From the NCBI GenBank assembly GCA_023957115.1, contig JAMLHN010000003.1, positions 927 through 64,926 of the forward strand: a stretch of DNA of 64,000 nucleotides, written 5' to 3'. Positions 1 through 64,000 of the stretch are shown one piece after another. The notes beneath the pieces are model-generated. The model did not search any database and was not told where the DNA came from. It saw nothing but the letters and a program-made list of their open reading frames with translations. This stretch comes from Thermomicrobiales bacterium. GTDB lineage: Bacteria; Chloroflexota; Chloroflexia; Thermomicrobiales; UBA6265. The translations under genes and the position numbers were made by a program. Numbering within the stretch: position 1 is the first letter of the stretch; every line of letters starts with the position of its first letter.

Positions 1-559
1 CGATCCCGGCGACGACGATGACCGATGCTTGTGCGAATGTGGTGGGGATTGCCAGGACGGCCAAGGCGGCCAGGATGGCCATGGTCGCACGTAAACGGCC
101 GGTGCAGAATTGCCGTCCCATGCCCCAAACTGCCTGGGCAACGATGGCCACCGCGACCACTTTCAGACCATGGACCCATCCGGCCGAGGCCAGATCGAAT
201 CGATCGACCGCCATTGCGAACATGAGCAGGGCGATGGCGGAGGGCAATGTGAAGCCGAGCCAGGCGGCGAGACCGCCCAGCATACCCGCTCGCATGGTTC
301 CGATGGCAATGCCAACTTGACTGCTGGCCGGTCCGGGCAGGAATTGACAGAGCGCGATCAGATCCGCATAGGCGCGTTCATCCAGCCAGCGACGTTTGCG
401 GACGTATTCCTCGCGGAAGTAGCCAAGATGCGCGATCGGGCCGCCGAATGAGGTGAGTCCGAGCTTCAACGCAACCCAGGCGACTTCGAGCGCGGAGTGC
501 GTATCCGATGGAGGAGCAATCGCCGGTGCCGGATCGTCGTGGGCTGGCGTCTCGGTCAC
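1..559 (-). CDS. chrA: Chromate transporter (CHR family), N-terminal part; the gene continues beyond the left edge
   Basis: Missing from the ORF track because it runs off the window. Reverse translation from GTG at 559 gives VTETPAHDD...LKLGLTSFGGPIAHLGYFREEYVRKRRWLDERAYADLIALCQFLPGPASSQVGIAIG, the hallmark CHR-family block. The + strand ORFs 18-320 and 110-451 are Ala/Arg-rich antisense artefacts. Confidence 0.8.
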   Translation of the reverse strand, partial: MTETPAHDDPAPAIAPPSDTHSALEVAWVALKLGLTSFGGPIAHLGYFREEYVRKRRWLDERAYADLIALCQFLPGPASSQVGIAIGTMRAGMLGGLAAWLGFTLPSAIALLMFAMAVDRFDLASAGWVHGLKVVAVAIVAQAVWGMGRQFCTGRLRATMAILAALAVLAIPTTFAQASVIVVAGI

Positions 560-714
560 GTTTCCATCACTTTCGCGCCCGGCGCGACGATCGATGCCCT
601 ACAGAGATGGGTACTCGGCTATCAGTCTATCGTGTGGGAATCTGAGGGATCGGGATGAGCGATGCAAACGGCTCCGGTCCGCATCGGACCGGAGCCGTTT
701 TATGCACGTGACGC

Positions 715-1242
715 CTATGCTCCGAATGTCCAGAGCGTCGCGCAATAGGGTTCCTCAACCGTCAGCACGTGCGCGACGCGCAGATCGAGCCGGTAGAGGT
801 TCCACGGGGGCGGTCCTGCGCTCTGGGCGCTGTATGGAGCGACGAGCGCGCCGTTCTCGGCCTGCGCCGGCCATCCATCTGCGCGATAGTGGGCCGCAAC
901 GGCTTCCAGTGTTTCCGGATCGGTGACGATCGACGCGGTACCTTCGAGCACGAGATCCATCCCTCGAAGACGGGACGCAATGCTGCACTGCGGATTGCGG
1001 TCGAGATACCGTGACTTTGCCGTGCCCGGGCCACTTGTGAAATACATCTGACCGTCGTGCCAGAGTGACCCAATGCCGGTGAGATGCGGCGCGCCCTCCG
1101 GTGAGACCGTGCCCAGGTAGGACACCTGCTCGGCCCCCTCGGTCGCCGGATTCTCGAGCCGTTCCAGCACCGTGCTCCACTCGAGCGGCGGGTTGCCGTA
1201 GCGATCGATATTCTTGACGCTGATCGGTTGATTGTTCGACAT
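715..1242 (-). CDS. Pyridoxamine 5'-phosphate oxidase (PPOX)-family flavin-binding protein
   Basis: I trimmed ORF 715..1359 to the ATG at 1242 (MSNNQPISV...), which has GAGGAGGAAG just upstream. The YLGTVSPEGAPHLTGIGSLWHDGQMYFTSGPGTAKSRYLDRNPQCSI pattern is typical of the PPOX split-barrel family. Confidence 0.6.
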   Translation of the reverse strand: MSNNQPISVKNIDRYGNPPLEWSTVLERLENPATEGAEQVSYLGTVSPEGAPHLTGIGSLWHDGQMYFTSGPGTAKSRYLDRNPQCSIASRLRGMDLVLEGTASIVTDPETLEAVAAHYRADGWPAQAENGALVAPYSAQSAGPPPWNLYRLDLRVAHVLTVEEPYCATLWTFGA

Positions 1243-1428
1243 TGCTCTTCCTCCTCGATGAGCCGGTTTCACCCTGTTGTCGCCTGGCTGTGCCGGGATT
1301 CGACACGAGCTCCTTCCTCTGCATCCCGTCATCTGGGCGAACGACATTCCCGGTAGCATTCGCTCGTCCTGGATCGTGCCGGGACGGAATTGTTTCGATC
1401 TTGCGAACGTGATGGGTACGCCGGCTGC

Positions 1429-2316
1429 ATGGGACGTGGACTACTGCTGGTCTTGCTGGCAACGATCTGTTGGGGGACCTCGGGGACGTCCAGCACCTAC
1501 GCGCCCGAATCGGCCGATGCCCAGTCGATCGGCGCTATCCGCGTCATCATCGGGGCGTTGGCCCTGTTCGTCTTTGCGCTGATCGATGGCCGAAATCGCA
1601 GGCGGCCGTCGTGGCGCTGGTTGCTGGTTCTGATTGGGGCAATCGGGGTCGCGGGCGGACAGCTCGCCTTCTTCACCGCTATCGACCGTGCAGGTGTGGC
1701 CGTCAGCACCATGCTGACCATCGGAGTCGCCCCAGTTTTTGCTGGCATCCTGAGCGCGCGCTTCCTGCACCAGCGTCCCGGACGTCTGTGGGCCGTCGCG
1801 ACGGTGCTGGCGATCGCTGGCGCTGCCATGATGGTGCTGGGTACAGCGGATTCGGTTGGCGGCGATCCGCTCGGCTTGCTCTTCGGGCTTCTGGGTGGGG
1901 CGGGGTATGCCATCTATGTGACGGTCAGCAAACTGCTGATCGAACAGGGGCACGATGCCGTCGATGTCACCGCCGCGATCTTCTGCGTTGCCGCCGTCAT
2001 GCTCCTCCCAGTCTTTTTCACGGGGGATTGGCGGTGGGTACTGGAGCCTCGGGGCGCGGTCGTCGCGTTGTATCTGGGGTTATTGACGAATGCGCTTCCG
2101 TACCATCTCTTCGGTCTCGGGTTGACCCTGGTGCCGGTGGCCACCGCCGCAACGCTGACCCTGATGGAGCCGTTGACGGCCACATTTCTGGGAGTCGTCT
2201 GGCTTGGAGAGCGGCTTTCCGGGTTGCAATGGCTTGGTATCGCGTTGCTGATGGCCGGATTGTTGCTGTTGGCGTTGCCGGCGCGGTCCCGGCCGTCCAC
2301 TATGCCCGGCCGGTAA
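1429..2316 (+). CDS. EamA/DMT-superfamily transporter
   Basis: Start at the internal ATG 1429 (MGRGLLLVLLATICWGTSG...). About ten hydrophobic segments in a duplicated EamA-like arrangement. Confidence 0.75.
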   Translation: MGRGLLLVLLATICWGTSGTSSTYAPESADAQSIGAIRVIIGALALFVFALIDGRNRRRPSWRWLLVLIGAIGVAGGQLAFFTAIDRAGVAVSTMLTIGVAPVFAGILSARFLHQRPGRLWAVATVLAIAGAAMMVLGTADSVGGDPLGLLFGLLGGAGYAIYVTVSKLLIEQGHDAVDVTAAIFCVAAVMLLPVFFTGDWRWVLEPRGAVVALYLGLLTNALPYHLFGLGLTLVPVATAATLTLMEPLTATFLGVVWLGERLSGLQWLGIALLMAGLLLLALPARSRPSTMPGR

Positions 2317-2418
2317 AGCGTGACGCCGGATCCGCCACTGGCTATGCGAAACTAATCACTATTCTGATCGAGGGCAGAATGTCTGTACTGGAGCGAAAAC
2401 AGCGAGGAAGGATCGACG

Positions 2419-4197
2419 ATGGCGTCTAAGAATGGGTCGAACGGGCACCAGAGTGGTGCATTCGATGTGCGGCATCAGAGCCGTCATATCCTCGACGGGG
2501 TCGAGCGTGCCGGCGCCCGCGCGATGCTCAAGGGTATCGGGCTGACCGATGAGGATCTCAAGAAGCCGATGGTCCTCATTGCCAATACCTGGATCGAGAC
2601 GATGCCGTGCAACTTCGGCTTGCGCACACTGGCGCATGCCGTCAAGGAAGGCGTGAAAGCAGCCGGCGGGTTCCCCATGGAGATGAACACGGTCTCCATC
2701 TCGGACGGGATCACCATGGGCACCGAGGGGATGAAGACCTCGCTCATTTCCCGTGAGATGATTGCCGACTCGGTCGAGCTGGTTGCGCGCGGTCATATGT
2801 TCGACGCGATCATCGGGCTCGGCGCCTGTGACAAGACGCTTCCCGGATTGTCGATGGCGCTGGCGCGGGTGAATGTTCCCGGTTTCGTCGTCTACGGAGG
2901 CACGATTCTCCCCGGTGAGGTCGAGATCGACGGTGAGATGCACGAGGCGACGGTGCGTTCGGTCTATGAGGCCATCGGCGCGCATAAGGCCGGCAAGATG
3001 AGCGCCGAGGCGCTCAAGCTGATCGAGGATCATGCCTGCCCGTCTCATGGCGCCTGCGGCGGTCAGTACACGGCCAACACCATGGCGATGGCCATGGAGT
3101 TCATCGGACTCTCGCCGCTTGGGTCGGCCTCCCCACCGGCCGTTTCCTGGGAACAGTACGAAGCCGGTGAAGGGACCAAGCAGTCGGTCGTCAATCCACG
3201 GAAGATGGAGGTCGGCCGCCAGGCAGGTGAGATGATCATGCACCTGCTCCGCAACGGGATCAAGCCGCGCGACATCCTCACTCGGGAAGCATTCGAGAAT
3301 GCGATCGCCGGTGTGGCCGCCAGTGGCGGCTCGACCAACGCGGTCCTGCACCTGCTCGCGCTGGCCGATGAGGCGGGAGTCGAGCTTTCGATCGACGACT
3401 TCGACGAGATCTCCCGCCGGACGCCACTGATCTGCGACATGATGCCGGGCGGTCGCTATGCCGCCGCCGATCTCGACAAGGCTGGTGGCACGCCACTGGT
3501 TGCCAAGCGCATGATCGAAGGTGGCAAGCTGCGTGGCGATCTGTTGACCGCCAGCGGCGTCACGTTCGAGGCCGAGGCGTCGGACGCGGTCGAAACCCCG
3601 GGTCAGGACGTTGTCGTCACGGTCGACAAGCCGATCAAGGATTCGGGCGGACTCGTCATCCTCAAGGGCAATATCGCCCCCGATGGCGCGGTCATCAAGA
3701 TCTTTGGTTACGAGCGGCCGTACCATCGTGGACCGGCGCGGGTCTTTGACTCGGAGCATGACGCCCTGGAGGCGGTTTACGCCAACAAGATCAATGACGG
3801 CGATGTGGTGGTCATCCGCTATGAGGGACCGAAGGGCGGTCCGGGTATGCAGGAGATGCTGGCCATCACTGCGGCCATGATTGGTCAGGGGCTGGGCGGT
3901 TCCTGCGCGCTGGTCACCGACGGTCGCTTCTCGGGGGCAACCAAGGGGCTCATGTCGGGTCACGTTGCGCCGGAGGCGTTCGTGGGCGGACCGATTGCCG
4001 CGGTGCATGAAGGCGATATGGTGGTCATGGACATCGACAATCGCGGACTGAACATCGAGGTGTCAGACGAGGAGATCGCCGAGCGTCTCAAGGGTTGGTC
4101 GCCGCCGGAACCACGGTACAAGAAGGGCGTCCTGGCCAAGTACGCCTCGTTGGTCACCCAGGCGAACGAGGGCGCGGTCACGCGGCCGATTTTCTAG
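2419..4197 (+). CDS. ilvD: Dihydroxy-acid dehydratase
   Basis: 592 aa with a GAGGAAGGA Shine-Dalgarno site. Family blocks are present throughout ([51 protein letters not shown]). Confidence 0.95.
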
Positions 4198-4356
4198 TCC
4201 GGAGCGCGGAGTCCGGCGGCCGGAGAAGACCGACGGGCTCGGTTTCTCGGGCACGTTCCAGCCTGAAACAGATCAGAAAAGCAAACGGTCCGGGGATCAG
4301 CGCAATCCCGGACCGTATTGCGTTTCTACCGCCGACACTCAGTTACTCGATACTTC

Positions 4357-4450
4357 GCTGCCTGCTGCCTGCTGCCTGCTGCCTGCTGCCTGCTGCCTGC
4401 TGCCTGCTGCCTGCTGCCTGCTGCCTGCTGCCTGCTGCCTGCTGCCTGCT
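4357..4450. repeat. Perfect heptanucleotide tandem array (CTGCCTG), about 13.4 copies
   Basis: Read directly. Period 7 with no interruptions. The last unit overlaps the TAG stop (4449-4451) of the minus-strand small ORF. Confidence 0.95.
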
Positions 4451-4655
4451 ACCGGTTGTTCCAGCCGATCAGGATCAGGATGGCACAGATGAGCAGGAGC
4501 GCCAGCAGACCGATGATGATGGCCCATTGGAGCCAGGAATCGGGGTTGGACGAACCCTCCGGTTCGTCCGGCTCCTGGGTAACCGCCAGCTCGATCTCCG
4601 GATCGGTTACCGGGCGGTCGACTTCGATAATCTCGGCGGAATCCTGCTCGTTCAC
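4449..4655 (-). CDS. Hypothetical small single-pass membrane protein (68 aa)
   Basis: GTG start. Acidic N-terminus followed by one C-terminal TM segment (WLQWAIIIGLLALLLICAILILIGW). Third codon positions are G/C-rich as in neighbouring genes, but the RBS is weak and no family is recognised. Confidence 0.35.
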   Translation of the reverse strand: MNEQDSAEIIEVDRPVTDPEIELAVTQEPDEPEGSSNPDSWLQWAIIIGLLALLLICAILILIGWNNR

Positions 4656-4670
4656 GCGCGCAGTGTACCT

Positions 4671-4848
4671 GAGGACGGGGGAGTTAGGAGTTGGGATCTA
4701 GGAGTTGGGAACGAAGGTCCCGAGTTCCGGGTCCTGAGTCCTGCGAAGATCTGGACAACCGAGCGCGGTATTCGCATCGACCCTTGATCAGGAGACGGTC
4801 GTTGTTCGGGAGCTCCCGAACTCCTAAATCCCAACTCCCAACTCCTAG
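4671..4848. repeat. Composite element: inverted degenerate heptamer arms (GGAGTTR / YAACTCC) around a core of about 100 nt; copy A
   Basis: Left arm gaggacgggggagttaggagttgggatctaggagttgggaac. Right arm cccgaactcctaaatcccaactcccaactcctag. The core is homologous to 13708-13863. The right arm supplies the TAG stop of the HD-domain gene. Confidence 0.85.
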
Positions 4849-6212
4849 AACGCCCCTCCAAGCTCGGGGAAGAGGAGGGTTTCCCAGTGGGCGGCGACGG
4901 CGTCACGATGGGGAGCCGAGGCGATGATGCGGACGAGACGGCGATGCTCTTCGAAGCGCTTGAAATCGTCGTCCCCCAGCCCGACGACCTCGCGCCACGG
5001 CATCAGGCGGCGGAATCCGACCGGTTGCCGTTCGAACCAGACCCAGACGTCGGTGCGCCACCGTTCCGGTTTGGGGATATCGATCAGGATCGTCTCATCG
5101 GGCAGCGGGGTTCCGACGATTGCTTCGAGTCTCCGGGTCATCCCGAGCTCGACCGCTCGCCGGCGCTCCGGTGTATGGAACAGATCGCCGATTCGCAGGT
5201 AGAGGTCGGATGCCTGGGCGCTGATCTCGACGGCGCGTTTGTGGATCTCGCGCCGGTGGAGCGCATTGGCCAGCCGCCGGGTTGTATCTGGCATGCGAAA
5301 CCTGAGCATGAGCGCCAGCAGCGAGGCATCGTCGTTGTTGGTCAGCTCATTCGCTTCGATCGCACCGGCCAGCATGGCGTCCTGGACCGCGCGCAGCAGC
5401 ATCGCCATACAAGCGCGATTGGTGTGATGCCAATAGATGTTGTCGAACATTTCCTGGCGGGCGTTGATGAGCGAATGCAGGGGGCTGACCCCTTTGGCGT
5501 CGACCGCGATACGCGGCTGCGCCTCCGCGGGTGGCGTGGCGAAAATGAGCGAGGCGATCAAGCGGGCCGTGTCGACGCCGCCATACGGCACGCTACACGC
5601 GCGCGCGTCGCGGGGCAGGTAGTCGAGCTTGTCGACATCCAGCGGTCCGGACAGGATGCCGCGAAGCAGCGCATCGGCCGGATGGAGCTGATATCCGGCG
5701 GGATCGATGATCGTCGCGACCCGTTCCGGATCGACACCCCAGGCGTCGCGCAAGATGGGGGCAATCTCCGGGCCTAGCACGATCTGCCGTCCGACCCGTT
5801 CGTGCGAGACGACCGGGTCGCCAAGCTCTTCGATGGCATGGGAAAAGGGATAGTGACCGATATCGTGCAAGAGGGCCGCGGCGCAGAGCGTGCGGGCGTC
5901 TTCGTCGGTAATCCAGACTGCGTCCGCGCGCGCGCGCAAGTGCTCGACCGCTTGCCGCGCCAGATGAAAGACACCGATCGAGTGCTCGAACCGGGTATGG
6001 CGGGCGCCCGGCCAGACGCGGGAGACGAACCCCAGCTGTTGAATGCGTTCCAGTCGCAGAAACGCCTGCGAATCGATCAACCGGAGCTCGGCATCGGCCA
6101 GGGGAACAATGTCGTAGAGCGTGTCTCGCAGCATGGTGACAACCGGAAAGCCGGTGCCAACCGTTTTCCCCCGATGCGATTCTGGATGTGTGGTCACCTG
6201 TGTCTCGGTCAT
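4845..6212 (-). CDS. HD-domain phosphohydrolase (dGTPase/SAMHD1-like dNTP triphosphohydrolase family)
   Basis: I trimmed the ORF to the ATG at 6212 (MTETQVTT...). Contains HTRFEHSIGVFHLARQ and LLHDIGHYPFSHAIEEL, the H...HD...D metal-binding signature of this family. Confidence 0.8.
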   Translation of the reverse strand: MTETQVTTHPESHRGKTVGTGFPVVTMLRDTLYDIVPLADAELRLIDSQAFLRLERIQQLGFVSRVWPGARHTRFEHSIGVFHLARQAVEHLRARADAVWITDEDARTLCAAALLHDIGHYPFSHAIEELGDPVVSHERVGRQIVLGPEIAPILRDAWGVDPERVATIIDPAGYQLHPADALLRGILSGPLDVDKLDYLPRDARACSVPYGGVDTARLIASLIFATPPAEAQPRIAVDAKGVSPLHSLINARQEMFDNIYWHHTNRACMAMLLRAVQDAMLAGAIEANELTNNDDASLLALMLRFRMPDTTRRLANALHRREIHKRAVEISAQASDLYLRIGDLFHTPERRRAVELGMTRRLEAIVGTPLPDETILIDIPKPERWRTDVWVWFERQPVGFRRLMPWREVVGLGDDDFKRFEEHRRLVRIIASAPHRDAVAAHWETLLFPELGGAF

Positions 6213-6274
6213 GATGAAAGAATACGCGTCATGGTGTCCGCGTTTCCGCGGCAGAGATCGGTGAGGGACAACCC

Positions 6275-7498
6275 GTGTCGCGGGCAGCCAATTCGGACGA
6301 CGCGTCGAACGTGGCACGAGTCATACGGCAACCTCCTGCTCAGCCCTTTATCTCGTTCCGCTTTGCCCTCGCGCTCGTCACCTTCACCCTCTGGTCGACC
6401 GACGTCATGTCCCCGGCGCTGCCGGCCATCCAAGACGACTTCTTGCTTTCGGCCAAGGCGGTCGGACTGACCGTCTCCTTCTTCTTCCTGGGACGGTTGC
6501 TTGGCAATTTCCCGGCTGCCCGGTTTCTCGATACCGCCGGATCCCCGCGGGTGGCATCGATCGGGGGCTTGGTCATGGTGTTGGGTTCCGTGACCAACGC
6601 AGTCGCCCCCAATATCGAGGTGCTCTATGCCGGACGCGCCTTGCAGGGGGTGGGCATTGCCTTGCTGGTGAACGCTGGTTTGCGCTCGATCCTATCCGCG
6701 CGGCCGGGCCGGGGTGTAGCAATGACGCTGTATGGCATCGCATCCACGATCGGCAGCGTGATCGGCTTGCAGAGCAGTGGGCTGCTGACCGGAAGCTACG
6801 GTTGGCGATCGATTTTCGTCCTTTCGGCGATGCTCGGTGTCGTGCTGACGATTTTGCCAATTGTCAGCACCAGCGTCGCCCGCCGCTCATTGCGGCCGGT
6901 GGAGCATACGTCTACCGTAGCTGGGGTGATCGTCCCCTTGCGGACGTATCTGGCGCCCCTGGCGATCAACTTTCTGGTCTTCTGTAACTACTCGATCTGG
7001 GTCATCGTGCCGCTCTATGCGCAGCGGCAGTTCGATGCCAGTCCCACCGCCACGGCCAATCTTCTCTTGATCATTACGATTACCCACCTGGCCGCAGCGG
7101 TGCCGGTAAGCCGGGCAATCGGCCGGTTTGGGCCATCCCGGGTGCTGGTAAGCTCGTTGCTCATCGCCGCGGCCGGAAGCGCGGGGATCCTGCTCGCGAA
7201 TTCGGTCTGGTTGCTTGGGTTGCCGCTCGCCTTGTATGGCGCTGGTATGGTGGGGGCGGTCAATTCCGGGGGTGATATTGTGTTGCATCGTGGGGGAGCC
7301 GGCTCCCGGGCGGTGGGATCCCTCCGGCAGACCAGCGATCTCGGCCGGGTTATCGGGCCAATCGTGGCAGGTGCGATTGCCGATGCGTTGAGCTACAGCG
7401 CTCCGTTCGTTGTCTTTCCATTCCTGATGCTGGTCGTCGTCGCCGGGATCGTCGTACCGGGCGGACTTGGACCCCGGACCGTAACGGAGAATGCCTGA
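6275..7498 (+). CDS. MFS transporter
   Basis: 407 aa with about 12 predicted TM segments and an MFS-like loop motif (GRLLGNFPAARFLD). The stop overlaps the next start (ATGA-type junction at 7496-7500). Confidence 0.8.
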   Translation: MSRAANSDDASNVARVIRQPPAQPFISFRFALALVTFTLWSTDVMSPALPAIQDDFLLSAKAVGLTVSFFFLGRLLGNFPAARFLDTAGSPRVASIGGLVMVLGSVTNAVAPNIEVLYAGRALQGVGIALLVNAGLRSILSARPGRGVAMTLYGIASTIGSVIGLQSSGLLTGSYGWRSIFVLSAMLGVVLTILPIVSTSVARRSLRPVEHTSTVAGVIVPLRTYLAPLAINFLVFCNYSIWVIVPLYAQRQFDASPTATANLLLIITITHLAAAVPVSRAIGRFGPSRVLVSSLLIAAAGSAGILLANSVWLLGLPLALYGAGMVGAVNSGGDIVLHRGGAGSRAVGSLRQTSDLGRVIGPIVAGAIADALSYSAPFVVFPFLMLVVVAGIVVPGGLGPRTVTENA

Positions 7499-8238
7499 TG
7501 CGCGTTGGATTGATTTCGGATGTCTATGGAAACCGGGTCGCGCTCGAAACGGTGCTTGCGGCCCTCGCGCGTGATGCGCCCGACCGGATCGTCTGTCTCG
7601 GCGATTGTGCGGTGATGGGACCGGACCCAGCCGGATCGCTCGATCTGCTGGAGACGCTTGGCTGTCCCGTGATTCTGGGGAATGCCGATGTCGAGCTCTT
7701 CACCGATCCCGCCCGGGTGGTGGAGATCGAGGAGCGACCGCTGATGCGCGATCTCATTCTCTGGACGCAACGGCAGCTCGAAGAGCGCCAGTTGGCCTTT
7801 GCCCGGACCTTCGTGCCAACCATCGAGCTCGATCTTGGCTCTGGGGTGCGGTTGCTCTGCTTTCATGGCTCGCCCAGGTCCAATATGGAGATCATCGACC
7901 GGTCGACGAGCCCGGAAGACCTGGCTGAGGCGATCGAAGGTTCGACTGCGACGTTGCTGGCCGGTGGGCACACGCACACCCAGCTCATGCGCCGTTTCGG
8001 TGAACAATGGCTCATCAATCCCGGCAGCGTGGGCATGACCTTCTGCCGCACGCGGATCGACCGGCCCAATAGCGCGCCGCCCTGGGCTGAATATGCCATC
8101 GTCACAGTCGAGCATGGCGCAATCGACGTCTCGTTGCGGGCCGTGCCGCTCGATCTGGCGCGGGTGCGTGCCCAGGCTCCAGCCGATATGCCATTTCGGG
8201 ACGAGTGGTTGATGGATTGGGCCGACCCTATCGGTTGA
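7498..8238 (+). CDS. Metallophosphoesterase family protein (YfcE-like)
   Basis: MRVGLISDVYGN...IVCLGDCAVMGPDP...GNAD...GGHTH blocks match the calcineurin-like phosphoesterase metal-binding motifs. Confidence 0.75.
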   Translation: MRVGLISDVYGNRVALETVLAALARDAPDRIVCLGDCAVMGPDPAGSLDLLETLGCPVILGNADVELFTDPARVVEIEERPLMRDLILWTQRQLEERQLAFARTFVPTIELDLGSGVRLLCFHGSPRSNMEIIDRSTSPEDLAEAIEGSTATLLAGGHTHTQLMRRFGEQWLINPGSVGMTFCRTRIDRPNSAPPWAEYAIVTVEHGAIDVSLRAVPLDLARVRAQAPADMPFRDEWLMDWADPIG

Positions 8239-8399
8239 GGTCCAGCGTCCAGGGATCGGAGCAAGGGGCTGGGTCTCTGTGGCTGGTTTCTCTCGCAAAT
8301 CGTGCCGGCGCATTGACCATCTCTGGTCCGACCGTGGAAAATCAGCCGAACGACGTCGTTCGCACCACATCTTGACACAGTCTTTCTGCGAGGGAATCG

Positions 8400-10373
8400 A
8401 TGCTTAGTCGCACGCTCCAATACTCTGTCGGCACCGTCGTGATCAATATGGTCGGGCTGGCGCTGCTCAATTGGATCCTCGACGGCTACGCCATCGATGG
8501 CTGGGCTGGGCTGGTTGGCATGGCATTGATCATGTCGATCGTCCCAGGGTTGGCTCTGGGGCTTGCCTACCGGTTCGCCCGGTTGATCCACCCGCTCGTC
8601 TTCCCATTGTTTGCTTTTGTCTTTTCCGCGTTTTTTGTTTGGCTGGCCCCAGATCTGCTCAGTGCGCTTGGGATCGAGGGGGTGCATATCAATGGATGGG
8701 AGACGGCACTCTGGGTCACGCTCGGGGTGACGTTTCTTGGCACGCTGGTCGGCGCCATCTTCTCGCTCAACGACGAGGTTGGCTACGAGCGTTTTGTCAC
8801 CGATCAACTGCGTCGCAGTTACGAAAACAACAAGATCACCTCAGACAAGCCGGCGCTGTTGTTCATCGAATTCGATGGTCTCTCCGTCGACGTTCTGCAA
8901 CGGGCGGTCCGCGAAGGCTATATGCCTACCGTGAAACGCTGGATGGAATCGGGGCGGCATGTCCTGACCAGCTGGGAGCCCGATCTTTCCTCGCAGACAT
9001 CGGCTAGCCAGGCCGGCCTTCTGCTTGGCACCAACCACAATATTCCGGCATTTCGCTGGTGGGACAAACCGCGCGGTCAGCTTATGGTCTCCAGCTCGAT
9101 GCGCACCGCCGACATGATCGAACAGGAGTTGTCGACCGGGGATGGACTGCTGGTGCACGGTGGCGGCAGCCGCTTCAATGTCTTTTCCGGCGACGCGCCC
9201 GATTCGATGGCGACCTTCAGTAAGGTTGCGGTTTCGAAACTTGGCAAGGACGCCTCCTATCTTGCCTACCTTGCCAATCCGTATCTGCTGCCCCGAACCT
9301 TCGGACTCTTCGTTGCCGATTGCGGCCGCGAAGTGATCCAAAGCTGGCAACAACGGCGCAAAAACGAACTCCCGCGTGGACCGCGGCGTTTCAAATACGT
9401 GCTGACGCGCGCGACGACATCGACCGTGATGCTCGAGGGAAGCCGGTTCGTGGCGACGGCGGACATCATGCGTGGTCTCCCCTCGGCGTATTACACAATC
9501 TTCAGCTATGACGAAATCGCCCATCATTCGAATATCCGCAGCACGGACGGTCTGGAGATGCTGCGCGTCATGGACCAGATGCTGGAGGGGCTGGAGCGGG
9601 CCGCTGCCAGGGCGCCCCGGCCGGTGCACTTCTTCCTGCTGAGCGATCACGGACAGAGCCAGGGCGCGACCTTCAAACAGCGGTTTGGCAAGACCCTGGA
9701 TGATGTGGTGCAGGAATTCATTGGCGAGGGCGCCAGTGTGGCGGCCATTCTCGATTCGCAGGAAGCGCTTGGCAATATCAGCATGGCGGTTACCCAGGCG
9801 GTCAAGTCCGATGGCCGCACGGGAGCGCTGGCAGGCCGGATGCTCAAGAGCCGCTCGCGGAATGGCAATGTCCATCTGGGACGCTCCACGGATATCGATT
9901 CCCAGGTCGAATCGAATCTCAAAGAGGGTGTGGCCGATGTCGTGGTCCTGGCCTCGGGGAATCTGGGGTTGATCTCTTTCCCCCGGATTCCGCACCGGCT
10001 CACGGTCGAGGAGATCTCTGAGCACTATCCCGGGCTGATCCCGGGCTTGATGACGCATCCGGGAATCGGCTTTATTCTGGCGAATTCGAGTGTGGACGGC
10101 GGAGTCGTGTTTGGCGTAGACGGAGTCTACTATCTCGACAACGACCACATTGCCGGAGTCAATCCACTGGCGAATTTCGGACCGTTCGCGGCCGATCACC
10201 TCCGCCGCGCGAACCGGTTCGACAATGCGCCGGATCTCTATGTGAACAGCATGTTCGACCCGGAAACGGAGGAGGTGGCCGCGTTCGAAGAGCTTGTCGG
10301 CAACCATGGCGGCCTGGGTGGTCCGCAGCGGCGTTCACGTCTCATCCTGCATCCTTGCCATTTGCTGGCGTGA
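8400..10373 (+). CDS. Membrane protein: 4-TM holin-like N-terminus fused to an alkaline-phosphatase/nucleotide-pyrophosphatase-family domain; the 3' end is probably frameshifted
   Basis: N-terminal TM block, then LLFIEFDGLSVDVLQRAVREGYMPTVKRWM...SQTSASQAGLL...NHGGLGG, typical of type I phosphodiesterase-like proteins. The family-like C-terminus continues in the -1 frame to 10513 (see finding). Confidence 0.7.
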   Translation: MLSRTLQYSVGTVVINMVGLALLNWILDGYAIDGWAGLVGMALIMSIVPGLALGLAYRFARLIHPLVFPLFAFVFSAFFVWLAPDLLSALGIEGVHINGWETALWVTLGVTFLGTLVGAIFSLNDEVGYERFVTDQLRRSYENNKITSDKPALLFIEFDGLSVDVLQRAVREGYMPTVKRWMESGRHVLTSWEPDLSSQTSASQAGLLLGTNHNIPAFRWWDKPRGQLMVSSSMRTADMIEQELSTGDGLLVHGGGSRFNVFSGDAPDSMATFSKVAVSKLGKDASYLAYLANPYLLPRTFGLFVADCGREVIQSWQQRRKNELPRGPRRFKYVLTRATTSTVMLEGSRFVATADIMRGLPSAYYTIFSYDEIAHHSNIRSTDGLEMLRVMDQMLEGLERAAARAPRPVHFFLLSDHGQSQGATFKQRFGKTLDDVVQEFIGEGASVAAILDSQEALGNISMAVTQAVKSDGRTGALAGRMLKSRSRNGNVHLGRSTDIDSQVESNLKEGVADVVVLASGNLGLISFPRIPHRLTVEEISEHYPGLIPGLMTHPGIGFILANSSVDGGVVFGVDGVYYLDNDHIAGVNPLANFGPFAADHLRRANRFDNAPDLYVNSMFDPETEEVAAFEELVGNHGGLGGPQRRSRLILHPCHLLA

Positions 10374-10509
10374 CCGAGCCAATCGTGGGCGCCGGTCATC
10401 TGTGCCCCATCATGAAACAGTGGATCGAGCAGGCGCAGGGGCCGTTCCCGACCGAACCGCAGGCCGCCCCGGCGATTGTGGCCGCAAGTGACCGGCCGGG
10501 GAGCGCATC

Positions 10510-10986
10510 ATGAGTGACGAATTCGCCTCCCAATTCGAAGAGCCACCTATCCCCAGGACCGAGCGCGATCTCGTGATGGAGCGCTTCAAGATCAGCGCGC
10601 GCAGGTTGCCGCGCTACGGTCGCCTGGCCGCGAACATGGTCCGCGACGATCGTGTGCCGCTGGACGCGCGGAGTGCGGTTGTCGTCGGTGGTGCGTATGT
10701 CATCTCCCCAATCGACTTGATTCCTGGGTTCATCCCTGTGCTTGGGCAGCTCGACGATCTTCTGGTGGCGTTGCTCGGATTGCGGTTCGCGCTTGCTCAA
10801 ACACCAGAGGATGTGCGTCTGGAGCATCTGGACCGGGCTGGATTGCGACCGGAGGATTTCGGCGACGATCTACGGACGGTGCGCGACACCTCGATCTATC
10901 TGTTGAAAGCTGGGGCGAGGCGTACGGCCGGTGGTCTCAGGACGATTGCCCGCAGAACAGGACATAAGCTGCGGCGGAATCCCTGA
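10510..10986 (+). CDS. DUF1232 (YkvA-like) domain membrane protein
   Basis: The ISPIDLIPGFIPVLGQLDDLLV motif is diagnostic of DUF1232. The ATG overlaps the stop of the extended upstream frame (ATGA at 10510-10513). Confidence 0.75.
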   Translation: MSDEFASQFEEPPIPRTERDLVMERFKISARRLPRYGRLAANMVRDDRVPLDARSAVVVGGAYVISPIDLIPGFIPVLGQLDDLLVALLGLRFALAQTPEDVRLEHLDRAGLRPEDFGDDLRTVRDTSIYLLKAGARRTAGGLRTIARRTGHKLRRNP

Positions 10987-11528
10987 AGTGGCGATGAAGG
11001 GGTTGTGTATACTGGGGTCATGGGCAGTATCGGACGTGCGATGCCCATCTCTCAATGCTGGCTGACGTAGCGGCGTGCACTCGATCGACGAGCTTCGCCG
11101 AAACGACGTATACCGCTCGATATGTTCGATTTCGTACCGAACTCCAACAGGCGAGATACGCAGCCGGGCGGCGGGAGCGCACGGGCACGGGAAGGTGTCA
11201 ACTATGAGCCGCGGCCGGCGCGGGCTCTTCGTCGTCGAAGAGCCGGTGGAGGAAACGGGTCAGTTCGGTTGTCCCATGCTTGCCAGAAGTCGTTCGAATC
11301 CAGTTCACCCCGGTCAGCCGTCGTGGCGCTGCAATGTCGGCTGGGCGATTCATGGAGAAACGGAAGCGGCTTGTTGTCAGGCGACCGAGTCAGTAGCTGA
11401 TTGCTGGAAGGTGCATCCAGAGCGACTCCCGATCGTCGAGATCGAGACCGTTATGCGTACAGAATCCAAAGCCACTGCTGATTGAGGCATCCGAACGAAC
11501 CAGGACTCCCAAAGGGACGACCCAAGAT

Positions 11529-11565
11529 ACAACCGCCTCGGATTTTCGGGGCGGTTGTTTTTGTG
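11529..11565 (+). terminator. Intrinsic (Rho-independent) terminator with no recognisable upstream gene
   Basis: acaaccgcc(tcggattttcg)ggcggttgt stem of 9 bp, extendable by 2-3 inner pairs, followed by tttttgtg. The T-run is on the + strand only. Confidence 0.6.
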
Positions 11566-11840
11566 TAGAGAGGACCTGGGACGGGGATCGATACGGAACC
11601 CGGGTAATACTGTCGCGGATATGAACATGGCAACGGTGCGCGCGTCACCATGTGCCAAGGTCGCCATCAATGGGGGCGCTACGGGCCGGCCATTCGAACC
11701 GGCAACTGGTTCGGATCGCGCCATAGGCTATCCCGCTCCCACTCGGGCGTGTTTGAACACTCGACGACGTGGCTCCGCCCCCGCTGGACCGGCCCGGAAT
11801 CCGTCCGTCCACGCTCCGGCATCAGCCGCCCGGATTGTCG

Positions 11841-11885
11841 CAGGACCCAGGGCTCAGGACGCAGGACCGTTTCAACCACGCCCTA
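11841..11885 (-). repeat. 45-nt dispersed motif directly abutting a stop codon (copy 1)
   Basis: caggacccagggctcaggacgcaggaccgtttcaaccacgcccta matches 50903-50947 at 41/45 positions. It contains CAGGRCN heptamers. The terminal cta is the TAG stop of the 11883..12332 gene. Confidence 0.85.
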
Positions 11886-12332
11886 GATGCGCCGGGATTG
11901 CGCTTGCGCTTCGGCCTCGGATTGGGGGGCGTACGTCCTGATGTACCGCTCGACCTCGACCGGTGTGGACGATCGCAAATCGAAGGCCGGATATTTGTTG
12001 TTCGATGGCAGATAAAGGTAGAAGGTCGATACGACCGGTTCGATCCGTTCCGTCTCGGCCCACCAGTTGTAGAGCTTGGGCAGCCATTCGAAGCTCTCGG
12101 CATTGATACGCCAGAGCGCCACACCGGCGCCGCGCTCGTACGTCAACGCCTCGCCGAAATAGACCGTGGCCTTGGGGTCGGATTCGATGATCCGCAGCAC
12201 GTCCTCATAGTGACGCGGCGAGCCTTTGAGCGAGAATCGCCAGCCATCGATCTTCTTCGGGACCGGCTTGGTCCGATTCAGGGTCCACCAGGGCTGACCC
12301 GGATTGATCTTCGATCGGCTGAGAATGGCCAT
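11883..12332 (-). CDS. Hypothetical protein (149 aa)
   Basis: The ORF has coding-like composition (MAILSRSKINPGQPWWTLNRTKPVPKKIDGWRF...). No family recognised. Confidence 0.5.
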   Translation of the reverse strand: MAILSRSKINPGQPWWTLNRTKPVPKKIDGWRFSLKGSPRHYEDVLRIIESDPKATVYFGEALTYERGAGVALWRINAESFEWLPKLYNWWAETERIEPVVSTFYLYLPSNNKYPAFDLRSSTPVEVERYIRTYAPQSEAEAQAQSRRI

Positions 12333-12426
12333 GCGCTCCCTCGACGTGGTGAACCCATTCCGGTCATCGACCGGACCTGCATGCGCCAGATTCTAACCGA
12401 TTGGGTGGGAAGGAATGTCTGCCTGG

Positions 12427-13695
12427 CTACTTTGGCGTGTCGGATCGGATGGGATCGGGTGGAGTGCCGGTCAGCACCGAACGGAGGGCGCCGGTCAGCA
12501 CCAGACCGATGGGCCCGGACAGCCCGACGATGAGTCCGGTGAGCGCGATCGTACGTGGCGGTCCGAGTGCGTCGGTGATCCAGCCGACGATCGAAAATGC
12601 GACCAATGCCGAGGCGGCAATCACCCCACCCCAGATGGCGTAGACCCGGCCGCGGAGCTCGTCCGCGGTCCATTCCGCCATATAGGCCTGCATCGAGATG
12701 ACCGCCCAGGCGTCGGCGACGCCGAAGATGAACACCAAGATATAGAGCGTCGCTGGCTGGGGAACCAGCACCACTGGCACCAGGAGCAGCGGTCCGAGAT
12801 AGCCGAGGAAGAGCATGTTCGCCCGGCTGATTCGGCGTTCGAGCCGACTGGCGCTCAATGCCCCTATGACCGCTCCAGAGCTCATGGCAACGGCCGAGAG
12901 TCCGAAGAGGAAATCGGCGCGGGTTCCAAGATCGAGCGTCTCCTCGAAGTAGACGACCATGGTGATCGAGAGGACGCCGAAGATGAGCGACCAGAGCCCT
13001 TCGGTCAGGCAGACTCCGCGCAGGATGGGGGTGGTCCAGATCGTTCGGAACCCAACCCGTATCTCTGCGGCCGCATTCCGCGCGATCGACCCAAATGCGT
13101 GACTGGACGGACGAACGCGCTCTGGGAGAACGAGCCGCCAGTTCCAGAAGATGGCAATGCCGTAGCAGACCGCCTGGAGCCAGAACGGCGGCCGCGGGCC
13201 GACCAATCCAACAATTGCAGCGCCAAGCGCGGGACCGACGATACGTGTGATCGAACCCGTCACCTGGACCAGGGAGAGAGATGGAACCAACGTCTCCTTG
13301 GTCACGATCGTTGGGAGCACCGCCAGACTGGCCGGCATGGCGAAGGTTTGTCCCAGTCCGAGCAGGACGGCGATCGCGCCGAGCTGGGCCGGACTCTCGA
13401 CAAAGGGAATGAAGGCGACCGCTATGCCGCGCAGGGTGTTCGCCGCAAGCATGATCGCGCGGCGGTCGAGATTGTCGGCCACCACACCGGCAAACGGCGA
13501 CAGAAGCGCACGCGGCGCCATTTGTAGCACGAAAATGACGCTCATCAAGGCCGCCGAGCTCGTCATGTCATAGACGAGCAACGGAAGCGCCACCTGGCCG
13601 ATGGCTTCGCCCAACCCGGAAAACGTCGTTCCGGCCCAGAGATTTCTGAACTGAGTGTTACTCAGGACGTGGCGATAGCTTCGCGGTTCGGCCAT
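12427..13695 (-). CDS. MFS transporter (EntS/MFS_3-like)
   Basis: 422 aa. FRNLWAGTTFSGLGEAIGQVALPLLVYDMT...VVADNLDRRAIML is typical of this MFS subfamily. About 12 TM segments. Confidence 0.85.
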   Translation of the reverse strand: MAEPRSYRHVLSNTQFRNLWAGTTFSGLGEAIGQVALPLLVYDMTSSAALMSVIFVLQMAPRALLSPFAGVVADNLDRRAIMLAANTLRGIAVAFIPFVESPAQLGAIAVLLGLGQTFAMPASLAVLPTIVTKETLVPSLSLVQVTGSITRIVGPALGAAIVGLVGPRPPFWLQAVCYGIAIFWNWRLVLPERVRPSSHAFGSIARNAAAEIRVGFRTIWTTPILRGVCLTEGLWSLIFGVLSITMVVYFEETLDLGTRADFLFGLSAVAMSSGAVIGALSASRLERRISRANMLFLGYLGPLLLVPVVLVPQPATLYILVFIFGVADAWAVISMQAYMAEWTADELRGRVYAIWGGVIAASALVAFSIVGWITDALGPPRTIALTGLIVGLSGPIGLVLTGALRSVLTGTPPDPIRSDTPK

Positions 13696-13707
13696 GGGTC
13701 TCCGTGT

Positions 13708-13863
13708 GGGGAGTTCGGAGTTAGGATTTGGGAGTTAGGAACGAATGACTTGTGTCTTGGGTCCTGAGCCCTGAGAAGATCCGAACAACTGAATTCAACG
13801 TTCAGATCGACCTTTGAACCTCAGAAACGTGTTGTCCGGAAACATCCCAGCTCCTAATTCCTC
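13708..13863. repeat. Composite element with inverted heptamer arms and conserved core; copy B
   Basis: Left arm ggggagttcggagttaggatttgggagttaggaac. Right arm atcccagctcctaattcctc. The core (gggtcctgagccctgagaagatccgaacaac...atcgaccttt) aligns with the core of 4671-4848. Confidence 0.85.
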
Positions 13864-13924
13864 AATGGAAACGAGGCAGGCTCGGGAGAGCCTGCCTCGA
13901 AGAATTGCTGCGATCGAACGTCGA

Positions 13925-14965
13925 TCAGCCGGCTGGAGTGGCCTCGGTCTCCGGAAGCTCGGAGCAGTCCGAGACGTAGAGATAGCGAGCGATCTCGGGA
14001 TCCTCGATGTTGTCCCGAGTGACCACCGAGTAGCCGGTGGTGAAGACCTTCTCGGCCGGCTCGGCGCCGTCGAGCAGATAATCGGCGGCCAGGTTGACGG
14101 CCTGGTAGCCGATGTCGTACGGGTGCTGGGCGATGAGCGCGTCGACCACACCTGCCTGAAGGTCGGCAACCTGCTGCGGGCCCGCATCGAATCCGACGAT
14201 CTTGATCTCACCGGTCCTGCCCGCATCCTTGACGGCTGCGGCCGCGCCCTGGGCGCTGAAGAGGTTGGTGCCGAAGATACCGGCCAGATCCGGATGCGCC
14301 TGGAGCTGGGCACTGGTCTGCGACGCCGCGGTGGTCGGGTCGTTGTTGTTGTAGTCGTTGCCGATGTACTCGATGTTCTCGTACGTGGCAATCTGCTCTT
14401 CGAAACCCTGCTGGCGCTGGTCGGTGGTCGACGTGCCGGCAATGGTATTCGAGACGTAGACCTTCCCGGTCTCGCCGATCAGCTCGGCCAGTGCATCGGC
14501 CGCCATCTGTCCGCCCAGAATATTGTCGGACGCGACGTTGGCCAGGGCGATGCTGTCGTCCTCGATGAAGGTGTCGACCGTGAAGACGGCGATACCGGCA
14601 TCCTTCGCGTCGCGAAGCGGCGAGATCATGGCCACCCGGTCATTCGGGGCGATGAGAATTGCGTCCGGATCCGACTGCACCACCGCGTTGAGCAGGGTGG
14701 TCTGGATCGATGCGTCCCACTTCTCACCGGCCTGGACCTCGAGCTCGAGACCGCGCTCGTTGGCGGCTTGCTGCGCGCCACAGGCCATCGAGATGTAGAA
14801 CTGGTCGTTCTGGATACCCTGGATGAGGGTGACCTTCTTGGTCTCCTGTGCCCCAACCGGGGTGTAGTTGAGACCGCCGATAGCCGTGACGGCTGCTGTC
14901 GCCGCGCCGGCTTTCATCAGGTCACGACGGTTGAACTTGAAACACATATCCGACCGCTTGGTCAT
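13925..14965 (-). CDS. Sugar ABC transporter substrate-binding protein (RbsB-like periplasmic binding protein family), TAT signal
   Basis: Start at ATG 14965, with AAGGAG 6 nt upstream. MTKRSDMCFKFNRRDLMKAGAATAAV signal. LIAPNDRVAMISPLRDAKDAGIAVFTVDT is typical of this family. Confidence 0.85.
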   Translation of the reverse strand: MTKRSDMCFKFNRRDLMKAGAATAAVTAIGGLNYTPVGAQETKKVTLIQGIQNDQFYISMACGAQQAANERGLELEVQAGEKWDASIQTTLLNAVVQSDPDAILIAPNDRVAMISPLRDAKDAGIAVFTVDTFIEDDSIALANVASDNILGGQMAADALAELIGETGKVYVSNTIAGTSTTDQRQQGFEEQIATYENIEYIGNDYNNNDPTTAASQTSAQLQAHPDLAGIFGTNLFSAQGAAAAVKDAGRTGEIKIVGFDAGPQQVADLQAGVVDALIAQHPYDIGYQAVNLAADYLLDGAEPAEKVFTTGYSVVTRDNIEDPEIARYLYVSDCSELPETEATPAG

Positions 14966-15053
14966 ACGTACTCCTTTCATCGGGAGCTTGTCGCGTGTGG
15001 CTACGGTTGCCACGGAACACCCATAGTTTAGTCGGCAGGCAGCCGGGCGAACG

Positions 15054-16121
15054 TCACATTCGCTCCGATGCCTTGCGCCGCCGCTGGTCGAAATAGACCG
15101 CGGCGATCAGAATGGCGCCAATGGCGACCTGCTGCCAGAACGGATTGATTCCGCCAATGATCAACCCATTGCGCAGCACCGTTGGAATAAAAGTGCCGAT
15201 GACCGAACCGACGATCGACCCCATTCCTCCGAAGAGACTGGTGCCGCCGATCACGACGGCCGAGACCGCGTTCAGATTGTCCGCCGAGTGTGCCGCGGTC
15301 GACGCGGTGGCAAACCGGGCTACCTCGAACGCGCCGGCCATGCCCGCCATCGTACCGCTGAGCGCATAGACCTTGATCAGATGCCGGTCGACATTGATAC
15401 CGGCCCGGCGGGCGGCCGCCTGATTCGATCCGATCGCAAAGGTATAGCGGCCGAACCTGGTCATGCTCAAGATGATGATGGCCAGGACGACGACGACGGT
15501 CGTGATGACGACCAGGAGCGGCAGCCATCCGAAGAAGCGGCGCGCGCCGACCCAGGTCTGCACGTCATAGGGAACATAGGGGACGGTCTGGCCACCGGAA
15601 ACGATCTGTCCCAATCCCAGCGCCATGCCCAGGGTACCGAGGGTCACGATGAATGGTGGAAGGCGGAGCTTGGTAACGACGAGTCCATTGAAGGTGCCCC
15701 AGAGGAGTCCGCAAAGGACGGCCGCCGCCAATCCAACGGGAATGCCGATGTGCTGGTTTGGGAATTCGTAGAGCCGCACTTCTTCCGGGCTGCCTGAGAG
15801 CCGGGACATGACTTTGGCGCCCACGACCGCGGAAAAGACCAGAACCGCGCTGCATGACAGATCGATGCCGGCGGTGATGATGACAAAGGTCATTCCGACG
15901 GCAAGCAGCATCAACTGAGAGGAGTCGAGCGCGATGTTGCGGAAGTTTGTCCGGTCGAAGAACTTGGTTCCATGCCAGATCGTGAAGATCACGATCAAGC
16001 CGACGAGCACCACCAGGATGTAGGTCCAGGCGAAATCGAACCGTTCCTTGAGCTGGTCGCGAAACGAGAGCTCGGGAAGCGGTTCAGGCGCAGGATTCTG
16101 AATCTGCTGAAGATCGCTCAT
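15054..16121 (-). CDS. Sugar ABC transporter permease (RbsC/AraH-like)
   Basis: 355 aa polytopic protein with GIDLSCSAV and RRAGINVDR blocks typical of monosaccharide ABC permeases. Contiguous with the ATPase gene. Confidence 0.85.
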   Translation of the reverse strand: MSDLQQIQNPAPEPLPELSFRDQLKERFDFAWTYILVVLVGLIVIFTIWHGTKFFDRTNFRNIALDSSQLMLLAVGMTFVIITAGIDLSCSAVLVFSAVVGAKVMSRLSGSPEEVRLYEFPNQHIGIPVGLAAAVLCGLLWGTFNGLVVTKLRLPPFIVTLGTLGMALGLGQIVSGGQTVPYVPYDVQTWVGARRFFGWLPLLVVITTVVVVLAIIILSMTRFGRYTFAIGSNQAAARRAGINVDRHLIKVYALSGTMAGMAGAFEVARFATASTAAHSADNLNAVSAVVIGGTSLFGGMGSIVGSVIGTFIPTVLRNGLIIGGINPFWQQVAIGAILIAAVYFDQRRRKASERM

Positions 16122-16907
16122 CTACGCTGCCTCATTCCCCGCCGACGACGACATGGTGGTCGATCCGGTCATCCATCCCACTGCCTGGTCGATCGTGTCG
16201 GTCTTCGGATCGAGCTCGGTGACCACCGTCCCAAGCCGAAGCACCATGATGCGGTCGGCGACTTCGAAGACATGCGGCATGTTGTGGCTGACATAAATGA
16301 CGGGGATGCCGGAATTACGCACCTCGCGCATCAGGTCCAGCACCATTTGCGATTGCGCCACGCCCAGGGCAGCGGTCGGCTCGTCCATAATCACGACCTT
16401 GCTGGCCCATTTCACCGATCGCGCCACGGCTACGCTTTGACGCTGTCCGCCGGAAAGGGTGAAGACGCGCCGCCGTGGATCTGGGATGCGGACGCGCAAC
16501 CGTTTCAGCTCGCCCGCGGTTTCTTCCATCATGAACTTGTTGTCGAGGAAACCGAGCTTGCCGAGAATGCCTGGTTTCATCGCCTCGCGGCCGAGATAGA
16601 TATTGGCGGCCGAATCGAGATGGGGCGCGACGGCCAGATCCTGGTAGACCGTTTCGATTCCGAGATTGCGCGCGTCCTGCGGGGAGTGCAGATGAACCGG
16701 TTGCCCGTCGAAGAGGATCTCCCCGCTATCGGGCGGAAAGACGCCGGTCATGCAATTGATAAGGGTGCTCTTCCCAGCGCCGTTGTCTCCGATCAGGGCG
16801 ACGATTTGTCCCGGAAAGACCTGGAGACTGGCGTTGTCGAGTGCTCGCACGGCGCCAAACGATTTGGAAACTCCCCGTACTTCGAGCACGGGCGTAGGTG
16901 CGCTCAT
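16122..16907 (-). CDS. Sugar ABC transporter ATP-binding protein (single NBD)
   Basis: Walker A GDNGAGKST, signature LSGGQRQ, Walker B VVIMDEPT. Confidence 0.9.
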   Translation of the reverse strand: MSAPTPVLEVRGVSKSFGAVRALDNASLQVFPGQIVALIGDNGAGKSTLINCMTGVFPPDSGEILFDGQPVHLHSPQDARNLGIETVYQDLAVAPHLDSAANIYLGREAMKPGILGKLGFLDNKFMMEETAGELKRLRVRIPDPRRRVFTLSGGQRQSVAVARSVKWASKVVIMDEPTAALGVAQSQMVLDLMREVRNSGIPVIYVSHNMPHVFEVADRIMVLRLGTVVTELDPKTDTIDQAVGWMTGSTTMSSSAGNEAA

Positions 16908-17049
16908 CCGCGAGCCTTTCCTATGATGATGTCACCCCGGCAAGCACGCTTGGCTCTTCCGGTACGCTGCCGGGGTAGGATACCAAAGCGGCGTTTCTCG
17001 CTAACCACGTTTGAAATTTCGATGACCACATCACGATAGGGGTTTATGT

Positions 17050-17949
17050 ATGCACGTCGGCGTCATCTTGTTACTCGGCGAGGACGAAGCGATCGGGTCT
17101 CCACCGCCGTATGAGGCGATCCGCACGAATGCGATTGCCGCCGAGCACATTGGGCTCGATTCCGTTTGGATCTACGACCATCTGCTCTATCACTTCGAAG
17201 GGAAAGATCCGCAAGGAGTTTGGGAGGGGTGGACCATTGCCTCGGCGCTGGCGGAGGCCACCGAGCGGGTCGCGCTGGGGACTCTGGTGCTGTGCACGGC
17301 GTTTCGCAATCCTGCGGTGACTGCCAAGATGGCTATCACGCTGGATGAGGTCAGCAACCACCGGCTTACGCTTGGGATCGGCGCGGGCTGGCATCCCGCC
17401 GAGTTCGAGGCATTTGGCCTGAACTTCTCGCACAAGGTCGATCAGTTCGAGGAAGCAACGAAGATCATCGGCCCGCTGGTGCACGAGGGCGTGGTCGACT
17501 TCACGGGCGACTATGTGTCGGCGCCGAACTGCATCATGCTGCCCAAACCGACCCGGCGCATTCCCCTGCTCATCGCCGGCAAACAGCCTCGCATGATGCG
17601 TTTGGTCGCTCAGCATGCCGATGCCTACAACACCTGCTGGTGGGGCGATGTCTCGGCAACCGAGACCGACCGTGCCAATCTGACCGCGGCCTGCGAGGCA
17701 ATCGGTCGTGATGTCAGCGAGATCGAATTCACCGTTGGCGTTGTGATGCGATTCGATGAGCTGCTTGGACCGTCCGAGGAACCGGTCGATCCACAGAAGA
17801 TGCTCGCGGGTACGGTGGAGCAAATTGCCGAAGGCCTGCGTGCCTACCGGATGGCTGGGGTCGATCACATCATCGCCAATATCGATCCGTTGAATGCGGA
17901 GGGCATCGCGGCGCTTGCCCGTGCCCGCGAGCTGGCGCTCGCCGATTGA
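17050..17949 (+). CDS. LLM-class (luciferase-like) flavin/F420-dependent oxidoreductase
   Basis: LDSVWIYDHL...LGTLVLCTAFRNPAVTAKMAITLDEVSNHRLTLGIGAGW is typical of the luciferase-like monooxygenase family. Confidence 0.8.
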   Translation: MHVGVILLLGEDEAIGSPPPYEAIRTNAIAAEHIGLDSVWIYDHLLYHFEGKDPQGVWEGWTIASALAEATERVALGTLVLCTAFRNPAVTAKMAITLDEVSNHRLTLGIGAGWHPAEFEAFGLNFSHKVDQFEEATKIIGPLVHEGVVDFTGDYVSAPNCIMLPKPTRRIPLLIAGKQPRMMRLVAQHADAYNTCWWGDVSATETDRANLTAACEAIGRDVSEIEFTVGVVMRFDELLGPSEEPVDPQKMLAGTVEQIAEGLRAYRMAGVDHIIANIDPLNAEGIAALARARELALAD

Positions 17950-17957
17950 GCGAGACG

Positions 17958-17988
17958 CCCGGGAGCCCCCGATTTGGGAGCTCCCGGG
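17958..17988. terminator. GC-rich hairpin between convergent genes (possible bidirectional terminator; no strong T-run)
   Basis: cccgggagc (17958-17966) pairs with gctcccggg (17980-17988), with three further inner C:G pairs. It lies between the LLM gene stop and the sulfatase stop. Confidence 0.4.
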
Positions 17989-18001
17989 TATCGATTGTGG
18001 A

Positions 18002-19650
18002 TCAGCCGGCCGGCGGCGCCGCATTGCGTGGAGGGAACTCCTCGAATGTGGAGAGGAACGAGTTGACCTGCGCCATCATCGGCGTCGCCAAAAAGAGATG
18101 CTGCAGCAGCCAGAGCTCGTATCCACCGGCGTCGTCAATGGCGCGTTCGAATGGATCTGTGCGCAAATCGACCAAACGTGGCGTATGGAGCTCGTCGTAG
18201 GATTCGAACCAGACATCCATACCGGTGAACTCCTGGTTCATGAATAACAGCTTCCAGCGATCGTATCGGAATCCGACGAGATCCCCAATATCGCTGAAGT
18301 AGTAGAAATCTGTGCGGGCGGATTCGGCTCCGTCGGTCAAATGTGCAAGCTGGTCGTACCCATCCAGGTGAACCCGGAACGTTCCTTCCCCGGCAGCGTG
18401 GCCCTGGAGCAGATCCTCTTTGATCCCAGGGTCCCCGGCCGCCGCAAGGAGTGTCGGAAGCCAGTCCTGCAACGAAAAGATTCCGTTCGACAGGCGCCCA
18501 CTCTCGATCTGTGCCGGCCAGCGCACGAGCATGGGAACGCGGTAGCCGCCCTCCCAAATACTGTTCTTTTCGCTGCGGAACGGTGTTGTACCGCCGTCCG
18601 GCCAGCTGAAGACCTGGGCGCCGTTGTCGGTCGTGTAGATGACGATGGTATCGTCGGCGATTCCCAGCTCATCGAGTTTGTCCAGCAACTGGCCGACGTG
18701 ACCATCGTGTTCCACCATGCCGTCCGCAAAGATTCCCAGACCGGTTGCGCCGTCGGATTCGGGCTTGAGGTGGGTGAAGATGTGCATGCGGGTCGGACAG
18801 AACCAGACGAAAAAGGGCTGCTCTGATTCATGTGCCCGGTCGATGAAGTCATGAAGTCGAGCGTGCCTTCCAGGAGCTCCTCGTCGATCGTTTCCATCCG
18901 CTTGGAGGTCAGTGGGCCGGTATCTTCGATGATCTGCTTGCCGATCGGTCCAAAACGAGCGTCTTCGGTCGGATCGTCGATCTCGGATGCCCAGGAGTGG
19001 AGCACGCCACGCGGACCAAAGTTGGCAGCGAAGAGCGGATTGTCCGGGTAGTCCGGGTGCTCGGGTTCTTCTTCGGCGTTCAGATGATAGAGATTCCCAA
19101 AGAATTCATCGAACCCATGGACCGTCGGCAGAAACTTGTTCAGATCACCCAGGTGATTTTTCCCGAACTGGCCGGTCGCGTAGCCGAGCGGCTTGAGCAG
19201 CTGGGCGATCGTTGGATCTTCGGCATCGAGTCCCTGGTCCTGGCCTGGCAACCCAATGCGCAACAGCCCGGTACGGTACGGATGCTGACCGGTAATGAAG
19301 GCTGCGCGGCCCGCCGTGCAGGATTGTTCACCGTAGGCGTCGGTGAAGCGAATGCCTTCCTGGCTGATACGGTCGATGTTGGGTGTCTGATATCCCATCA
19401 TGCCCGCGTTGTAGGCGGAAATATTCCAGTACCCGATGTCATCCCCCATGATGACCAAAATGTTCGGGCGGTTGCCGCTCGAACCAGGCTGCGGCGTTGC
19501 GTCGCCGGATTGCGCCGCCGTGCCGGCACCCAGTAGTGAGGTGGCCGTACCTGCGGCGGCTGCTCCCAGGATTGCCCGGCGAGTTACGGACAGAGAACCA
19601 ACATTGACCCCGGCCTCCGTTTCCTTAGTCGTCGAGCATTTTGGATCCAC
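18002..19650 (-). pseudogene. Arylsulfatase (formylglycine-type sulfatase family), TAT signal, disrupted by an 8-bp tandem duplication
   Basis: N-terminal frame from GTG 19650: TRRAILGAAAAG..., NILVIMGDDIGY, SCTAGRAAFITG (C-x-A-x-R motif). C-terminal frame 18002..18787: PFFVWFCPTRMHIFTH..., TTDNGA. The two frames join only if one copy of atgaagtc|atgaagtc (18843-18858) is removed. Confidence 0.8.
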
Positions 19651-20394
19651 GATGAAGCTCCTGTTCTCATCTTGAGCGCACCCAGTGTGTGCTCGCGTCG
19701 TCCCACCATCACCCGCGTGTAAGCGAACCCGCCCCAGGGAATACCGACCCTGCGGCTGTGGTTTGCACCTGCGCGTCAAGGCATCCTATCCGATCTCGAG
19801 AGATTTGTTCGGTGCATCTAAAAATCATTCACGCGCGGTGTCCCATCGACCCAGAACCAGCGTCCGGCGCGTCGCGTCGCAGACCGAGGCACAGAACGAG
19901 CCTGCCGTACTGGCCTTCGAGAAGGAACCGCCTCGTCGGTGAGTGTCGCGTCGTAACGCCGTTCCGGGTTCCGTTGTTCGGTCTCACTCGTTTGCCATGC
20001 TGCCGGAACGACGACCGTACGGGAGGCAGTGTGAATCGGGCAAATCTGCTTTCGGCCCGGTTTGGAGTCTGACGGCGTGACCTCACGGAGCTGGAGGCGT
20101 GGCGTCGTACGTGCGTGGGGTCCGCGTGGGGTGCTCAGCTTTGGCGGCGTATACCCATCCCTACGGAGTCCGGGCCTACATACCCCTACGTCGCCGAATA
20201 CGTGATTTTACCGATAGTCACGACGGACCGGTACGAAGAGAATGTCTGTATGGATCTGATGGTCCGGTTGCCCTGAGGAGGGCAATAGTGGCGCCGGGAC
20301 ATCGGGGATAAGCACAAACCGGGCGGCTGGATAGATTGTGAGCAGCCGCCCAAACGTAATGGTTCGTCGTGATCGTTGGTGAGGATAGGTTCCC

Positions 20395-22419
20395 ATGGCA
20401 ATAATGGTTCAGGATCTCCTGCGCGCGCGCAGTGGGGCTCCCCGGCGTCCCGTGCCTCGTATCGAGCGGCTCCACGTGGCGACGGCGATGGCGGTCTTCT
20501 TCTCGATCGTGCTGATCGACGCCATGCTGCGCCCATTGGCCGGTTTCGATCTTCCGCTCATGACCCGTATCCAGACAGCAAATGCTCCCGGGCTCGAATC
20601 GTATTTCGAGACGATTGGCTATCTGACCGGCTCGGTGGGGGCGATCACGCTCTGGGCGCTGGCAACCGTGGCACTGGCGACCCGGCGAATCTGGTCGGCG
20701 GCGCTGGCAATGGCGCTCATGCCCATTGGCGGGGTGTTCAATACCCTCATCGGCGAAGTGCTGGTCGTGCGCACCCGCCCGCACTTGGACGAGCTGCAGC
20801 GCACCAGTCTCAACTTCGAAGAGCGGTCGTTTCCAAGCGGTCATGTCGAAGGAGCGATGCTCTTCTATGGCCTGATCTTCCTGCTGGCCCGCCGGATCGA
20901 ATATCGCGGGCTGCGGCTTGCGGTGCAGGCCGGTGCGGTGATCCTCGTGGCATCCACGTCGGTCAGCCGGATCTGGCAGGGAGCGCATTGGCCGAGTGAC
21001 GTCCTCGGGGCGTTGTTGCTTGGTGGCGTGCTGGCGATCGCGCTGGACGAGATCGCCCGCCGGAGCCGTTCGCTCGATGGGCTGCCGTTCATCAGGGCGC
21101 AATGGCTCGAGCACGACGAGGCCGCGCCGCATGCGCACGCGTTGACGAGCCTGGTGATCTTCCAGGGCGAGACGGTGGCCAAGGTCTATGCACCCGGGCT
21201 TCTTCCCCGCGCGCTCTACTGGCTCGCGTTTCAGGCCCCGTTTCCCTATGTTGCCAACACGCACGCGCTTTGGGCCGCGGCCCACCGCCGCAATCTGGCC
21301 GGTATGTTGACTGAATACTGGTACGGGCAGCGTCTGACCGCTGGCGCGCTCGGTGTGGACCGGATCGACGGGCGCCTGGCGCTGGTCAGCGAATTCGTGG
21401 AGGGAGAAGCCGCTTCCGACCGTGCGGCAGCCAAGCGTTTTTTGACCGATCTGCGCGCCAGGTTCGAGGAAGCGGGACTGCCGACCTGGCAGATCGACCC
21501 TCGCCAGCCGCGTGCGGTCGATAACGTGCTGCAGATTGCGGATGGCTCTTTCCGCATCGTCGATCTGGAGTCGGGACTGGTGTCGCCGCTGGCGTCGCGC
21601 TCGACCTGGGGCCACGCTATTCGCCGGCAGATGGTGCCGTTCTGCGATGACCTGTTCTTCGATGTCCTCCGGGACTATCTGGCGCGGGAAGAAGCGGCCA
21701 TGACGGTCGCCAGGGGCGAAACCTGGGTGGCCGAGCTGCACGCGCTGATCGACGACGCGGAAATGCAGGTCGCCAAATGGCACGCTTCCGAGCCCCGTCT
21801 CTGGCATCGTCTTTTCGCCTTCGTGGCGGGAGGGTTTGGGATTCGGTCCGGCGTCCGCACGGGGCGGGCGCTCTGGACCGGCGGTAATGACAAGGCGATG
21901 AGCTGGGTCGATGCCGGCGTGACGCGCTGGGAAACCGAAGGGCGGCTCTCGGAGACCGAGACGGTGCTGTTGCGCGAGCAGATCGCGCAGCCCGATTTCC
22001 AGCAGATGATGCCGTATCTGGGCGGTCACATCCTGCTGAGCATTCCCCTCCGTTTCCCCTTCGGCTGCATCATCCGCCCGATGCTGGTGGCCGGCGCGCT
22101 GGGGTGGTCGACCACGATGCTTCTGCGCCGGAAGATCGACCGATCCGCATGGAAACGCGCGGCGGGCATTCATTCGCCGTTGGTTATGATCGTTGCCGCG
22201 ATTCCAGGGGCGGGATCGGTGGCCTATCTGGCCTCGGAGCCGATTCGCCGGAACCGGTTGATGTTGCGCGTGATGACCGATGCGATGCTCTTCAAGTTGC
22301 CCAAGGGGATGTATCTCAAGTCCGGCGCGCGTAAATGGATTGCGCGACCGGCCCGGACCGAGCCGTTGACGCTCGTCCCGGTCCAGCAGACAACCGACCC
22401 GAAGCCGCTCGCTGCATAA
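20395..22419 (+). CDS. Multidomain membrane protein: N-terminal PAP2 phosphatase, central kinase-like domain, C-terminal TM region
   Basis: PAP2 motifs: [23 protein letters not shown]. The central segment has VAKVY, SEFVEGE and [18 protein letters not shown], resembling Kdo/RIO/APH-type kinase folds (inference). C-terminal hydrophobic segments. Confidence 0.7.
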
Positions 22420-22538
22420 GTCTTCTGCCGACTGGCGCCGGCTTCGACTTCCTCCTCACTCGGCATCGAGACCCGATGGAATGGGACCTCTCATCCTACT
22501 CCCCATTGGGTCTCGATGCCTTGGGCTACGATCAGTTT

Positions 22539-22638
22539 GGGAGCTGGGAGCTGGGAGCTGGGAGCTGGGAGCTGGGAGCTGGGAGCTGGGAGCTGGGAGC
22601 TGGGAGCTGGGAGCTGGGCTTTCCCAACTCCCAACTCC
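22539..22638. repeat. Perfect (GGGAGCT)x11 array followed by an inverted (CCCAACT)x2 arm
   Basis: 22539-22615 is an uninterrupted period-7 array. cccaactcccaactcc (22623-22638) is the near-complement of the array. It lies between convergent genes and abuts the TAG stop of the SDR gene at 22640. Confidence 0.95.
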
Positions 22639-22639
22639 T

Positions 22640-23377
22640 CTAATACGTGGCGCGGCCGCCGGAGAGGTCGAACACGGCGCCGGTGCTGAACGAGAGATCG
22701 TCCGAGGACAGGAACGCCGCCAGCGCGGCGACTTCCTCTGGCTGTCCGACCCGGCCCATGGGGATCCTGCTGGTCATGTAGCTGATGTGCTCTTCGCTGA
22801 CCTGCGCCAGGATCTCGGTCGCAATCACGGCCGGCGTGATGGCATTGACCAGCACGCCCTTGGTGGCAACTTCCTTGGCGATGGCCTTGGTCAGACCGAT
22901 GACGCCCGATTTTGCCGCCGAGTAGGGCACCGCATTCGGGTTTCCTTCCTTCCCGGCGATCGAGGCGATATTGACGATGCGTCCATAGCCCTGATCGATC
23001 ATGCCGGTGATGAATGTCTGGCATCCGAGGAAAACGCCGGTCAGGTCGATATCGATGACCTGCTTCCACTCCTCGAAGGAGAGCTCCCAGGTTGGGGCGG
23101 AGCGCCCGGCAATACCCGCGTTGTTGACCAGAATGTCGAGGCCGCCGAAGGCCGCGTCGACTTCTTTCTTCGCCGCCTGCCACGATTCGGGCGAGGTGAC
23201 GTCAAGCTGCACGGCAATAGCGCCGCTGCCGATCCGTGCGGCGGTTTCCTTGCCTTTGTCGATGTCGAGATCGGCAATGACCACCTTCGCGCCGTTGCTT
23301 CCCAGCCGGGTGGCAATAGCCGCGCCGATACCACGAGCGCCACCGGTGACGAGGGCGCGCTTTCCTTCGAATTGCAT
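22640..23377 (-). CDS. SDR-family oxidoreductase (FabG-like)
   Basis: Start at ATG 23377 ([22 protein letters not shown]). TGxxxGxG, NNAG and YxxxK (YSAAK) motifs are present. Confidence 0.85.
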
Positions 23378-23459
23378 CGTTTCCTTACTCCATTCGAGCT
23401 CGGGATGACCCCGCAAAATCGTCTGCCGCGATCATGCCACAGCCGGCGAACCTGGACAC

Positions 23460-24254
23460 CTACTTCGAAAAGACTGCGATCTCGCCGACATCGAGAATGC
23501 GTACCTCGGAGGTGCCTCCAAGCTTGGCGAAGGTGGCCGCGAACTCGAGCGGATCGAGAGTTGCGCCGGGTCCGAATCCTTCCGGCGTCCACATGTTGTA
23601 GTGCATGGGTATGACGATTTTCGGCTTGACATACCAGGTCAGCAGTGCGGCCTCATGGGTGGTCAGATTGCCGCCGACCCCGTTGATGGGAACGATCATG
23701 ACGTCGATGTTTTCGTCAGCCATGGGGCGGAGTCGGGCGTCGTATTCGGTGTCGGCGACATCCCAGATCTTGAGTCCGTCGATCTCCAGCAGGTAGCCCA
23801 CCGCTTCGGGAGCAGGGGCCTGCGGAGTCTCGTGCCGTGCGAAGGTGGCCAGCACATCGATCTCCCCGATCGTGCGCCGCTCACCCGAGTCGATTTGGAC
23901 AACCTGCTCCGTGGGCCAGCCCCAGACCGGGGCACGTTGCGCGCAGGTGATCGGTCCGGCAAAGATGCCGGTCGCGCCGGCGGCGCTCCACTGCTTTACG
24001 AGGGGGACATCAAGATGGTCCTCATGCCAATGTGAGATCAAGAGGAGGTCGGGCTGCAGCTCGGCGGGATCGATTGCTGGAGGGAGGATGCGCACCAGCC
24101 CCCATTGCGTCTCCCCCCAATCGGTCAGATACGGATCGATCATCACGATCGTTCCGGCCGACGTTTTGAGTGCGTACCCCGCCTGTCCCAGCCAGACGAT
24201 GGCGACCGATCCTTTGTCGACGTTCAGGTCCTTGATTTGTTGTTCCAATGACAT
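23460..24254 (-). CDS. MBL-fold metallo-hydrolase (UlaG-like)
   Basis: Start at ATG 24254, with AAGGAG upstream. [12 protein letters not shown] zinc-binding motif. Confidence 0.75.
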
Positions 24255-24452
24255 CGATGTCTCCTTGTGTAAGAGCCCGGAAGGGGGCCCACCGTAGGCG
24301 CCCTCGTGACGACGTCGGCATGACGAGGATGGCAGCTCGTTGCCTACTGACATTGCGATTGGCAACGCACCGTTCCCAGATGGGAATACGTGTTGGGTAG
24401 CAGGGCGCCCACGGGGAGGCGCCCTACCGAAAAGCCGCGTTCCGGCTTCCTC

Positions 24453-25022
24453 TTAGCTGACGCCTTTCAGGCCGATCAGCGCCCGGGCGTGGTCCAGCTC
24501 GCCAAGATGGCGAATGCCGTGCTGGAAGATGATCGAATGGAGCAGCACCGACAACGGTACCCCCTCGCCCTCGTTCACGACCCGGCCCACGAAGCTCGCC
24601 TGATAGCTCTCCGGCAGGGTGGGATATTTCTCCGCTTCGTATGCTTCGTCGGAGAGCGATGCCAGCACCGATTCGGTGTGCGCAAAAACGGTTCGCTGAT
24701 AGTCGTTCCACGTCGCGGCGTTGCCGATCGTGGCGGTTTCGGCCTCTTCGATCCCGGTGCCGCGTCGGACATCGAGCGGATTTCCGCCGATACGCTGCTG
24801 CCAGTCGCCGGCTTCCCAGAGGGTCGGTTCGTCCAGCACCGCCTGGCAGATGAGCCGATCCTCGCCTCGGACATAGTGGAGCAGGGTGAAGGCGATCGGG
24901 AGCACGCCATCGCGCTCTCGATAGTTCATCTGCTCGGCCGTCAGATCGCCGGTGGACAGTGACCAGAGCCGGTGAAGCTCCCTGACCTGTCGCAGAAATC
25001 GCTCACGACTGGAAATGCTCAT
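24453..25022 (-). CDS. DinB-family (DinB_2/DUF664-like) protein
   Basis: 189 aa predicted helical protein with conserved His positions (LLHYV..., HSIIFQHGIRHLGE) as in the DinB superfamily. Confidence 0.6.
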   Translation of the reverse strand: MSISSRERFLRQVRELHRLWSLSTGDLTAEQMNYRERDGVLPIAFTLLHYVRGEDRLICQAVLDEPTLWEAGDWQQRIGGNPLDVRRGTGIEEAETATIGNAATWNDYQRTVFAHTESVLASLSDEAYEAEKYPTLPESYQASFVGRVVNEGEGVPLSVLLHSIIFQHGIRHLGELDHARALIGLKGVS

Positions 25023-25025
25023 CGG

Positions 25026-26171
25026 TTACTCCACGCGATATTTGTCGAAGACGTCCTTGTTGAGCTCGATGCCCAGTCCCGGTGTCTTTGGAATCACGAT
25101 ACACCCGTCCTCATCCAGCTGGACGCCCGGGGTAACCAGATCGGTGTTGAGAATCGAGCCCTCGCCTGGCGCCGGGGTCTCCTGAAAGATGCTGTTCGGG
25201 ATCGATGCATTGACGTGAATCGAAGCGGCGCCCAGGATGCCGGTGCTGAAATGGTGTGGCACGCACGGCTTGCGGTGGGCGTAGCAGTAGGCGGCGATGC
25301 GCATCGTTTCGGTAATGCCGCCGACCCGGGCCACGTCCGGCTGAATGACATCCAGATTGGCGCGGCTCACCAGATCGCGGAAGTCGCCAATGGTCTGCAT
25401 CTGCTCGCCTGCGGCAATGCGAACCGGAGAGCGGTCGCACAATTCACGGTAGCCATCCCAGTCGTCCGGGTGCAGCGGCTCTTCCAGCCAGTAGATATCG
25501 TAATCGGCAAAGATGTTGGCCCGACGAAGCGCCGTGGTGTGGTCCCATTCCGGACCACCGGAATCGTAGGCCCAGCCGACATCGAACATGATCGGCGCAT
25601 CGGGGCCAACCGCATTACGCACGCCTTCGACATGGGCACGGTCCGACTTCTCGTGGAAGCCGAAGTCCATCCAGCCGAATTTGAAGGCGGTGTAGCCGGC
25701 TTCCTTATATCGGTGGGCCTTTTCGGCCGTTTCTACGCCGTCTTTCCCGAACAGAGCAGACGCGTAGGCACGAACCTTGGCATCGGTCGAACCGCCGAGC
25801 AGGTCGCAGACCGGCTGACCGTACGCCTTCCCCTTGATATCCCAGAGCGCGATATCGACACCGCTGATTGCGTGCAAGACCGCGCCACGGCGACCCATGT
25901 AGATGGTGGCCTGGTACATCTTGCGCCAGAGTCGTTCGATGTCCAGCGGGTTTTCGCCGACCAGGACCTCCTTGAGGCCGACCATGACTGAATGCGAGCG
26001 GGGCGCGTCGACAACCGCTTTGGCGACATGGGGCGATGTTTCAGCCTCACCGATGCCGGTGATGCCTTCATCGGTATGGACGAGCACGACCGCTACGTCC
26101 TGGGTGCCGTTGGAGATTTCCGAGATGCTCGGAATCTTCAAATAGGCGACTTCGACATCAGTGATCTTCAC
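25026..26171 (-). CDS. Enolase-superfamily enzyme (mandelate racemase/muconate lactonizing family; sugar-acid dehydratase-like)
   Basis: I trimmed the ORF to GTG 26171 (VKITDVEVAYLKIP...), with AAGGAA upstream. ITGIGEAE, FKFGW, YWLEEP and RIAAGE blocks are typical of the family. Confidence 0.85.
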   Translation of the reverse strand: MKITDVEVAYLKIPSISEISNGTQDVAVVLVHTDEGITGIGEAETSPHVAKAVVDAPRSHSVMVGLKEVLVGENPLDIERLWRKMYQATIYMGRRGAVLHAISGVDIALWDIKGKAYGQPVCDLLGGSTDAKVRAYASALFGKDGVETAEKAHRYKEAGYTAFKFGWMDFGFHEKSDRAHVEGVRNAVGPDAPIMFDVGWAYDSGGPEWDHTTALRRANIFADYDIYWLEEPLHPDDWDGYRELCDRSPVRIAAGEQMQTIGDFRDLVSRANLDVIQPDVARVGGITETMRIAAYCYAHRKPCVPHHFSTGILGAASIHVNASIPNSIFQETPAPGEGSILNTDLVTPGVQLDEDGCIVIPKTPGLGIELNKDVFDKYRVE

Positions 26172-26703
26172 CCGGTCTGTTCCTTTCTTTTCGTTCTCGC
26201 AAGCCCAAAGCTTGCCGCATTCTACCCAAGCGGACGGCGCTGCGGAACGAAAACGGGCCGTACGAGGATGCACGGCCCGGAACGGAGCGCGACGGACCGG
26301 CTGGCGACCCGTCGGAGGCTGGTTCACTGCTTTCTGCTTCGAGGGTAGAACCGGGCCGGCAGTGAGGCAGTGCCGAACGCGACAGCCGTGGTGTGTGTTG
26401 CGACACACACCAGCGGGGGACATCGCAAGCGATGTCAGTGATTCCGTATACAGGTCGGGTGAGCTGCTCTATGCTCTGGGCTAGCGCGAATTGCCGAAGC
26501 GTCTGGACCCGATTCCCCGCCGTTGAAACGCTGGGCTCATACCCCTGTAGTGCGTACGTACGCGGCCGGACAGCTTTGGTTCTCCCTGAACGTCCAGAGC
26601 AGGTTGTCTGAACTCATCTGCAAGGCGCGCTAAACGTGCATCATAGGACCGCAGCGGTTGTGTCTACAGCCGATTGAAGAATGGTTGGCGCTTCCGAACC
26701 CCC

Positions 26704-26745
26704 GGTTGTCATCCTGACGAAGGAAGGATCTCGCCACCGCAGTGT
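26704..26745 (+). repeat. Dispersed motif of about 40 nt (ggttgtcatcctgacgaaggaaggatctcgccaccgcag), copy 1
   Basis: Matches the reverse complement of 50761-50803 at about 35/39 positions. More divergent copies are at 58938-58980 (+) and 63127-63165 (-). Confidence 0.8.
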
Positions 26746-26782
26746 GCGCTCCGACGTCGTGTCAACTGTTCTGCAATCCGCT

Positions 26783-27250
26783 TCAAACTATCCGACGCTC
26801 CAGGTCGCATCGGTCCAACCCCGGTCCATATTTGTCTTTTGCGGTCGTCGTGCGTTCAAATCCCATATGCTGGAAGAACCCGCTCACCTGTGCAGTCGTT
26901 GCAACCCGTACGCTCTTTATCCCGGGCTGAGCGTCGAGCCATTGCAACCGAGCGTCGATCAGCCGGCGACCAATACCTTGCCGTTGCCTGCCGGCAAGGA
27001 CCATTCCCCATCGCAGCCATGCCGTCGTTCCCCCGTCCGCAATACTCAGACCACCACAGCCGACGATCGTGCCTGCCGGACGGTCGCGCACCACCCAGAA
27101 CGGCCCTGGCAGAGAACTGAGGAAATGGGCAAAGCCTTCACGTTCCGAGGGAGCAAAAAACTCGGGCACATTACTATCGAAGATGGCCACACATCCCAGG
27201 TAGTCGTCCTGTGTATAAGGATGGATGTCGATATCAGGTGGGGGAACCAT
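26783..27250 (-). CDS. GNAT-family N-acetyltransferase
   Basis: Start at ATG 27250. The RQRQGIGRRLI acetyl-CoA binding motif (Q/RxxGxG/A) is present. Confidence 0.75.
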   Translation of the reverse strand: MVPPPDIDIHPYTQDDYLGCVAIFDSNVPEFFAPSEREGFAHFLSSLPGPFWVVRDRPAGTIVGCGGLSIADGGTTAWLRWGMVLAGRQRQGIGRRLIDARLQWLDAQPGIKSVRVATTAQVSGFFQHMGFERTTTAKDKYGPGLDRCDLERRIV

Positions 27251-27540
27251 TGAGCTTCCGTCGCGCCGTGCTCTGCGAGTTCTTCGGACGTATCTTGCCA
27301 GCTCGCTGACCAAGGCAGATCAACGCTTGACCTATGGAGGCCAATGCCGGAGCTCGTCCGGATCAGCCGCGTCTGAGCGGGAGCGGAGGTCTTTGTTGTG
27401 GCCCTTCGGTACGGATCGCGGCAACTATCAGATCGTTCTGATGTCGACGTCGAGGTCGCCTTGGATGGCCTTCAAATAAGGGTAGAGCCGGCGCTCCGAG
27501 CCCGCAAGTTCATCATAGGCGATCCACCGCCACCACTTGC

Positions 27541-28203
27541 CTATTCCAGTTCCTGACCATCGCCGAATCCCGCCTCACGAGCGCGCACAATCGCCTCGCC
27601 TCGGTCGGCGACCTGGAGTTTTTCGAAGATGGTCGACAGATGATTTGCGACTGTCTTCGAGCTGATGTGCAGATGCCGGGCGATCGTCTGGTTTCGATGT
27701 CCCAGGGCAAGCTCATCAAGGATCTCCCGTTCCCTGCGGGTCAGCTCCGGGAACGCGTCCGCTTGCCGCCGGCCCGGTGAACTGAACCATGCGAGCACCC
27801 GCGACGCGATCGCCGGGCTGAAGATTGCCTCTCCCGCTGCCACCGCCCGAATTGCGCGCACGAACTCCTCTTCATGCGCATCCTTGAGCACGTAGCCTTG
27901 TGCGCCGGCCCGCAGCGAGAGGAACACCGAGTCGTCATCCTCGAACAGGGTCACGACGAGCGCCCGGGTACGCGGTGATCGCTGTCGCAGCTCGCGGATC
28001 GCCACGATGCCACCCATCCCCGCCATTTGCAGGTCCATCAGGACGATGTCGGCGCCAGTTTCCTGGACCAGCGTGACCGCCTCCATGCCGGTTTCTGCCT
28101 CGCCCACGACCTGGAATTCCCGTATCGCCGAGAGCATCGTTACCATCCCCTTACGAAAGAGGGGATGGTCGTCCGCGACAACGATCCGGATTGGGCTGTC
28201 CAT
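27541..28203 (-). CDS. Response regulator, NarL/FixJ (LuxR-type HTH) family
   Basis: Receiver domain (IVVADDHPLFR...DIVLMDLQMAGMGG) plus a C-terminal LuxR HTH (LTRREREILDELALGHRNQTIARHLHISSKTVANH). Confidence 0.9.
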   Translation of the reverse strand: MDSPIRIVVADDHPLFRKGMVTMLSAIREFQVVGEAETGMEAVTLVQETGADIVLMDLQMAGMGGIVAIRELRQRSPRTRALVVTLFEDDDSVFLSLRAGAQGYVLKDAHEEEFVRAIRAVAAGEAIFSPAIASRVLAWFSSPGRRQADAFPELTRREREILDELALGHRNQTIARHLHISSKTVANHLSTIFEKLQVADRGEAIVRAREAGFGDGQELE

Positions 28204-30383
28204 TACGCGGTCTCTGGCAAAGGGATCGCTATGGCGATGCGTGTACCATCGTCACCAGCCGGTCCAATCGTGAAGGTGCCTCCGAGCTCCTCAGTGCGCT
28301 CCCGCATTGAGTGGATGCCGACTCCCGGCTCGTACGTTGCGGGGATACCACGGCCGTCGTCCGTGATTGTGAGATTGACCTCGCGGCCGAAATCGAGCGA
28401 GATGCGCACGTGCCCGGCGCCTGCGTGCCGCTCGATATTCGTCAGCGCCTCTTGAACGATGCGATAAACGGCGACCTCGACTGCCGCCGGGAGCGCGGCG
28501 TCGTTGCCGCTTGCATGCAATGTCATCGTCACGTCGCCAGCGTCGGATTCATAGGCTACCAACCGGCTTCGCAGCGCTGCCACAAGCCCGAACTCATCCA
28601 GTGCGGGTGGACGTAGATCGTGTACGAGCCGCCGGATGTCCCCAATCGCCCCGCGAAGCTCCGCCTGGATGGTCGCCAGCTCGATGTCGGCGCGCTCTGG
28701 ATCGCTGTGCAGCAAGCGTCGCACTCCGTTCGTCTGCATGGTCAACGCGGCCAGTTGCGCGCCAAGACCGTCGTGCAGGTCTCGTCGCAATCTCCGGCGT
28801 TCCTCCTCGCGCGTGGTGACGAGTCGCGCACGGGCAAGCTGGAGATCGCCTGTGACGCGCAGCGCATAAGCGGCGATGGCGGTTTGGCGGGCGATGCGCT
28901 CCAGCACGACAGTATCGGCTTCCGAGAACCCCTCGCCGGGTCCGCGTGGAGTGACACGGAGCTCGCCGATCGGTTCATGCTGATAGATCATTGGCACGCC
29001 CAGCTGCTCGCTTCCCGGAATCCCGGACTCGGTCGCCACGACCAGGCCGTTTTCCTCACGCAACGCAACAGCCGCGTGCGGCAACCGCAACAGCTCGCGC
29101 ACCGTGTCGGTGACCTCGCGCAGGACCTCGGCCGGAGCCACGGCCGTCTCCAGTCGCACGCCAAGCCGGGCGAGGATTCCATCCGGGTTGTCGCGCTCAC
29201 CATAGAGTCGCCGGTTGACACGTCCTTCGAGCCACTGCCGCACAGGGTGTACGGCAAGGGCAATCCCACTCGCAACCACCATGGACGATAACCAGGGCGA
29301 CGGCTCTTCCGAACCGAACTGTGTCGCGACAAGCTCGAGCAGGTTGATCAGCACAAGATAGAGAAGGGCAATGATGGCAATCAAGCACGCGTAGAGCACG
29401 GAGCGATGGATGGCGATGTCGATGTCGTAGAGTCGATAGCGCAGGATAGCGATGCCGGTCAGGATTCCGACCGAGTTCAGCGCCAGCCCCCAGAATGAAA
29501 AGATGATCCAGAACCACGGCCGGTCGACGAAGTTCGTGATCGCGACGACGTGGATGATATAGGCCACGACCAACACTGACGATGCCAACGCGATCCAGCG
29601 AAGCTGCATCCGTTCGACCCCGGTCGCCCGGCGCAACCGGCGCACCATGGAAATGCCGGCGGGAATACCCATCGCAAGCATCAGGAAGAATCCCACCCCG
29701 GCTGCACTCATCGCGTTTCCAGCAATTCCCGTTCTGTGCCAGGGGTTGGGAATGTCGCCGAACTCTCCGTTCATCACCAGTGGGCTACCGAATCCGATCA
29801 TCAGCGATGCGCCCAGCGCTCCGAGCGCACCCAGACACCGGACCAGTTGCCAGCGCGGCGAGACCAGATGCCCGGTTGGGAAGATGAGCAGCAGCTCGAC
29901 GACGATGAGATAGAGTCCAAAGGGATAATAGAAGCCGATTTGCGCCACGATGTCCGCTGCGGGCAGCAGTATGGTCGAATGACCGAGGCCGAGCGTACCG
30001 TAGAGGTAGGTGGTGTTGGCCGTGATCCAGGTAAACCCCGCAAGGCAGAGTACCCAGCCCACCCGATGACCGGGGTACCGATGCAGGATCAGCAATCCGG
30101 TCACGATGCTTGAACAGAACAGTGGCCCCCAGATGATGAAGACGGGAATCTCGGAGGCGAACCCTTCGCGGGTGGCGAGGACTGCCAGCATTGCCAGCAT
30201 TGCAACACTCAGCACCACTCCCATGAGTAGCATCAACCATGCCAATCGGATGCGGGGAGCGGACGCCGGTAGCTCGCGCAAGAGATCCCGTACGTGCCGT
30301 TCGGGCAAGGCATCGACGGACACGACCATTGGCGCGCGGGCGTCGTTCGCGCTCGATGTTCCAGCTGGTGGGAGTGTGACCAT
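28203..30383 (-). CDS. Sensor histidine kinase: polytopic N-terminus, GAF-like region, HisKA_3 and HATPase
   Basis: The H-box RRLRRDLHDGLGAQL is typical of NarX/DesK-type HisKA_3. The C-terminus has N and G boxes (EALTNIERHA, DDGRGIP, GIHSMRER). Its stop overlaps the regulator start by 1 nt. Confidence 0.85.
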   Translation of the reverse strand: MVTLPPAGTSSANDARAPMVVSVDALPERHVRDLLRELPASAPRIRLAWLMLLMGVVLSVAMLAMLAVLATREGFASEIPVFIIWGPLFCSSIVTGLLILHRYPGHRVGWVLCLAGFTWITANTTYLYGTLGLGHSTILLPAADIVAQIGFYYPFGLYLIVVELLLIFPTGHLVSPRWQLVRCLGALGALGASLMIGFGSPLVMNGEFGDIPNPWHRTGIAGNAMSAAGVGFFLMLAMGIPAGISMVRRLRRATGVERMQLRWIALASSVLVVAYIIHVVAITNFVDRPWFWIIFSFWGLALNSVGILTGIAILRYRLYDIDIAIHRSVLYACLIAIIALLYLVLINLLELVATQFGSEEPSPWLSSMVVASGIALAVHPVRQWLEGRVNRRLYGERDNPDGILARLGVRLETAVAPAEVLREVTDTVRELLRLPHAAVALREENGLVVATESGIPGSEQLGVPMIYQHEPIGELRVTPRGPGEGFSEADTVVLERIARQTAIAAYALRVTGDLQLARARLVTTREEERRRLRRDLHDGLGAQLAALTMQTNGVRRLLHSDPERADIELATIQAELRGAIGDIRRLVHDLRPPALDEFGLVAALRSRLVAYESDAGDVTMTLHASGNDAALPAAVEVAVYRIVQEALTNIERHAGAGHVRISLDFGREVNLTITDDGRGIPATYEPGVGIHSMRERTEELGGTFTIGPAGDDGTRIAIAIPLPETA

Positions 30384-30539
30384 GCCACATGACCGATCCG
30401 CTGAACCCCGAAATACGCGCTTGGCGCTTCCGGTTCAGCAGGTGCATTGGAGGCGTCGATAGCGTCCAGTGTACTCCTGCCTCATACCGGTGGACAGCCC
30501 CGGGCCGGGACTGCCTGCGCCGGCCCGGGGCTGAATCCA

Positions 30540-31436
30540 TCAGATCACGGTAAAGGTCACGATCATACCCATCATGAAGTGGGGTAGGGACTCCTCGGCG
30601 TCGCCTGCCGTGCACATTGCCGCGTACGAGCCCGGTTCCAGATCAAGGTAGAACCAGTTGCTCCTCCCGCCAGAGAGCCATGACGTGGACATTGGGTTGC
30701 TTTCGCCATACCCCTCGAACGGATCGCCACCGCCCTCTGGAGTGGCACCCGAAAAGAGCATCTCGAAGATCCCGTGGATATCGCCGGCGGTCGCCCCCTC
30801 TGGCGTGCTGAAGATAGTGATGTCGTGATTGAGCTCACCGGCGTTTTCGAGCTGCCAGAGTTGCCGTCCGGCCGGAATTGGTTCCTCCAGCCCGGTGAAG
30901 GTCATGCTGTCCTCGGCGACGACGTGCAGTGTGGCCGGAATATCGATTGGCGCCCCCGCTTCGCCGGTCGCGATGATTAGCGCAGCGCTGTGAACGAAGT
31001 CATCCAGAAGAATGTAGGCGCCGGGATCGAGCACGATGAACCCTTCGGCAACCGAGGGTACATGCGCATCGTTTCGCACGCTGCCAGGGAAGGTGGTGGA
31101 CCAGAACCAGTCGGGCGGCGGTGTTTCCGAGACGGCCAGCGCCAGAATCTCGTCGATATCCTGGTCGTCTGGCACACGAAACAGGAGGATTCCCTGATCG
31201 TCGGTGCCATCGGAGCTGGCGAGCATCCGCACGGTACCGGCCGGCACTTCGGGGGTGGCGGTGACGCCGCCGGCGGTGAAGGCGACCTCCAGCACCGGAA
31301 CATCGATGCCGTCGTCGGTGGCTGTCGCGGGAGCTGGCGTGGCCTCTTGCGCGAAGGCACGGGCCGGGATCATGGTAACCGCGGCCAGTCCCGCCGAAGC
31401 CAACACGAGCTGTCGTCGATTCAGTTGCGATGTCAC
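30540..31436 (-). CDS. TAT-secreted protein with a C-terminal cupredoxin-like domain (paralog 1)
   Basis: GTG 31436, with AAAGGA upstream. LNRRQLVLASAGLAAVTMIPARAFAQ signal. Candidate type-1 Cu ligands: NHDITIF ... CTAGDAEESLPHFMMGM. The cupredoxin call is an inference from this motif pattern. Confidence 0.55.
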   Translation of the reverse strand: MTSQLNRRQLVLASAGLAAVTMIPARAFAQEATPAPATATDDGIDVPVLEVAFTAGGVTATPEVPAGTVRMLASSDGTDDQGILLFRVPDDQDIDEILALAVSETPPPDWFWSTTFPGSVRNDAHVPSVAEGFIVLDPGAYILLDDFVHSAALIIATGEAGAPIDIPATLHVVAEDSMTFTGLEEPIPAGRQLWQLENAGELNHDITIFSTPEGATAGDIHGIFEMLFSGATPEGGGDPFEGYGESNPMSTSWLSGGRSNWFYLDLEPGSYAAMCTAGDAEESLPHFMMGMIVTFTVI

Positions 31437-31498
31437 GAGAGGTTCCTTTCTGTTGGAGTGAAGAAAATGACCGTGTGATGCTGGGCCCAGTGTTTGCC

Positions 31499-32398
31499 TC
31501 AAACGACCTCGAAGGCGGTGATCATTCCGTTGAACGCGTGCGGCAGTCCATCCTCGCCGGGCAGGAAGCAAGCGGCGATGTGTGTGCCTGGTTCCAGGTT
31601 CAGCTCGACCCACGTCGAGACGCCGGGCGACGTCGCGCCTACGCCGCCGGTCGTCATGTAGCCGTCGGGAAAGACCTGGTCTTCGGGGGTGGTTTCGAAT
31701 GCCGCGAACAGATCGTCCACAGTCGAGCCATCTGGCGCCTTCAGCGTGGTCAAGTCATGCCATGTTGTGCCGTGATTGGTGAGCCGCCACAGGTGCGGTC
31801 CGGCCGGAATCGGTTCGTCGAAACCGAGGAAGGCCATGTCGATCAGGCCGACTTCGAAATCTGCGACAGGAGCGGGCCGTCCCCAGGGCTCACCGGCGAC
31901 ATCGAACGATGTCGCGATGCCATCGGAGAAGGGATTGACCGCCATATAGTGGCCCGGCACATAGAAGACGTACCCGGTGAGCTCGCCGCCACCGGGCTGC
32001 GGCTCGTCCGGATTTCCGGCGAACAGCGTATGACCGAACCAGTCTGGTGTGTCCTCGGTCATGAGGGCGGCGATGGCGTCATCGTCGGTGAGGCCGTCGG
32101 GAATGCGCATGGCGAATGTGTGCATGATCGTGTCGCTCTCGTTGCGCACCGTGATCGCATTGATACCGGCCGATATCGCACTCGGGAAGATGAGCGCGTC
32201 GTTGGTGCCAACGAGCTCGATCTCCGGGATCACGAGCGGAGGCATGGGCGCGGGCGCCGGTGTGGCGTCCTGTCCGGTGGTCCACGCAGGCCACAGTGTG
32301 GCGCCGGCGAGACCGCCCAGACCGAGCAGAATCTGGCGGCGATTGGCCAACGAGCTGGCGAGGCGGTTGACTGGCTGGCGACGTTCAGCAGGTGTCAT
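31499..32398 (-). CDS. TAT-secreted protein with a C-terminal cupredoxin-like domain (paralog 2)
   Basis: RRQILLGLGGLAGATLWPAWTTGQ signal. WHDLTTL ... CFLPGEDGLPHAFNGM. Collinear similarity to the downstream paralog (EPIPAG..LW.L.N.G...HD.T, LEPG...A.C). Confidence 0.55.
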   Translation of the reverse strand: MTPAERRQPVNRLASSLANRRQILLGLGGLAGATLWPAWTTGQDATPAPAPMPPLVIPEIELVGTNDALIFPSAISAGINAITVRNESDTIMHTFAMRIPDGLTDDDAIAALMTEDTPDWFGHTLFAGNPDEPQPGGGELTGYVFYVPGHYMAVNPFSDGIATSFDVAGEPWGRPAPVADFEVGLIDMAFLGFDEPIPAGPHLWRLTNHGTTWHDLTTLKAPDGSTVDDLFAAFETTPEDQVFPDGYMTTGGVGATSPGVSTWVELNLEPGTHIAACFLPGEDGLPHAFNGMITAFEVV

Positions 32399-32599
32399 GA
32401 TCTGGCACCTGCATCGTCGGGCGCGAAGCCTTCGCGTGCGTCGATCCCAGGTCTCCGTTGCCGCTCAGGCCCCGGCACATATCCGCCGTGAACTGATTGG
32501 AAGAAACGTCTGTGCCAGTGGATGGACATGACTCATCTCCGTCATTGATGCCGGCTCGAAAGGGAACCGGGTGGGTCGATGCCGTCATGGTGCGGTGCC

Positions 32600-32653
32600 G
32601 CCATTCCCAAGGAGAAGGGAAGATCTTCCCGATTTTCCCGGGAATGGCATTCC
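32600..32653. promoter_or_regulatory. Nested palindromes (candidate operator) upstream of the cupredoxin-like genes
   Basis: gccattccc...gggaatggc outer inverted repeat encloses gggaagatcttccc (perfect 14-bp palindrome), ttcccgggaa (10 bp) and ggaatggcattcc. Located about 200-250 nt upstream of the start at 32398. Confidence 0.3.
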
Positions 32654-33040
32654 TGTCCACGTGTATGAGTTCACATAGGCATTCATGGAGTCGGCCGGGA
32701 CGATTTGTGTCTCCCGGACGCCAAAGCGTGGTCGCCGTGACGCGCGGCCGGGACGAGAGCGATCGTTGCTCGCGATTGGTGGGACGTGCTGGGACCCGTG
32801 TGTACCTCCGGGGGTGCTGCTCAGCAGCCATCTGGCGTTTTCGAATCGGTGGATGATCAGGATCTTGCGAAGGCGTCTTTAGCAAGCGGCCGCGCACGAG
32901 CGGCGGAGCGGTGACGTTCCTGGGTCTGGAGGCTGTCGGAGTGTCTGGCGCCGGCCGTTCTGCATCGGCCGAGGCGCCTGATCAACACATCCGTGGCGGT
33001 GTGTATGCTCGCAGGATGGCAGAGGGCGTACCAGCATCTG

Positions 33041-33460
33041 CTAGACGGCAATGACCTCGACGTCGATGTTCCCGCGAGTAGCGTTCGAGTAGGGGCACAA
33101 CTGGTGAGCGGCGCCGGCGAGCTCCTGGACCTTCGCGGGGTCGGTCCCGGGGATGGAGACGAGGATTTTGGCCGCGAGACCATAGCCGCCGTCCGAGTCG
33201 GGACCCTGGGCGATTTCGACGGTGACCGACGAGTCGGCGGCATCGATTCCGGCGTCGCTGGCGACCGCGTGCACGGCGCTCCCAAAGCACCCTGCCCAGG
33301 CCGCGGCAAAGAGTTGCTCCGGGTTCGTTCCTTCATTGACGCCGTTTCGCTTCGGTGTGCGAAGCTGGACATCCAACACGCCGTCGTCGCTGACCGCGTG
33401 TCCCAGACGACCGCCACTGACGGTCACGGATGTGGTGTATTTCGGATCGATCGTTCCCAT
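33041..33460 (-). CDS. ohr: Organic hydroperoxide resistance protein (OsmC/Ohr family)
   Basis: Start at ATG 33460, with AGGAGA upstream. Both catalytic Cys contexts are present (AAWAGCFGSAV and LCPYSNA). Confidence 0.85.
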   Translation of the reverse strand: MGTIDPKYTTSVTVSGGRLGHAVSDDGVLDVQLRTPKRNGVNEGTNPEQLFAAAWAGCFGSAVHAVASDAGIDAADSSVTVEIAQGPDSDGGYGLAAKILVSIPGTDPAKVQELAGAAHQLCPYSNATRGNIDVEVIAV

Positions 33461-33551
33461 GATGTCTCTCCTGATTCGCGGCACATCTCATCGCGCCGCA
33501 GTACGTGAATGGTGCCATGTGGCGACTGGAAACGCGGATGACGTGCATTCT

Positions 33552-34118
33552 GAGTCTTGGGTCCTGGCATTGCAGGCTGGACTGCTGATCATGCCGTTTG
33601 CCGTGGGCAGCATCTTCGGCGCATCGCAAAGCGACAAACTGTCCAATCGCTATGGCCGGCTCGCGCTGAACGCCGGATTGGCACTGGTTACGGGCGGATT
33701 GTTCGTCGTCTTCTTGATCCTGGCGTACGTCCATCCGGTCGATCTCAACCGCTGGTATTTCCTGCCGCCGCTCTTTGCCGGCGGGGTCGGGAGTGGGATG
33801 TTCATTGCTCCGAACGCCCGCTTCATCGTCTCGACCGTGCATCGGGAGGATGCTGGGGCCGCAAGCGGCGTGCTGGGAACCGCGCAACGGATCGGCAGCG
33901 CGGTTGGGATCGCCGTCATTGGCAGCGTGCTGTTTGGGACACTGCATGTTCAGGAGGGACCGAATGCCGTGGCAAATGCCTTCGCGCAGAGTGCCCCTGA
34001 GGCGATGGCCGTCAGCGTGGTCTTTGCCTTCGTCGCATTCCTGCTGTCGTTTGCTTTGCCGAAGTACACACCGCAGCATGGCGCGCCGCAGACCATGGAT
34101 GTCGTGCCGGACGTCTGA
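33552..34118 (+). pseudogene. C-terminal fragment (about the last 5 TM segments) of a DHA2/EmrB-type MFS transporter
   Basis: SWVLALQAGLLIMPFAVGSIFGA...GVGSGMFIAPNARFIVSTV...ASGVLGTAQRIGSAVGIAVIGSVLF matches the C-terminal third of 14-TM drug-efflux MFS proteins. No N-terminal two-thirds exists upstream, and the upstream part of ORF 33222..34118 is antisense to ohr. Confidence 0.55.
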
Positions 34119-34204
34119 TCGACGATCTGCCCCCGGTTACGAGCAAAGCAGGACGGGACGCCGAACATGCGTCCCGTCCTGAAGCGGTGCGAGCGTGTTT
34201 GCGG

Positions 34205-37200
34205 TTACTGCGTGTCGAGCACCGTTATCGAGAGATAGGCGGGTGCGCCGCCTTCACGGCTGCCGAGCGCAACCCCCTCACCGCTCACGATGATGGTCAC
34301 CGGTCCATCGGCTGCGATCCAGCCCGTCAGGTCGATCGGCACAGCTACGCCAGCGTCGATCCAGGCGCCCGAGGCTCCCGCACCACCGGGTGCTGAGTTA
34401 AGCGTCAACGAGTATTCGTCGATACCGACTCCATTGGCGACCGCGATGTTGACGGAGCCGCTTCCGCTCACACCGGTGAGATAGAGCACCGCGCTCTGCA
34501 CCTGTCCGTATCCGATCTGGTCCGGATAGAAGGTGATGTAGGCAATGCCGCCCGTTTCGCCGCCGACCGGCAACGAACCGACCTGCTCGCCCGGTTGGAC
34601 CGCGGATGGGTCGACCGATGACACGCTGGTGTCGGACGCGGCCCAGACCTCGAAGGTTCGCTCGATGACCGGCGGAACCGTTGGCTCACCGAGTGGGGTC
34701 GGATCGCAGGCATCGTCGACGCCGTCGCCGTCTGAGTCGTATCCACTGTCGGCGACACCCGGGCAGCTATCGAGCGCATCCTCGACGCCATCCTGATCCG
34801 CATCCGGCACCGGTGTTTCCGTCGGCGGCGCTGGGGTTTCGGTCGGCGGCACGGGAGTCTCCGTCGGCGGAACCGGGGTTTCTGTCGCTGGGACCGGGGT
34901 CTCGGTCGAAGGCGCCACGGTCTCCGCCGGAATCTCGGTTGGCGGCGCCGGAGTCTCGGTTGCGACAGGCTCGGTGGGTTCGGCCGCTTCCGTTGGCTCG
35001 ATCGAGACCGTTGCCGCCGGTAGCTCTCCGACCTCCGTTTCGACGACCGGGCTACCCGGCTCTTCGGACGGCGTGGCGGTCATCGTCGGCGTGATGGTCG
35101 CCAGCGAGTCCGTGGAGCTAACCGGCTCTTCGCCACCCACTGCGCCATTGACCACGCTTGCGGAGACGAGACCCAGGAACTGCCCGGCGACCCAGCCATT
35201 AGGTTGCCCGGTGACCTGGAGCTGGTACCACTGATAGCCATTGGCCGAAACCGGACCGTTGAGCACAGTACCGGTGGTGCCGGTCGGCAACATCCCGAGG
35301 ATCGAGCCCGATGTGCTCGCCGAGCTACGGAAGTTGAGCGGTCCGTCATCGACGCGCACGACATCGCCCGAGATGTACACCCCAGCGGCCCGGGTGGCCG
35401 TGCTGGAGGCAACCGCCGTTCGCGATGGCGTCCGGGTCACCGTGGCTACGCCGGTTGGGGTCGACGCGGTTCCTCCGGTCGGCGAGATGTACGACATGGC
35501 GATCCAGCCGATGATCTGGCCGCTCTGGACGCGCACCCAGACATGACCATTTGCCGAGCGCGAGTCGCCCAGCGAGGTCATCAGCGTTCCGGTCGGCAAC
35601 GTTCCCAGAATCGTGCCCGAGGTCGATGGCGTCTGCCGGATATTGACGCGCGTATTGGTGCGATAGACGCGGCCCGGCACGGTTGTGCTATTGGCACTCG
35701 GGGTGGGGGTGCGGGTGCTGGTAACCGATGCAACCCCGGTTGGAGTAGAGGCTGTGCCGCCGGTTGCGGTCACATAGGACACCGAGAGCCAGCCAATCGA
35801 GGCGCCTGCTTGCACGCGCAACCAGAGATGCCCGTTGGCCGAGGACGTCTGACCCAGCGAGGTGACAAGCGTGCCGGACGGCAGGGTGCGAATGATGGAT
35901 CCAGCGGTCGACGGCGATTGTCGCAGGTTGACGCCAACCCGGACGCGGTAGACCGTTCCAGCGACCGTCGTGCCGCTACCCGGCGAGCTCGTGGTTGGGG
36001 TGCGAGTGGCGGTTGCGGTCCGTGTCGGCGTCGCGGCAGAGGCGGTCTTGGTCAGGTACATCGTGGCGGCCCAGCCAGTGGCTCCGGTGCTGGTGCGCAC
36101 GTTCGACCATTGCAGCCCATCGACCGTGCGCCCGCTGCCGATGATCGTTCCCGTCGTTCCCACCGGCAGCGAGCCGATGATGCCGCCGGAGTAGCCGGGA
36201 GCCGAGCGGAAATTGATCAACGTCGTGACGCGGAACGAATCTCCGAGATTGAGAGCACCGCCGGGGACGACGCTCCCGTTGGGGGTTGCGGTGCGGGTCG
36301 GGGTGCGCGTTGCCGTCGGGCTCCCGCTGACGGTGCCACCCTGGCGCATGTACTGCGCGGCAACCCAGCCGGTCGTTCCGTCGCCGAGCCGAATCTGATA
36401 CCAGTCGAAGTTGTCGATGCGGTTCGGACCCTGCAGCACAACGCCGCTGGTGTTTATGACCAGGAGGCGGATGATGGAGGTGGAGAGTCCTGGGGCGGAC
36501 CGCATATTGAGCGTGTCGGAATCGACGCTGATGGTCGAGCCGATCGCGAAGTTCACGGTTGGGGCGGGTGTCGGCGTCGGGAGCGGAGCCGGAGTCCAGT
36601 CCGAGCCGCCGGGGGTGGTGCCGATCAGAGAGGTCGCATGCTGCACGAACATCTGCATATACGAGTTCGTGGTCGTTCCGGTCACATCGGTGCCATATCC
36701 GAAATAGGCCCCGGCGACCTGGGTCCAGTTATTCGAATTGATGGCGATCGACTTGTTCACCATCTCGGTGCCGCCGGCCAGCACCTGGTTGTAGGCGTTG
36801 TCGCACATCCAGGACACGGACTTCATATATTCGGGAACCGCCGAGGTGGCGCCGATTTGCATGAGTCCGAAGTAGTAGCCGGAGCTGGTCAACGGGGACC
36901 GGGCATTGAGCATGCCGCGCGATTCGACCCACATGATGGCCTTGAGCACATTGGCGGGCACGCCGGTCGAATTGGAGACCGAGAGAATCTCGCTATTCCA
37001 GCGATGGAGATCGGCATAGGTCCAGGTCATCCCGGCCGAGCTGCCGGTATTGCATGGGTAGGGAGTCGCGGTTCGGGTCGGCGTACGCGTGGGGGTCGCT
37101 GTTTGCGCGGCGACCTCGGCCGTGCCGGGAAGGGAGAAGAGCGTGAGTCCGGCGATGATGACGATAGCGATCGTCAGGAAACGTGGATGGGATCGGAATC

Positions 37201-37282
37201 GTCCCGGTTTTCCAGTGTTGCGGTCGAGCGACCGCCGCATCCCGCTGGAAGCAGCGCTCCCATTGGTATTCGACAAAGCCAC
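34205..37282 (-). CDS. Large secreted cell-wall protein: SLT lytic-transglycosylase domain, 5 SH3b domains, Pro/Thr/Glu-rich spacer, TSP3-like Asp-rich repeat, C-terminal beta-rich domain
   Basis: The start is uncertain; GTG 37282 has GGGGGG upstream, and TTG 37324 and ATG 37240 are alternatives. SLT block: ANVLKAIMWVESRG...YFGLMQI. Five LN[MF]RS.P...G.....W..V....G..GWV units. (TETPVPP)n spacer. DADQDGVEDALDSCPGVADSGYDSDGDGVDDACD repeat. Confidence 0.8.
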   Translation of the reverse strand: MALSNTNGSAASSGMRRSLDRNTGKPGRFRSHPRFLTIAIVIIAGLTLFSLPGTAEVAAQTATPTRTPTRTATPYPCNTGSSAGMTWTYADLHRWNSEILSVSNSTGVPANVLKAIMWVESRGMLNARSPLTSSGYYFGLMQIGATSAVPEYMKSVSWMCDNAYNQVLAGGTEMVNKSIAINSNNWTQVAGAYFGYGTDVTGTTTNSYMQMFVQHATSLIGTTPGGSDWTPAPLPTPTPAPTVNFAIGSTISVDSDTLNMRSAPGLSTSIIRLLVINTSGVVLQGPNRIDNFDWYQIRLGDGTTGWVAAQYMRQGGTVSGSPTATRTPTRTATPNGSVVPGGALNLGDSFRVTTLINFRSAPGYSGGIIGSLPVGTTGTIIGSGRTVDGLQWSNVRTSTGATGWAATMYLTKTASAATPTRTATATRTPTTSSPGSGTTVAGTVYRVRVGVNLRQSPSTAGSIIRTLPSGTLVTSLGQTSSANGHLWLRVQAGASIGWLSVSYVTATGGTASTPTGVASVTSTRTPTPSANSTTVPGRVYRTNTRVNIRQTPSTSGTILGTLPTGTLMTSLGDSRSANGHVWVRVQSGQIIGWIAMSYISPTGGTASTPTGVATVTRTPSRTAVASSTATRAAGVYISGDVVRVDDGPLNFRSSASTSGSILGMLPTGTTGTVLNGPVSANGYQWYQLQVTGQPNGWVAGQFLGLVSASVVNGAVGGEEPVSSTDSLATITPTMTATPSEEPGSPVVETEVGELPAATVSIEPTEAAEPTEPVATETPAPPTEIPAETVAPSTETPVPATETPVPPTETPVPPTETPAPPTETPVPDADQDGVEDALDSCPGVADSGYDSDGDGVDDACDPTPLGEPTVPPVIERTFEVWAASDTSVSSVDPSAVQPGEQVGSLPVGGETGGIAYITFYPDQIGYGQVQSAVLYLTGVSGSGSVNIAVANGVGIDEYSLTLNSAPGGAGASGAWIDAGVAVPIDLTGWIAADGPVTIIVSGEGVALGSREGGAPAYLSITVLDTQ

Positions 37283-37543
37283 GAATTCCCCCCAAGCTCG
37301 GCAGTCTGCCCCTGCAAGGACCAAACTGCAGAAGTTGTCCCTGACGAAATCTACGCTGGCTCGTGGCCGCCCGGATCTCTCAGAGACGAATGCTGTGCCC
37401 TGTTGTCACCATCTGATCGGCGCGAACGAATGCTCGAACGATGGGGCGTGACAGGGAACAGGTTCATCGTACCTGACAATAAGTCGCCAAAGCAACCCGA
37501 ACTGTGCGGAGAATGTACACAAAACGATCCCGAATGACGAAAA

Positions 37544-37620
37544 TGTCCGGTGTCCGGTGTCCGGTGTCCGGTGTCCGGTGTCCGGTGTCCGGTGTCCGGT
37601 GTCCGGTGTCCGGTGTCCGG
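37544..37620. repeat. Perfect (TGTCCGG)x11 heptanucleotide array
   Basis: Read directly: 77 bp, period 7, uninterrupted. Confidence 0.95.
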
Positions 37621-37696
37621 AGCGATCGGCGTGCCAAGGCCCGCGCCGAAAATGTATCGAAGGGTCCCATCCCGGGACTCTTCGCTTTACGTTTCT

Positions 37697-37744
37697 CAGG
37701 ACTCAGGACTCAGGACTCAGGACTCAGGACTCAGGACTCAGGAC
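37697..37744. repeat. Perfect (CAGGACT) array, about 7 copies, abutting the fabF stop codon
   Basis: Read directly: 48 bp, period 7. The next three bases (37745-37747, cta) are the TAG stop of fabF. Confidence 0.95.
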
Positions 37745-38980
37745 CTACTCGTATCGCTTGAACAGGGCAACCGCGTTTTGACCGCCGAACCCGAATCCGT
37801 TGACCAGCGCCACATCGACTGGCATCTTGCGCGCAACGTTGGGGACGTAGTCCAGATCGCACTTCGGATCCGGGTCGGTCAGGTTGATCGTCGGCGGCAC
37901 GATGTTGTCGCGGATGGCATAGACACAGGCGATGGCAGAAACACCGCCAGCCGCGCCAAGAAGGTGTCCAACCATCGACTTGTTGGCCGAAGCGGCTAGC
38001 TTGTAGGCATGATCGCCAAAGGCCGTTTTGATGGCATCCGTTTCCGCGATATCGCCAACGTTGGTTGCGGTGGCATGCGCGGCGATGTAGTCGATATCCT
38101 GCGGTTGCAACCCGGACCGCTCGACCGCCAGCGACATCGCCCGGGCGGCATGCTTGCCATTGGGATCGGGCGCGGTGATATGGAACGCGTCGGAGGTGAA
38201 CGCCCCGCCGGTCAGCTCGGCGATGATGTTCGCGCCACGGGCGAGCGCATGCTCTTCCGATTCGACGATCAGGACGCCGCATCCCTCTGAGAAAACGAAG
38301 CCGTCCCGACCGAGATCGAACGGGCGGCTGGCGCCCGCGGGATCGTGGTTGCGCTTGGAAAGGGCACCCATATTGGCCATCGCGGTGATCGACGTGCGGC
38401 GCAGACCCGACTCGGCCCCGCCCGCGATGATGATGTCGGCTTCGTCCCGCTGAATCATCTGCGCTGCCTGGACGAACGCCTGCACACCGGAGGCGCACGC
38501 CGCCGACGACGTCACGGTCGGACCGTGAATCCCGAACGCCATCGAAACCTGGCAGCTGGCCATATTGGGAGCGAAGAGCGCGATGGTCAGCGGGTGCACC
38601 CATTTGGGGCCTTTTTCGACCATAGCTTCGACATTGGCTTCCATGATGGGGATACCGCCCCCACCACTGTTCATGATGACGCCGACCCGCTCGCTCTGCT
38701 CAGGATCGACGGTATACCCCGCATCGTTGAGCGCTTCGGCAGCGGATGCGACCGAAAAATGGGAGAATCGGTCCATCCGCTTCGCCAGCTTCGCATCCAT
38801 GTGGTCCTTTGGATCGAAGTTACGCACTTCGCCGCCGATGCGAACCTCGAGATCGGAAACGTCGAAATTCTCTATCTCGGCGATGCCCGACTTGCCGGCG
38901 AGCATCCCCTCCCAAAGCGTCGACGCGCCGATACCGAGTGGGGAAACAGCTCCTGCGCCGGTCACAACCACTCGCTTCAC
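37745..38980 (-). CDS. fabF: Beta-ketoacyl-ACP synthase II
   Basis: Start at GTG 38980 (VKRVVVTGAGAVSPLG), with GAGGAG 7 nt upstream. Active-site contexts SSAACASG, AHATATNVGD and KSMVGHLLGAAG form the Cys-His-His triad. Confidence 0.9.
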   Translation of the reverse strand: MKRVVVTGAGAVSPLGIGASTLWEGMLAGKSGIAEIENFDVSDLEVRIGGEVRNFDPKDHMDAKLAKRMDRFSHFSVASAAEALNDAGYTVDPEQSERVGVIMNSGGGGIPIMEANVEAMVEKGPKWVHPLTIALFAPNMASCQVSMAFGIHGPTVTSSAACASGVQAFVQAAQMIQRDEADIIIAGGAESGLRRTSITAMANMGALSKRNHDPAGASRPFDLGRDGFVFSEGCGVLIVESEEHALARGANIIAELTGGAFTSDAFHITAPDPNGKHAARAMSLAVERSGLQPQDIDYIAAHATATNVGDIAETDAIKTAFGDHAYKLAASANKSMVGHLLGAAGGVSAIACVYAIRDNIVPPTINLTDPDPKCDLDYVPNVARKMPVDVALVNGFGFGGQNAVALFKRYE

Positions 38981-39154
38981 AGGTAACTCCTCGATTGGGA
39001 ACCCGGACATTGGGCGAGAGCCGTTCGGTGGCCCGGGTTGGGGTCAGCAAAATTGACGATCGAGGGCGGAGCCGCCGATCAACGTGCTAGTGTACGGGAA
39101 ATCCGGCCCAACTCGTAGGAGTAGCCTCGACAAAGGATAGGGTGCACCGATTCC

Positions 39155-39598
39155 ATGATCCCACGTGAGCAACATCCGCGACCGCGGCTGACCCGTATCG
39201 CCTGGACCGATCTGGGCGGCGTCTGGGACTTCGCGTACGACGATGACGATCGCGGACGACGAACGCTGGAATGAGCGCATCGATGTCTTCGACCGTGCGA
39301 TCGCGGTTCCCTTTCCGCCGGAGTCTCCGCTGAGCGGGATCAACGACACCGCGCCCGCACGGAAGCGGCATGGATCGCACAGCTCACGGACCTGGTGAAC
39401 GCCGTGTAGCAGATGCCATCGATCGTGGGCATCTGCTACACACAGCTCACGGACACGGAACGGGAGATCAATGGCTTGCTCACGGCTGACCGAACCCCGA
39501 AAGCCTATCCCGCCCTCATTCGCAGTCTCTTGCAACAACCCGCGAGATCGATGCCGGCGGAAACGACCTTTGGCAGTCTGACCAGCTCGGTCGGGTAG
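39155..39598 (+). pseudogene. Remnant of a GH2-family glycoside hydrolase (N-terminal and C-terminal stubs only, with frameshifts)
   Basis: MIPREQHPRPRLTRIAWTDLGGVWDFAYDDDD, then in another frame ERWNERIDVFDRAIAVPFPPESPLSGINDT, then [27 protein letters not shown]. These are conserved GH2 termini as I recall the family. The roughly 450-aa catalytic middle is absent. Confidence 0.55.
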
Positions 39599-39611
39599 CG
39601 CTTTCGGGTCG

Positions 39612-40595
39612 TCAGCGTCCGCTCAGCGTTGGAATCCCGAGTCCCAATCCTGCCATCGGGATGGTTTGCGCGCCGGGTGCAATGCGCTTGATGAGCCCCG
39701 CAAGCACGGTGCCCGGTCCAATCTCGAAGAAGGTCTTGACTCCGGCATCGGTCATGGTCTGGATCGAGCCGGTCCAGTCGACCGGACGCTCCATCTGCAA
39801 ATCGAGCTCCTCGTAAAGACCCCCGGTGGTGTAGATCGGCTGGGCCGACGTGTTGCCGATCACCATACCGCTCGGTTTCTCCGGGAACTCGGGCAGCGAG
39901 AGCGCCGCATCACGCAGCAGCTTCTGGAATTCCGTATTGGCGCTCGCCATTAGTGGCGAATGCGACGCGATCGAGACATTCAGACGCGCCACCCGGCGCG
40001 CGTTCTTCCCTTGGCGAGTTCCATGGTTGCTTCGAGGCCACGAACATCGCCCGAGATCACGGTCTGGCCCGGGCAATTGCGATTGGCGGGAACGACGACG
40101 CCATCCGCCGAGGCGGTACGGCAAACGTCGGCAATTGCCTCATCGTCGAGTCCAAGCACCGCAGCCATACCGCCGGGATTAACCTCACCGGCTTGTTTCA
40201 TCAGCGGCCGCGCTCGCGAACGAGCGACAGCGCGGTTGAAACCGCATGATCCCCGCCGCGACCAACGCGGAGAACTCACCGAGCGAATGACCGGCGACAT
40301 AATCGGGCGCCAGGGGAACGTCGGCCTCCTGGGCGTTCTCGTTGAGCGCAGCCAGCGCGGCAATGCTGACTGCCAGGATGGCCGGTTGGGCATTGACCGT
40401 GTCTTCCAACGCTTCGGCCGGGCCGTTCTGGATCAGCTCGGTCAGCCCAAAGCCGAGGGTGTCATCGGCCAGCGCCATCATCGCGCGGGCCATCTCGCTG
40501 GCGTCCAGCAACGGTCCGGCCATCCCGACGAACTGGCTTCCCTGTCCCGGGAAAACGAACGCGTACGGTGGGGCTGGAATGGTTGGTTCGGTCAC
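39612..40595 (-). pseudogene. fabD: Malonyl-CoA:ACP transacylase split across three frames by three apparent 1-nt deletions
   Basis: GTG 40595: FVFPGQGSQ...AGHSLGEFSALVAAG, then a shift near 40246; AVSTALSLVRERGR, then a shift near 40205; LMKQAGEVNPGGMAAVLGL...ANRNCPGQTVISG...MELAK, then a shift near 40009; GKNARRVARLNVSIASHSPLM...FFEIGPG. All FabD blocks are present and collinear. Confidence 0.8.
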
Positions 40596-40712
40596 GAATC
40601 GGATCCTCTCGCAAAGGCGGGTTCCCAGTCAGCTGCTCCAATTATTGTCGCAGCAGGCGGACGAGTAGGCGGGGCCGGAGCCCGGAGAAGCCCCCTCAGC
40701 TACGACTGGGTC

Positions 40713-41504
40713 TTACGAATGCAAACGTCGCAGGAACGCCTGCAGGCGTTCGCTTTCGGGGTGCTCCAGGACCTGGCTGGGTGGACCCTGCTCGACCACG
40801 ACGCCGCCGTCCATGAAGACGATACGGTCGGCCACGTCGCGGGCGAAGCCCATTTCGTGCGTTACGACGATCATCGTCACCCCGTGCGACTGGGCCAGAT
40901 CGGTCATCACCTGCAGCACTTCACCGACCAGCTCCGGGTCGAGCGCCGAGGTGACCTCGTCGAAGAGGATCACCTTCGGTTCCATCGCCAGCGCGCGGGC
41001 AATTGCCACCCGTTGTTGCTGGCCACCGGAAAGCTGGGACGGATAGTTGTCCGCTTTGTCCGCCAGGCCGACCCGGGCCAGCAAGCGCCGGGCATTTTCC
41101 TCCGCTTCGGCTTTGTTGACCTTGCGCACCTTCATCGGACCGAACGTGACATTGCGCAGGGCGGTCATATGCGGAAAGAGGTTGAACTGCTGGAAGACCA
41201 TCGCAGTCTCGGCGCGGATCTTGGCCACCTCTTTCTCGGGAGCCGGTTTCAATTGGCCGTTCTGCTCGCGATAGCCAACGAGCTGACCGTCGACATAGAT
41301 CCGGCCGTCCTGGTAGTTCTCGAGAAAATTGACGCAACGGAGCATGGTGGTCTTGCCCGAGCCACTCGGACCGATGACGCAGACGACCTCTCCGGGCGCA
41401 ATATCGAGATCGACCCCCTTCAACACCTGAAGCTCGCCGTAGTGCTTGTGCAGGTTCCTGATCGAAACCATGGCATTCGGATTCGGTGCGAGATTCTGGC
41501 TCAT
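40713..41504 (-). CDS. Polar amino acid ABC transporter ATP-binding protein (GlnQ-like)
   Basis: [24 protein letters not shown] and [13 protein letters not shown] motifs. Confidence 0.9.
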
Positions 41505-42190
41505 CGGGCGACCCCAAAGCGATACCGCTGGGCAACGAGTGCGCCAAGACGGGAAATCGTAAAGCAGATAACGAAGTAGATGGCCGCGGCGGCAATGTAG
41601 AAGGGAAGGACATCGCCCGTCCGCTCGACGATCTTGCGGGTCGCGAAGAGGAGCTCACTCATGCTGAGCAGTGAGGCGAGCGATGTTCCCTTCACCAGCT
41701 CGGCAGCGGTATTGGTCCAGGGAGGAATGATGACCGGCATCGATTGGGGCAGCGTGATCGAGAACAACCGTTGCCAGAAGGTAAGCCCCAACGCCTTGCC
41801 GGCGTCGGATTGCCCCTTGGGGACCGATGCTAGCGCGCCGCGGACCACCTCTCCTACCTGCGCCGCGCCGAACAGGGTGAGCCCGATTGCCGCCGCCTGA
41901 AACCGCCCGACGTTCGTGGGGATGTGCACGCCGAGGATGTCGATGTTGACCGCCGGCAGGATGTAATAGATCAGAAAGAGCACGACCAGGATCGGCAAAC
42001 CGCGGATGACATCGACATAGAGCCGCAGCAGCGAGCGAACGACCCGGTTGCCGTAGAACAGTCCCACACCGACGAACAGTCCGATCAGCGAGCTGGCCAC
42101 GATCGCGACGGCCGACAGCTGGAGCGTGAGCTTCAGACCGAGCCAGATGAGATGACGGTTGTCCCAGACCTCGTTCATGCCACCGTCCAT
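41501..42190 (-). CDS. Amino acid ABC transporter permease (His/Glu/Gln/Arg/opine family)
   Basis: 229 aa with the EAA-like loop (AGKALGLTFWQRLFSITLPQ). 4-nt overlap with the ATPase gene. Confidence 0.85.
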   Translation of the reverse strand: MDGGMNEVWDNRHLIWLGLKLTLQLSAVAIVASSLIGLFVGVGLFYGNRVVRSLLRLYVDVIRGLPILVVLFLIYYILPAVNIDILGVHIPTNVGRFQAAAIGLTLFGAAQVGEVVRGALASVPKGQSDAGKALGLTFWQRLFSITLPQSMPVIIPPWTNTAAELVKGTSLASLLSMSELLFATRKIVERTGDVLPFYIAAAAIYFVICFTISRLGALVAQRYRFGVAR

Positions 42191-42873
42191 TTGATGCGCC
42201 GTTCGATGAGGCGCAGTCCGATGGCGATCGCGTAACAGGTGAGCAGATAGATGACCCCTGCTGTCGCCCAGGCTTCGATATAGCGAAAATAGTCGGTACT
42301 GATCTTGCGCGCGGCCCAGGTCAGCTCAGGCGCCGCGATGGCCACCGCAATCGAGGTGTCCTTGAAGAGCCCGATGAAGGTGTTACCCAACGACGGCAAC
42401 ACCGTGCGGAGCATGATCGGCAGGGTAATGGAGACGGCCGTCTGGGTGCGGCTCAGTCCCAGCGAACGGCCCGCTTCGAGATAGCGTTTGCCAACCGAAA
42501 CGATACCGGCGGAAAAGATCTCCGCCAGATAGGCAGCCGCATAGATGGCTAGGGCCACGATGAACGTTGTTTCCGCATCGGGCAGGATCTTCAAGACCCA
42601 TTCCTGACCGGTGCTGCGGCGCGGAAAGACTTGCGGAAGCCCGAAGTAGAGGAGTGATACGATCAACAGCAGCGGAATATTGCGGATGAGCTCGACGTAC
42701 GCGGTCACCACCCAGCGAAGCGGGCGCGGACCGTATTGCCGCGCAAATGCCAGCAGAAGACCGAGCACCGTCCCGATGATCAGCCCAAGAATGGCCATCT
42801 TCAACCCGAGCAGAAGCCCGTCGATGAAGAGTTCCTTGTTGTTGGTGATGTATTCCCAACGGAGCTTGTACAT
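42175..42873 (-). CDS. Amino acid ABC transporter permease
   Basis: I trimmed the ORF to ATG 42873 (MYKLRWEYITNNKELF...). EAGRSLGLSRTQTAVSITLP loop. Confidence 0.85.
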   Translation of the reverse strand: MYKLRWEYITNNKELFIDGLLLGLKMAILGLIIGTVLGLLLAFARQYGPRPLRWVVTAYVELIRNIPLLLIVSLLYFGLPQVFPRRSTGQEWVLKILPDAETTFIVALAIYAAAYLAEIFSAGIVSVGKRYLEAGRSLGLSRTQTAVSITLPIMLRTVLPSLGNTFIGLFKDTSIAVAIAAPELTWAARKISTDYFRYIEAWATAGVIYLLTCYAIAIGLRLIERRIKWTVA

Positions 42874-43072
42874 CGATTCCCGCGAGCCGATCTGAGTGCG
42901 TGCAGTATGGCGTATCCGCCAGTTCGACTGCACACTGTAGCCCACACCGGAACGCCGCCCGGAACGCGCGCCGTCCAAGTATCGAGCGGAATCGATATGT
43001 GAGGGAGGTCCAGTAGCCAGCGAGAGTAGACGTCAAGCGCCTCTTTCCCTGGACACTGGCCTCGAGCAGGTG

Positions 43073-43852
43073 CTAGTGAATCCGCTCGATGGCGGTGGTG
43101 CGGCCGTCTTCGATGTCGAGCACGACTGCACCCAGGACGAGTGGTCCCGGGGCGAGGGTGGTCAGGCCGCCCCAGCCGTCTCCGTTCCAGAGCGCGCGGA
43201 AGACATCGCCCGGCATGCCCTGGGCACCACCGCTGTGCCCGGTCATCCCGACCTCCGGCACGAATGCGGTGCCGCGTTGCAGGATTGGGGTAAAGAGCGA
43301 CGCCTCGTGCGTATGCGTTCCCAGTACCGCGGCGACCTCGCCATCCAGACCGTTGGCAACGATGTGCTTCTGGATCACCGATTCGGCGTGCAGGTCGACA
43401 ATGACCGTGCCCGGCAGCTCGAGCGTGGTCCAGACGTCCCGCGGCGGACGTGCGGTCGCCACCGCGTCTGGCGTGGCCAGGTTGACGACGCTCACCCGCT
43501 CGCCGAGCACCTCGATCGTGACCCAGCCTTTGCCGGGAACGTCGTCCGGCATGTTGACCGGCCGCAGCACGCGTGGATGCGCATGGACCGCCAGGGTATC
43601 GGCTTCATCCGTGTCCCAGGCGTGGTTGCCTGAGGTAATGACATCGACCCCCGCATCCAGCAGCGGCTCGATCAGGGCTATCGTCATGCCGAAGAGGCCG
43701 GGACCGTTGGTGCGCGCGGTTCCGAACGCGATGTTCTCGGCATTCGCCACGATCAAATCGGGCCGATAAGTCGACCGCAGCTCCGGCAGCCGTTCGATCA
43801 GCCATTCCCCCGCCGCCGGTCCGACGATGTCGCCAATGAACAAGAGACGCAT
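43073..43852 (-). CDS. ymdB: YmdB-like metallophosphoesterase (2',3'-cyclic-nucleotide phosphodiesterase family, TIGR00282-type)
   Basis: MRLLFIGDIVG...NAEN...GNHAWD...HAE...GTHTH...GMTG blocks are collinear with B. subtilis YmdB as I recall it. Confidence 0.8.
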   Translation of the reverse strand: MRLLFIGDIVGPAAGEWLIERLPELRSTYRPDLIVANAENIAFGTARTNGPGLFGMTIALIEPLLDAGVDVITSGNHAWDTDEADTLAVHAHPRVLRPVNMPDDVPGKGWVTIEVLGERVSVVNLATPDAVATARPPRDVWTTLELPGTVIVDLHAESVIQKHIVANGLDGEVAAVLGTHTHEASLFTPILQRGTAFVPEVGMTGHSGGAQGMPGDVFRALWNGDGWGGLTTLAPGPLVLGAVVLDIEDGRTTAIERIH

Positions 43853-43930
43853 TTGTTTCGATACCCTCCTTGGGCGTTATTGGTTCGATTTGGCCCCGTG
43901 AAGGCGCTTTACGCTCTTCTCAGGACACAG

Positions 43931-44017
43931 GACACAGGACACAGGACACAGGACACAGGACACAGGACACAGGACACAGGACACAGGACACAGGACACAG
44001 GACACAGGACACAGGAC
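43931..44017. repeat. Perfect (CAGGACA) array, about 12.4 copies
   Basis: Read directly: 87 bp, period 7. Lies between the ymdB start and the stop of the CUT1 permease gene. Confidence 0.95.
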
Positions 44018-44028
44018 ACGTCGTTCGC

Positions 44029-44886
44029 TTACTTCACCCCACCTTCGGCCATAGCCTTGAGCAGACGCTTGCGGCTGACCAGATAGGCGCCCAGCGTGAA
44101 CACGGAGGCGATCACAGCGGCGGCCATCGTGGCGCCCCATCGCGTTCCGCCTTCGCCACCGCTCATGGCGCCGACCGCAACCGTCAACGTGTACATCGAC
44201 TTGTCCGGCGCGATGAGCAACGGCCAGATGTATTCGTTCCAGGAACCGATGAAGATGATGATGGCCAGGGCCGTGATGGCGCCGATGTTGTTCGGCAGCA
44301 CCACCTGCCAGAGCAGCCGCAGATCGCCGGCGCCGTCCAGCCGCGCTGCTTCGATGATCGCCCGGGGAAACGCCCGGAAATGCTGCCGTAGCAGGAAGAT
44401 CGCGTACGCGCTCGCCGCCTGCGGAAGGATCATCCCGGCATAGGTGTTCAGCAGATCCCACCGCGCCATCAGGACGTAGTTGGGCACGTAATAGACGACG
44501 AACGGAATCGGGATCGACAGCAGCATCAACGAGAAGATGAGCGCGTTGCCGCGGAACTTCCACCGTGCGAAGGCATAGGCTGCCGGAATGGCGATCAGCA
44601 GCTGCAGCAGCGTCACACCACCCGCGAAGATCACGCTGTTGGTGAGTTGGCGCAGGACATCCAGCCGGCTCGCGACATCGCGGTAGTTCACCAGGGTTGG
44701 GCTCGTCGTCAACGGGCGGAGCGGATTCTCGAAGATCTGCGCCGGAGCCTTCAGGCTCAACCCCAACATCCAGACGAGGGGCGCGAAGGTAAACGCCACC
44801 GCGAGGATGAGCACGAGATGCACGACGATCTGTCTAACCGGCCATTGGCGAGTTGAGGTTGCTGAATGGCTTGTGATTGCACTCAT
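44029..44886 (-). CDS. Carbohydrate ABC transporter permease (CUT1, MalG-like)
   Basis: I trimmed the 611-aa track ORF to ATG 44886 (MSAITSH...). EAARLDGAGDLRLLWQVVLP EAA loop. ATGA overlap with the upstream permease gene. Confidence 0.85.
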   Translation of the reverse strand: MSAITSHSATSTRQWPVRQIVVHLVLILAVAFTFAPLVWMLGLSLKAPAQIFENPLRPLTTSPTLVNYRDVASRLDVLRQLTNSVIFAGGVTLLQLLIAIPAAYAFARWKFRGNALIFSLMLLSIPIPFVVYYVPNYVLMARWDLLNTYAGMILPQAASAYAIFLLRQHFRAFPRAIIEAARLDGAGDLRLLWQVVLPNNIGAITALAIIIFIGSWNEYIWPLLIAPDKSMYTLTVAVGAMSGGEGGTRWGATMAAAVIASVFTLGAYLVSRKRLLKAMAEGGVK

Positions 44887-45839
44887 TCGTAGCTTGCCCG
44901 CTTTTCGAGCAGCCGGAACTGCCAGATTGCAAATCCACCCAGGATGAGAACCAGGATCACGGACCGGGCGCTGGACCGGCCGATCTGGAAGAATTTGAAG
45001 GCGTCCTCGTAGACCGCATAGAGGAGATTCGAGGACGAGCCGCTTGGGCCGCCGACCGTCAGCAGCTGGATGGGAACGAAGACATTGGGGAGCGCCTGCA
45101 GGATGGCGGTCAGACCGATGAAGAGCAGCGTGGGCGCCATCAATGGCAGGATCACATCCCGCAGCATGTGCCAGCCATGCGCGCCGTCGATCCGCGCGGC
45201 TTCGATCTGCTCGCGGGGCAGTCCGGCAACCCCGGCGAGCGCGATGATGTAGTTGAACCCGAGGAACTTCCAGGCCGAGACGAGTCCGAGCGAGGGCAGC
45301 GCCAGATTCGGATCGTTGAGCCATGCCTGCGGCTCGAGTCCAATGGCGCTCAGCGCGGCATTCAGCGGACCGCCCCGCTGGAGGTAGAGAAACTGCCAGA
45401 TAATGGCGCCGACCGTGGACGAGATGACCGCCGGGACGAAGAGGACCGACTGGTAGAACGCGCCAGCCGTGCGGCCCACCTGCATCGTCAGGAGCGCCAG
45501 GCCCACCGGAAGGAGAAACGCGCTGATGAGCGCCAGGACCACGTAGAGCGCGCTCTGCTGCAGAAGTGAGATGAATGACGGGTCGGTCAGAATCCGGTCG
45601 AAATTCTCCCAGCCCACCGGTTTCCGCGGGGAGACCATGTTCCACTGGAAGAAGCTGTTGTAGACCGTCGCGGCCAACGGCCAGAATGCGAAGATGCCCA
45701 ACGTGACGACCGCCGGCAGAAGATAGACGTAGGGACGCAGCACGCTGCCGAGTTCGATCCGGCGGCGGCTCGCTGCGGGGACGGCTGTCCCGGCACGCCG
45801 CGGCGCGGGGAGATCGAGGTGACTCGAGCCGAGGGCCAT
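44883..45839 (-). CDS. Carbohydrate ABC transporter permease (CUT1, MalF-like)
   Basis: 318 aa. EAARIDGAHGWHMLRDVILP EAA loop. Confidence 0.85.
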   Translation of the reverse strand: MALGSSHLDLPAPRRAGTAVPAASRRRIELGSVLRPYVYLLPAVVTLGIFAFWPLAATVYNSFFQWNMVSPRKPVGWENFDRILTDPSFISLLQQSALYVVLALISAFLLPVGLALLTMQVGRTAGAFYQSVLFVPAVISSTVGAIIWQFLYLQRGGPLNAALSAIGLEPQAWLNDPNLALPSLGLVSAWKFLGFNYIIALAGVAGLPREQIEAARIDGAHGWHMLRDVILPLMAPTLLFIGLTAILQALPNVFVPIQLLTVGGPSGSSSNLLYAVYEDAFKFFQIGRSSARSVILVLILGGFAIWQFRLLEKRASYE

Positions 45840-45909
45840 CGCATGCTCCTTCCAGTGCCCACAAACGCCTGGCGCCCGGAGAGAACAGGCGCCAGGCGAT
45901 CGATTGGGA

Positions 45910-47238
45910 TCAGACGCAGGATTCGCCCGCGATCAGCTCGTTGACTCGAGCCGCCGACTCGGTCAGGGCATCTTGCGCCGGTTTCTGTCCGCCGAGCGCG
46001 GCCTGCGACGCTTCGAAGAGCGATTGCTGGGCTTCGATGCCGTTCGCGCCCGGGAAGGTGATCCAGCGGCGCGCGTACGGAACCTGCGAGGTGGCGACCG
46101 CCTGAATGGCGTTCTCGCCGACAAAGGCAGCGAGCTCGGTCCCTTCGGCGGTGGCATCTTCACGCGGTGGCAGATAGCCGGTGCCCTGGATCCAGAGATT
46201 CATCGACTCTGGGGAGTAGAGGTGCTGAATGAAACGCCAGGCGGCTTCCTGCTTGGCTTCGTCCTGCGAAAAGGTGACCAGCGTGTTGCCTCCGGTTGGG
46301 AGGCTCAGCTCGTTGTCGCCGAAGCGTGGGAACTGGGTGGCGCGCAGATCGAACGTTGCCTGCTCCTGCATACCGGCCCGCTGCGCCGGGGTGGTGATGT
46401 AGGCCGCGGTCTCACCCGCCAGGAACGCCGGCTGCGCTTCCGCGGCGAGGACATTCAGCGAATAGTCGTTCGCGCAAAGATCCGCCCACCATTGCAGCGC
46501 CTCGACCGCCAGCGGTTGGTCGAAGACCGCCACGGCACCGTCACCGCAGTGGAGCAACGGCTGCCCGTTGGACTCCATCAGCCCGTCCAGGGTCCAGTTG
46601 TCGTTCAGCAGCTGAATGGTGATGCCGACTTTGCCGTTCGTGTCCTTGATCGCGGCCGAGGCGGCGGTCCAGTCCTCGGTGGTGACCGGTGGAGAAGCCG
46701 GATCGAGCCCGGCTTCGGCCAGCAGATCGGCATTGAAATAGACCATCGGGGCCGAGACTGCGAAGGGGGTGCCCATCATGATGCCGCGGGTGGACGCCAG
46801 CTCGAGGATATTGGGGACGAACCCGTCGATGAATGCCTGAGAATCGTAGGTCTCCACCAGGGTATCGAGCGGGACATACGGCAGGTTGTTGTAGACGTAG
46901 TCCAGGAAGAGATAGCCGATCTGGGCGATGTCGGGAGCGGTGCCGGCAACCAGCGACGCCTGCAGGTTCTCCAGCAGTCCGGTGTAAGAGTTCTGCTGGA
47001 AGAGCTGGGTGACTTTGATGTCCGGATTGGCTGCTTCGAAGTTTGCGACGATTTCGGCCGTCGCCGGTCCGCCGAACGTATCGCTGTTGATATGCCAATA
47101 GGTGATCTCGGTCTGACCTTGCAGCACAGCCGGTACGGCAAACGTACGGGACTGCCTGGCGCCAATGGCGGTCCCAGCGGCCAGCGCGGCCGATCCACTC
47201 AGCATTGCGCGCCGGCTGATCGTTCGATGCTCCTGCAT
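45910..47238 (-). CDS. Carbohydrate ABC transporter substrate-binding protein (family 1 SBP), TAT signal
   Basis: Start at ATG 47238 (MQEHRTISRRAMLSGSAALAAG). Size and composition are typical of CUT1 binding proteins. No cognate ATPase gene is adjacent, which is common for CUT1 systems. Confidence 0.85.
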   Translation of the reverse strand: MQEHRTISRRAMLSGSAALAAGTAIGARQSRTFAVPAVLQGQTEITYWHINSDTFGGPATAEIVANFEAANPDIKVTQLFQQNSYTGLLENLQASLVAGTAPDIAQIGYLFLDYVYNNLPYVPLDTLVETYDSQAFIDGFVPNILELASTRGIMMGTPFAVSAPMVYFNADLLAEAGLDPASPPVTTEDWTAASAAIKDTNGKVGITIQLLNDNWTLDGLMESNGQPLLHCGDGAVAVFDQPLAVEALQWWADLCANDYSLNVLAAEAQPAFLAGETAAYITTPAQRAGMQEQATFDLRATQFPRFGDNELSLPTGGNTLVTFSQDEAKQEAAWRFIQHLYSPESMNLWIQGTGYLPPREDATAEGTELAAFVGENAIQAVATSQVPYARRWITFPGANGIEAQQSLFEASQAALGGQKPAQDALTESAARVNELIAGESCV

Positions 47239-47450
47239 GACTGTCGAATGCTCCTTGTTCTCGACACGACTGGGGCAACCCAAGGTCACCCGCTCGTTGC
47301 GAGTCTAGGAACGGCGCATCGGCAGGTTGTTCACAATTGATTAACTTCTTACGAAGAGATTGTTATCTGTTTCGATGATGGTCGCTGCTCGCGAATGGCA
47401 ACGAGCCGGGCGTCGCAGGACGCCCGGCTCGTTCTGACGACGATTGTGAA

Positions 47451-48374
47451 TTAGGCGAATTCGACCGGGAAGCCGATTGGTGGGTTGGGGAGGTCTTCGC
47501 CGAAGTAGGTCTTGAACGCCGCCTGGTAGATCGGGAAATCCAGCCCGACCATCGCCTGCATGAGCGCGGTGTCGACGAAGTTCAGGAAAACCTGATCGCC
47601 CGGCTTGATGGACGCGGCGTACGACTGGGCATCCCAACCTTCCGGCACCGTCTTGTAGGCATCCGGATCCTGCGCCACCATCCAGCGACCGGTGGACATG
47701 TCGATCGCGGTTGCATCGACACGGCCCGAATCGAGCGCCTCGACCGATGCCGCCACCGAGTCGAATTGTTCCACGTTGGCATCGGGGATTCCGCGCCGGA
47801 CCATGTCCTCGGCGGTGACATTGGCCAGGATGGCGATGGTCAACCCCTGGTCCTGCATCTCGGCGAGCGAATTGAACTCCGAGTCGGAGGGCAGGATCAC
47901 GGTGACCCCCTCACGATAGTAGGGAACCGTGAAGGCGACCTGCAGCGCGCGCGCCGGGGTGACGGTCATGAACTGGAAGTTGATATCGACCTTGTCCGCG
48001 AGCAGGTCGGGGATACGCGCATCGGCCTCGTGCACGACGAAGTCGATATAGTTGCGCGGCTCTTCTCCGTCGAGAATCTGCTGCTGGTCGAGACCGAAAA
48101 TGCCACCCGCAAGCAGCATGGCGAGCGAAATGTCGAATCCGACCAGCTGGCCGTTTTCGTCCTCGAAGTGCCACGGCGGGTTGGTGCTCCCGGTTCCGAC
48201 GACGATCTTGCCCCGGTCGAGAATCCTGCCGAGGAGACTGTCCGACGTCGCATCCTGCGCCATCGCATGCAGGCTCGGCAGCGAAACAGCCGCGGCCGCT
48301 CCACCGATAAGCGCGCCCCGTGAAATCAGACTACGGCGACTTGTCGTCATTCCCTGGATCCGGTTCTCTGGCAT
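47451..48374 (-). CDS. Amino acid ABC transporter substrate-binding protein (family 3 SBP), TAT-like signal
   Basis: Start at ATG 48374, with GGAGG 6 nt upstream. SRRSLISRGALIGGAAAA signal. GTGSTNPPWHFEDENGQLVGFDISL is typical of PBP type 2 family 3. Confidence 0.8.
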   Translation of the reverse strand: MPENRIQGMTTSRRSLISRGALIGGAAAAVSLPSLHAMAQDATSDSLLGRILDRGKIVVGTGSTNPPWHFEDENGQLVGFDISLAMLLAGGIFGLDQQQILDGEEPRNYIDFVVHEADARIPDLLADKVDINFQFMTVTPARALQVAFTVPYYREGVTVILPSDSEFNSLAEMQDQGLTIAILANVTAEDMVRRGIPDANVEQFDSVAASVEALDSGRVDATAIDMSTGRWMVAQDPDAYKTVPEGWDAQSYAASIKPGDQVFLNFVDTALMQAMVGLDFPIYQAAFKTYFGEDLPNPPIGFPVEFA

Positions 48375-48570
48375 CTGTGCCTCCACTCTTTCTATTTGCA
48401 TGACGCCCATGCGCATGCAAAACGATCGGATCGATCAATTCCACCATCGTGTCGGGATCCCCATGCATTCTCGGGCGATCCGATTCGGCTGTCAACGCGG
48501 GCAAGCTACCATGCGAATTGCTTACTATGCCGGAAGCGATGCCGCGATTTGCCTGCGACGAGGTCGACCG

Positions 48571-49734
48571 ATGACAGAGATCTACCAGAAACTTGGCGTT
48601 CAGCCGGTTATCAATTGCGCCACGACGTACACCCGGCTTGGCGGATCGATCATGGCTCCGCACGTGGCGCAGGCAATGGCAGACAGCGCCGGCGTCTTCG
48701 TCAACATCTTCGATTTACAGGAAGCCGTCGGAAAGCGCCTGGCCGAGCTGACCCACAATGAAGCCGCGTATGTCAGTAACGGGGCGGCGGCGGCGCTGAC
48801 ACTAGCGACCGCCGCGGCGGTAACGGGGAACGATGTCGCGCTGATGGCTCGATTCCCGAACCGCCTCGACGGACTCAAGAATCAAGTCGTGGTGCACCGG
48901 TATCAGCGCAACTGGTATGACGTGGCCGTGCGTCTGACCGGGGTCGAGCTGGTCGAGATCGGCCACACGTACGAGACCTACGACTGGGAGCTGGACGACG
49001 CGATCAACGACCGTACGGCGGCCGTCATCTACTTCGCAGGCACACACCTCAACCGGAACACCCTGCCACTCGAATACGTGATCGAGCGCGCGCATGCGCG
49101 GGGGGTTCCCGTCATCGTCGACGCGGCGGCGCAGCTTCCACCCGCATCCAATCTCTGGCATTTCACGCGCGATCTGGGCGCCGATGTGGCGATTTTCAGT
49201 GGTGGCAAATTGTTGCGCGGTCCGCAGAATAGCGGCTTGGCGGTCGGTACGGAGAAGATGATCGAGGCGATGCGGCTCAACGGTCCGCCGGTGCAGCGCA
49301 TCGGCCGGCCGATGAAGGTTTCCAAGGAGGCGATGATTGGATTGCTGGCCGCGGTCGAAACGTACTTGGAAACCGATCACGACGCCGAGGCGTTGAAGTG
49401 GGAGACCGTCGTGGCCAGTTGGCAAACCGCCTGGCAGGAGCTGGCGCCCCGCTGGCTCACGGTCGAACGGTCGGCGACAGGAGAAGCCGGCGAGCCGATT
49501 CCGCGTATTTTGATGCGCGTTTCGCCCGACGCTCCGCTTTCCCGGGACGATCTGATCGAAGGCCTGCACGCTGGAAACCCACCTATCGAGGTCGTCGTCG
49601 AAAACCAAACGACGATCGCATTCAGCCCGCACCTGTTGCAGCCTGGGGAAGCCGAGATCGTCGAACGACGCGTTTCAGAGTTGATTGCAAGCCATCTGCT
49701 TGCGCAGCCATCCGGAGCGATTGCCGGGGACTAG
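48571..49734 (+). CDS. SelA-like/DgaE-like PLP-dependent enzyme (fold type I)
   Basis: I trimmed the track ORF to ATG 48571 (MTEIYQKLGVQPVINCATTYTRLGGS...). Collinear with D-glucosaminate-6-phosphate ammonia-lyase-like proteins, including VIVDAAAQ and FSGGKLLRGPQ (candidate PLP lysine). Confidence 0.65.
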   Translation: MTEIYQKLGVQPVINCATTYTRLGGSIMAPHVAQAMADSAGVFVNIFDLQEAVGKRLAELTHNEAAYVSNGAAAALTLATAAAVTGNDVALMARFPNRLDGLKNQVVVHRYQRNWYDVAVRLTGVELVEIGHTYETYDWELDDAINDRTAAVIYFAGTHLNRNTLPLEYVIERAHARGVPVIVDAAAQLPPASNLWHFTRDLGADVAIFSGGKLLRGPQNSGLAVGTEKMIEAMRLNGPPVQRIGRPMKVSKEAMIGLLAAVETYLETDHDAEALKWETVVASWQTAWQELAPRWLTVERSATGEAGEPIPRILMRVSPDAPLSRDDLIEGLHAGNPPIEVVVENQTTIAFSPHLLQPGEAEIVERRVSELIASHLLAQPSGAIAGD

Positions 49735-49840
49735 GCTTTGGAGCGCAAATCTGCTACGATGTGAACGTACGCCCCGATGCCGGTACCCTCCCGCCAACCG
49801 AAGAAAGTTCGAACTCGTCTGCAGGCGCGGAGGATTGACT

Positions 49841-50419
49841 ATGCGTAATCGTCTCTTGGGAATCGTGGCCGTTCTGGTTGCGGTGTTTGGGCTGGTTGGG
49901 TACACCCTTGGTGGACCGAATGCGTTGGCCCAGTCTGGAACGCCTGAACCAGCGACCGAAACCACCGCGGCAACGCCACTGGCCGAGACCGAAGCGACTC
50001 CCGTTGCCCAGCCGGTTCGCGTGGTGACTCTCGTCGGCTGGTATCAGAACGACGAAACCGGCAGCATCATCGAGATTGGACCCCTGCAGACCACCGACCA
50101 ACTGGTTGCCGGTCCTGGCGACCCGACCAGTACGGTGACCGGGACCGCGGACCTCGAAAGTGTCGATCACGACGGACTGCCCTACATCGTCCTGGGCGAT
50201 ACGATCCTCGAAGGAACGCCGATGTTCGAAGGCGATTTCGACTCCGTCTTCAACTGGATCTACTACCAGGGCGACCCCGCGCTTCGCCCGGCGACCCTGG
50301 TGATCCCGGTTATCGCGACGGCCGGACCGTACGAGGGCCGTTCCGGTACCGTGACCTTCCTCTCGCGGAGCACGCCGGGAAGCGGCATCTTCGTCGCGAT
50401 GCTGAACCCGAACGAGTAG
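49841..50419 (+). CDS. Hypothetical secreted protein (192 aa)
   Basis: ATG 49841, with GGAGG upstream. Signal-anchor MRNRLLGIVAVLVAVFGLVGY followed by a Thr/Glu/Pro linker. No family recognised. Confidence 0.5.
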   Translation: MRNRLLGIVAVLVAVFGLVGYTLGGPNALAQSGTPEPATETTAATPLAETEATPVAQPVRVVTLVGWYQNDETGSIIEIGPLQTTDQLVAGPGDPTSTVTGTADLESVDHDGLPYIVLGDTILEGTPMFEGDFDSVFNWIYYQGDPALRPATLVIPVIATAGPYEGRSGTVTFLSRSTPGSGIFVAMLNPNE

Positions 50420-50760
50420 TACGGAATTCGTCTGAACCCGATGGGACGTGGTGACCGTGCCTCGCCACGTTCCCAACGTTGAAACGCTGGGCTAAAACTC
50501 CTTCGTCATCACCGGGATTCCGGACAATTCCGAAGACAGAACTGAAAAGATCATGAACCAGGGGCGGTCGATACCGCCCCTGGTGCTTCTTGCCAATACC
50601 GATCCGGTTACCGGCTCGGTTTGTCGTCGCGATAGCTCACGGGCGCTGGACATCACGCCGGTCGCCGCTCGCGTCGCTGCCCGCTCGCAAGACAGAGACG
50701 TTAAAGCGGATCACAGAATGGTTGGCACGTTGTTGGTGGCGTGTGGCGTCGGAACGCCCG

Positions 50761-50803
50761 CTGCGGCGGGGAGATTCTTCCTTCGTCAGAATGACAACCG
50801 GGG
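50761..50803 (-). repeat. Dispersed motif of about 40 nt, copy 2 (inverted relative to 26704-26745)
   Basis: The reverse complement reads ccccggttgtcattctgacgaaggaagaatctccccgccgcag. Confidence 0.8.
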
Positions 50804-50902
50804 TTTCGGCGCGTCAACTATTCTGAAATCGGCTGTAAGCTCCCAAGGCGTGTTCGAGACTTCGAAGACCTGCCTCCGCAATCAGCCCCACCCAGATCGT
50901 CT

Positions 50903-50947
50903 CAAGACCCAGGGCTCAGGACGCAGGGCCGTTTCGAACACGCCCTA
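50903..50947 (-). repeat. 45-nt stop-codon-abutting motif (copy 2)
   Basis: caagacccagggctcaggacgcagggccgtttcgaacacgcccta. The terminal cta (50945-50947) is the TAG stop of the 50945..51865 gene. Confidence 0.85.
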
Positions 50948-51865
50948 CCTTCCCACCGGCACCGGCGACATGACCGCATCCGGATAGAGCCGCTTGAGCA
51001 TGTCGTACCCGATCCGGGCGCGGCGTAGGCGTTCGCGGGTGAGCGCAATTGCGGTGCTTTCCAGATGGGTGCCCGCTGGATAGATGTTGGGGGCGTTGCG
51101 CAGGCCAAATTTGAGATAGACCGGAGCGCAGACCCGCACTAGCTCGCCGATCTCGTAGTGCCGAATGAATCCGCCGATGTCGTCCGGAACCTCGACATAG
51201 ATATCGAGCGGCATGGTGGTCGCCGCGCGGATCGCCGCCAGCTGAGCCAATGAGAGATCGGTCGGCGTATTGAAGGTGGTCAGACCGAGATCTTGCAGCA
51301 GCCGAACCGAGACTGGATTCGCCGCGCCGAGCATGACCGATCCCTTGAGGATCAAGTCCTGAGGCAATTCACCCGCTTCCTTCATCTTGCCCAGAACGAG
51401 CAGGAGTCCCTCATCGGTCACGAGCACGCTGTTGATGCCATGCTCGAGTGCGCGCTTGACGTCCTCGACCGCGTGGACGAGCTGATCCATGCCACGCGCC
51501 TTCGGCCCGACGATCTTGCCGGCGCTGGAATAGGCCATGGCGCCGGTGTCCCAGCCGGCCCGTGGACCGACGAAGAGGCTTATCTCGATACCGCGCTGGC
51601 GGCCCAGACCGGCCATCTCGTCGAGCTCATCGTCGGTCAGCAACATGACGCCGCTTCCCTGACTGACCCGGTGCAGGGGGACGCCAAACTCGTCAGCCGA
51701 TGCATAGACCGTGCGCAGTGCATTGGGCCCTTCGACCGACGGGATCTCGATACGCCATTGCCCGCCGTCCGGAAAACGTTGATCCGACGATGGCAGATCG
51801 CGCAGATCCCGATCCGGCAGCCCAATGCTGCGGAGAAACGCCTGGGTTCCTTGAATTCCGTTCAC
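50945..51865 (-). CDS. Conserved hypothetical protein (306 aa), last gene of the KAS/NMO operon
   Basis: I trimmed the track ORF to GTG 51865 (VNGIQGTQAFLRSIG...), with GAGGGA 6-7 nt upstream. Composition is coding-like throughout. I do not recognise the family. Confidence 0.5.
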   Translation of the reverse strand: MNGIQGTQAFLRSIGLPDRDLRDLPSSDQRFPDGGQWRIEIPSVEGPNALRTVYASADEFGVPLHRVSQGSGVMLLTDDELDEMAGLGRQRGIEISLFVGPRAGWDTGAMAYSSAGKIVGPKARGMDQLVHAVEDVKRALEHGINSVLVTDEGLLLVLGKMKEAGELPQDLILKGSVMLGAANPVSVRLLQDLGLTTFNTPTDLSLAQLAAIRAATTMPLDIYVEVPDDIGGFIRHYEIGELVRVCAPVYLKFGLRNAPNIYPAGTHLESTAIALTRERLRRARIGYDMLKRLYPDAVMSPVPVGR

Positions 51866-51981
51866 GCGTACTCCCTCGTTGTCATCCGAAACGCCGCCCT
51901 GGCGCTCATCGTGCCCAAAGATTAGCGGGAGATGCGGAGTGCGTGGGGCTGGCATCCCGGCATCATTGCATGGATTCCGTA

Positions 51982-52986
51982 TCAGCCGTGGGAACCGAGA
52001 CGGTCGAGGCTCTCGGTAGCTTGCTGGGCGACCGATTGCACCACCGCCGCGGCTGGAAGAACCTCGTGCATCACGCCCACGCTCTGACCGGCATAGAGCA
52101 CCATGCTTTCCAGATCGCCAGTCGTGCGGGCGCCGGGAAAATCGTCGTGGTACCGCATGATTGGGGCGCCTTTGCTGGTGTGCCCCAGGACATCGCCTTC
52201 GCCGGGCCCGCGACCCGGTTCCGGCCGCCCGGCCTCTTCCCAGAGCTGAAGTGATCGGTTGTGCAGGGTGCGCAGGGGGGTATTCGGCGGCCAACCGCCG
52301 CGGAAGAGCGTGGTGTGGATCGTATCCCCGGCGCCGGCCTCGACCATCCATCCTTGGTACTCGGGGTGCGCGTCGGCTTCCTCGGTCAGCAGGAACCGGG
52401 TGCCCATCCAGACCCCCGAGGCGCCCAGACAGAGCGCGGCGGCCAGCCCACGACCGTCGCCGATTCCTCCAGCAGCCAGCACCGGGGTCGGGCCAACCGC
52501 GTCGACGACTTCGGGAAGGATTGCCATGATGCTGGTCTGCCCTTCGACATGGCCGGATGCCTCGTACCCTTGCACCACAATGGCATCTGCGCCGGCGTGC
52601 TTTGCGCCGATGGCCCCCGCAGTCGATCCCACCATGTGCACCAGCAGCGCACCGGCAGCGTGGATCTGCTCGACCCAGGGCCCGGGATCGCCCCAGGAGA
52701 GCGAGATGATCGGGACTCCTTCTTCCAGGGCAATGGCCAGCCGCTCGACCGGATCCCAGTGCAGCACGAGATTGATACCAAAGGGACGATCGGTGAGCTC
52801 CCTGGTCTGCCGAATGACCTCACGTGCTTCTGAGGGCGACCGCCAGGTGAGTGACAGCATGCCAAGCGCGCCGGCATTGCTGACGGCGGCGGCCAGCTGT
52901 GGGGTGGTGGCCGATCCGATTGGAGCCTGAACGATGGGGAGGTCGATATTGGCCAAGCTGGTGAAATCAGTGGCGAGCGATGTCAT
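51982..52986 (-). CDS. Nitronate monooxygenase family FMN oxidoreductase (NMO/2-nitropropane dioxygenase; FabK-like fold)
   Basis: Start at ATG 52986 (MTSLATDFTSLANIDLPIVQAPIGS). IVVQGYEASGHVEG and AAGGIGDGRG blocks are typical of the NMO/FabK family. Confidence 0.85.
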   Translation of the reverse strand: MTSLATDFTSLANIDLPIVQAPIGSATTPQLAAAVSNAGALGMLSLTWRSPSEAREVIRQTRELTDRPFGINLVLHWDPVERLAIALEEGVPIISLSWGDPGPWVEQIHAAGALLVHMVGSTAGAIGAKHAGADAIVVQGYEASGHVEGQTSIMAILPEVVDAVGPTPVLAAGGIGDGRGLAAALCLGASGVWMGTRFLLTEEADAHPEYQGWMVEAGAGDTIHTTLFRGGWPPNTPLRTLHNRSLQLWEEAGRPEPGRGPGEGDVLGHTSKGAPIMRYHDDFPGARTTGDLESMVLYAGQSVGVMHEVLPAAAVVQSVAQQATESLDRLGSHG

Positions 52987-53404
52987 GACGGTGATTTCCT
53001 CGATGATCGTGATCGAGCAGCCAGCGGATGCGCGAAAACGAAAGAACGTAATTGAGGGCGGCGAAGGTCCAGAGCGTTTCGGCAGCCCAGCGGCTACCCG
53101 TAACCCAAAGTCCATATCCGGCCAGCAGAAAAAGCCCGATCTCGAGGATCAGGCGCACCGGTCCCGACGTTGGGATGACACCCGGTTTGGCTGCTGGTGG
53201 CATACCGGGGGTGCGAAAAAGGCCCCATATGAGCATAGCGCCAAGTGCAAAAACGATAGCGAATATCCAGCGCGTGACGCCGTCACCCACCTGCCAGCCG
53301 ATAATCGCAAACGACGCCCACATCGCCAGCTCCAGCAGGAACATGACGACATCCGGGAAACGAATCGGTTGTCGGGTCGTGTCTTCGTCGGGATTGGTGC
53401 TCAA
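52967..53404 (-). CDS. DUF2568 (YrdB-like) small membrane protein
   Basis: FLLELAMWASFAIIGW...IFAIVFALGAMLIWGLF..P......RLILEIGLFLLAGYGLW fits the four-TM DUF2568 pattern. Confidence 0.6.
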   Translation of the reverse strand: MSTNPDEDTTRQPIRFPDVVMFLLELAMWASFAIIGWQVGDGVTRWIFAIVFALGAMLIWGLFRTPGMPPAAKPGVIPTSGPVRLILEIGLFLLAGYGLWVTGSRWAAETLWTFAALNYVLSFSRIRWLLDHDHRGNHRHDIARH

Positions 53405-53871
53405 AGCGTCTTGGCGGCGAGCCCGGCGGTGACGATGTCGGCGAGATGGTCGGAGACGTGGTTGCCGAAGACCGTCACGATCTTTTCGAGCGTCTGCGTC
53501 CCTGCCTCTGGATGCTGGACCGTCTGCTGCCAGGCATCGCCGGGCAGATTGCGGAGAACGGAGAGATTGACCGAACGGAGCGCGGCCAGCGCATCGAGCT
53601 GCAGATCGTCGGGTACCTTGTCGTACGAGATCCTGGCTTCATAGAGATCTGGATCGAAGGGGGCAAGCTGGCCGCCTGGATTGGCGATCGCAACGCGCAT
53701 GCGGGCCGAGAAGATCAGCTCCGTTTCCAGCAGGTGCTTCAGAATTTGCCGCGCGCTCCAACCCCCGTCGATCGGCTCGTCTCGCCGCGCGGCCGGAATC
53801 TGACGATAGACCATGACGAATTCGGTCATGGCATTGGTCCATTCGGCCAGCTGCGCGCCATGACTGCTCAT
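53401..53871 (-). CDS. DinB-family protein (DinB_2)
   Basis: WSARQILKHLLETELIFSARMR and FGNHVSDHLADI His-containing helices. ATGA overlaps with both neighbouring genes. Confidence 0.65.
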   Translation of the reverse strand: MSSHGAQLAEWTNAMTEFVMVYRQIPAARRDEPIDGGWSARQILKHLLETELIFSARMRVAIANPGGQLAPFDPDLYEARISYDKVPDDLQLDALAALRSVNLSVLRNLPGDAWQQTVQHPEAGTQTLEKIVTVFGNHVSDHLADIVTAGLAAKTL

Positions 53872-55277
53872 TCGAGATCCTCGCTTGTCTGTTGTGCGAA
53901 TTCCTCGGGAGCACGCTTGATGATCAATGCGGCGTTCTGACCTCCAAGTCCGAATCCATGCTTGGCCATATGGTCGAATGCATGTGGGCGCGGCTCGCCA
54001 TGGACCACATCGAGGGCGATGTCGGGGTCGGGATTCTTGTAATTGGCGGTTGGTGGGATGACCTGCTCGGCCATCGAGAGGACGCCCATGGCGGTTTCGA
54101 TGGCGCCGGCTCCGCCCATACAGTGTCCAATGTTCCCTTTGACCGACATGACGGGGATGGACGACGTGCGCTCCCCATAGATCTGATGAATCGCTCGCGC
54201 TTCGGCCACGTCCCCGGCTGGAGTCGAGGCTGCATGAGCCTGAATGTGACCGATCTGATCCGGGTTAACCCCGGCATCGGCCAGGGCGCCCGCAATGGCA
54301 CGGGCGGCCCCGGTGCCATCGGGCTGCGGGGCAATTGGATGGTAGGCGTCATTGCTGGAGGCGAATCCCACGATCTCGGCAAAGACGCGGGCGCCCCGTG
54401 CCATGGCGAAGTCGTAATCTTCGAGCACCAGTGCTCCGGCGCCTTCGCCCAGGGCGAACCCGGCGCGCGTGGCATCGAAGGGACGCAACGCGGACTCGGG
54501 ATGTTCGTTGGAGTCGGTCACCAGGGCGCGCATGGCCGAGAAGCCCGCGACCCCCATTGGGTGGACGGTCGATTCCGTCGCCCCTGCCACCATCAGTGGG
54601 GCGATGCCAGCCTGGATGACGTGGAAGGCCTCACCGATTGCCTGGGTTCCGGTCGCGCACGCCGTCGAGACGGTGTTGCTGGGACCGCCCATTCCGAACC
54701 GCCATTGCACGGTGTAGGACGCCATGTTGAGCGGAAACTTCACATGGAGATGGGGCGAGAGCCGGTCATGTCCTCGCGTATTGAAGGTGTCGTAGGCGGG
54801 GAGGAGATCATCGTAGCTTCCGCCGACGCAGGTGCCGATGACCGATCCACCTGGGAGGAGATCCATCAGTGGCGTCCCCTCGGCATCGATCAGCCCAGCC
54901 GAGATCATCGCGGCGCCGGTCGCCTCCAGCAGCCAGAGACTGAACTGCGAGGTGTTGCGGGCCGTTTTCGGATCCAGGAATCGGTTCGGGAGGTTGTCCA
55001 TGTCCAGATCGCCACGGACCTGGCAGGCGTAGTTGCCGTCCTGGAGATAGGGAATGCGCTTGATGCCGCTCTTCCCATCGAGGATATTGCCCCACGCTTC
55101 TTTGGCGGTCAGGCCGACGGCGCAAACCGCACCCACTCCGGTGACCACCACCCGCCGGCGGGTGCGCGGGCGTTGTCCGCGGAGCCCGCTGCCACAGGCG
55201 CTGCAGAACTGCTGCGTCTCGGAAACCGAGACGCCACAGATTGGACACGAAGTCGACGAAGAGGCAGCGAGGGTCAT
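53868..55277 (-). CDS. Beta-ketoacyl synthase (KAS I/II-type, Cys-His-His) with an N-terminal zinc-ribbon extension
   Basis: ATG 55277, with AGGAA upstream. N-terminus MTLAASSSTSCPICGVSVSETQQFCSACGSGL (CxxC...CxxC), then RRVVVTGVGAVCAVG. Active-site contexts STACATG, AHAASTPAGD and GNIGHCMGGAG. Confidence 0.85.
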   Translation of the reverse strand: MTLAASSSTSCPICGVSVSETQQFCSACGSGLRGQRPRTRRRVVVTGVGAVCAVGLTAKEAWGNILDGKSGIKRIPYLQDGNYACQVRGDLDMDNLPNRFLDPKTARNTSQFSLWLLEATGAAMISAGLIDAEGTPLMDLLPGGSVIGTCVGGSYDDLLPAYDTFNTRGHDRLSPHLHVKFPLNMASYTVQWRFGMGGPSNTVSTACATGTQAIGEAFHVIQAGIAPLMVAGATESTVHPMGVAGFSAMRALVTDSNEHPESALRPFDATRAGFALGEGAGALVLEDYDFAMARGARVFAEIVGFASSNDAYHPIAPQPDGTGAARAIAGALADAGVNPDQIGHIQAHAASTPAGDVAEARAIHQIYGERTSSIPVMSVKGNIGHCMGGAGAIETAMGVLSMAEQVIPPTANYKNPDPDIALDVVHGEPRPHAFDHMAKHGFGLGGQNAALIIKRAPEEFAQQTSEDLE

Positions 55278-55806
55278 GCAGAGTTCCTGAACGATGCGCG
55301 GACACGAGACGATAAATGGCCAAAGCCGCCGGTGAGCGAGTGTAGATCGAAGACCGGCATTGAAAAATCCAGCCAAGTATAGCGGTCTGCTCTGAACGGA
55401 CGAGCGCCCGGCGCGGCTATCAGCCTGCGAAACCGGGCGCTCGATCGTGTCATGTTCGCTGCCGAGGAGTTCGACTCATGGTCGCGAACAGAGATTGCCA
55501 TGAGACGGTGGGGTTTTCTGGACGGGTTGCCCCGGTTCGAAGACCGGTCAACCGTACTGGGGAGTGTAAGAGGATGTTAGAAGTCGATCGGGTGGCTACG
55601 CCCGGTCGTCGACATGCCTCCTGGTGCTCAATTGGGTTCCCCCTTTCGTTGCAAGCACCCTGGTTGACCCCGAGTTTCCCCGGGTGCCCGGCAAGATGAA
55701 CGACGCATCGCTGCAACTGAAATTGCGCCGTTCACTCCAGTAAACGCGGGAGCCTGGAAAAAGGTTTCATGGCGTACGTACGGCTGGGGCGGAACGAGTA
55801 GGCGGG

Positions 55807-55872
55807 ACCGGAGTCCGGAGGCCGGAGAAGAACGACTCGAACCGCGTGCCGTAGCTTCCTCCGGGCTCCGGC
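55807..55872. repeat. Small inverted-heptamer hairpin: (CCGGAGN)x3 ... (NCTCCGG)x2
   Basis: accggagtccggaggccggagaag ... cttcctccgggctccgg forms 6+7 bp helices with single-base bulges. The left arm plus adjacent core (gtccggaggccggagaagaacgac) matches 4211-4234 at 22/24 positions. Confidence 0.7.
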
Positions 55873-55992
55873 AACTCATACGAAATCCGCGTGATTGCTT
55901 GGGGATACCTGGTATGGGGTAGCCGCCGGCACCGGGCCAGCGGCGACACGACACGGGGGTAGACATCCTTGTGTCTTTACCCGGATTCCGTA

Positions 55993-56247
55993 TCAGTTGT
56001 CGGCGAGGATGACGCGCTCACCGTCCAGACCGTGCAGTGCGGAACCGAGCTCGTACGCTTCGTCTCGGCTCATCAGGATGCGGATACTGGGCGCGCCGTC
56101 GGCTGGTCCGAGGTCGATCTGAATCTCGCTATTGGGCAACGATTTGACCACCGCGGCCCCGACGATACGCACGGTTTCATCTCCATCGAAAAGCTGAAAC
56201 TTCACACTGGTACCCGCCTGCTCTTCTGGCTGTCGAACGATGGCCAA
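55993..56247 (-). CDS. Hypothetical small protein (70-84 aa; start uncertain)
   Basis: TTG at 56247 lacks an RBS, and an internal GTG (VKFQLFDGDETVRIVG...) is an alternative start. Composition is coding-like. No family recognised. Confidence 0.35.
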   Translation of the reverse strand: MAIVRQPEEQAGTSVKFQLFDGDETVRIVGAAVVKSLPNSEIQIDLGPADGAPSIRILMSRDEAYELGSALHGLDGERVILADN

Positions 56248-56282
56248 GTATGCGATAGCAGGGGCGGCGGTGGCGAAGGTAG

Positions 56283-58775
56283 CTACCCGTCACGGGAGAC
56301 GATCGGAACCTCTTCGTCGTCCGGATCGTATTCGCCGTAATCGGACTCCTCCGAGTCGTCGTCGAATTCGGGAATGTCGCCGGAATAGACGCCGACCTGG
56401 CGTGCGTACCGAAGAATGCTGGAAACGCCGTCACCGGCATATTTCCCCGAATTCGTTTCGATATCCTTCAATGCGTCGGTGAGCTGTTCCAGCTCGTAGG
56501 CCGAGAGACGGTCGCATGGCAACGCGGGACCGCCGTCCTTGATCAGCCATTCGGTCGTGGTTTCCCCGCTGCCGCCCGAGGCCTGATGCCCGGTGACCGT
56601 ACAGACGGACGTCTGTTCCAAGCCGGGCGGAACCGACCACTCGCCGGCGATGGGTTGCCCATTTGGACCGTTCAGATACGCCGCGTACGTCGGATCGTTG
56701 TGGACGACGTCCATCATCTGTTGCCAGATCGGTCCAGCGCCCTGAATACCGTCCAATTGGGGAAGCTCGGATTCCGCGGCGCCCGTTTGTGAGGTTTGTC
56801 CGGTCCAGACTCCGATGGCCACATCGGTCGTATAGCCCATCGTCCAGATGTCTTTCCAGTTATCGGTCGTTCCCGATTTGGCGGCTACCGGGCGCCCGAG
56901 CCGGTCTCCGGTGTCTTCGAAGAGATTGCCCCGGCCAAAGACCATCGACCGGGCCTCATCGTCGGTCAGGATCGAGGTGACCTGGTAGGCGATCTCCGGC
57001 GAGAGCGCCTGCGGTGCGTTTTGCAGGCTCGTGTCACGGTCGAGCTCGTAGAGCACCGTTCCATTGGAATCGGTGATTTTGAGAATCGGATTTGCCGCGA
57101 CGTACTTTCCTTCATTGGCGAAGGTTGCGTAGACGTTGGTGTGCTCCAGGAGGGGAATCTCTCCCGATCCGAGCGCCAGTGAGAGCCCGTAGTTCTCCGG
57201 TGATTCGGGCATCCCGGTCTTGATGCCCATGCGCCGCGCCAGATCGTAGGCGTGCTCGACCCCCGCATACTGAATCGCCTTGACCGCCGGGATGTTCAGC
57301 GAGTTCGACAGCGCGGTCCGCACCGGAACGGCTCCATAGGAGAGCCCCGTGTAATTCCTTGGCTCGTAATAAGGTTCGGGTGCCCCAGGTGTTTCGACGC
57401 GCATGGTGTCGTCAATCACGACTGTTCCCGGATTCCAGCCGCTCTCGAATGCGGCGGCATAGATGACCGGTTTGATCGACGAGCCGGGTTGAATATTGGC
57501 CAAGGCGTAGTTGATCTGACCGCCGATGGTTGGGTCGTTGAAGTCGGCCGAGCCGACCATCGCCAGGACCTCGCCGGTGTACGGCACCATCACGACCATG
57601 GCGGCATTGTTGCGCCGGTAGGCGTTCAGGAAGGGCATGTTCTCCTGGACGATCTGCTCGGCTTCCGCCTGAAGGTCGAGATCGATAGATGTCCAGATTT
57701 GCAACCCGCCCTTGACGAACGCATCGTCGCCGTACTTCTCGCGGACGTAATCCTTGACGTACTGGGTGAAATGTGGCGCGCCCTGCACTTCGCTGGTTCT
57801 GGTTTGTGGCTGGAGCGGGGTGTTGTACGCCTCGTCGGCTTCCTCTCGGGTGATGTAGTTGTACTTGACCATCTGGTCGAGCACGTACTTCTGGCGCAGT
57901 TTTGCCTGATCGAGCCGGACCGTCGGGTCGTACCAGGAGGGGGCTTGCGGCAAGCCGGCCAGCATCGACGCCTCGGCCAGCGTGAGCTCGCTGGCATGCT
58001 TATTGAAGAAGGTTTGCGCCGCGGCTTCGATCCCATAGGATCGTTGTCCGTAGAAGATCAAGTTCAGGTACATCGTCAGGATGTCCTGTTTCGAGAAGTT
58101 CTGGTCCATCCCGATGGCCGCCAGTGCTTCCTTGAATTTGCGCGTGAGGGAAATGTCGTATCCGATCTCTTCCGGATAGAGACCGCGGGCCAACTGTTGC
58201 GTAATCGTCGAGCCGCCCGATGAGCCGTCGCCGCTGAGGTTGATCGTGACCCCGCGGAGAATCGCCATCGGTTCGACGCCCTGATGACTCCAGAAGGTGG
58301 CATCCTCGGCGGCAACCGTGGCGTCGATCATGTATTGCGAGACCTGGTCCAGTGCCACGAACGTGCGCCAACCGCCATCGGGTGCTTCGATCTCCTGCAG
58401 CAGCTTGCCGTTTCGGTCATAGATGCGCGAGGTCTGGAAGGTGTCGACCGTGACCACCGCGGCGTTGGGCAGATCGGCGTTGATTCGTCGATAGGCTTCG
58501 ACCGTGCCGCCGACCGCGGCGACGGTGGACACGGCGGTGAGCAGCACCGTCGTGAGGAACAGCCCGAGAAAGACAAAGGCGCCCACGACAACGAATCGCT
58601 GCACCATGGCGTTGTTGCGCTTGCGGCGACGTGCGATCCCTGGCAGGAGGTAGGGTGGCAGCTTCTTCTTGCCGGCCGCTTTGTGGCGCGCGCGTTGTCC
58701 TGCCGCTATGCGGCGGGGATCGGAATGCGATCCGGACAAACTGCTCACGTACGAACCTTTCAGGGAGCCGAACAC
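56283..58775 (-). CDS. Class A penicillin-binding protein (PBP1A-type transglycosylase/transpeptidase) with an acidic C-terminal tail
   Basis: GT51 motifs (EDATFWSHQG, GGSTITQQL). Transpeptidase SxxK (GSSIKP), SxN (SLN) and KSGT (AKSGTT) motifs. The tail is EFDDDSEESDYGEYDPDDEE. GTG start. Confidence 0.9.
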   Translation of the reverse strand: MFGSLKGSYVSSLSGSHSDPRRIAAGQRARHKAAGKKKLPPYLLPGIARRRKRNNAMVQRFVVVGAFVFLGLFLTTVLLTAVSTVAAVGGTVEAYRRINADLPNAAVVTVDTFQTSRIYDRNGKLLQEIEAPDGGWRTFVALDQVSQYMIDATVAAEDATFWSHQGVEPMAILRGVTINLSGDGSSGGSTITQQLARGLYPEEIGYDISLTRKFKEALAAIGMDQNFSKQDILTMYLNLIFYGQRSYGIEAAAQTFFNKHASELTLAEASMLAGLPQAPSWYDPTVRLDQAKLRQKYVLDQMVKYNYITREEADEAYNTPLQPQTRTSEVQGAPHFTQYVKDYVREKYGDDAFVKGGLQIWTSIDLDLQAEAEQIVQENMPFLNAYRRNNAAMVVMVPYTGEVLAMVGSADFNDPTIGGQINYALANIQPGSSIKPVIYAAAFESGWNPGTVVIDDTMRVETPGAPEPYYEPRNYTGLSYGAVPVRTALSNSLNIPAVKAIQYAGVEHAYDLARRMGIKTGMPESPENYGLSLALGSGEIPLLEHTNVYATFANEGKYVAANPILKITDSNGTVLYELDRDTSLQNAPQALSPEIAYQVTSILTDDEARSMVFGRGNLFEDTGDRLGRPVAAKSGTTDNWKDIWTMGYTTDVAIGVWTGQTSQTGAAESELPQLDGIQGAGPIWQQMMDVVHNDPTYAAYLNGPNGQPIAGEWSVPPGLEQTSVCTVTGHQASGGSGETTTEWLIKDGGPALPCDRLSAYELEQLTDALKDIETNSGKYAGDGVSSILRYARQVGVYSGDIPEFDDDSEESDYGEYDPDDEEVPIVSRDG

Positions 58776-58864
58776 TGCGGGCGCGGGGATGCCAGCACAA
58801 TCGAGAACGCACCGGACCTCCGGCGAGTTTCGCTGGCAGATGGTAGCAGGTGAAGCTTAAGGAA

Positions 58865-59052
58865 CGCAGGTAGCAGGTAGCAGTTGGTTGTCAGCAGTCA
58901 GTCATCGGCAGTTGGGAGCAGATTGCCATGGCACCAACCGTCGTCCCGGGCGAAACCGAGGGATCTCGTCGCCACAGCGAGCCGGACCAACTGCGAACCA
59001 TGCGCTCAGACAGCCGACAGCTAACTGCTCATGAAAACTGACTGCCGACTGC
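58865..59052. repeat. Composite element with degenerate GCAGNNN-type heptamer arms and an internal copy of the 40-nt motif
   Basis: Left arm gcaggtagcaggtagcagttggttgtcagcagtcagtcatcggcagttgggagcag. Right arm cagccgacagctaactgctcatgaaaactgactgccgactgctcg (inverse-like). The core carries gtcgtcccgggcgaaaccgagggatctcgtcgccacagcg. Confidence 0.7.
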
Positions 59053-59055
59053 TCG

Positions 59056-59598
59056 CTAAAGCTGACCCACGATCTCGTCGCGCTTGCGGCAGAGCTCTTC
59101 GACCGTGATGTGCCCCGATCGGAACAGATCCGCGACCGCCCAGAGCCGTGCCGACGCTTCCGAAAGCGCGGTCAGCTTCTTGCGGCGATTGCCTGCCCGC
59201 CGAACCGTCATCTCTCCAGCAATCGAAAGCGCGGTGATCGCATCGAAAGCGACATCCTTGCTGACCGGCGGCGCTTCATACGCCAGCGGGAGCTGCTGAT
59301 AGCCGTTGACATCGGCGTCGATCGCTTCCATGAGCCGGCGGACCGACGCGCTCAGGTGCGATTCAAAGGCGTTCAATGCCGCCTTGTGATGCGCGGCTGG
59401 CAACTGCTTCGACTCCAGAAACGCGGCGGGCGACTCCGGCTGTCCCTTCCAATCGGTGGAAAGGGCGATGTCGTCCAGAAATGCCTTGTCCGAGGGACAT
59501 CCCGCCCACTGGGCGAGCAATACGTCTTCAACTTTCGGTGGTGCAAGCCGGCCGAGCGCGCGAATCGATCGCGACCGTGTCCGGGGCGCCTCATCCAT
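59056..59598 (-). CDS. Hypothetical protein (180 aa, predicted helical)
   Basis: I trimmed the ORF to ATG 59598 (MDEAPRTRSRS...), with AAGGAAG upstream. No family recognised. Confidence 0.45.
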   Translation of the reverse strand: MDEAPRTRSRSIRALGRLAPPKVEDVLLAQWAGCPSDKAFLDDIALSTDWKGQPESPAAFLESKQLPAAHHKAALNAFESHLSASVRRLMEAIDADVNGYQQLPLAYEAPPVSKDVAFDAITALSIAGEMTVRRAGNRRKKLTALSEASARLWAVADLFRSGHITVEELCRKRDEIVGQL

Positions 59599-59778
59599 CT
59601 TCTCTTCCTTCGAGCGGGGGTAGAGGGATGGTAGCCGAAAGCGCTCGTACGTACAAGGATCGGAAACCGCGTTATGTTCTGAGGATTCCCAAATTTCCGT
59701 ATCTTCTTGACAGAACCTCACGAGCGCCGCTGATTTTTCCGCAACGACGGGAGGAGCGAGGAGCTGGGATCTGGGAGC

Positions 59779-60790
59779 TAGAGCAAAGACCTAAAGGGTT
59801 GCCAATGTGGCACGATCGTGCCATGCTGTGGCCATGCCCCGTGCCTATTCGGTCGACCTCCGTGAACGGGTGATGGCAGCCGTGGCGGACGGCTGCTCCA
59901 TTGCTGAGGCGGCCCACCGGTTTTCCGTCAGGGTCGATGCGATCTATGACTGGCGGCGCCGACAGCAGACCACCGGGTCGCTGGCGCCGACGACCCACCA
60001 CTGCGGACGCCCTCGTCGCGTGAGCCCGGAGATGGATCGGGCACTGCAGGCGCAGATCGACGCGGAGCCCGATGCTACCCTGACCGAATTGCAGGCGTGG
60101 CTGGCCACGGAGCATGGGCTCGTCGTCGGTCGTGGCACGGTCATTCGGGCCGTGGCGCGACTGGATCGTCCCCGAAAAGAGTCTGATCGCCACCGAGCGC
60201 GATCCTGAGCAGCGGGCAGCGTGGCACCAGGACCAGGCGCGGTTGGTGGCCGACGATCTGGTCTTTCTGGACGAAACCAGTACCCAGATCACCCTGACCC
60301 GCCGCCATGGCCGAGCCCTACCGTGGGCACCGGCTGGTCGCGGCGGTTCCCCGCAACCACGGACGCAACGTCACCTGCCTGGCCGCGTTGCGCACAACCG
60401 GAGTGGGACCATCCCTGGTCTTCGAAGGTGCGCTCAATGGACCGGTCTTTGCCCAGTGGGTGCGCACGCAGTTGGTACCGACCTTGCGACCGGGTCAGAT
60501 CGTGATCCTGGACAACCTGAATGTGCATAAGGCTCCCGAGGCGCGGCGGGCCATTGAGGCCGCTGGGTGTCAGCTGCGCTTCCTGCCAGCCTATTCGCCG
60601 GACTTCAATCCGATCGAACTGGTCTTCAGCCGGCTCAAGACCCACCTGCGCACCATCGCCGCACGCACGGTCGATGCCTTGATGACGGCAATCGGGGATG
60701 GGCTCAATGCCGTCACCGCCACCGATGCCCGCAACTGCGTGCGCATGCTGGGTATTCCTAACCAGGGCGACCTTTTCGGTCTGCGCTCTA
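59779..60790 (+). mobile_element. IS630-family insertion sequence (about 1.0 kb) with TA target-site duplication in a CTAG site
   Basis: Imperfect terminal inverted repeats: ctagagcaaagacctaaagggttgcc at the left, versus the reverse complement of the right end, ctagagcgcagaccgaaaaggtcgcc. TA at 59779-59780 and 60789-60790. It encodes an IS630-type HTH plus DDE transposase. Confidence 0.8.
59834..60788 (+). pseudogene. IS630 transposase split over three frames (two +1 shifts at C-runs)
   Basis: MPRAYSVDLRERVMAAVADGCSIAEAAHRF...ARLDRP, shift near 60170; EKSLIATERDPEQRAAW...VFLDETSTQITLTRRHGRA, shift near 60317; YRGHRLVAAVPRNHGRNVTCLAAL...ILDNLNVHK...LPAYSPDFNPIELVFSRLK. No in-frame stop occurs before the right IS end. 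Confidence 0.75.
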
Positions 60791-60822
60791 GGAATTGGGT
60801 GTCGGGAGTTGGCCGGGCCTAC

Positions 60823-61329
60823 CTACTGATTGCCGGTGACCGGCTGCTGGCCGCTCCGTTCCAGAACCTCGAAGTCGTGGGGGAAGGCGAGTTCGGGGAG
60901 GGCATCGGCGGAAAACCAACCGAGCTCGGTCAGGTCGTCACCCGCGGTTGCGGCGCCGGAAACGATCGTACCCCTGTAGACGGCGAGGACGACGGTTTCC
61001 CCTGAAGATGAGAGCAGACCGAGCAATTCGCCCAGCTCGATCTGGAATCCCGTTTCCTCCAGCACTTCACGGACCGCCGCATCCTCGACCTTCTCGCCCC
61101 GCTCGACGAATCCCGCCGGAAAGCTCCACTTCCCCGCGGCGCGGGCGCCCGGTCCACGCCGCCCGAGCAGAACCTTGCCGTCCCGCTGAAGCACCACTGC
61201 CACCGCCAGCTTGGGATCGAGATAGGTGACCGCGCCACAGCGTTCGCAGACCGGACGCGGGCGGCCGTCGTGCGCTCGCACGACCGTTTCCCCTCCGCAT
61301 CGCTGGCAATAGAGCATCGTTCCATCCAT
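60823..61329 (-). CDS. NUDIX hydrolase with an N-terminal zinc ribbon
   Basis: C-terminal part of the 664-aa track ORF. YCQRCGG...CERCG zinc ribbon, then the Nudix box GKWSFPAGFVERGEKVEDAAVREVLEETG. The start is uncertain (ATG at 61317, 61329 or 61353). Confidence 0.8.
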   Translation of the reverse strand: MDGTMLYCQRCGGETVVRAHDGRPRPVCERCGAVTYLDPKLAVAVVLQRDGKVLLGRRGPGARAAGKWSFPAGFVERGEKVEDAAVREVLEETGFQIELGELLGLLSSSGETVVLAVYRGTIVSGAATAGDDLTELGWFSADALPELAFPHDFEVLERSGQQPVTGNQ

Positions 61330-61407
61330 GATGCAGACAATGGTGCACGACATTGCGGTTGTTATGCTTGCGCAACCGGGGGCGGCATCGCCCGTTTCAC
61401 GCAGGTA

Positions 61408-62592
61408 ATGATTGGAAAGCATGTGACGCGCACTATCGATCGTGACGATCTCGAGCGACTGGCGATCGGCGCCGGCATTCTCGGCACTGGGGGTGGCGGC
61501 AACCCATACCTCGGCAAACTCCACGCCAGACGCCTGCTGGATCAGGGACTTACGATCACGGTCGTCCCGGCGTCCGATGTTCCGGACGACGCGCTCGTCA
61601 CGACGGTTGGCTCGATCGGTGCGCCGGTCGTCAGCAACGAGCGTCCAAAACAGGGCGAAGAGTTCCTGGTCTCGCTGCGCGCGCTGGAAAAACATCTGGG
61701 ACGCGAGATCACACATGTTACCTGCGCCGAGATCGGCGGCTCGAACAGCATGTCGCCCATGATCGTTGCGGCCCAGGCGAATCTGCCGGTCGTCGACGGC
61801 GATGGAATGGGGCGCGCATTTCCAGAGCTGCAAATGGACACCTTCATGATCTATGGCATCGACCCAACGCCCGCGGTCATCTCCGATCCGCGCGGCCATG
61901 TCGCGATCTTCGACAAGTTGGACGATCCGACCACGTTGGAGCGCTATGCCCGCACCGTCACCGTGCAGATGGGCGGCTCGGCGGGAGCAGCGGGACCGGC
62001 TATGTCCGGGAGGGCCATGAAACGCGTCCTCATTCGCGACACCATCACCCTGGCAATCGAAATCGGCGATGCGGCCTTGAAGGCGCGAGCAACCCACGCC
62101 GACCCGGTCGATGCCGTCCTCGGCGTTGCCGGCGGCCAGCGGCTCTTCCGCGGCAAGATCGTGGATGTCGACCGGCGGCTGGTGGGGGGATTCGCCCGCG
62201 GCGAGCTGGCAGTCGACGGGATCGGTCCAAACGACGGCGAAACGCTCAAGATCGATTTCCAGAACGAAAATCTGATCGCGCGAACGGGTAAGGGCGAGAT
62301 CCTGGCCGTGGTTCCGGACCTGATTTGCATCGTCGACGCGGAAACCGCCGAACCGATTACCACTGAGCTCTTGCGGTACGGCCTGCGGATCGAGGTGCTG
62401 GGCATTCCAGCGCCGGAGGCCCTCAAGAGCGAGGCAGCCATGCGCTATGTCGGACCGGCAGCGTTTGGCTACAAGGACGTCGCGTTCGTTCCGCTTCCGG
62501 GACACTTTGCGAACAACCCCAACGCCTTCGATCTCGACGCCGCGATGTCCCATCTGGCAAGCCGCTCCTGCGGATCGCCCGTGGTACGCTGA
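61408..62592 (+). CDS. DUF917-family protein (hydantoinase/oxoprolinase-associated family)
   Basis: I trimmed the ORF to ATG 61408 (MIGKHVTRTIDRDDLERLAIGAGILGTGGGGNPYLG). The GTGGGG(N/D)P block and AEIGGSNS are characteristic of DUF917. Confidence 0.75.
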   Translation: MIGKHVTRTIDRDDLERLAIGAGILGTGGGGNPYLGKLHARRLLDQGLTITVVPASDVPDDALVTTVGSIGAPVVSNERPKQGEEFLVSLRALEKHLGREITHVTCAEIGGSNSMSPMIVAAQANLPVVDGDGMGRAFPELQMDTFMIYGIDPTPAVISDPRGHVAIFDKLDDPTTLERYARTVTVQMGGSAGAAGPAMSGRAMKRVLIRDTITLAIEIGDAALKARATHADPVDAVLGVAGGQRLFRGKIVDVDRRLVGGFARGELAVDGIGPNDGETLKIDFQNENLIARTGKGEILAVVPDLICIVDAETAEPITTELLRYGLRIEVLGIPAPEALKSEAAMRYVGPAAFGYKDVAFVPLPGHFANNPNAFDLDAAMSHLASRSCGSPVVR

Positions 62593-62653
62593 ACGCTCGT
62601 ACGAACGTGCCATGTCGTACGTGAGACCGGTGTGGACGCGAGGAACCTGAACC

Positions 62654-62914
62654 ATGGAAATGACCGAAGCCGCCCAACTGGGATATGCGCAGTTCTGGAA
62701 GCGGATGTCGATGCATATCGGCTTGAGTGAGGCTGCCAGGGCAGTCGGTGGGATCAAAGCGTCCCAGCTCAGCGCATTCGAGCAGGGGAAAGCGCATTCG
62801 CTTTCGGACGAGGACATCCAGCGCTATATCGACTATCTCGACCGGCGTAAAGCCGAACAACCACCTCATATTCCAACCGACGACGAGCTGCCTGTCTTCT
62901 CCGACGAAGACTGA
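62654..62914 (+). CDS. Small putative HTH (XRE-like) protein (86 aa)
   Basis: ATG with GAGGA upstream. [25 protein letters not shown] resembles an XRE-type helix-turn-helix. Acidic tail. Confidence 0.45.
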
Positions 62915-62920
62915 CAATTT

Positions 62921-63011
62921 GGGAGCTGGGAGCTGGGAGCTGGGAGCTGGGAGCTGGGAGCTGGGAGCTGGGAGCTGGGAGCTGGGAGCTGGGAGCTGGG
63001 AGCTGGGAGCT
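62921..63011. repeat. Perfect (GGGAGCT)x13 heptanucleotide array
   Basis: Read directly: 91 bp starting 7 nt after the stop of the HTH gene. Same unit as the 22539 array. Confidence 0.95.
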
Positions 63012-63165
63012 GGGCGAACACCCGGCGGCCCGAGCGATGCGGAGGGCCCCTCACTCCTCGCCATTTGGGAGAAACCCTGTAGGTATACAGGGGTAATGAG
63101 CTCCTGACTTCAGTCTGGAGATAACTCTCCCCTTCGCTGCGCTTCCGTCGGGACGGCGGCTCGAT

Positions 63166-63192
63166 CCCCAACTCCTATATCCCAACTCCTCA
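63166..63192. repeat. Inverted heptamer arm (ccccaactcctatatcccaactcctc) pairing with the 62921 array
   Basis: Near-complement of GGGAGYT units. Together with the array it brackets a core of about 150 nt containing the palindrome ccctgtaggtatacaggg and a divergent copy of the 40-nt motif (63127-63165). Confidence 0.75.
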
Positions 63193-63315
63193 AAATGCAA
63201 CATTCTTGACATAGTGACAGGCGTCTCGCGGGTACGGCTGCCATGCGTATGAGCCTACCCTGCGAATGGGAGTAACGGATTGCTCCCGTTCGCGCGTTCA
63301 CCAGGAGGTGAATCG

Positions 63316-64000
63316 ATGGGCTCGCATTCAGCATCTGCTCCGTCCGTAGCCGCACCGCATGTCCCCTTGTCGTCCAGTGCACTCGCGATCCTCGAAGAAT
63401 TCTGGGGCCGACGCGCATTGTCTCTGGCGATGGCGGTGGGAGTGGCGGGGCTTTCTGGATTCGTCTTTGCCCGGCTCATGCCGCGTGGTCCGGTCGATTC
63501 CGGTCAGGCGCTGGCGCTCCTGTTCGGATCGTTGATCGCCGGGGTAGTCGCGGGGTTCATCATGCGCTCCGGTTGGGCCGCCTTGTTCGCCCCGTTGGCA
63601 AGTCTGGCGATCTTCGAGCTCGTGCGGCGCGGGGAGGTCGGCCCCTCGGTCGACGCCATCAATCTCGAAACGACGTTTGGCATCATCGGGCTCCTGGTGG
63701 GCCGTGGCGTCTACGTGCTGATCAGCTTTGTTCCCATGATTGCCGGTGCGATTTATGGATCAACCGTTGCCCAGTGGCTCAGCACGGCCGCCTTGTCGAT
63801 GCGATCGGCCGAGCACCGGCGTATGCGCCGGTCGCGTGTTGCGCTCATCGGCGGTACCGCGTTTGCTGTCGCCGGTCTCGCTCTTTCGCTTGCTCGCCCC
63901 GCCACGGTTCCGGCGGTGACCGATGCGAATGGAAACAAGATCGACGGTAGCGTGGCCGAGCTGATTCCAGTCGATCTGGGTGGACACGAGCAATGGATCG
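63316..64000 (+). CDS. Membrane-anchored protein, probably the N-terminal part of an alpha/beta hydrolase; continues beyond the right edge
   Basis: Not in the ORF track because no stop occurs in the window. ATG 63316 with AGGAGG 7 nt upstream. Four hydrophobic segments, then DGSVAELIPVDLGGHEQWI, which resembles the start of alpha/beta-hydrolase domains (inference). Confidence 0.55.
   Translation, partial: MGSHSASAPSVAAPHVPLSSSALAILEEFWGRRALSLAMAVGVAGLSGFVFARLMPRGPVDSGQALALLFGSLIAGVVAGFIMRSGWAALFAPLASLAIFELVRRGEVGPSVDAINLETTFGIIGLLVGRGVYVLISFVPMIAGAIYGSTVAQWLSTAALSMRSAEHRRMRRSRVALIGGTAFAVAGLALSLARPATVPAVTDANGNKIDGSVAELIPVDLGGHEQWI

Follow-up and report, generated by a model that had tools for sequence, protein, structure and literature searches.

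Two intergenic hairpin-type elements, A and B, lie in the window, i.e., the whole 64-kb stretch of DNA analysed here (G+C 62%), and the genes that flank them are all on the minus strand (Table 1). Element A separates a gene encoding an HD-domain protein from a small membrane-protein gene. Its arms of 30 nt each are 90% complementary and stand 106 nt apart. A first-pass annotation of this DNA had claimed that A supplies the stop codon of the HD-domain gene, and so it does: the CTA at 4845-4847, which is TAG on the coding strand, overlaps the last heptamer. At its other end, A lies 24 nt from the GTG of the small gene, and this GTG has no Shine-Dalgarno (SD) sequence. Element B is bordered by a gene for a periplasmic-binding protein and by an MFS gene, whose ATG (13695) is 13-14 nt from the end of B, with space only for a GGAG ribosome-binding site; this closeness to a start codon had gone unmentioned before. 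Both copies had been described as directly downstream of minus-strand genes, which is accurate for A and inaccurate for B, since B sits 62 nt past the stop of the periplasmic-binding-protein gene, beyond the terminator-like hairpin at 13872-13899.

Table 1. Positions of elements A and B, of their parts and neighbours, and of other heptamer arrays in the window.
Feature	Position	Strand	Description
Element A, whole hairpin	4676-4848	.	HD-domain gene stop to small membrane-protein gene GTG
A, G-rich arm	4680-4714	+	GGAGTTA GGAGTTG GGATCTA GGAGTTG GGAACGA
A, heptamer-derived part of "core"	4729-4745	+	GGG TCCTGAG TCCTGCG; unit of the 37695-37744 array, reverse complement
A, heptamer-free core	4742-4812	+	GAAGATC..ACAAC..ATCGACC..GTTGT..CGG; gapless against 13772-13842
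A, C-rich arm	4818-4845	+	reverse complement, outside-in: GGAGTTG GGAGTTG GGATTTA GGAGTTC
HD-domain gene, TAG stop	4845-4847	-	gene 4845-6317; stop overlaps last arm unit of A
Small gene, 68 aa, C-terminal transmembrane helix	4449-4655	-	called and conserved in related genomes
Element B, whole hairpin	13706-13866	.	fills gap from terminator-like hairpin to MFS gene ATG
B, G-rich arm	13710-13744	+	GGAGTTC GGAGTTA GGATTTG GGAGTTA GGAACGA
B, heptamer-free core	13772-13842	+	aligned with A core
B, C-rich arm	13841-13861	+	reverse complement GGAATTA GGAGCTG GGATGTT
Terminator-like GC-rich hairpin, then TTTCCATTGA	13872-13899	-	3′ of periplasmic-binding-protein gene; outside B
Coreless hairpin, A/B arm family	22538-22640	.	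(TGGGAGC)x11.6, then directly CCCAACTCCCAACTCC
Hairpin, A/B arm family	62920-63190	.	(TGGGAGC)x13.6 ... CCCCAACTCCTATATCCCAACTCC; spacer ~150 nt, unrelated
Two-heptamer hairpin	37544-37744	.	(TGTCCGG)x11 and (CTCAGGA)x7, 74 nt apart; adjoins FabF gene TAG stop
Degenerate GCAGTYR / YRACTGC hairpin	58866-59050	.	starts at TAG stop of ORF 59056-59721 (-)
Solo seven-unit GGAGYTR array	59753-60811	+	split by IS630-family insertion 59781-60788
Other solo arrays	4357-4450; 11839-11867; 43921-44019

Folding and signals at the two loci

The architecture initially proposed, inverted heptamer arms around a conserved core, is real in both copies, as seen in the arm sequences and in the predicted folds. 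Folding had been suggested as a check, and both elements fold with negative z-scores throughout (-1.8 to -6.9): the minimum free energy of A is -86 kcal/mol on the plus strand (z=-4.5) and -90.7 kcal/mol on the minus strand (z=-6.9), and that of B is -58 kcal/mol (z=-3.2) and -48.8 kcal/mol (z=-1.8), respectively. Within the core, only the ACAAC/GTTGT stem and its flanking positions are common to the folds of A and B, and the inner hairpins of the two copies form in different registers. A conserved RNA fold in the core was considered and rejected, as two independent sequences cannot give covariation.

A role in transcription termination had also been put forward for these hairpins. No T/U run follows the stem, so that neither is a canonical intrinsic (Rho-independent) terminator, and near B the only candidate is the separate hairpin at 13872-13899. 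A terminator scan around A detected no terminator-like site between 4200 and 5000, and promoter and terminator scans found neither a sigma-70-like promoter nor a T-run terminator inside A or B. Because B fills the stretch in which the promoter or 5′ UTR of the MFS gene would lie, and no sigma-70-like promoter was seen there, a regulatory role of B on the MFS gene is possible. Rfam 15 returned nothing at the gathering score for the whole window; a permissive search of three sub-regions gave weak matches for A (E=0.12, plant miRNA models), B (E=0.72) and the hairpin at 13872-13899 (E=0.061). An integron attC site was another candidate that was rejected: GTTRGGA and TCCYAAC fit at only 6/7 positions, and syntenic housekeeping genes, rather than cassettes, lie on either side.

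Homology, copying and length change of A and B

A blastn alignment of A with B covers 157 bp at 72% identity (E=6.7e-17). Part of this similarity lies in what had been taken for the left end of the core, which consists of heptamers that the first-pass annotation did not mention: in A and B it reads GGG TCCTGAG YCCTGMG, with the unit of the array at 37695-37744. Since this part is itself made of YCCTGAG units, the remaining 71 nt, which are heptamer-free (4742-4812 vs. 13772-13842), were tested alone. They are identical at 45 of 71 positions without a gap and reach a score of 19 (z=7.8), whereas 2000 dinucleotide shuffles averaged -16.4 and never scored above 2. The claimed homology of the cores thus stands above chance in a comparison free of heptamers.

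The arms carry a second signature of common descent. In both arms of A and B the units follow the order GGAG, GGAG, GGAT, GGAG, the variant GGAT unit is the third from the outside in all four arms, and GGAACGA ends both left arms. A common unit order in four arms is not producible by independent slippage, so the composite, arms included, was copied to a second locus in one piece. A single ancestral intergenic repeat, non-coding and able to form a hairpin, has given rise to A and B, which have since diverged. The element measures 160-175 bp, and its loop region of ~105 nt consists of two YCCTGAG units followed by a unique core of ~70 nt. That these ~105 nt have stayed free of indels despite ~30% substitutions hints at constraint, for which a purely selfish element would have no need.

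Arm length was expected to vary through slippage of the short tandem repeats, and an independent assembly bears this out. At the B locus, a Logan contig from a different sample (L002) is identical to the window over ~260 bp except for a 14-bp insertion, which corresponds to two extra heptamers in the right arm of B. This is direct evidence, for B, that arm length changes by slippage in whole heptamers. The symmetric unit order is kept in the B of the window, and L002 therefore looks like an expanded allele. The same locus is also carried by MAG GCA_020432215.1.

Empty sites in relatives had been proposed as a further check, and one was found for A. In a related contig (L057), 23 bp separate the stop codon of the HD-domain gene from the GTG of the small gene, whereas in the window A lies between these two codons. 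The HD protein of L057 ends at the same residue position, with a TAG stop as in the window and a C-terminus of the same length, and the flank TACACTGCGC just before the small-gene GTG is conserved in both. At the A site ~11 bp are replaced relative to L057, and there is no clean duplicated site. Because the genes that flank A are 23 bp apart in L057, A has probably inserted into an operon; most simply, it would represent an insertion, or a replacement of ~11 bp, between two genes that were closely spaced and probably coupled. No element homologous to A or B is present at the syntenic loci of five related contigs (L057-L061), and these ~59 kb contain one perfect heptamer array of at least three units only, (TTGCCTC)x3. 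The MFS proteins of these relatives are 75-77% identical to that of the window, and the HD proteins roughly 85%. Closer relatives of the HD gene are on record, with 91% and 88% identity.

A small, non-coding element with inverted ends that is found at two unrelated loci, and is absent from the orthologous site of a relative, could be a classical MITE, mobilised in trans by a transposase whose gene lies at another place in the genome, and the window does contain an IS630-family element. However, target-site duplications, for which the first-pass annotation had recommended looking, are visible at neither A nor B, and the outermost ends differ between the two copies. The ends of the IS630-family element (GAGCAAAGACCTAAAGGG...) are also unlike the arms, and the CTAG/TA target of this IS lay in a heptamer array. 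Taken together, these observations make a classical MITE very improbable. As a parent of A and B, the IS630-family element was rejected on account of its unrelated ends and its own insertion at CTAG inside a heptamer array. It is the only IS in the 64-kb window, where no autonomous partner with matching ends was found.

Further copies of the core were sought in several collections. The core pattern GAAGATCNNNACAACN{12,20}ATCGACC gave 54 matches in GTDB representative genomes, all of them chance matches with no homology beyond the pattern, and GGTCCTGAGNCCTGNGAAGAT gave 4 in JGI metagenomes, again all by chance; both scans required exact patterns, and the source genome is absent from both collections. 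In viral contigs, the core pattern had a single match, which was not significant with either core HMM, and nhmmer searches with the core HMMs revealed no third core copy in 1.3 Mb of fetched loci. Applied to the window, the core HMMs and a covariance model (R1, built from A, B and L002; filters disabled) retrieved nothing except A, B and hairpins that matched via their arms. As two core copies are known, a "dispersed family" rests on n=2.

Heptamer hairpins elsewhere in the window and in viral contigs

In all, the window contains six hairpins whose arms are heptamer arrays, and four solo arrays. The GGAGTTR arm type is found at 5 loci. With at most one mismatch allowed, the motif GGAGTTRGGA is present 43 times where 5.7 occurrences would be expected, a number that 0 of 100 shuffles reached. 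The recurrence of the arm type at 22538-22640 and 62920-63190, with no spacer or another one, adds to what the first-pass annotation described. The former hairpin adjoins the TAG stop of an SDR gene (22640-23416, minus strand); the latter starts 5 nt past the TGA of a gene for an 86-aa HTH protein and has CCCCAACTCC..CCCAACTCC after its spacer. In the solo array at 59753-60811, the units are GGAGCGA GGAGCTG GGATCTG GGAGCTA GGAATTG GGTGTCG GGAGTTG, and the order of the first units is that of the left arms of A and B. Exact-protein look-ups with the SDR, FabF and HTH genes, made for independent alleles of their arrays, returned no record.

The (TGGGAGC)n arms correspond to the canonical G3N4 quadruplex motif, and GGGAATC arrays of Xanthomonas form quadruplexes in vitro (PMC4692102). 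Both points would suit an element acting at the DNA level, where a G-quadruplex, a cruciform or a protein-binding array would influence transcription or replication. Such an explanation is barely credible for A and B, however, as their arms have only 2-3 runs of at least three G's and many arm types of the same class are not G-rich.

A TAG stop codon is found at the start of four of these hairpins (A, 22538, 37544 and 58866). TAG is common in the window, ending 18 of 47 genes in a heuristic gene set, so that the 4/4 adjoining TAG stops are only suggestive (p about 0.02). They are partly explained by the unit itself, as TAG lies within it in the phase TAGGAGT. Arrays in this phase carry stops in all three frames.

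The same architecture, with constant polarity, is common in unrelated high-GC phage contigs, another point absent from the first-pass annotation. When IMG/VR viral contigs were scanned for GGAGTTRGGAGTTRGGA, 81 loci were obtained, and inverted GGAGTTN/NAACTCC arrays are present in 20 of 82 viral loci. When two adjacent arrays on opposite strands were counted as a pair if at most 250 nt lay between them (observed spacers, 8 to 124 nt), the 82 viral loci and the window together yielded 37 pairs with the G-rich array first and 0 with the C-rich array first, from 21 sources. The G-first order is identical on either strand, and the polarity is therefore a real property of the elements. Objects of the same kind as A and B, i.e., composites with a conserved spacer, are present in three copies at each of two viral loci (L120 and L085). 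Two others (L117 and L148) represent a phage late operon, with terminase, portal, protease and capsid genes. In L148, 12 intergenic gaps contain one hairpin each, with inverted 7- or 8-nt arrays, and most gaps are filled in this way; in 11 of these hairpins the stem starts no more than 3 nt from the first base of the stop codon, and in the twelfth it starts within 8 nt. The next ATG often follows 0-20 nt past the hairpin, with no SD sequence between. A search with the portal protein for the host of L117/L148 gave no taxonomy. A and B belong to a wider class of microsatellite-armed hairpins that is present in this genome and in some phages.

Such arrays could also have been made in place by slippage and by quasi-palindrome template switching, which would copy one arm onto the other; in that case the similarity of A and B would go back to one ectopic duplication or gene conversion, and no mobility would be involved. 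This would fit a window that is rich in unrelated perfect heptamers (GCTGCCT x13, TGTCCGG x11, CAGGACA x14, TGGGAGC x12-14), the occurrence of like arms around three different spacers, the polymorphic arm length, and searches in which no target duplication, transposase or further core copy was found. However, the unit-by-unit order of the arms and the collinear 105-nt core call for at least one event that copied the complete composite to an unrelated locus, and L120 and L085, with three conserved-spacer composites each, are also at odds with an origin in place. We consider it rather unlikely that the elements arose in this manner.

The placement of the hairpins between stop and start codons suggests a different explanation, that of a cis-acting translational device, which would operate through stop-to-start coupling or shunting across the stem, or through SD-like (GGAG) and anti-SD-like (CUCC) motifs that are masked or exposed to adjust expression of the downstream gene. 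A extends from a stop codon to 24 nt before an SD-less GTG where the ancestral spacing was 23 nt, B ends 14 nt from the MFS ATG, most L148 hairpins span the distance from a stop codon to 0-20 nt before the next ATG, and under the 37:0 polarity the GGAG arm always precedes the CUCC arm in the 5′ to 3′ direction. A device of this kind nevertheless seems quite unlikely, as no close start codon follows the hairpins at 22538 and 62920, and arms of the types GATTTTG, TTGTCCG and GCAGTYR are without an SD motif. A broader proposal is that GGAG-5′/CUCC-3′ stop-to-start hairpins are a widespread and undescribed intercistronic device of high-GC bacteria and phages, of which A and B would be spreading members; this device might couple termination to re-initiation across the stem or serve in mRNA processing, and might renew itself by slippage and template switching. 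We regard this proposal as unlikely.

Proposed mechanism and comparison with known systems

The interpretation that we favour, with modest confidence, is that A and B are non-autonomous repeats of the REP/BIME or MITE kind, hairpins with arms of microsatellite sequence that act as stems at mRNA 3′ ends or between cistrons. Their spread and function are inferred from anatomy and analogy. The stem is made of short inverted arrays of an SD-like heptamer, (R)GGAGTT, with the G-rich array 5′ and its complement 3′. The composite was copied whole and probably landed in, or replaced, intergenic DNA, after which each arm would change its length by replication slippage in whole heptamers, as seen for B. 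A REP/REPIN-like route, or one of recombination and template switching, seems a better candidate for this spread than classical cut-and-paste transposition. Slippage together with quasi-palindrome template switching could build or equalise the arms, and a copy-and-paste step would still be needed to account for A and B.

With all flanking genes on the minus strand, their mRNA most likely includes the element. The transcript could form a duplex of at least 30 paired positions, with predicted energies of -50 to -90 kcal/mol, starting at the upstream gene's stop codon. Such a duplex may serve as a barrier to 3′-exonucleases and/or as an RNase III-type processing site, and could thereby determine how strongly the two flanking cistrons are expressed relative to each other; if it behaves like REP/BIME or the hairpins of phage T7, it may uncouple the stability of these cistrons. 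As the hairpin joins its own two ends, the stop codon and the next start codon would stay close in space: through space, the distance would be about 24 nt with A, vs. 23 nt in L057. This retained proximity may explain why A is tolerated inside an operon. Liang, Rudd and Deutscher are said to have found in 2015 that REP hairpins less than ~15 nt from a stop codon stall terminating ribosomes, and REP-like stalling near the stop codon could apply to A.

Work on bacterial microsatellites has mostly concerned phase variation, and REP/MITE hairpins have been treated separately; the A/B element joins the two subjects. Because its stems are microsatellites, stem length, and hence stability, can change at the rate of slippage. 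If these stems set mRNA half-life, processing or coupling, they would provide a fast-evolving means of tuning operon expression, and the strict polarity, the anchoring at stop codons and the filled gaps of the phage operon suggest a rule rather than an accident. Heptamer hairpins also break short-read assemblies and are thus relevant to metagenome quality; in a MAG contig (L001), the sequence upstream of the MFS gene is only 313 bp long, and a related contig breaks off 69 bp past the HD gene.

We found no published description of the arm sequences, the composite copies, the polarity rule, the anchoring at stop codons or the phage case. The general likeness to a MITE or to REP/BIME that was noted at first is reasonable. 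REPs are imperfect palindromes of 20-40 nt with a conserved GTAG-type head that is recognised by RAYT transposases. REP/BIME occur in tens to hundreds of copies, and the RAYT (Y1 transposase) gene is flanked by REPs; the REP, BIME and REPIN of enterobacteria and pseudomonads stabilise upstream mRNA. A and B resemble them in being extragenic, non-coding and hairpin-forming, in lying after stop codons and inside operons, and in the lack of a target duplication. The inverted doublets of REP/BIME, with their variable linkers and mosaic build, are a further likeness. Unlike REPs, however, A and B have arms of 3-5 tandem GGAGTTR units and no GT(A/G)G head. No Y1 transposase was detected among the ~29 window ORFs scanned against Pfam.

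Bacterial MITEs such as Correia/NEMIS, Nezha and Chunjie are non-coding elements of 100-400 bp with terminal inverted repeats, which fold as RNA and insert between co-transcribed genes. Their terminal repeats are fixed and match a parent IS, and they are accompanied by target-site duplications. A and B are likewise small and non-coding, and both are absent from the syntenic loci of L057-L061. In contrast to MITEs, their "terminal repeats" are length-variable microsatellites, with no matching IS in the window and no duplication. In phage T7, mRNAs contain intercistronic RNase III processing hairpins, which are unique sequences with internal loops. Here the likeness is a functional analogy, in that both are long intercistronic stems and potential cleavage sites or 3′ stabilisers; the arms of A and B differ in being tandem arrays, and cleavage is putative in their case.

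Tandem heptamers have been described in other bacteria. The TAACTGA arrays of Beggiatoaceae and cyanobacteria often end beside start codons and carry stops in all frames, and a translational role was proposed for them; one inverted case was reported among 170 sets (MacGregor, 2015, PMC4679880). Like the cyanobacterial STRR and these TAACTGA arrays, the heptamers discussed here form lineage-specific bursts of intergenic 7-nt tandem repeats. Those arrays are nearly all direct, however, whereas inverted pairing defines A and B.

The closest comparison is offered by Xanthomonas, where each genome has 183-186 GGGAATC/GGGANTN heptamer arrays, including 70-75 convergent inverted pairs that are capable of forming stem-loops (Rehm et al., 2015, PLoS One, PMC4692102). 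About 90% of these arrays are intergenic, at an average of 28 nt from the upstream ORF, and their length differs between species; they were interpreted as quadruplex-forming (PMC4692102). A and B share with them a GGGA-N-T-N-like heptamer (here GGGAGTT / AGGAGTT), with at least two tandem G-rich units per strand in close, convergent and inverted arrays, an intergenic position near the 3′ end of the upstream ORF, and a unit number that varies between related genomes. They differ in their host, an uncultured member of the Chloroflexota (Thermomicrobiales), and in the long conserved spacer and arm order found at two loci. The G-first polarity, the start at a stop codon and the occurrence in phage operons are unreported for the Xanthomonas pairs (PMC4692102), and the quadruplex reading fits the arms of A and B poorly. 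Overall, the A/B element is a variant of inverted heptamer SSR pairs and of REP/BIME-like hairpins that stands outside the known families.

Heptamer arrays of the window

The perfect heptamer arrays of the window comprise 7-14 units each, with unit sequences of five kinds, and are intergenic in every case, in most with a stop codon adjoining. Since the syntenic DNA of related genomes, about 59 kb in all, holds just one perfect array of at least three units, the sequence comparison makes them look like a lineage-specific burst. ORF finders run through both (TGGGAGC)n arrays and return spurious repeat "proteins", an annotation hazard.

Features of the window and of the viral contigs
Feature	Sequence	Position (strand)	Remarks
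Perfect arrays, (TGGGAGC)n	window	22538-22618, 62920-63014	100% identical units
Perfect arrays, other units	window	4357-4450, 37544-37620, 37695-37744, 43921-44019	100% identical units
Conserved 68-aa protein gene	window	4449-4655 (minus)	one C-terminal transmembrane helix
Hairpin	window	58866-59050	degenerate GCAGTYR/YRACTGC arms; covariance-model search, 15.3 bits, E~0.009
IS630-family insertion sequence	window	59781-60788	Pfam HTH_Tnp_IS630 and DDE_3 domains
Composite elements, three copies	L120	1489-1643, 5799-5895, 11418-11521	heptamer arms, conserved spacers
Composite elements, three copies	L085	7067-7189, 7966-8080, 8544-8635	heptamer arms, conserved spacers
Phage late operon with intergenic hairpins	L148	5435-21657	same phage in L117, L149, L150

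A seven-unit GGAGYTR array has been the target of an IS630-family element, inserted at a CTAG within it. A TA duplication lies on both sides of the element, whose 30-nt termini are identical at 20 of 30 positions, and the in-phase array is regained once the element is taken out of the sequence. The transposase reading frame is broken into at least two frames. The further hairpin, which begins at the TAG codon that ends the ORF 59056-59721, was detected by covariance-model search only.

Surroundings of the elements

The 68-aa protein, without a Pfam match, combines an acidic N-terminal half with its single membrane helix (..WLQWAIIIGLLALLLICAILILIGWNNR). Because no ribosome-binding site is visible for its gene, which in relatives invariably lies downstream of the HD-domain gene, the gene is probably translationally coupled. 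The closest homologue of the HD-domain protein (P0190, 91% identity) is encoded on a 3400-bp JGI contig (3300041965) that stops 69 bp past the HD stop codon. The start of the MAG contig carrying the element B locus (L001) lies ~160 bp past element B and is 313 bp away from the MFS gene on its upstream side. Breaks so close to the elements would fit a disruption of short-read assembly by the repeats.

Polarity and phage hairpins

Neighbouring inverted GGAGTTN/NAACTCC array pairs follow a polarity rule across the 82 viral loci (L066-L147) and the window: the G-rich arm stands on the 5′ side in all 37 pairs, and the reverse order does not occur. Among the composite elements of these loci, each of the three in L085 is preceded by a conserved A7-CTCCG-T8 motif.

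We found no published description of phage intergenic tandem-array hairpins such as those of the phage contig L148. Of the intergenic gaps in its late operon, 12 contain one hairpin apiece, built from inverted arrays of tandem 7- or 8-nt units: TAGGAGT, GGAGACAR, GATTTTG and TTGTCCG. Every hairpin starts at the stop codon, and several terminate at or within the next ATG, without a Shine-Dalgarno sequence.

Follow-up and report, generated by a model that had tools for sequence, protein, structure and literature searches.

Perfect heptanucleotide arrays beside stop codons in a Thermomicrobiales genome as putative slippage-expanded hairpin arms

We have analyzed 64,000 nucleotides of a soil Thermomicrobiales genome (hereafter the window, 64 kb) and found six perfect tandem arrays of heptanucleotides, all of them outside genes and four lying within 9 nt of a stop codon. 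These arrays belong to the heptanucleotide long simple-sequence repeats, the class that includes the STRR and the Xanthomonas GGGAATC repeats. On balance, we favor the interpretation that they are arms of stop-proximal hairpin elements that were expanded by slippage, recently and in a lineage-specific manner, with a functional role that is putative. The FabF and SDR proteins encoded in the window were 90-93% identical to proteins of Thermomicrobiales MAGs.

TRF detected six period-7 arrays, all of them perfect (100% matches, 0% indels), just as had been noticed in the original prediction. They were GCTGCCT (13.4 copies, positions 4357-4450, minus strand), TGGGAGC (11.6 copies, 22538-22618, between the convergent PAP2 and SDR genes), TGTCCGG (11.0 copies, 37544-37620, minus strand), CTCAGGA (7.1 copies, 37695-37744, minus strand), CAGGACA (14.1 copies, 43921-44019, minus strand) and again TGGGAGC (13.6 copies, 62920-63014, plus strand). 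The CAGGACA array had been placed at 43931 with about 12 copies; it is real, with the larger extent given here. The units follow each other head-to-tail with no spacers, between 7.1 and 14.1 copies per array and no preferred length, always above the minimum of four copies used for LSSR5-11 or STRR-like repeats. They are contiguous, and do not alternate with unique spacers as CRISPR repeats do. By chance, the computed expectation is about 1e-7 such arrays per 64 kb. A strict lag scan of the window showed tracts at lag 7 alone, lags 4-6 and 8-11 being empty; all 15 lag-7 tracts, perfect and degenerate, were intergenic, and no other lag appeared in intergenic DNA. Thus, the non-coding bias and the period-7 excess typical of LSSR5-11 or STRR-like repeats were both present. 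Four or more units each carrying a G3 tract (GGGNNNN) were found only in the GGGAGCT arrays 22538 and 62920, the other four perfect arrays being devoid of G3 tracts. From its sequence, (GGGAGCT)n with at least four copies fits the G3N4 or G3N1-7 quadruplex motif.

None of the six arrays lies inside a gene called with the codon model and supported by Pfam, confirming that they are strictly intergenic. The open reading frames that run through them had coding scores, outside the array, of -0.04 to -0.39 per codon, compared to values of +0.05 or more (median +0.27) for the called genes. The argument that a 7-nt unit cannot be coding is wrong as a rule, because 21 nt encode seven residues in any frame, but these arrays are indeed non-coding according to the scores. 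It had also been claimed that four arrays end within 0-12 nt of a stop codon, and the distances measured for them were -2, 0, 5 and 9 nt. Specifically, array 4357 shares 2 nt with the TAG that ends a small ORF for a tail-anchored membrane protein (4449-4655, minus strand), reading T-(AGCAGGC)n on that strand; array 37695 comes directly after the TAG of FabF (37745-37747); array 62920 is 5 nt downstream of the TGA that closes a small HTH-like ORF (62654-62914); and array 43921 lies 9 nt after the TAA of an ABC permease, in whose sense it reads (GUGUCCU)14. The nearest stop was at 21 nt for array 22538 (that of the SDR gene) and at 124 nt for array 37544. When compared with random placement of the arrays within their own gaps, the proximity to stops was significant (Fisher combined p about 9e-5). 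Besides, 9 of the 12 stops next to heptamers were TAG, versus 10 of 42 for the others (p = 0.002). Downstream starts were found at 59-445 nt from the arrays, the YmdB start for example 68 nt beyond array 43921. Three arrays lie upstream of co-directional genes and two between convergent genes, and the genes associated are ordinary metabolism and transport genes. The sense that follows the stop differs between sites, GUCCUGN after FabF and the permease and GGGAGCU after the HTH-like ORF. A Shine-Dalgarno or anti-Shine-Dalgarno logic was rejected, since GGGAG-type units appear in the sense strand after stops and AGGA-type units in the antisense.

Several arrays and tracts have inverted partners. 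Array 22538 is the expanded arm of a hairpin, whose other arm, TCCCAAC in 2.4 copies (22622-22639), has remained unexpanded and abuts the SDR stop (22640-22642); the region 22525-22645 folds with z = -5.6. About 150 nt beyond array 62920, at 63166-63191, there is a degenerate partner in inverted orientation (CCCCAACTCCTATATCCCAACTCCTC). A composite hairpin element was located next to the TAG stop of the HD-domain gene (element A, 4673-4850). Its arms are GGAGTTR heptamers (4680-4709 and 4816-4845, 90% complementary), its interior contains a GTCCTGA-type tract (4716-4745), and the fold of 4665-4860 reached -100 kcal/mol (z = -6.6). Element B (13700-13860) is homologous to A (72% identity over 157 nt), and its GGGAGTT-type and GTCCTGA-type tracts follow each other as they do in A. 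A 60-74-nt element containing a degenerate CAGGACN tract (11837-11869, minus strand) was located after the stop of the gene at 11883-12332, and a second copy, 84% identical, at 50874-50947, after the stop of the gene at 50945-51955. The sequences flanking arrays 37695 and 43921 were 86% identical over 64 nt.

About ten degenerate tracts accompany the six perfect arrays, and together they are distributed over the whole 64 kb. One of them, AGTCCGG AGCGCGG AGTCCGG CGGCCGG (4196-4223, plus strand), starts inside the TAG stop of IlvD; others are ACCGGAG TCCGGAG GCCGGAG (55800-55827), found as a lag-7 tract, and a short (GCAGGTA) tract of 2.6 copies (58864-58894) detected by both TRF and the lag scan. 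The nine short lag-7 tracts (28-38 nt) found besides the perfect arrays were all intergenic. A degenerate GGGAGCT-type tract (59746-59780, with its other half at 60791-60815, after the stop of the NUDIX gene) is split by an insertion of the IS630 family at a CTAG inside the tract. This transposase was rejected as the source of the heptamers, since it inserted into the tract and its terminal repeats (GAGCAAAGACC...) are unrelated. That degenerate heptamers fill most other long gaps was an overstatement: only 13 of the 27 gaps of at least 150 nt carried any tract, heptamer DNA added up to about 800 of 12,529 intergenic nucleotides (about 6%), and the lag-7 excess outside the arrays was weak across the window. 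The array units resemble the stems of ordinary terminators found in the window (CAGGACGGGACGC, CCCGGGAGC, GAGGCAGGC).

The spacer between FabF and the SLT/SH3 gene contains two arrays, originally described as unrelated. Actually, when CAGGACT is read on the opposite strand (AGTCCTG), 5 of its 7 positions agree with TGTCCGG, with a common GUCC/GGAC core. In the sense of FabF, array 37695 reads (GUCCUGA)7 and is located between the stop and a terminator-like hairpin of 11 pairs, 7 of them G-C (37658-37684), with a T-rich tail on the plus strand and AUACAUUUU on the minus strand. On the other side of the hairpin is array 37544, which in the sense of FabF and SH3 reads (CCGGACA)11 and precedes the conserved SLT/SH3 leader. 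The minimum-energy fold pairs both arrays as 4-bp GUCC/GGAC helices, a pairing that was not more stable than that of shuffled sequence (z = -1.8). No promoter-like site was found in this spacer. With gathering thresholds, Rfam matched nothing in the window, and allowing E values up to 1 brought no match in 37150-37800 either; a tRNA/tmRNA search was likewise negative. The CsrB repeat is CAGGA(U/C/A)G, a heptamer that CAGGAC[A/T] resembles. Sponge RNAs of the CsrB/RsmZ type have a promoter and a terminator of their own, display GGA motifs in loops and act on CsrA. A CsrA sponge was rejected, however, since CAGGAC[A/T] is antisense to both flanking genes, the spacer lacks a promoter-like site and there is no csrA in the window.

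Comparison with relatives indicates that the two arrays of the FabF spacer together occupy the position of a single hairpin. After the FabF stop, four relatives (L001, L002, L003 and L005) have a short hairpin of degenerate heptamers (GAGCTCG AAGCCAG GAGCCCA ...; GCTGGGA GCCGGGA GCC ... GGCTCCCAGC). The leader next to the SH3 gene aligned well with that of the relatives, and therefore only the hairpin module has changed. At the site where the window has (GTGTCCT)14, between permease and YmdB, a relative with a YmdB 93% identical (L245) showed TAG..GTCCAGC GTCCAGT..loop..CGGACACTGGAC, that is, only two heptamer copies in the form of a hairpin arm. In all, the orthologous FabF and permease sites of relatives had 0-2 heptamer copies. 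In the case of the SDR site, relatives carry an unrelated canonical terminator, and so the element of the window appears to have come to this site recently and not to have grown there. At the three sites the stop positions coincide with those of the relatives, indicating that the arrays did not remodel the proteins; a tract that supplies the stop codon of its gene was rejected on these grounds for FabF, permease and SDR. About 60 kb from three relatives, with FabF 91% identical to that of the window, contained no perfect array, their degenerate tracts did not exceed one per 20 kb, and nine near-identical contigs of one relative had no arrays. A search of metagenomes for the junction between the FabF stop and the array, seeking strain variants, found none. 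The absence in relatives agrees with the recent expansion proposed from the perfection of the arrays, which are apparently recent and lineage-specific as judged from these sequences.

Beyond close relatives, over 230 public contigs, independent of each other, carried arrays of the same kinds, and complete genomes such as that of Tepidiforma flava (CP115149) are among them. Both (GGGAGCT)n and (GTCCTGN)n arrays are present in many phyla, often beginning right at a stop codon. In public genomes of many phyla, when a sense stop was located within 6 nt of (GGGAGCT)n the reading was G-rich in 18 arrays and C-rich in 3, and, of the inverted partners, 11 lay downstream and one upstream, i.e. with the G-arm first. 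The phase of the junction with the stop codon varied between loci. The other perfect arrays at heptamer-bearing loci were of period 7 in 70 of 79 and 43 of 66 cases. A universal special unit was rejected, the companion units in other genomes being very diverse; the phenomenon is specific for the period and not for the sequence. Blocks of single-substitution variant units adjoin (GGGAGCT)n in many genomes. In T. flava, two paralogous composite elements of about 450 nt carry (CCTCCAA)13 and (CCTCCAA)3, respectively, and their GGGAGNN blocks differ between conserved flanks.

There is prior evidence of similar repeats in other bacteria. Xanthomonas GGGAATC repeats occupy 186 loci, 89-93% of them intergenic and many in inverted pairs, at an average of 28 nt from the upstream ORF and 160 nt from the next one (Rehm et al., 2015, PMC4692102). 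These and the Nostoc GGGGA(C/T)T arrays contain 2-26 copies, with lengths that differ among related species; the G-rich strand is favored in the sense of the upstream gene, most repeats are transcribed, the associated genes in Xanthomonas are ordinary, and the study found no regulatory role (PMC4692102). Geobacter metallireducens has GGGACCG heptamer repeats (PMC2700814), and intergenic TAACTGA direct repeats with up to 43 copies are scattered, with a patchy distribution across phyla, over Beggiatoaceae, cyanobacteria and Bacteroidetes (MacGregor, 2015, PMC4679880). The idea that no equivalent exists in a GC-rich non-cyanobacterium is contradicted by the Xanthomonas and Geobacter repeats, and further by those of Beggiatoaceae. 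As in Xanthomonas and Nostoc, our arrays are intergenic, lie near the end of the upstream gene and have inverted pairs able to form stem-loops, GGGAGCT fits the G3N4 quadruplex pattern, and the GC-rich host is shared with Xanthomonas. In contrast, the units and the phylum are others, several unrelated unit families appear side by side, most of them (CAGGACA, TGTCCGG, GCTGCCT) are unable to form quadruplexes, and the arrays are nearer to the stops (0-9 nt) and have no modal length of four units. The AT-rich TAACTGA repeats lie a few nucleotides upstream of starts, unlike the GC-rich arrays after stops described here. As summarized in PMC4692102, Mazel et al. (1990) described the cyanobacterial STRR1-3, and Mrazek, Guo and Shah (2007) found LSSR5-11 in free-living bacteria with large genomes, heptamers being the most over-represented. 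Period-7 dominance among perfect arrays applies as well to the window and to roughly 235 loci of other genomes; the 2007 work, to the extent covered by that summary, is a statistical survey with no mention of hairpin-arm origin or stop-codon abutment. The likeness to STRR1-3 that had been pointed out is fair as an analogy, since the window has tandem intergenic heptanucleotides with several families per genome. The STRR units are CCCCAGT, TTGGTCA and CAACAGT; none of them appears among the arrays, and the host belongs to Thermomicrobiales and is not a heterocystous cyanobacterium. REP/BIME elements of enterobacteria and pseudomonads are imperfect palindromes located after stops, often in inverted pairs and transcribed into 3'-UTRs. 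The window resembles them in having stop-proximal intergenic structure, as an analogy of how they might work, and in a check for REP-like palindromes the hairpins of 22525-22645 and 4665-4860 were significantly stable, while the pairing in the FabF spacer was not. Unlike our arrays, REPs are not tandem heptamers but dispersed units with no slippage arrays, and are tied to RAYT transposases; no RAYT (Y1 transposase) gene was found among the genes of the window. Our literature search gave nothing relevant, either for the precise units of the window or for heptamers of Chloroflexi.

The explanation that we favor starts with short hairpin elements immediately 3' of stops, whose arms contain two to four phased 7-nt units of the families GGGAGYT/ARCTCCC, GTCCTGN/NCAGGAC and CAGGCAG. 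In an arm that has come to hold a few identical units, whole units would be gained or lost by slipped-strand mispairing as the DNA is replicated or repaired. A loop of 7 nt is too large for MutS-type mismatch repair. One arm, or both in the FabF spacer, would then balloon to 7-14 perfect copies while its partner stays short or decays. Selection would tolerate arrays solely in the unconstrained DNA that runs from the stop to the terminator or the following promoter. Located there, they are probably transcribed as 3'-UTR, hypervariable in length and presumably neutral with no need of a dedicated function, and they may change the strength of the stop-proximal structure. Slippage alone explains neither the preference of period 7 over 5, 6 or 8 nor the starts at 0-9 nt from stops. 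Also, the biases in orientation (18 versus 3) and partner order (11 versus 1) point to an RNA-level or transcription-linked component that is absent from this simple model.

Alternatively, the arrays could be hypervariable arms of a dispersed, possibly mobile family of REP- or MITE-like hairpins that inserts at or next to stops, a scenario that we consider unlikely and that overlaps with the previous one, the difference being mainly in how the seed arrives (spread with the element or independent origin). It is suggested by the homology of A and B over 157 nt with two heptamer families in the same internal order, the common flanks of arrays 37695 and 43921, the CAGGAC-containing element found twice directly after a stop, the element at the SDR site where relatives have a plain terminator, the conserved flanks around the arrays of the T. 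flava paralogues and the excess of TAG at heptamer-adjacent stops. However, there is no RAYT, IS200 or other mobilizing candidate among the genes of the window, where the sole transposase, that of the IS630 family, sits inside a heptamer tract and its terminal inverted repeats are unrelated. The core of A and B did not appear in about 250 loci from other genomes, no target-site duplications or clear element ends were definable, and the junction phase with the stop codon differs among loci. Assembly or sequencing artefacts are scarcely credible: nothing but the general difficulty of assembling repeats speaks for them, and the arrays are at most 99 nt long, have unique flanks and consistent gene contexts, are restricted to intergenic DNA, which is not expected of an artefact, and have counterparts in the over 230 independent contigs mentioned above, some of them complete genomes like that of T. 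flava.

Two further possibilities give the arrays a function. They might be 3'-UTR RNA elements that control termination, ribosome release, stability of the mRNA 3'-end or polarity, in the form of a stable hairpin, a GGGAGCU RNA G-quadruplex or a phased platform for RNA-binding proteins set against the stop. In this they would act like the REP elements of E. coli, which reportedly lie within 15 nt of stop codons (Liang, Rudd and Deutscher, 2015). The spacing of 0-9 nt, the cross-phylum bias to the G-rich mRNA sense, the G-arm-first polarity and the quadruplex motif of GGGAGCT with at least four copies would all fit such a role, together with the same strand preference and widespread transcription in Xanthomonas and Nostoc (PMC4692102). 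Against it, the orthologous sites of close relatives have no arrays, and therefore none is conserved; the units differ by site and are found in opposite senses (GUCCUGN and GGGAGCU), copies range from 7 to 14 with no favored length, the window has no csrA or other candidate binder, and the Xanthomonas study saw no regulatory role (PMC4692102), all of which makes this function doubtful. The other possibility, phase variation, in which copy-number changes would alter promoter or leader spacing and so switch the downstream genes (SLT/SH3 wall hydrolase, YmdB, the gene at 63430), is highly improbable. Perfect arrays are mutable, three of them precede co-directional genes and the SLT/SH3 product is a surface or cell-wall protein. 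But the arrays hug the upstream stop and leave 59-445 nt to the downstream start, two are between convergent genes, the FabF-SH3 spacer has no promoter-like site and the associated genes are of ordinary metabolism and transport, as in Xanthomonas (PMC4692102). Contingency loci have their simple repeats in an ORF or between promoter elements, and these arrays are outside ORFs.

Reports of heptanucleotide repeats in cyanobacteria go back to 1990 and, as far as the 2007 survey is summarized in PMC4692102, they are over-represented in many bacteria. What the window adds is Thermomicrobiales as a new host lineage with several unit families side by side, the two orthologous comparisons that catch the proto-repeat state of an array as a hairpin arm, and the (GGGAGCT)n arrays of public genomes that begin, in many phyla, a few bases from the stop and in a fixed orientation. 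In practice, short-read assemblies break at heptamer arrays, and annotation acquires spurious ORFs for repeat peptides. T. flava (strain YIM 72310) is a cultured organism with a complete genome and the same kind of arrays, which makes the question testable there. As a speculative idea with a small chance of being right, heptamer arrays may be a cross-phylum, polar element anchored to stop codons rather than random microsatellites, starting at the first bases uncovered by the terminating ribosome, with the G-rich strand in the mRNA sense and the G-arm before the C-arm. Naked G-rich nascent RNA could form R-loops or quadruplexes that drive the expansion of units, or there could be selection for a stable structure abutting the stop, as a means of adjusting termination and the stability of 3' ends. 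If true, in either form, a mutational or regulatory process with sequence specificity would be tied to translation termination, giving a handle on the preference for period 7.

Tandem Repeats Finder returned six period-7 arrays in the window, all with 100% matches and zero indels: GCTGCCT x13.4 (4357-4450), TGGGAGC x11.6 (22538-22618), TGTCCGG x11 (37544-37620), CTCAGGA x7.1 (37695-37744), CAGGACA x14.1 (43921-44019) and TGGGAGC x13.6 (62920-63014). The perfect heptamer arrays of the original prediction are present and were well described. When lags 4-11 were scanned by strict sliding self-match only lag 7 yielded tracts, and the expectation of one such array by chance is about 1e-7 per 64 kb. 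A looser threshold added nine lag-7 tracts, short and degenerate, and revealed no intergenic tracts at any other lag in the window. All 15 lag-7 tracts, perfect and degenerate, are intergenic. The lag-7 signal of the intergenic DNA is weak in bulk once the perfect arrays are set aside; heptamer DNA makes up about 800 of 12,529 intergenic bases and a tract is present in 13 of 27 long gaps, so the claim that degenerate heptamers fill most other long gaps was too strong. The strictly intergenic location of the six arrays held on a gene map built with a codon model and verified against Pfam. A 7-nt unit is not strictly incapable of coding, as had been asserted, but these arrays are non-coding: ORFs crossing them scored -0.04 to -0.39 per codon outside the array, against +0.27 for the median gene. 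The window has a G+C of about 62%, and its FabF (37745-39010, - strand) and SDR (22640-23416, - strand) genes gave best matches to MAGs named Thermomicrobiales (82-93% identity). Judged by its sequence, the host is not a cyanobacterium.

The nearest stop codon lies at -2, 21, 124, 0, 9 and 5 nt from the ends of the six arrays, in window order, a proximity improbable under random placement given the length of each gap (combined p ~9e-5). Several degenerate tracts also start at or inside a stop codon, namely those of IlvD, an HD-domain gene, the SDR, a NUDIX gene and two genes with a common 60-74-nt element. The two copies of this element (11814-11885 and 50874-50947, 84% identical), which follow unrelated genes, each start at the gene's TAG stop (TAGGGCGTG..GAAACGGYCCTGCGTCCTGAGCCCTGGGTC). 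TAG was enriched at heptamer-adjacent stops (9/12 vs 10/42, p = 0.002). FabF, the permease and the SDR end at the stop positions seen in relatives; therefore the tracts follow ancestral stops, and their having created these codons is ruled out.

The spacer between FabF and the SLT/SH3 gene contains two of the arrays. Read on the FabF/SH3 strand, the FabF TAG is followed by (GUCCUGA)7, 10 nt later by an 11-pair hairpin and AUACAUUUU, and 37 nt past these by (CCGGACA)11, after which a leader of about 300 nt runs to the SLT/SH3 start codon at 37240. The two arrays had been called unrelated, but as an inverted pair their units (AGTCCTG and TGTCCGG) are identical at 5/7 positions. In the minimum-energy fold they pair through stacked 4-bp GUCC/GGAC helices, a pairing that gave no stability gain over shuffled sequence (z = -1.8). 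We aligned the spacer with four relatives having the same FabF-SH3 order. In these the module next to FabF consists of one short hairpin built from degenerate heptamers that begin directly at the stop (for example TAG GAGCTCG AAGCCAG GAGCCCA... and TGA..GCTGGGA GCCGGGA GCC...GGCTCCCAGC), and the window has two arrays and a central hairpin instead. The SH3-adjacent leader is conserved over about 250-280 nt (window 37241-37470, - strand; 11345-11592 in the relative's locus L001 and equivalents), with invariant blocks that include CGTAGA..TCAGGGAC and GAGCTTGGGGGGAA..GTGGCTT. It had no Rfam match, and RNAalifold predicted 56 pairs, of which 10 show compensatory changes; it is a candidate for an undescribed structured leader or riboswitch of this cell-wall hydrolase gene.

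Other features of the window were recorded. Within the SLT/SH3 gene, an imperfect period 21/42 repeat (34805-34916) encodes a low-complexity linker, and relatives carry a similar 39-nt repeat in the same place (L001 13975-14093). Relatives carry an intact FabD (malonyl-CoA-ACP transacylase; 328 aa) immediately upstream of FabF, but what is found here (39011-40630) is fragmentary: no more than the initial third of Acyl_transf_1 is matched by ORF 40185-40595, and the short ORFs between it and FabF have no family matches. This could be a pseudogene or the result of frameshifts. A second beta-ketoacyl synthase paralogue (53868-55151) lies beside DinB, DUF2568 and NMO genes, a group located upstream of the FabD-FabF cluster in relatives, so local synteny has been rearranged.

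In three relatives with FabF 91% identical (contigs of 290-824 kb), about 60 kb contained no perfect heptamer arrays, and degenerate tracts numbered no more than one per 20 kb, located at the FabF stop. Where the window has (GTGTCCT)14, the orthologous site of a relative whose YmdB is 93% identical reads TAG..GTCCAGC GTCCAGT..loop..CGGACACTGGAC, in which GTCCAGC GTCCAGT is a hairpin arm of two units; in a relative further removed the spacer is 20 nt long and contains no element. At the SDR site relatives carry a canonical terminator in place of the heptamer element. Since relatives lack arrays at the scanned and orthologous sites, the arrays are recent, as originally proposed, and lineage-specific. 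At least two stand where a heptamer-phased hairpin arm pre-existed.

Hairpin arms are also apparent elsewhere in the window. Three nt past array 22538 lies TCCCAACTCCCAACTCC, and the two form one hairpin (z = -5.6) adjoining the SDR stop; for array 62920 an inverted partner is located about 150 nt further downstream. The composite hairpin elements A (4673-4850) and B (13700-13860) are homologous (72% identity over 157 nt), with arms of GGAGTTR heptamers and an internal GTCCTGA-type tract in each, and the fold energy of A is -100 kcal/mol (z = -6.6). Arrays 37695 and 43921 have flanking sequence in common, and ordinary terminator stems of the window use words of the array units (CAGGACG, GGGAGC, GGCAGGC). 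A dispersed element about 90 nt long shares the core GTCATCCTGACGAAGGAAGGATCTC (26665-26756 and, inverted, 50747-50837; 85% between window copies). In one relative (locus L257, ~2290-2390), but in none of nine others, a further copy separates the SDR stop from its terminator, which is MITE-like behavior. An IS630-family insertion sequence (59779-60790; HTH ORF 59807-60208, DDE_3 ORF starting at 60307) has terminal inverted repeats GAGCAAAGACCTAAAGGGTTGCC (59781-59803) and GGCGACCTTTTCGGTCTGCGCTC (60766-60788) that match at 18/23 positions, with a TA duplication on its flanks, within CTAG. It splits a degenerate GGGAGCT-type tract after the NUDIX gene stop. CTAG is the reported preferred target of this family, and GCTAGG variants supply it in such tracts.

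The original prediction knew of no equivalent in a GC-rich, non-cyanobacterial genome. This was mistaken, as GGGAATC repeats have been published for Xanthomonas and GGGACCG for Geobacter metallireducens, the latter as 49 elements of four repeats each (PMC2700814). Those of Xanthomonas occupy 186 loci with 2-26 units, about 90% intergenic, at a mean distance of 28 nt to the ORF upstream and of 160 nt to the following one; inverted pairs are frequent, lengths vary between species, and the majority are transcribed with no function found (Rehm et al., 2015, PMC4692102). Nostoc has GGGGA(C/T)T repeats (PMC4692102), and TAACTGA repeats are common to Beggiatoaceae, cyanobacteria and Bacteroidetes (PMC4679880). 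We found no literature on the exact window units or on heptamers in Chloroflexi/Thermomicrobia. The window arrays belong to this known, poorly understood repeat class.

A scan for (GGGAGCT)4, with each species represented by a single genome, gave more than 115 loci among the matches listed, often several per genome, in Acidobacteriota, Planctomycetota, Verrucomicrobiota, Bacteroidota, Gammaproteobacteria, Actinomycetota, Gemmatimonadota, Chloroflexota and other groups; in metagenomes, (GTCCTGN)4 was present on at least 120 contigs. Additional perfect arrays at the listed loci were mostly of period 7 (70/79 and 43/66), with highly diverse units except for single-substitution variants beside the seed. 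With period 7 prevailing and the companion units diverse, the phenomenon is period-specific, not sequence-specific. Of the 96 listed (GGGAGCT)n arrays whose flanks were adequate, 18 begin -2 to +6 nt past the stop of a sense ORF (at least 100 codons, many 300-690), against 3 such junctions in the C-rich reading (binomial p ~0.0015), and the phase of the junction varies among loci. Inverted CTCCC-type partners were downstream in 11 of the matches listed and upstream in one. For GTCCTGN the listed matches showed a bias of 12 vs 4 within 9 nt, to be read with the reservation that the commonest unit itself contains TGA. The complete genome of Tepidiforma flava (CP115149; loci L070 and L086) contains a pair of paralogous elements, each about 450 nt long and ordered as conserved flank, variable GGGAGNN arrays, GGGAGGGAGGATAA, variable (CCTCCAA)n and conserved flank. 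Their flanks are 82-85% identical, and they differ in (CCTCCAA)13 vs (CCTCCAA)3 and in the GGGAGNN unit blocks, which is the type of unit gain and loss that slippage predicts.

We consider it probable that the arrays grew by slippage from seeds and were retained by selection. The seeds would be stop-proximal hairpin elements with heptamer-phased arms, one or both of which slipped-strand mispairing would enlarge into perfect arrays. Loops of 7 nt escape mismatch repair owing to MutS specificity; not being checked, slippage would be left free. Selection would hold the arrays in the free stretch 3' of the stop, and a dedicated function would be unnecessary. The main rival, which overlaps with slippage and which we regard as rather unlikely, is that the seeds belong to a REP/MITE-like family, dispersed and possibly mobile; the homology of A and B, the flanks common to separate arrays and the Tepidiforma paralogs speak for it. 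However, neither element ends nor target duplications were found, nor any mobilising gene in the window, whose sole transposase is that of the IS630-family element, rejected as the source of the heptamers since it is unrelated and itself inserted into a tract.

That the arrays are functional 3'-UTR elements is less probable still: the orientation and polarity biases, left unexplained by neutral slippage, speak for it, but there is no conservation at orthologous sites and the unit families are read in opposite senses. Phase variation and an artefact are both unlikely. What deserves to be carried forward is the hairpin-arm origin favored by the slippage reading, together with the cross-phylum abutment on stop codons with fixed polarity. 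Tepidiforma flava is cultured, and heptamer dynamics could be studied there.

Follow-up and report, generated by a model that had tools for sequence, protein, structure and literature searches.

The gene fabD, which encodes malonyl-CoA:ACP transacylase, is interrupted by three 1-nt deletions in the deposited sequence of a Thermomicrobiales metagenome-assembled genome (MAG), where it occupies positions 39612-40595 on the minus strand of the 64,000-nt stretch of DNA that we analysed (the window). These frameshifts are confined to one assembly, and five others of the same species are intact at the sites that they cover. Local errors of assembly are accordingly their most likely source, rather than the death of the gene. 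The frameshifts are real in the deposited sequence and, most likely, are not features of the organism. Judging from sequence comparison, we hold it quite probable that fabD is intact and functional in the organism, and that the deletions, five accompanying missense changes and the changes in the adjoining spacer are local errors of a single assembly.

As assembled, fabD is 984 nt long and its start and end share a frame, but FabD can be read only by passing through frames 0, 2, 1 and 0 in succession, and the three deletions leave no uninterrupted reading frame. The list of open reading frames contains three overlapping pieces, 40185-40595, 39980-40393 and 39612-40124. The motifs GQGSQ and GHSLGE lie in frame 0, the catalytic-Arg segment ALSLVRERGR in frame 2, PGGMAAV and CPGQTVISG in frame 1, and SHSPLM in frame 0 again. 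The catalytic elements (the GQGSQ oxyanion region, the Ser of GHSLGE, the substrate Arg and the His of SHSPLM) are thus all present and collinear, split over the frames, which bears out an earlier note, made from the letters of the window, that had described three 1-nt deletions and collinear motifs spread over three frames. For the roles of these residues we rely on established knowledge of E. coli FabD, taking the Ser to be the nucleophile and the substrate Arg to be the equivalent of E. coli R117. When one base was restored at each of the three sites, a protein of 328 aa was obtained. It scored 295.7 bits on the NCBIfam equivalog TIGR00128 (cutoff 260.9), a score that applies to the restored protein. 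Its nearest full-length homologues, from Thermomicrobiales MAGs, are also 328 aa in length and 88-91% identical. GenBank annotates the gene as fragments, MCO5220443.1 (136 aa, N-terminal) and MCO5220442.1 (73 aa, middle; locus tag M9947_02540), and an exact look-up showed that each of these two frameshift products is recorded on one contig only, the 225,325-bp contig of this MAG.

The lesions were placed by alignment to the near-identical DNA of a sibling MAG, GCA_020432215.1 (contigs L001 and L002), and to seven orthologues of related species. At site 1 (40237..40238, minus strand) a C is absent, TTTC[C]AACC, in codon 120 (Pro), and the frame passes from 0 to 2; this site is ungapped in the sibling (L002), in three further contigs of the species (L053, L055 and L056) and in the seven orthologous sequences. 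At site 2 (40202..40203, minus strand) the missing base is a T, CGCT[T]GATG, in codon 132 (Leu), with a shift from frame 2 to 1; two homologous sequences, P0017 and P0122, read through here as ERGRLMKQ. At site 3 (40007..40008, minus strand) a G is absent, AAGG[G]GAAG, at codon 197, which returns the frame from 1 to 0. The runs of identical bases at the three sites are only 2, 2 and 4 nt long, respectively. The earlier proposal that one base at each of three sites would yield a full-length protein held in its outcome, but two of its three repairs were misplaced or of the wrong base: the G at 40246, directly after an ATG, is in fact a C at 40237/40238, 8 nt away, and the C at about 40205 is a T at 40202/40203. 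Only the third, a G at about 40009, agrees in base with the alignment, which puts it at 40007.

Short contigs of the same population are publicly available and made an independent check of the locus feasible. The same fabD locus was recovered from five further assemblies of the species, which are identical to one another and intact at all sites covered; the disruption was reproduced in none of the five. All eight sites at which the fabD of the window differs are covered by four of them, namely GCA_020432215.1, Logan SRR17907852 (L053, corresponding to window positions 38490-40332), ENA ERZ28655786 (L055, 39300-40336) and ENA ERZ27309182 (L056, 39376-40366). The fifth, P0017 (MCO5223698.1, a MAG protein with an accession near the MCO522044x.1 series of the present MAG), covers sites 2 and 3 only. 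The additional contigs of this population were reached through a small open reading frame in the spacer (39413-39598), as was ENA ERZ28655168 (L057, 38813-39595), which covers the spacer only. The same-species assemblies agree with one another at every position where the window differs, including 39188, 39257 and 39304 in the spacer; therefore, all 11 differences in fabD and the spacer are private to this contig. JGI metagenome contigs, scanned with exact 28-mers, yielded no sequence of this species, and a scan of genome contigs gave other species only, at 90% identity or less, which were used for synteny and dN/dS and not for the same-species comparison. A look-up of contigs encoding the FabF of the window gave no record. 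A literature search found no paper mentioning the accession of the sibling MAG.

The sibling has an irregularity of its own. Within the intact ABC transporter ATPase gene upstream of fabD (40713..41504, minus strand), which served as a control region and shows no window-private difference, the sibling carries at L002 2060-2180 (window 40838-40957) a 120-nt in-frame patch with 26 mismatches that resembles a paralogue (DVLDLLASLRRDG). The window agrees with the orthologues at these positions, where the sibling deviates, and the patch stems from recombination in the sibling or from a chimeric assembly of it, the window being unaffected.

All eight window-private differences of fabD fall in a patch of 319 nt (40003..40321, minus strand). 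Besides the three deletions, they consist of five substitution events on the minus strand: G92D at 40321, Q118R at 40243, D139V at 40181-40182 (AC>TT), A191T at 40027 and G199N at 40003-40004 (GG>AA). All five are non-synonymous, and in each case the residue of the window is absent from every relative retrieved; G92, Q118 and G199 are invariant across all of these relatives, whereas D139 and A191 are variable positions. The remark in the earlier note that the gene shows no other decay is incorrect, because these five private codon changes share the stretch with the deletions; three private changes in the fabD-fabF spacer, substitutions at 39188 and 39304 and a 2-nt deletion at 39257, add to them. 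The four indels of fabD and the spacer are all deletions in very short repeats (CC, TT, GGGG, and GA in GACGAGAC), and of the nine bases substituted, seven are, read on the plus strand, transitions between pyrimidines, among them a CC>TT tandem.

The 11 private events of fabD and the spacer form two clusters, 39188-39304 (three events) and 40003-40321 (eight events). Compared with the four other assemblies, the remaining 665 nt of fabD contain no private difference; there is none either in the 698 nt that separate the two clusters, or across about 4.56 kb of comparable flanks (38571-39187, 40322-42997 without the ATPase patch of the sibling, 59117-60087 and 60744-61163). In simulations, the probability of finding eight events inside 319 nt of the 984-nt gene was 0.002, and that of finding 8 of the 11 events inside 319 nt of the 4.1 kb compared was 2e-5. 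The dN/dS comparison with orthologues that the earlier note had asked for was run, and gave values of 0.03-0.08 between species for fabD. Relaxed selection spread over the whole gene, as expected of a pseudogene, was not seen, all eight differences lying in the 319 nt. Because the private changes are clustered, the dN/dS is 0.03-0.08 and the changes are all non-synonymous, slow neutral decay of a fabD pseudogene is ruled out, and the pattern points to a single local cause.

An intact fabF for beta-ketoacyl-ACP synthase II (37745..39010, minus strand; 421 aa, with ketoacyl-synt and Ketoacyl-synt_C domains) lies about 600 nt downstream of fabD, so that the association typical of type II fatty acid synthesis is present. 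The lack of fabG and acpP between the two genes had been regarded as an anomaly; it is the normal state of the clade, because in three related species (L004, L005 and L006) fabD is directly followed by fabF. The arrangement of fabD and fabF is therefore not the abnormality that it had been taken for. The spacer (39011..39611) does hold, on the plus strand, the glycosidase remnant that had been noticed there. It matches residues 31-91 and 545-582 of 7xyr_A, a GH2 beta-glucuronidase of 591 aa (E = 1.1e-14), and retains only the N-terminal 60 or so and the C-terminal 40 or so residues, with a weak match to Pfam Glyco_hydro_2_N. All five same-species assemblies with coverage of the spacer contain this remnant (L053, L054, L055, L056 and L057). 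The content of the spacer varies within the clade, from an Opp-type ABC cassette (L003) and a PALP-family gene (L048 and L049) to the remnant of about 600 nt in this species; the spacer is a variable insertion site. On the other side of fabF, a 1039-aa protein of secreted type (34205-37324, minus strand), with an SLT lytic transglycosylase domain, five SH3_3 repeats and TPTRTATP-like linkers, is conserved in all related loci.

The short-read contigs of the species end in or beside the fabD patch, at window positions 40216-40236 and 40332-40366. The sibling MAG breaks at 40217-40236 with an overlap of 20 nt between its contigs, and the contig of P0017 begins near 40216; L053, L055 and L056 end at 40332, 40336 and 40366, respectively, and L055 carries a divergent tail of 31 nt after 40336, a search with which gave no informative match. 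These contig ends in or near the patch mark a spot that is difficult to assemble. A hairpin or the GC content as the cause of the breaks was rejected, as the fold z-score was -0.66 and the GC content was unremarkable. The break of the sibling was also considered as a trace of a co-occurring frameshift allele; a variant at 40237, where the Pro codon has its third base, accounts for the 20-nt overlap better than the deletion does, and the overlap therefore provides no evidence for a frameshift allele in the sample of the sibling.

A second patch of private differences was found in an IS630-family transposase (59795..61002, plus strand), for which two contigs from different Logan runs, L051 (SRR17907852) and L052 (SRR23924734), show the same insertion with the same flanks. 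Private to the window are the shortening of an A7 run to A4 at 60174, a C>T with an inserted C at 60319-60321, and CC>C at 60743. The two Logan contigs agree with each other apart from 60088, where L051 alone has an additional substitution, and in 1.39 kb of flanks no difference between the window and these contigs was detected. Since the IS630 element, a repeat, and fabD, a conserved gene, both differ, this contig has at least two patches of private indels and substitutions. The transposase contains two frame switches on the same strand, and at least one of the boundaries between its open reading frames is probably the normal arrangement of the family: in both Logan contigs a slippery run, A-AAA-AAG (A7), lies between the HTH and the DDE parts, where the window has A4, and most homologues are annotated as a DDE-only open reading frame of about 200 aa. 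This arrangement suggests a two-ORF organisation with programmed frameshifting for the element.

Elsewhere in the window, a tandem duplication of 8 nt at 18843-18858 (GACTTCAT GACTTCAT) divides an arylsulfatase gene (18005-19785, minus strand) between two frames. Removal of one 8-nt copy gave an uninterrupted protein of 532 aa, for which no homologue from the same species was found, the best match being 76%. Six perfect (100%) tandem arrays of heptanucleotides, with 7-14 copies each, are present at 4357-4450, 22538-22618, 37544-37620, 37695-37744, 43921-44019 and 62920-63014, and all are intergenic; their units are GCTGCCT, TGGGAGC (twice), TGTCCGG, CTCAGGA and CAGGACA. Two of the arrays flank the end of fabF, and one lies just upstream of a YmdB-like gene. 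Similar short heptamers in tandem repetition are known from cyanobacteria. A second group of fatty-acid-like genes at 51985-55475 (minus strand), syntenic in the related contigs L047 and L048, encodes a beta-ketoacyl synthase, a DinB-family protein, a DUF2568 protein and a nitronate monooxygenase (FabK-like) protein; the stop-to-stop translation of the synthase has an upstream in-frame extension with a possible zinc ribbon (a weak Pfam match, below the cutoff). Three segments of about 0.9-1.1 kb each, 10900-11950, 19550-20460 and 55150-56010, showed no coding signal in any frame, no Rfam match at the gathering score and no tRNA.

Two related MAGs have an unusual fabD. In GCA_041390765.1 (L047), three 1-nt indels interrupt the gene, as in the window, and its only annotation is a fragment of 96 aa, whereas in its sibling GCA_041390825.1 (L048) it is intact and encodes 328 aa. 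Unlike those of the window, the indels of L047 are at codons 39, 61 and 219 (L048 positions 6115, 6183 and 6656) with signs -1, -1 and +1; the substitutions that go with them represent ordinary polymorphism and are for the most part synonymous; and indels are far more numerous at the locus, with 26 gap openings in 9.9 kb. The comparison of L047 with L048 revealed a dense indel patch at L047 2563-3267 and further indels in the SH3-repeat protein, and no indels in the nitronate monooxygenase gene, the SelA-like gene and fabF. In MFD05442.bin.2.324 (L007 and L008), one contig has a full fabD that is no longer next to fabF, and a second contig carries, by fabF, a near-identical duplicate of the 3' two-thirds of fabD (from about codon 123) with about 80 nt downstream. 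Either the locus has been rearranged with a segmental duplication, or the assembly is at fault.

Local consensus and indel errors are known in MAGs, as unpolished or mis-polished patches at repeats and in conserved genes of co-occurring strains. The differences described here are private, clustered, blind to coding constraint, and recur at another spot that is hard to assemble. We infer that the errors arose by bridging. The short-read graphs of the population would break inside fabD, possibly as a result of conserved sequence shared with co-occurring relatives, and IS630, being a repeat, would be the second difficult spot; the 225-kb contig probably bridged both with sequence of lower quality (a long-read gap fill, or an unpolished or mis-polished stretch), which would leave deletions in short runs and miscalls of the transition type. 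The suggestion of homopolymer consensus errors is thus upheld as far as error is preferred over biology, given five intact assemblies and frameshift products on one contig only, but not as regards homopolymers, the runs being of 2-4 nt. Several observations speak against an assembly error. The rest of the window is clean, and the six heptamer arrays are perfect; a survey of coding frames found no same-strand frame switch in the window other than those in the sulfatase, the IS element and fabD. For a contig assembled exclusively from short reads, three deletions would be errors of a very unusual kind. The private differences occur only where they would be neutral if fabD were dead (the spacer remnant, the IS element and fabD), and real mutations filtered by selection would look alike; and the sulfatase is broken by an 8-nt tandem duplication, which is not a typical base-calling error.

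Some of these points lend weight to the alternative that the inactivation is real, very recent and limited to one strain, a single clustered event (an error-prone repair patch or 'mutation shower') having struck fabD and the spacer while another acyltransferase elsewhere in the genome would supply malonyl transfer. The differences do stand in the deposited 225-kb contig and are annotated as fragments, and the private changes occur only in sequence that is neutral if fabD is dead. Strand-biased damage or repair could yield both the exclusively deletional indels of fabD and the spacer and the plus-strand pyrimidine transitions at seven of the nine bases. Other wrecked genes, the sulfatase with its 8-nt duplication and the GH2 remnant, exist in the genome, and the fabD of GCA_041390765.1, with a sibling in which it is intact, offers a parallel; but that parallel also resembles assembly noise, with its 26 gap openings in 9.9 kb and dense indel patch. 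Against a real inactivation stand the five other assemblies of the species, identical and intact at the sites covered, and the exclusion of gradual decay, since the other 665 nt of fabD are unchanged, as are the 698 nt from one cluster to the next. Over about 3.3 kb, the neighbouring genes show no synonymous change either. Clustered events would have to be invoked twice, once in fabD and the spacer and once in the IS element. FabD is normally essential, and no second fabD or acpP was found within the 64-kb window. We regard this alternative as unlikely, and its specific form, in which one burst of mutation over about 1.1 kb (the three -1 deletions of fabD, the 2-nt deletion of the spacer and strand-biased transitions with a CC>TT tandem) destroyed a conserved fabD in one strain, as a little less likely again. 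Such a burst, if true, would provide a 'mutation shower' observed in nature and would indicate that FabD is dispensable in Thermomicrobiales, with a strain living on another malonyl-CoA:ACP transacylase; and if reads confirmed the frameshifts, they would mean a very recent, clustered knockout of FabD, implying an alternative malonyl transferase.

We find it very improbable that the patch represents a second, decaying partial copy of fabD and the spacer from elsewhere in the genome, inserted by the assembler into the true locus or blended with it. The duplicated 3' two-thirds of fabD by fabF, next to a full copy elsewhere, in MFD05442.bin.2.324 provides a precedent, the contig breaks at 40216-40236 and 40332-40366 are what the boundaries of a repeat would give, and the tail of L055 diverges after 40336. 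However, the decayed allele is on no contig of any other assembly and its 73-aa and 136-aa products are on a single one, the L055 tail has no informative match, and only one allele is seen across five assemblies. That recoding or transcriptional slippage corrects the three shifts and the gene is expressed is barely conceivable, even though the shifts total -3 and the first and last segments are in the same frame. It was rated lowest because a slippery context is absent at all three sites: neither a slippery heptamer nor a long homopolymer occurs in TTTCAACC, CGCTGATG or AAGGGAAG. It would also require three successive +1 events, and the same-species and related sequences encode FabD in one frame, without a shift. 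With local assembly error as the preferred explanation, the case is a caution: when an essential gene is found disrupted in a MAG, independent assemblies should be compared before gene loss is inferred.

Compared with the FabD family (TIGR00128; Pfam PF00698, Acyl_transf_1), the restored protein matches in the length of its relatives, in its score above the cutoff and in its motifs, and has fabF as its neighbour as in related Thermomicrobiales; the assembled gene differs in that its frame is broken three times and at five positions, three of which are conserved, it has residues seen in no relative. The pattern of the differences is like that of consensus errors in MAGs, in that they belong to one assembly, lie in patches of about 100-650 nt with clean sequence in between, comprise deletions in short runs and transitions, and coincide with an IS element and with a gene in which short-read contigs break off. 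It is unlike such errors in that the runs affected in the window are of 2-4 nt, with no long homopolymers, and in the presence of tandem double substitutions (AC>TT and GG>AA).

Follow-up and report, generated by a model that had tools for sequence, protein, structure and literature searches.

The window, a stretch of 64,000 nucleotides from an uncultured soil Thermomicrobiales (Chloroflexota) bacterium, carries five open reading frames on its minus strand between positions 50945 and 55277. The anchor gene of the cassette (53868–55277) encodes a KAS with N- and C-terminal ketoacyl-synt domains. It is followed by the genes of a DinB_2/YfiT-like small metalloprotein (53401–53871), of a DUF2568/YrdB-family small membrane protein with four hydrophobic segments (52967–53404), of a FabK-like FMN flavoenzyme of the NMO family (51982–52986) and of a 306-residue, U32-like protein with a predicted TIM-barrel fold (50945–51865). 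All five were found at the positions originally reported, and the description of tightly packed, one-strand genes with these domains and overlapping ends holds after re-reading of the frames, junctions and Pfam matches. As read directly from the sequence, the KAS and DinB genes overlap through ATGA, and the DinB and DUF2568 genes share four nucleotides, TTGA, which implies a TTG start for DUF2568; the start of this gene is uncertain, either the TTG at 53404 or an internal ATG at 53347. The DUF2568 and NMO genes overlap by 20 nt, and a gap of 116 nt, in which no terminator-like hairpin was found, precedes the gene of the 306-residue protein, with its GTG start and GAGGGAG ribosome-binding site. 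The ATG of the KAS gene (55277) and the preceding AGGA ribosome-binding site are invariant in eight relatives. The five frames are genuine genes and not chance ones; the three proteins searched (KAS, NMO and the 306-residue protein) each have more than 7,000 database homologues.

Upstream of the KAS start, a structured noncoding element of about 330 nt (55401–55731, minus strand) keeps 71–74% nucleotide identity in eight relatives, with invariant blocks of up to 20 nt and 37 of 38 positions retained around GGGGAAACTCGGGGTC. Covariation is seen at 24 of its 98 predicted pairs, versus 11.9 ± 2.3 in shuffled alignments, and its folding z-score is −3.5. No conserved ORF was found within the element, nor any match in Rfam. 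Judged from these sequence features, it is a candidate for a leader RNA or for a small RNA. Further upstream on the same strand (55993–56247) lies a small conserved ORF of 84 residues with a GPADG motif, which has no family in Pfam or NCBIfam. Its tblastn homologues are found upstream of KAS wherever the locus reaches that far, except in L109, and it is kept also in L002 and L087, whose other neighbours differ.

By its domains the KAS is a condensing enzyme, with Pfam E-values of 1e-40 and 5e-35 for the N- and C-terminal ones. FabFs give its best matches both among HMMs, where they come before polyketide synthase (PKS) ketosynthases, and in the PDB, and it shares with FabF the fold, the domain pair, the Cys-His-His triad, the catalytic lysine and the conserved aspartate of gating loop 2 (NDAYH). 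The catalytic residues are Cys205 (in TACATG), His347 (in AHAAST) and Lys380/His384 (in KGNIGH). The active-site cysteine (TAC[AS]TG) and the first histidine (AHAAST) are present in all 120 best homologues, and the Lys/His motif is matched in 117 of them. However, the protein scores 414.3 bits against the FabF equivalog model TIGR03150, below its cut-off of 493.75, whereas the true FabF of the window, to which it is 35% identical, reaches 537.1; it passes only the wider subfamily model, PRK07314 (412.8 bits versus 387). Solved FabFs likewise score 285–322 bits for the group of KAS paralogs, versus 350–420 for the true FabF.

These differences extend to the active-site loops. In the true FabFs, both that of the window and that of L001, the gating loop is GFGFGGQN, whereas the KAS reads GFGLGGQN, and FGLGGQN is found in 116 of the 120 best homologues; the substituted residue occupies what we take to be the gatekeeper position, equivalent to Phe400 of E. 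coli FabF. The AHGTST loop of FabF is replaced by AHAAST. Loss of the gating phenylalanine could reflect a different chemistry or substrate class. A further difference from FabF is that the KAS gene shares its operon with that of a YrdB membrane protein, and that the paralog often bears a zinc ribbon: about 40% of the paralog members have one at the N-terminus, and residues 9–31 of the present enzyme, with a CxxC...CxxC arrangement, give weak matches of this kind under the Pfam cut-offs. The KAS is thus a distinct FabF paralog with altered active-site loops, and not an ordinary FabF. Dedicated FabF-type paralogs for special acyl chains are known in other bacteria, such as mycobacterial KasA/KasB, rhizobial FabF1XL/FabF2XL and NodE. 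Like the KAS, each is a second FabF-type enzyme beside a housekeeping one; in contrast to the cassette, these systems carry their own ACP and dedicated genes. The KAS is not itself a member of the KasA/KasB family, the NCBIfam model of which it matches at 288 bits versus a cut-off of 560.

The DinB protein matches Pfam DinB_2 with 46 bits (cut-off 24.8, E = 8e-12), and its His46, His138 and His142 line up with the histidines that bind the metal in YfiT (PDB 1rxq), one of the metal-dependent thiol transferases of the DinB fold. It thus has in common with YfiT the DinB_2 fold and a predicted His-His-His metal triad, but scores only 50 bits against the YfiT equivalog model, whose cut-off is 160. 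A second DinB_2 gene lies elsewhere in the window (24453–25022), and a DinB_2 gene also adjoins the U32-like gene in loci devoid of KAS. The DUF2568 protein is covered by PF10823 over profile positions 1–87 of 92 (61.1 bits versus a cut-off of 24.2, E = 1e-16). Its homologues on plasmids are annotated as YrdB family, and no KAS was found near the YrdB genes of Streptomyces plasmids. We know of no established function for YrdB, and of no role in fatty-acid synthesis for DinB or cupin proteins.

The NMO protein (Pfam NMO, 200 bits, E = 8e-59) belongs to a family that also includes nitronate monooxygenases and NADH:quinone oxidoreductases. FabK is its only curated-family match, yet it reaches only 205 bits against the FabK model TIGR03151, below the cut-off of 453.1; five relatives score 200–239 bits, so that the whole subfamily stays at 200–240 bits. 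Among solved structures it comes closest to the FabKs of Thermotoga, Clostridioides, Porphyromonas and Streptococcus (143–171 bits), versus 119–127 bits for nitronate monooxygenases and PA1024. In fab clusters of Streptococcus, fabK stands beside fabD, fabG and fabF. The likeness to such Streptococcus/Clostridium-type clusters, an NMO-fold FMN enzyme near KAS, fabD and fabF, is incomplete, since fab genes do not always accompany the present subfamily; homologues about 57% identical stand alone in unrelated contexts. By sequence, the enzyme is FabK-like but no FabK equivalog.

The gene order was compared within a single order, so that shared arrangements could partly be inherited synteny. In 12 further contigs from close relatives (KAS 83–87% identical, hereafter clade A), KAS is directly followed by DinB, and the order KAS-DinB-YrdB(DUF2568)-NMO is seen in every clade A contig long enough to show it. 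Related strings recur in lineages whose KAS is 60–62% identical, with KAS-cupin-DUF2568-NMO in L002 and KAS-cupin-NMO in L108, so the order is indeed conserved beyond this genome. With the KAS also set apart from ordinary FabF, the original finding withstands the refuting conditions that were set for it. Several other KAS and NMO homologues occur on short contigs of matching length (for example 3889, 5113, 12726 and 19545 bp), which suggests that they may be co-located. The proposed conservation of the four-gene string stands for clade A, but not deeper: in lineages with 57–70% KAS identity, DinB and NMO are variable or missing. The DinB slot is taken by a cupin_2 gene in L002 and L108 and is empty in L003, L107 and L109, and NMO, which follows KAS in clade A, L002 and L108, is absent in many deeper lineages. 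YrdB is the most persistent partner: most lineages have it behind KAS in the same orientation, and directly so in L003 and L107, where the genes overlap, and in L109, 7 nt after. The first four genes thus form a conserved, translationally coupled and lineage-restricted operon, while in deeper lineages the cassette is combinatorial, with interchangeable accessory genes around a KAS-YrdB pair.

The fifth gene has a different history. Profile HMM and structure predictions, as originally proposed, were run for its 306-residue product and gave a partial, marginal match to Pfam Peptidase_U32 (24.5 bits versus 22.4, profile positions 8–90 of 233) and an AlphaFold2 model (pLDDT 84) with an eight-stranded barrel. 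A profile search against solved chains returned no sequence match. With this model, Foldseek ranks class II aldolases best and the U32 peptidase Mk0906 (5d88) 30th. A likeness to the Peptidase U32 superfamily (PrtC, RlhA, TrhP, UbiU/UbiV), in which UbiU/V have conserved cysteines for a 4Fe-4S cluster, is suggested by the marginal Pfam match, the Foldseek match to 5d88 and the predicted TIM barrel. However, only 83 of the 233 profile positions are matched, no conserved cysteine cluster was found in two alignments of the family, the single cysteine being unconserved, and the gene lies in a sugar-acid context. The likeness to class II aldolases is one of predicted fold, but the aldolase His triad is not among the invariant residues of the family alignment.

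The family is highly conserved (55–65% identity between phyla). Among 80 species loci in four phyla, KAS lies within 8 kb in three and sugar-acid catabolic genes are nearby in 42, including those of galactonate dehydratase, IlvD/Edd-type and UxaA dehydratases, KDG kinase, Eda, a lactonase and KGSA dehydrogenase. In two sister genomes (L085 and L086), a Uma2 gene separates NMO from this gene, and in L002 and L009, too, an insert precedes the U32-like gene, the inserts of the four loci being Uma2 or opposite-strand MFS genes. The operon of five genes first described thus shrinks to four, and the 306-residue protein gene is a syntenic neighbour and not a cassette member.

The cassette had also been regarded as separate from the fabD/fabF locus. 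In the window, the bona fide fabF (37745–39010) and fabD (39612–40595) indeed lie about 15 kb away. In relatives, however, fabD-fabF is found 1–5 kb downstream, beyond the gene of the 306-residue protein and in the same syntenic block, the two being separated in this clade by an interposed block of ABC-transporter genes. The reported absence of ACP, ketoreductase and dehydratase is borne out: none was found in the cluster, and elsewhere in the window only one generic SDR (22640–23416) was recognised. Since these partners are missing in and near the cassette, the use of FAS-II partners is assumed in what follows.

The reading that we favour, to which we give a probability of roughly 40%, is that the cassette is specific to Thermomicrobiales and serves as an accessory to type II fatty-acid synthesis, as opposed to a self-contained pathway. 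The second KAS II would anchor it; its decarboxylating Cys-His-His site is intact, while gate (GLGG) and substrate loop (AHAAST) are remodelled. Most likely, the housekeeping synthase provides acyl-ACP, which this enzyme elongates with malonyl-ACP from the nearby FabD; the products would then be acyl chains differing in length or type from those made by the ordinary FabF. ACP, ketoreduction and dehydration would be borrowed from the housekeeping system and, in this clade, the FabK-like NMO may supply or supplement enoyl reduction. YrdB, which accompanies KAS more constantly than any other protein and is often coupled to it in translation, probably tethers KAS or what it makes to the membrane; the DinB/cupin slot would be a variable accessory, and the downstream TIM-barrel gene would belong separately to sugar-acid metabolism and merely be kept syntenic. 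In favour of this accessory role are the two KAS genes of the window, the features kept by the paralog across its clade, the operon structure, FabK as nearest solved relative of NMO, the synteny with fabD-fabF and the known precedents of fabK in fab clusters and of FabF paralogs. Against it stand the missing ACP, ketoreductase and dehydratase, the absence of NMO in most deeper lineages, its solitary occurrence elsewhere, its score far below the FabK cut-off and the other activities in its family, as well as the restriction of the comparisons to one order, the lack of a known FAS role for DinB or cupin, the occurrence of YrdB without KAS on Streptomyces plasmids and the different chemistry or substrate class that the lost gating phenylalanine could mean.

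Some of these observations would suit a narrower interpretation, in which only KAS, together with YrdB, is functional and no extension/reduction module exists. DinB, cupin and NMO would then be unrelated redox or detoxification passengers that entered a permissive operon time and again, with candidate roles as a thiol or metal transferase and as a nitronate monooxygenase or NADH:quinone oxidoreductase. The middle and end slots indeed differ among lineages, the operon region has also taken in Uma2, MFS and opposite-strand genes, DinB_2 genes are abundant, and NMO has homologues standing alone and is not a FabK equivalog. On the other hand, NMO follows KAS with start/stop overlaps in at least three lineages spanning 60–100% KAS identity, and its divergence tracks that of KAS (55% identity to the L002 counterpart, versus 60% for KAS), as expected for co-inheritance; its nearest characterised relatives, moreover, are FabKs. 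We consider this interpretation somewhat unlikely.

The originally suggested alternative, a dedicated route to a specialised small molecule or polyketide-like lipid, appears improbable; here KAS would catalyse a condensation outside FAS, with NMO and either DinB or cupin as tailoring enzymes. The KAS loops are unlike those of all canonical FabFs throughout the clade, cupin, DinB and NMO folds are often used by tailoring enzymes and are all met among the accessory genes, and the conserved structured element upstream is suggestive of dedicated regulation. But the conserved core lacks a carrier protein, an acyltransferase, a thioesterase, an adenylating enzyme and an exporter, its minimal conserved form is reduced to KAS and the four-TM protein, the block is syntenic with fabD-fabF, and the HMMs favour FabF over PKS ketosynthases.

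A more specific and very doubtful proposal is that KAS-YrdB, with its remodelled gate, its zinc ribbon and in some lineages a FabK-like reductase, provides the condensation in a lipid pathway unique to Thermomicrobiales, and that it would be controlled by a new structured leader RNA of about 330 nt. One candidate pathway would be that of the long-chain 1,2-diols and very long or mid-chain-branched chains which take the place of glycerolipids in Thermomicrobium. Their biosynthesis was called unresolved in the genome paper (PMC2615216), and our literature search found no later paper on the genes for it. Finally, that all five genes form one pathway is very unlikely indeed: the KAS-YrdB-U32-like order is kept in L001, L003, L097 and L107 and the last gap is short here and free of terminator-like hairpins, but Uma2 or MFS inserts precede the U32-like gene in L085, L086, L002 and L009, the U32-like gene is missing beside KAS in L087, L108 and L109, 78%-identical Thermomicrobiales copies lie without a nearby KAS (L008, L014 and L015), and the family adjoins sugar-acid genes across phyla.

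The picture of the locus is thus corrected to a four-gene unit with a fab neighbourhood and interchangeable accessories. The noncoding RNA candidate and the 306-residue protein family may outweigh the operon itself in value, the latter being a formerly unrecognised protein now placed in a predicted TIM-barrel family of four phyla, tied to 2-keto-3-deoxy sugar-acid metabolism. The KAS, with its substituted gatekeeper, offers a natural variant for the study of gating in elongating ketosynthases. Thermomicrobiales have unusual membranes without known biosynthetic genes, and the second KAS found throughout the clade, with its dedicated membrane partner, is a testable candidate for acyl diversification in these bacteria.

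On the minus strand, a KAS of 469 aa (55277..53868), which carries an N-terminal zinc ribbon, is followed by a DinB_2 protein of 156 aa (53871..53401), a DUF2568 (YrdB) protein of 145 aa (53404..52967), an NMO-family flavoprotein of 334 aa (52986..51982) and, after a gap of 116 nt, a 306-aa protein (51865..50945). The original prediction had described an unusual operon made of these five genes, and the genes and their junctions can indeed be read from the sequence. An ATGA is common to the KAS and DinB genes. The DinB and DUF2568 genes have a TTGA in common, from which a TTG start follows for DUF2568; the internal ATG at 53347 is another possible start. The DUF2568 and NMO genes overlap by 20 nt. 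The KAS is translationally coupled to small accessory genes. The window belongs to a genome of an uncultured member of Thermomicrobiales (Chloroflexota), and its G+C content is about 62%. Top database matches for three of the genes are proteins from Thermomicrobiales MAGs, and an NMO of 100% identity is encoded on a 225-kb NCBI contig. A consensus scan for promoters and terminators gave nothing exceeding shuffled expectation, and no tRNAs were found.

On sequence comparison, the KAS is a FabF paralog separate from the housekeeping FabF, and represents a new FabF-paralog subfamily. The true FabF of the window (37745-39010) passes the FabF equivalog model, with 537 bits for a cut-off of 493.75, and has the canonical GFGFGG loop, whereas the zinc-ribbon KAS reaches 414 bits on this model and is 35% identical to the true FabF. 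When solved FabF structures are taken as targets, the scores are 350-420 bits for the true FabF and 285-322 bits for the paralog. The catalytic residues of the KAS are kept, namely the Cys (TACATG), the first His (AHAAST) and the Lys/His (KGNIGH). The Phe of FGFGG is the gatekeeper of elongating ketosynthases; FGLGGQN, which puts a Leu at this place, is found instead in 116 of the 120 closest KAS homologues, and AHAAST replaces AH(G/A)TST in all 120. Such motifs depict a competent-looking enzyme, predicted to be of the decarboxylating type, with a remodelled gate. The N-terminal CxxC...CxxC ribbon is kept in about 40% of these 120 homologues, the members devoid of it being about 430 aa long.

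The gene contexts compared came from contig look-ups and from scans of a genome collection and of metagenomes; the metagenome scan, made with the KAS, gave 16 loci, 10 of them relevant. Among the close relatives forming clade A (12 contigs in addition to the window, KAS identity 83-87%), DinB comes directly after the KAS, in two copies in some contigs. DUF2568 and then NMO follow in every sufficiently long contig, with overlaps as in the window, and the predicted KAS-DinB-DUF2568-NMO order is conserved to this extent. At lower KAS identity, the arrangement is KAS-DinB-YrdB-U32-like (L097, 68%; U32-like stands for the 306-aa gene), KAS-YrdB-U32-like with overlapping KAS and YrdB (L107 and L003, 62-66%) or KAS-YrdB only (L109, 60%). 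A cupin is found in KAS-cupin-YrdB-NMO (L002, 60%) and in KAS-cupin-NMO (L108, 62%), where the NMO is frameshifted in the assembly. KAS and YrdB are parted by two opposite-strand genes in L010 and L013 (57-62%), and the KAS stands alone in L087 (59%). The KAS is the constant element and YrdB its most persistent partner. The short contigs of several further KAS and NMO homologues have identical lengths, which may point to additional KAS-NMO co-locations. These mixed gene orders indicate that the cassette is real but combinatorial; its four-gene form is genuine and lineage-restricted. One 6.3-kb contig binned as Sandaracinaceae (Myxococcota; L005, JBDHVC010000112.1) has NMO and U32-like genes 82% and 94% identical to those of the window, in the same order (NMO, U32-like, orf244, DgaE-like); it is almost certainly mis-binned Thermomicrobiales.

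The main rival explanation, rather unlikely, considers DinB, the cupin and the NMO as passengers of the KAS: one slot is filled by DinB in some lineages and by a cupin in others, and the NMO is often absent, although it recurs in at least three lineages. FabKs are the nearest solved relatives of the NMO, a FabK-like flavoenzyme which, like its whole subfamily, lies below the FabK equivalog threshold; homologues of about 57% identity are also found as solitary genes in unrelated neighbourhoods. A second DinB_2 gene in the window (24453-25022, within 22640-26423 on the minus strand) is flanked by an enolase-superfamily (MR/MLE) gene and, on the other side, by a metallo-beta-lactamase-fold gene and an SDR. 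As this gene shows, DinB_2 genes are both common in the genome and promiscuous. The YrdB homologues of Streptomyces plasmids have unrelated neighbours and no KAS nearby, and nothing functional was found in the literature on DUF2568 or YrdB.

The cluster had also been viewed as lying apart from fabD/fabF, which turned out not to be the case. A conserved gene order is observed in Thermomicrobiales, with PBP1A, a small ORF, KAS, YrdB, U32-like, a secreted protein, DgaE-like, FabD, FabF and an SH3-domain protein. The window follows this order, except that an inserted block of amino-acid and sugar ABC transporters together with ymdB separates the DgaE-like gene from fabD. The KAS cassette thus belongs to the fab neighbourhood and is no separate island. 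A dedicated small-molecule route, originally considered as a candidate, looks quite improbable. At least two frameshifts divide the fabD gene itself (39612-40595, minus strand), so that two ORFs share an otherwise well conserved protein sequence. This suggests indels from the assembly (long-read style errors) or a pseudogene; comparable frameshifts affect the KAS and FabF of the L009 locus and the above NMO of L108. An 84-aa ORF (55993-56247, minus strand), which has a conserved GPADG motif and belongs to no known family, is located upstream of the KAS in nearly all lineages examined, including L002 and L087, where all other neighbours differ. It was considered as an ACP and rejected, its Ser not being invariant and the DSL motif being absent. 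Further away, an IS630-type transposase (59807-61005, plus strand) is split into an HTH ORF (59807-60208) and a DDE_3 ORF (60307-61005); the split reflects frameshifting, whether programmed or accidental, or else decay.

The fifth gene is a syntenic neighbour lying outside the operon. In sister genomes, a Uma2-family (restriction-endonuclease-like) gene, missing in the window, fills the gap between the NMO and U32-like genes (L085, 10371-10919; L086, 10365-10925), which marks this gap as an insertion-prone boundary. A KAS is found within 8 kb of a gene of the 306-aa family in three of 80 species-level loci, all three from Thermomicrobiales or Chloroflexia, and Thermomicrobiales copies 78% identical to the 306-aa protein have no KAS nearby. 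A true five-gene pathway, despite the shared synteny, is hardly credible. These loci were retrieved with the closer 9-sequence alignment, the diverse 27-sequence alignment being too divergent. The family comprises 1,140 clusters at 50% identity, and remains 55-65% identical across Chloroflexota, Bacillota, Actinomycetota and Acidobacteriota. The HMM and structure predictions proposed for this protein yielded a TIM barrel, together with a Pfam U32 match that is marginal and partial. The AlphaFold2 model is a confident eight-stranded barrel (pLDDT 84), and its Foldseek matches mix class II aldolases, HMG/DmpG-type aldolases, IMPDH and one U32 peptidase, all with TM-scores of about 0.5, an outcome generic to TIM barrels. 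Against PDB sequences, a search with a profile of the family gave nothing significant. Assignment as a UbiU/V- or RlhA-type Fe-S enzyme was rejected because no Cys is conserved, and replacement of KDPG aldolase because the Bacillota clusters concerned also contain a canonical Eda.

Galactonate dehydratase, IlvD/Edd-type or UxaA dehydratases, KDG kinase, FAH-family enzymes or alpha-ketoglutarate-semialdehyde dehydrogenase are encoded in 42 of the 80 loci; KDPG aldolase, gluconolactonase, an RraA-like aldolase and a Zn-ADH are also found near genes of the family. Among loci L005-L084, a 735-aa IlvD/Edd-type dehydratase directly adjoins the family gene in all 11 Bacillota-type loci, as does homoserine kinase in each of the nine loci having it, mostly from Bryobacterales and other Acidobacteriota. 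In Thermomicrobiales, the other neighbour is a DgaE-like gene, syntenic in several of them. In the window, this DgaE-family (SelA-like) PLP ammonia-lyase gene (~48570-49734, within ORF 48052-49734, plus strand) is convergent with the 306-aa gene, and an amino-acid ABC transporter (47451-48416 and beyond) adjoins it. The product of the DgaE family is a 2-keto-3-deoxy sugar acid. The theme shared by these contexts is 2-keto-3-deoxy sugar-acid metabolism, and the 306-aa protein possibly performs a step on such acids.

About 490 nt before the KAS start (block ~55283-55770) are 71-74% identical across eight relatives and contain invariant stretches as long as 20 nt; around GGGGAAACTCGGGGTC, 37 of 38 positions are invariant. 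RNAalifold places the helices of a candidate structured element at 55731-55401 (minus strand), with 98 pairs, 24 of them showing compensatory double changes, in a structure derived from those same eight related sequences. Column shuffles gave 11.9±2.3 covarying pairs, none of 500 reaching 24, and slid controls gave 3-9. The KAS-sense strand is the likelier one, given the invariant G-U pairs, and the folding z-score of the window sequence is -3.5. Stop codons occur in every frame of every sequence, and no ORF is conserved; a TATACT is conserved about 95 nt 5' of the KAS ATG. This element is a candidate for a new leader RNA or small RNA. Rfam searches returned no family in the window at gathering thresholds, and none in the region before the KAS with E values allowed up to 5. 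With a covariance model built on the 130-nt core, only the close clade, a truncated copy in L090 and a weak match upstream of the KAS of L001 (E 0.47) were recovered, and the element was not established in deeper lineages. A remnant response regulator in the upstream gap was rejected, since the sole tblastn match lies elsewhere in the window (27589-28188).

PMC2615216 left the biosynthesis of the long-chain 1,2-diols of Thermomicrobia unresolved; no later paper on the subject was found, and literature searches returned nothing functional. A tie between the KAS cassette and such unusual lipids seems very unlikely. The preferred reading, a tentative one with a probability of about 0.4, is fatty-acid elongation centred on the KAS. 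The KAS would extend acyl-ACP with malonyl-ACP, using ACP, FabG and FabZ borrowed from the housekeeping system. Enoyl reduction would be ensured by the NMO in the lineages where it is present, and YrdB may tie the whole system to the membrane.
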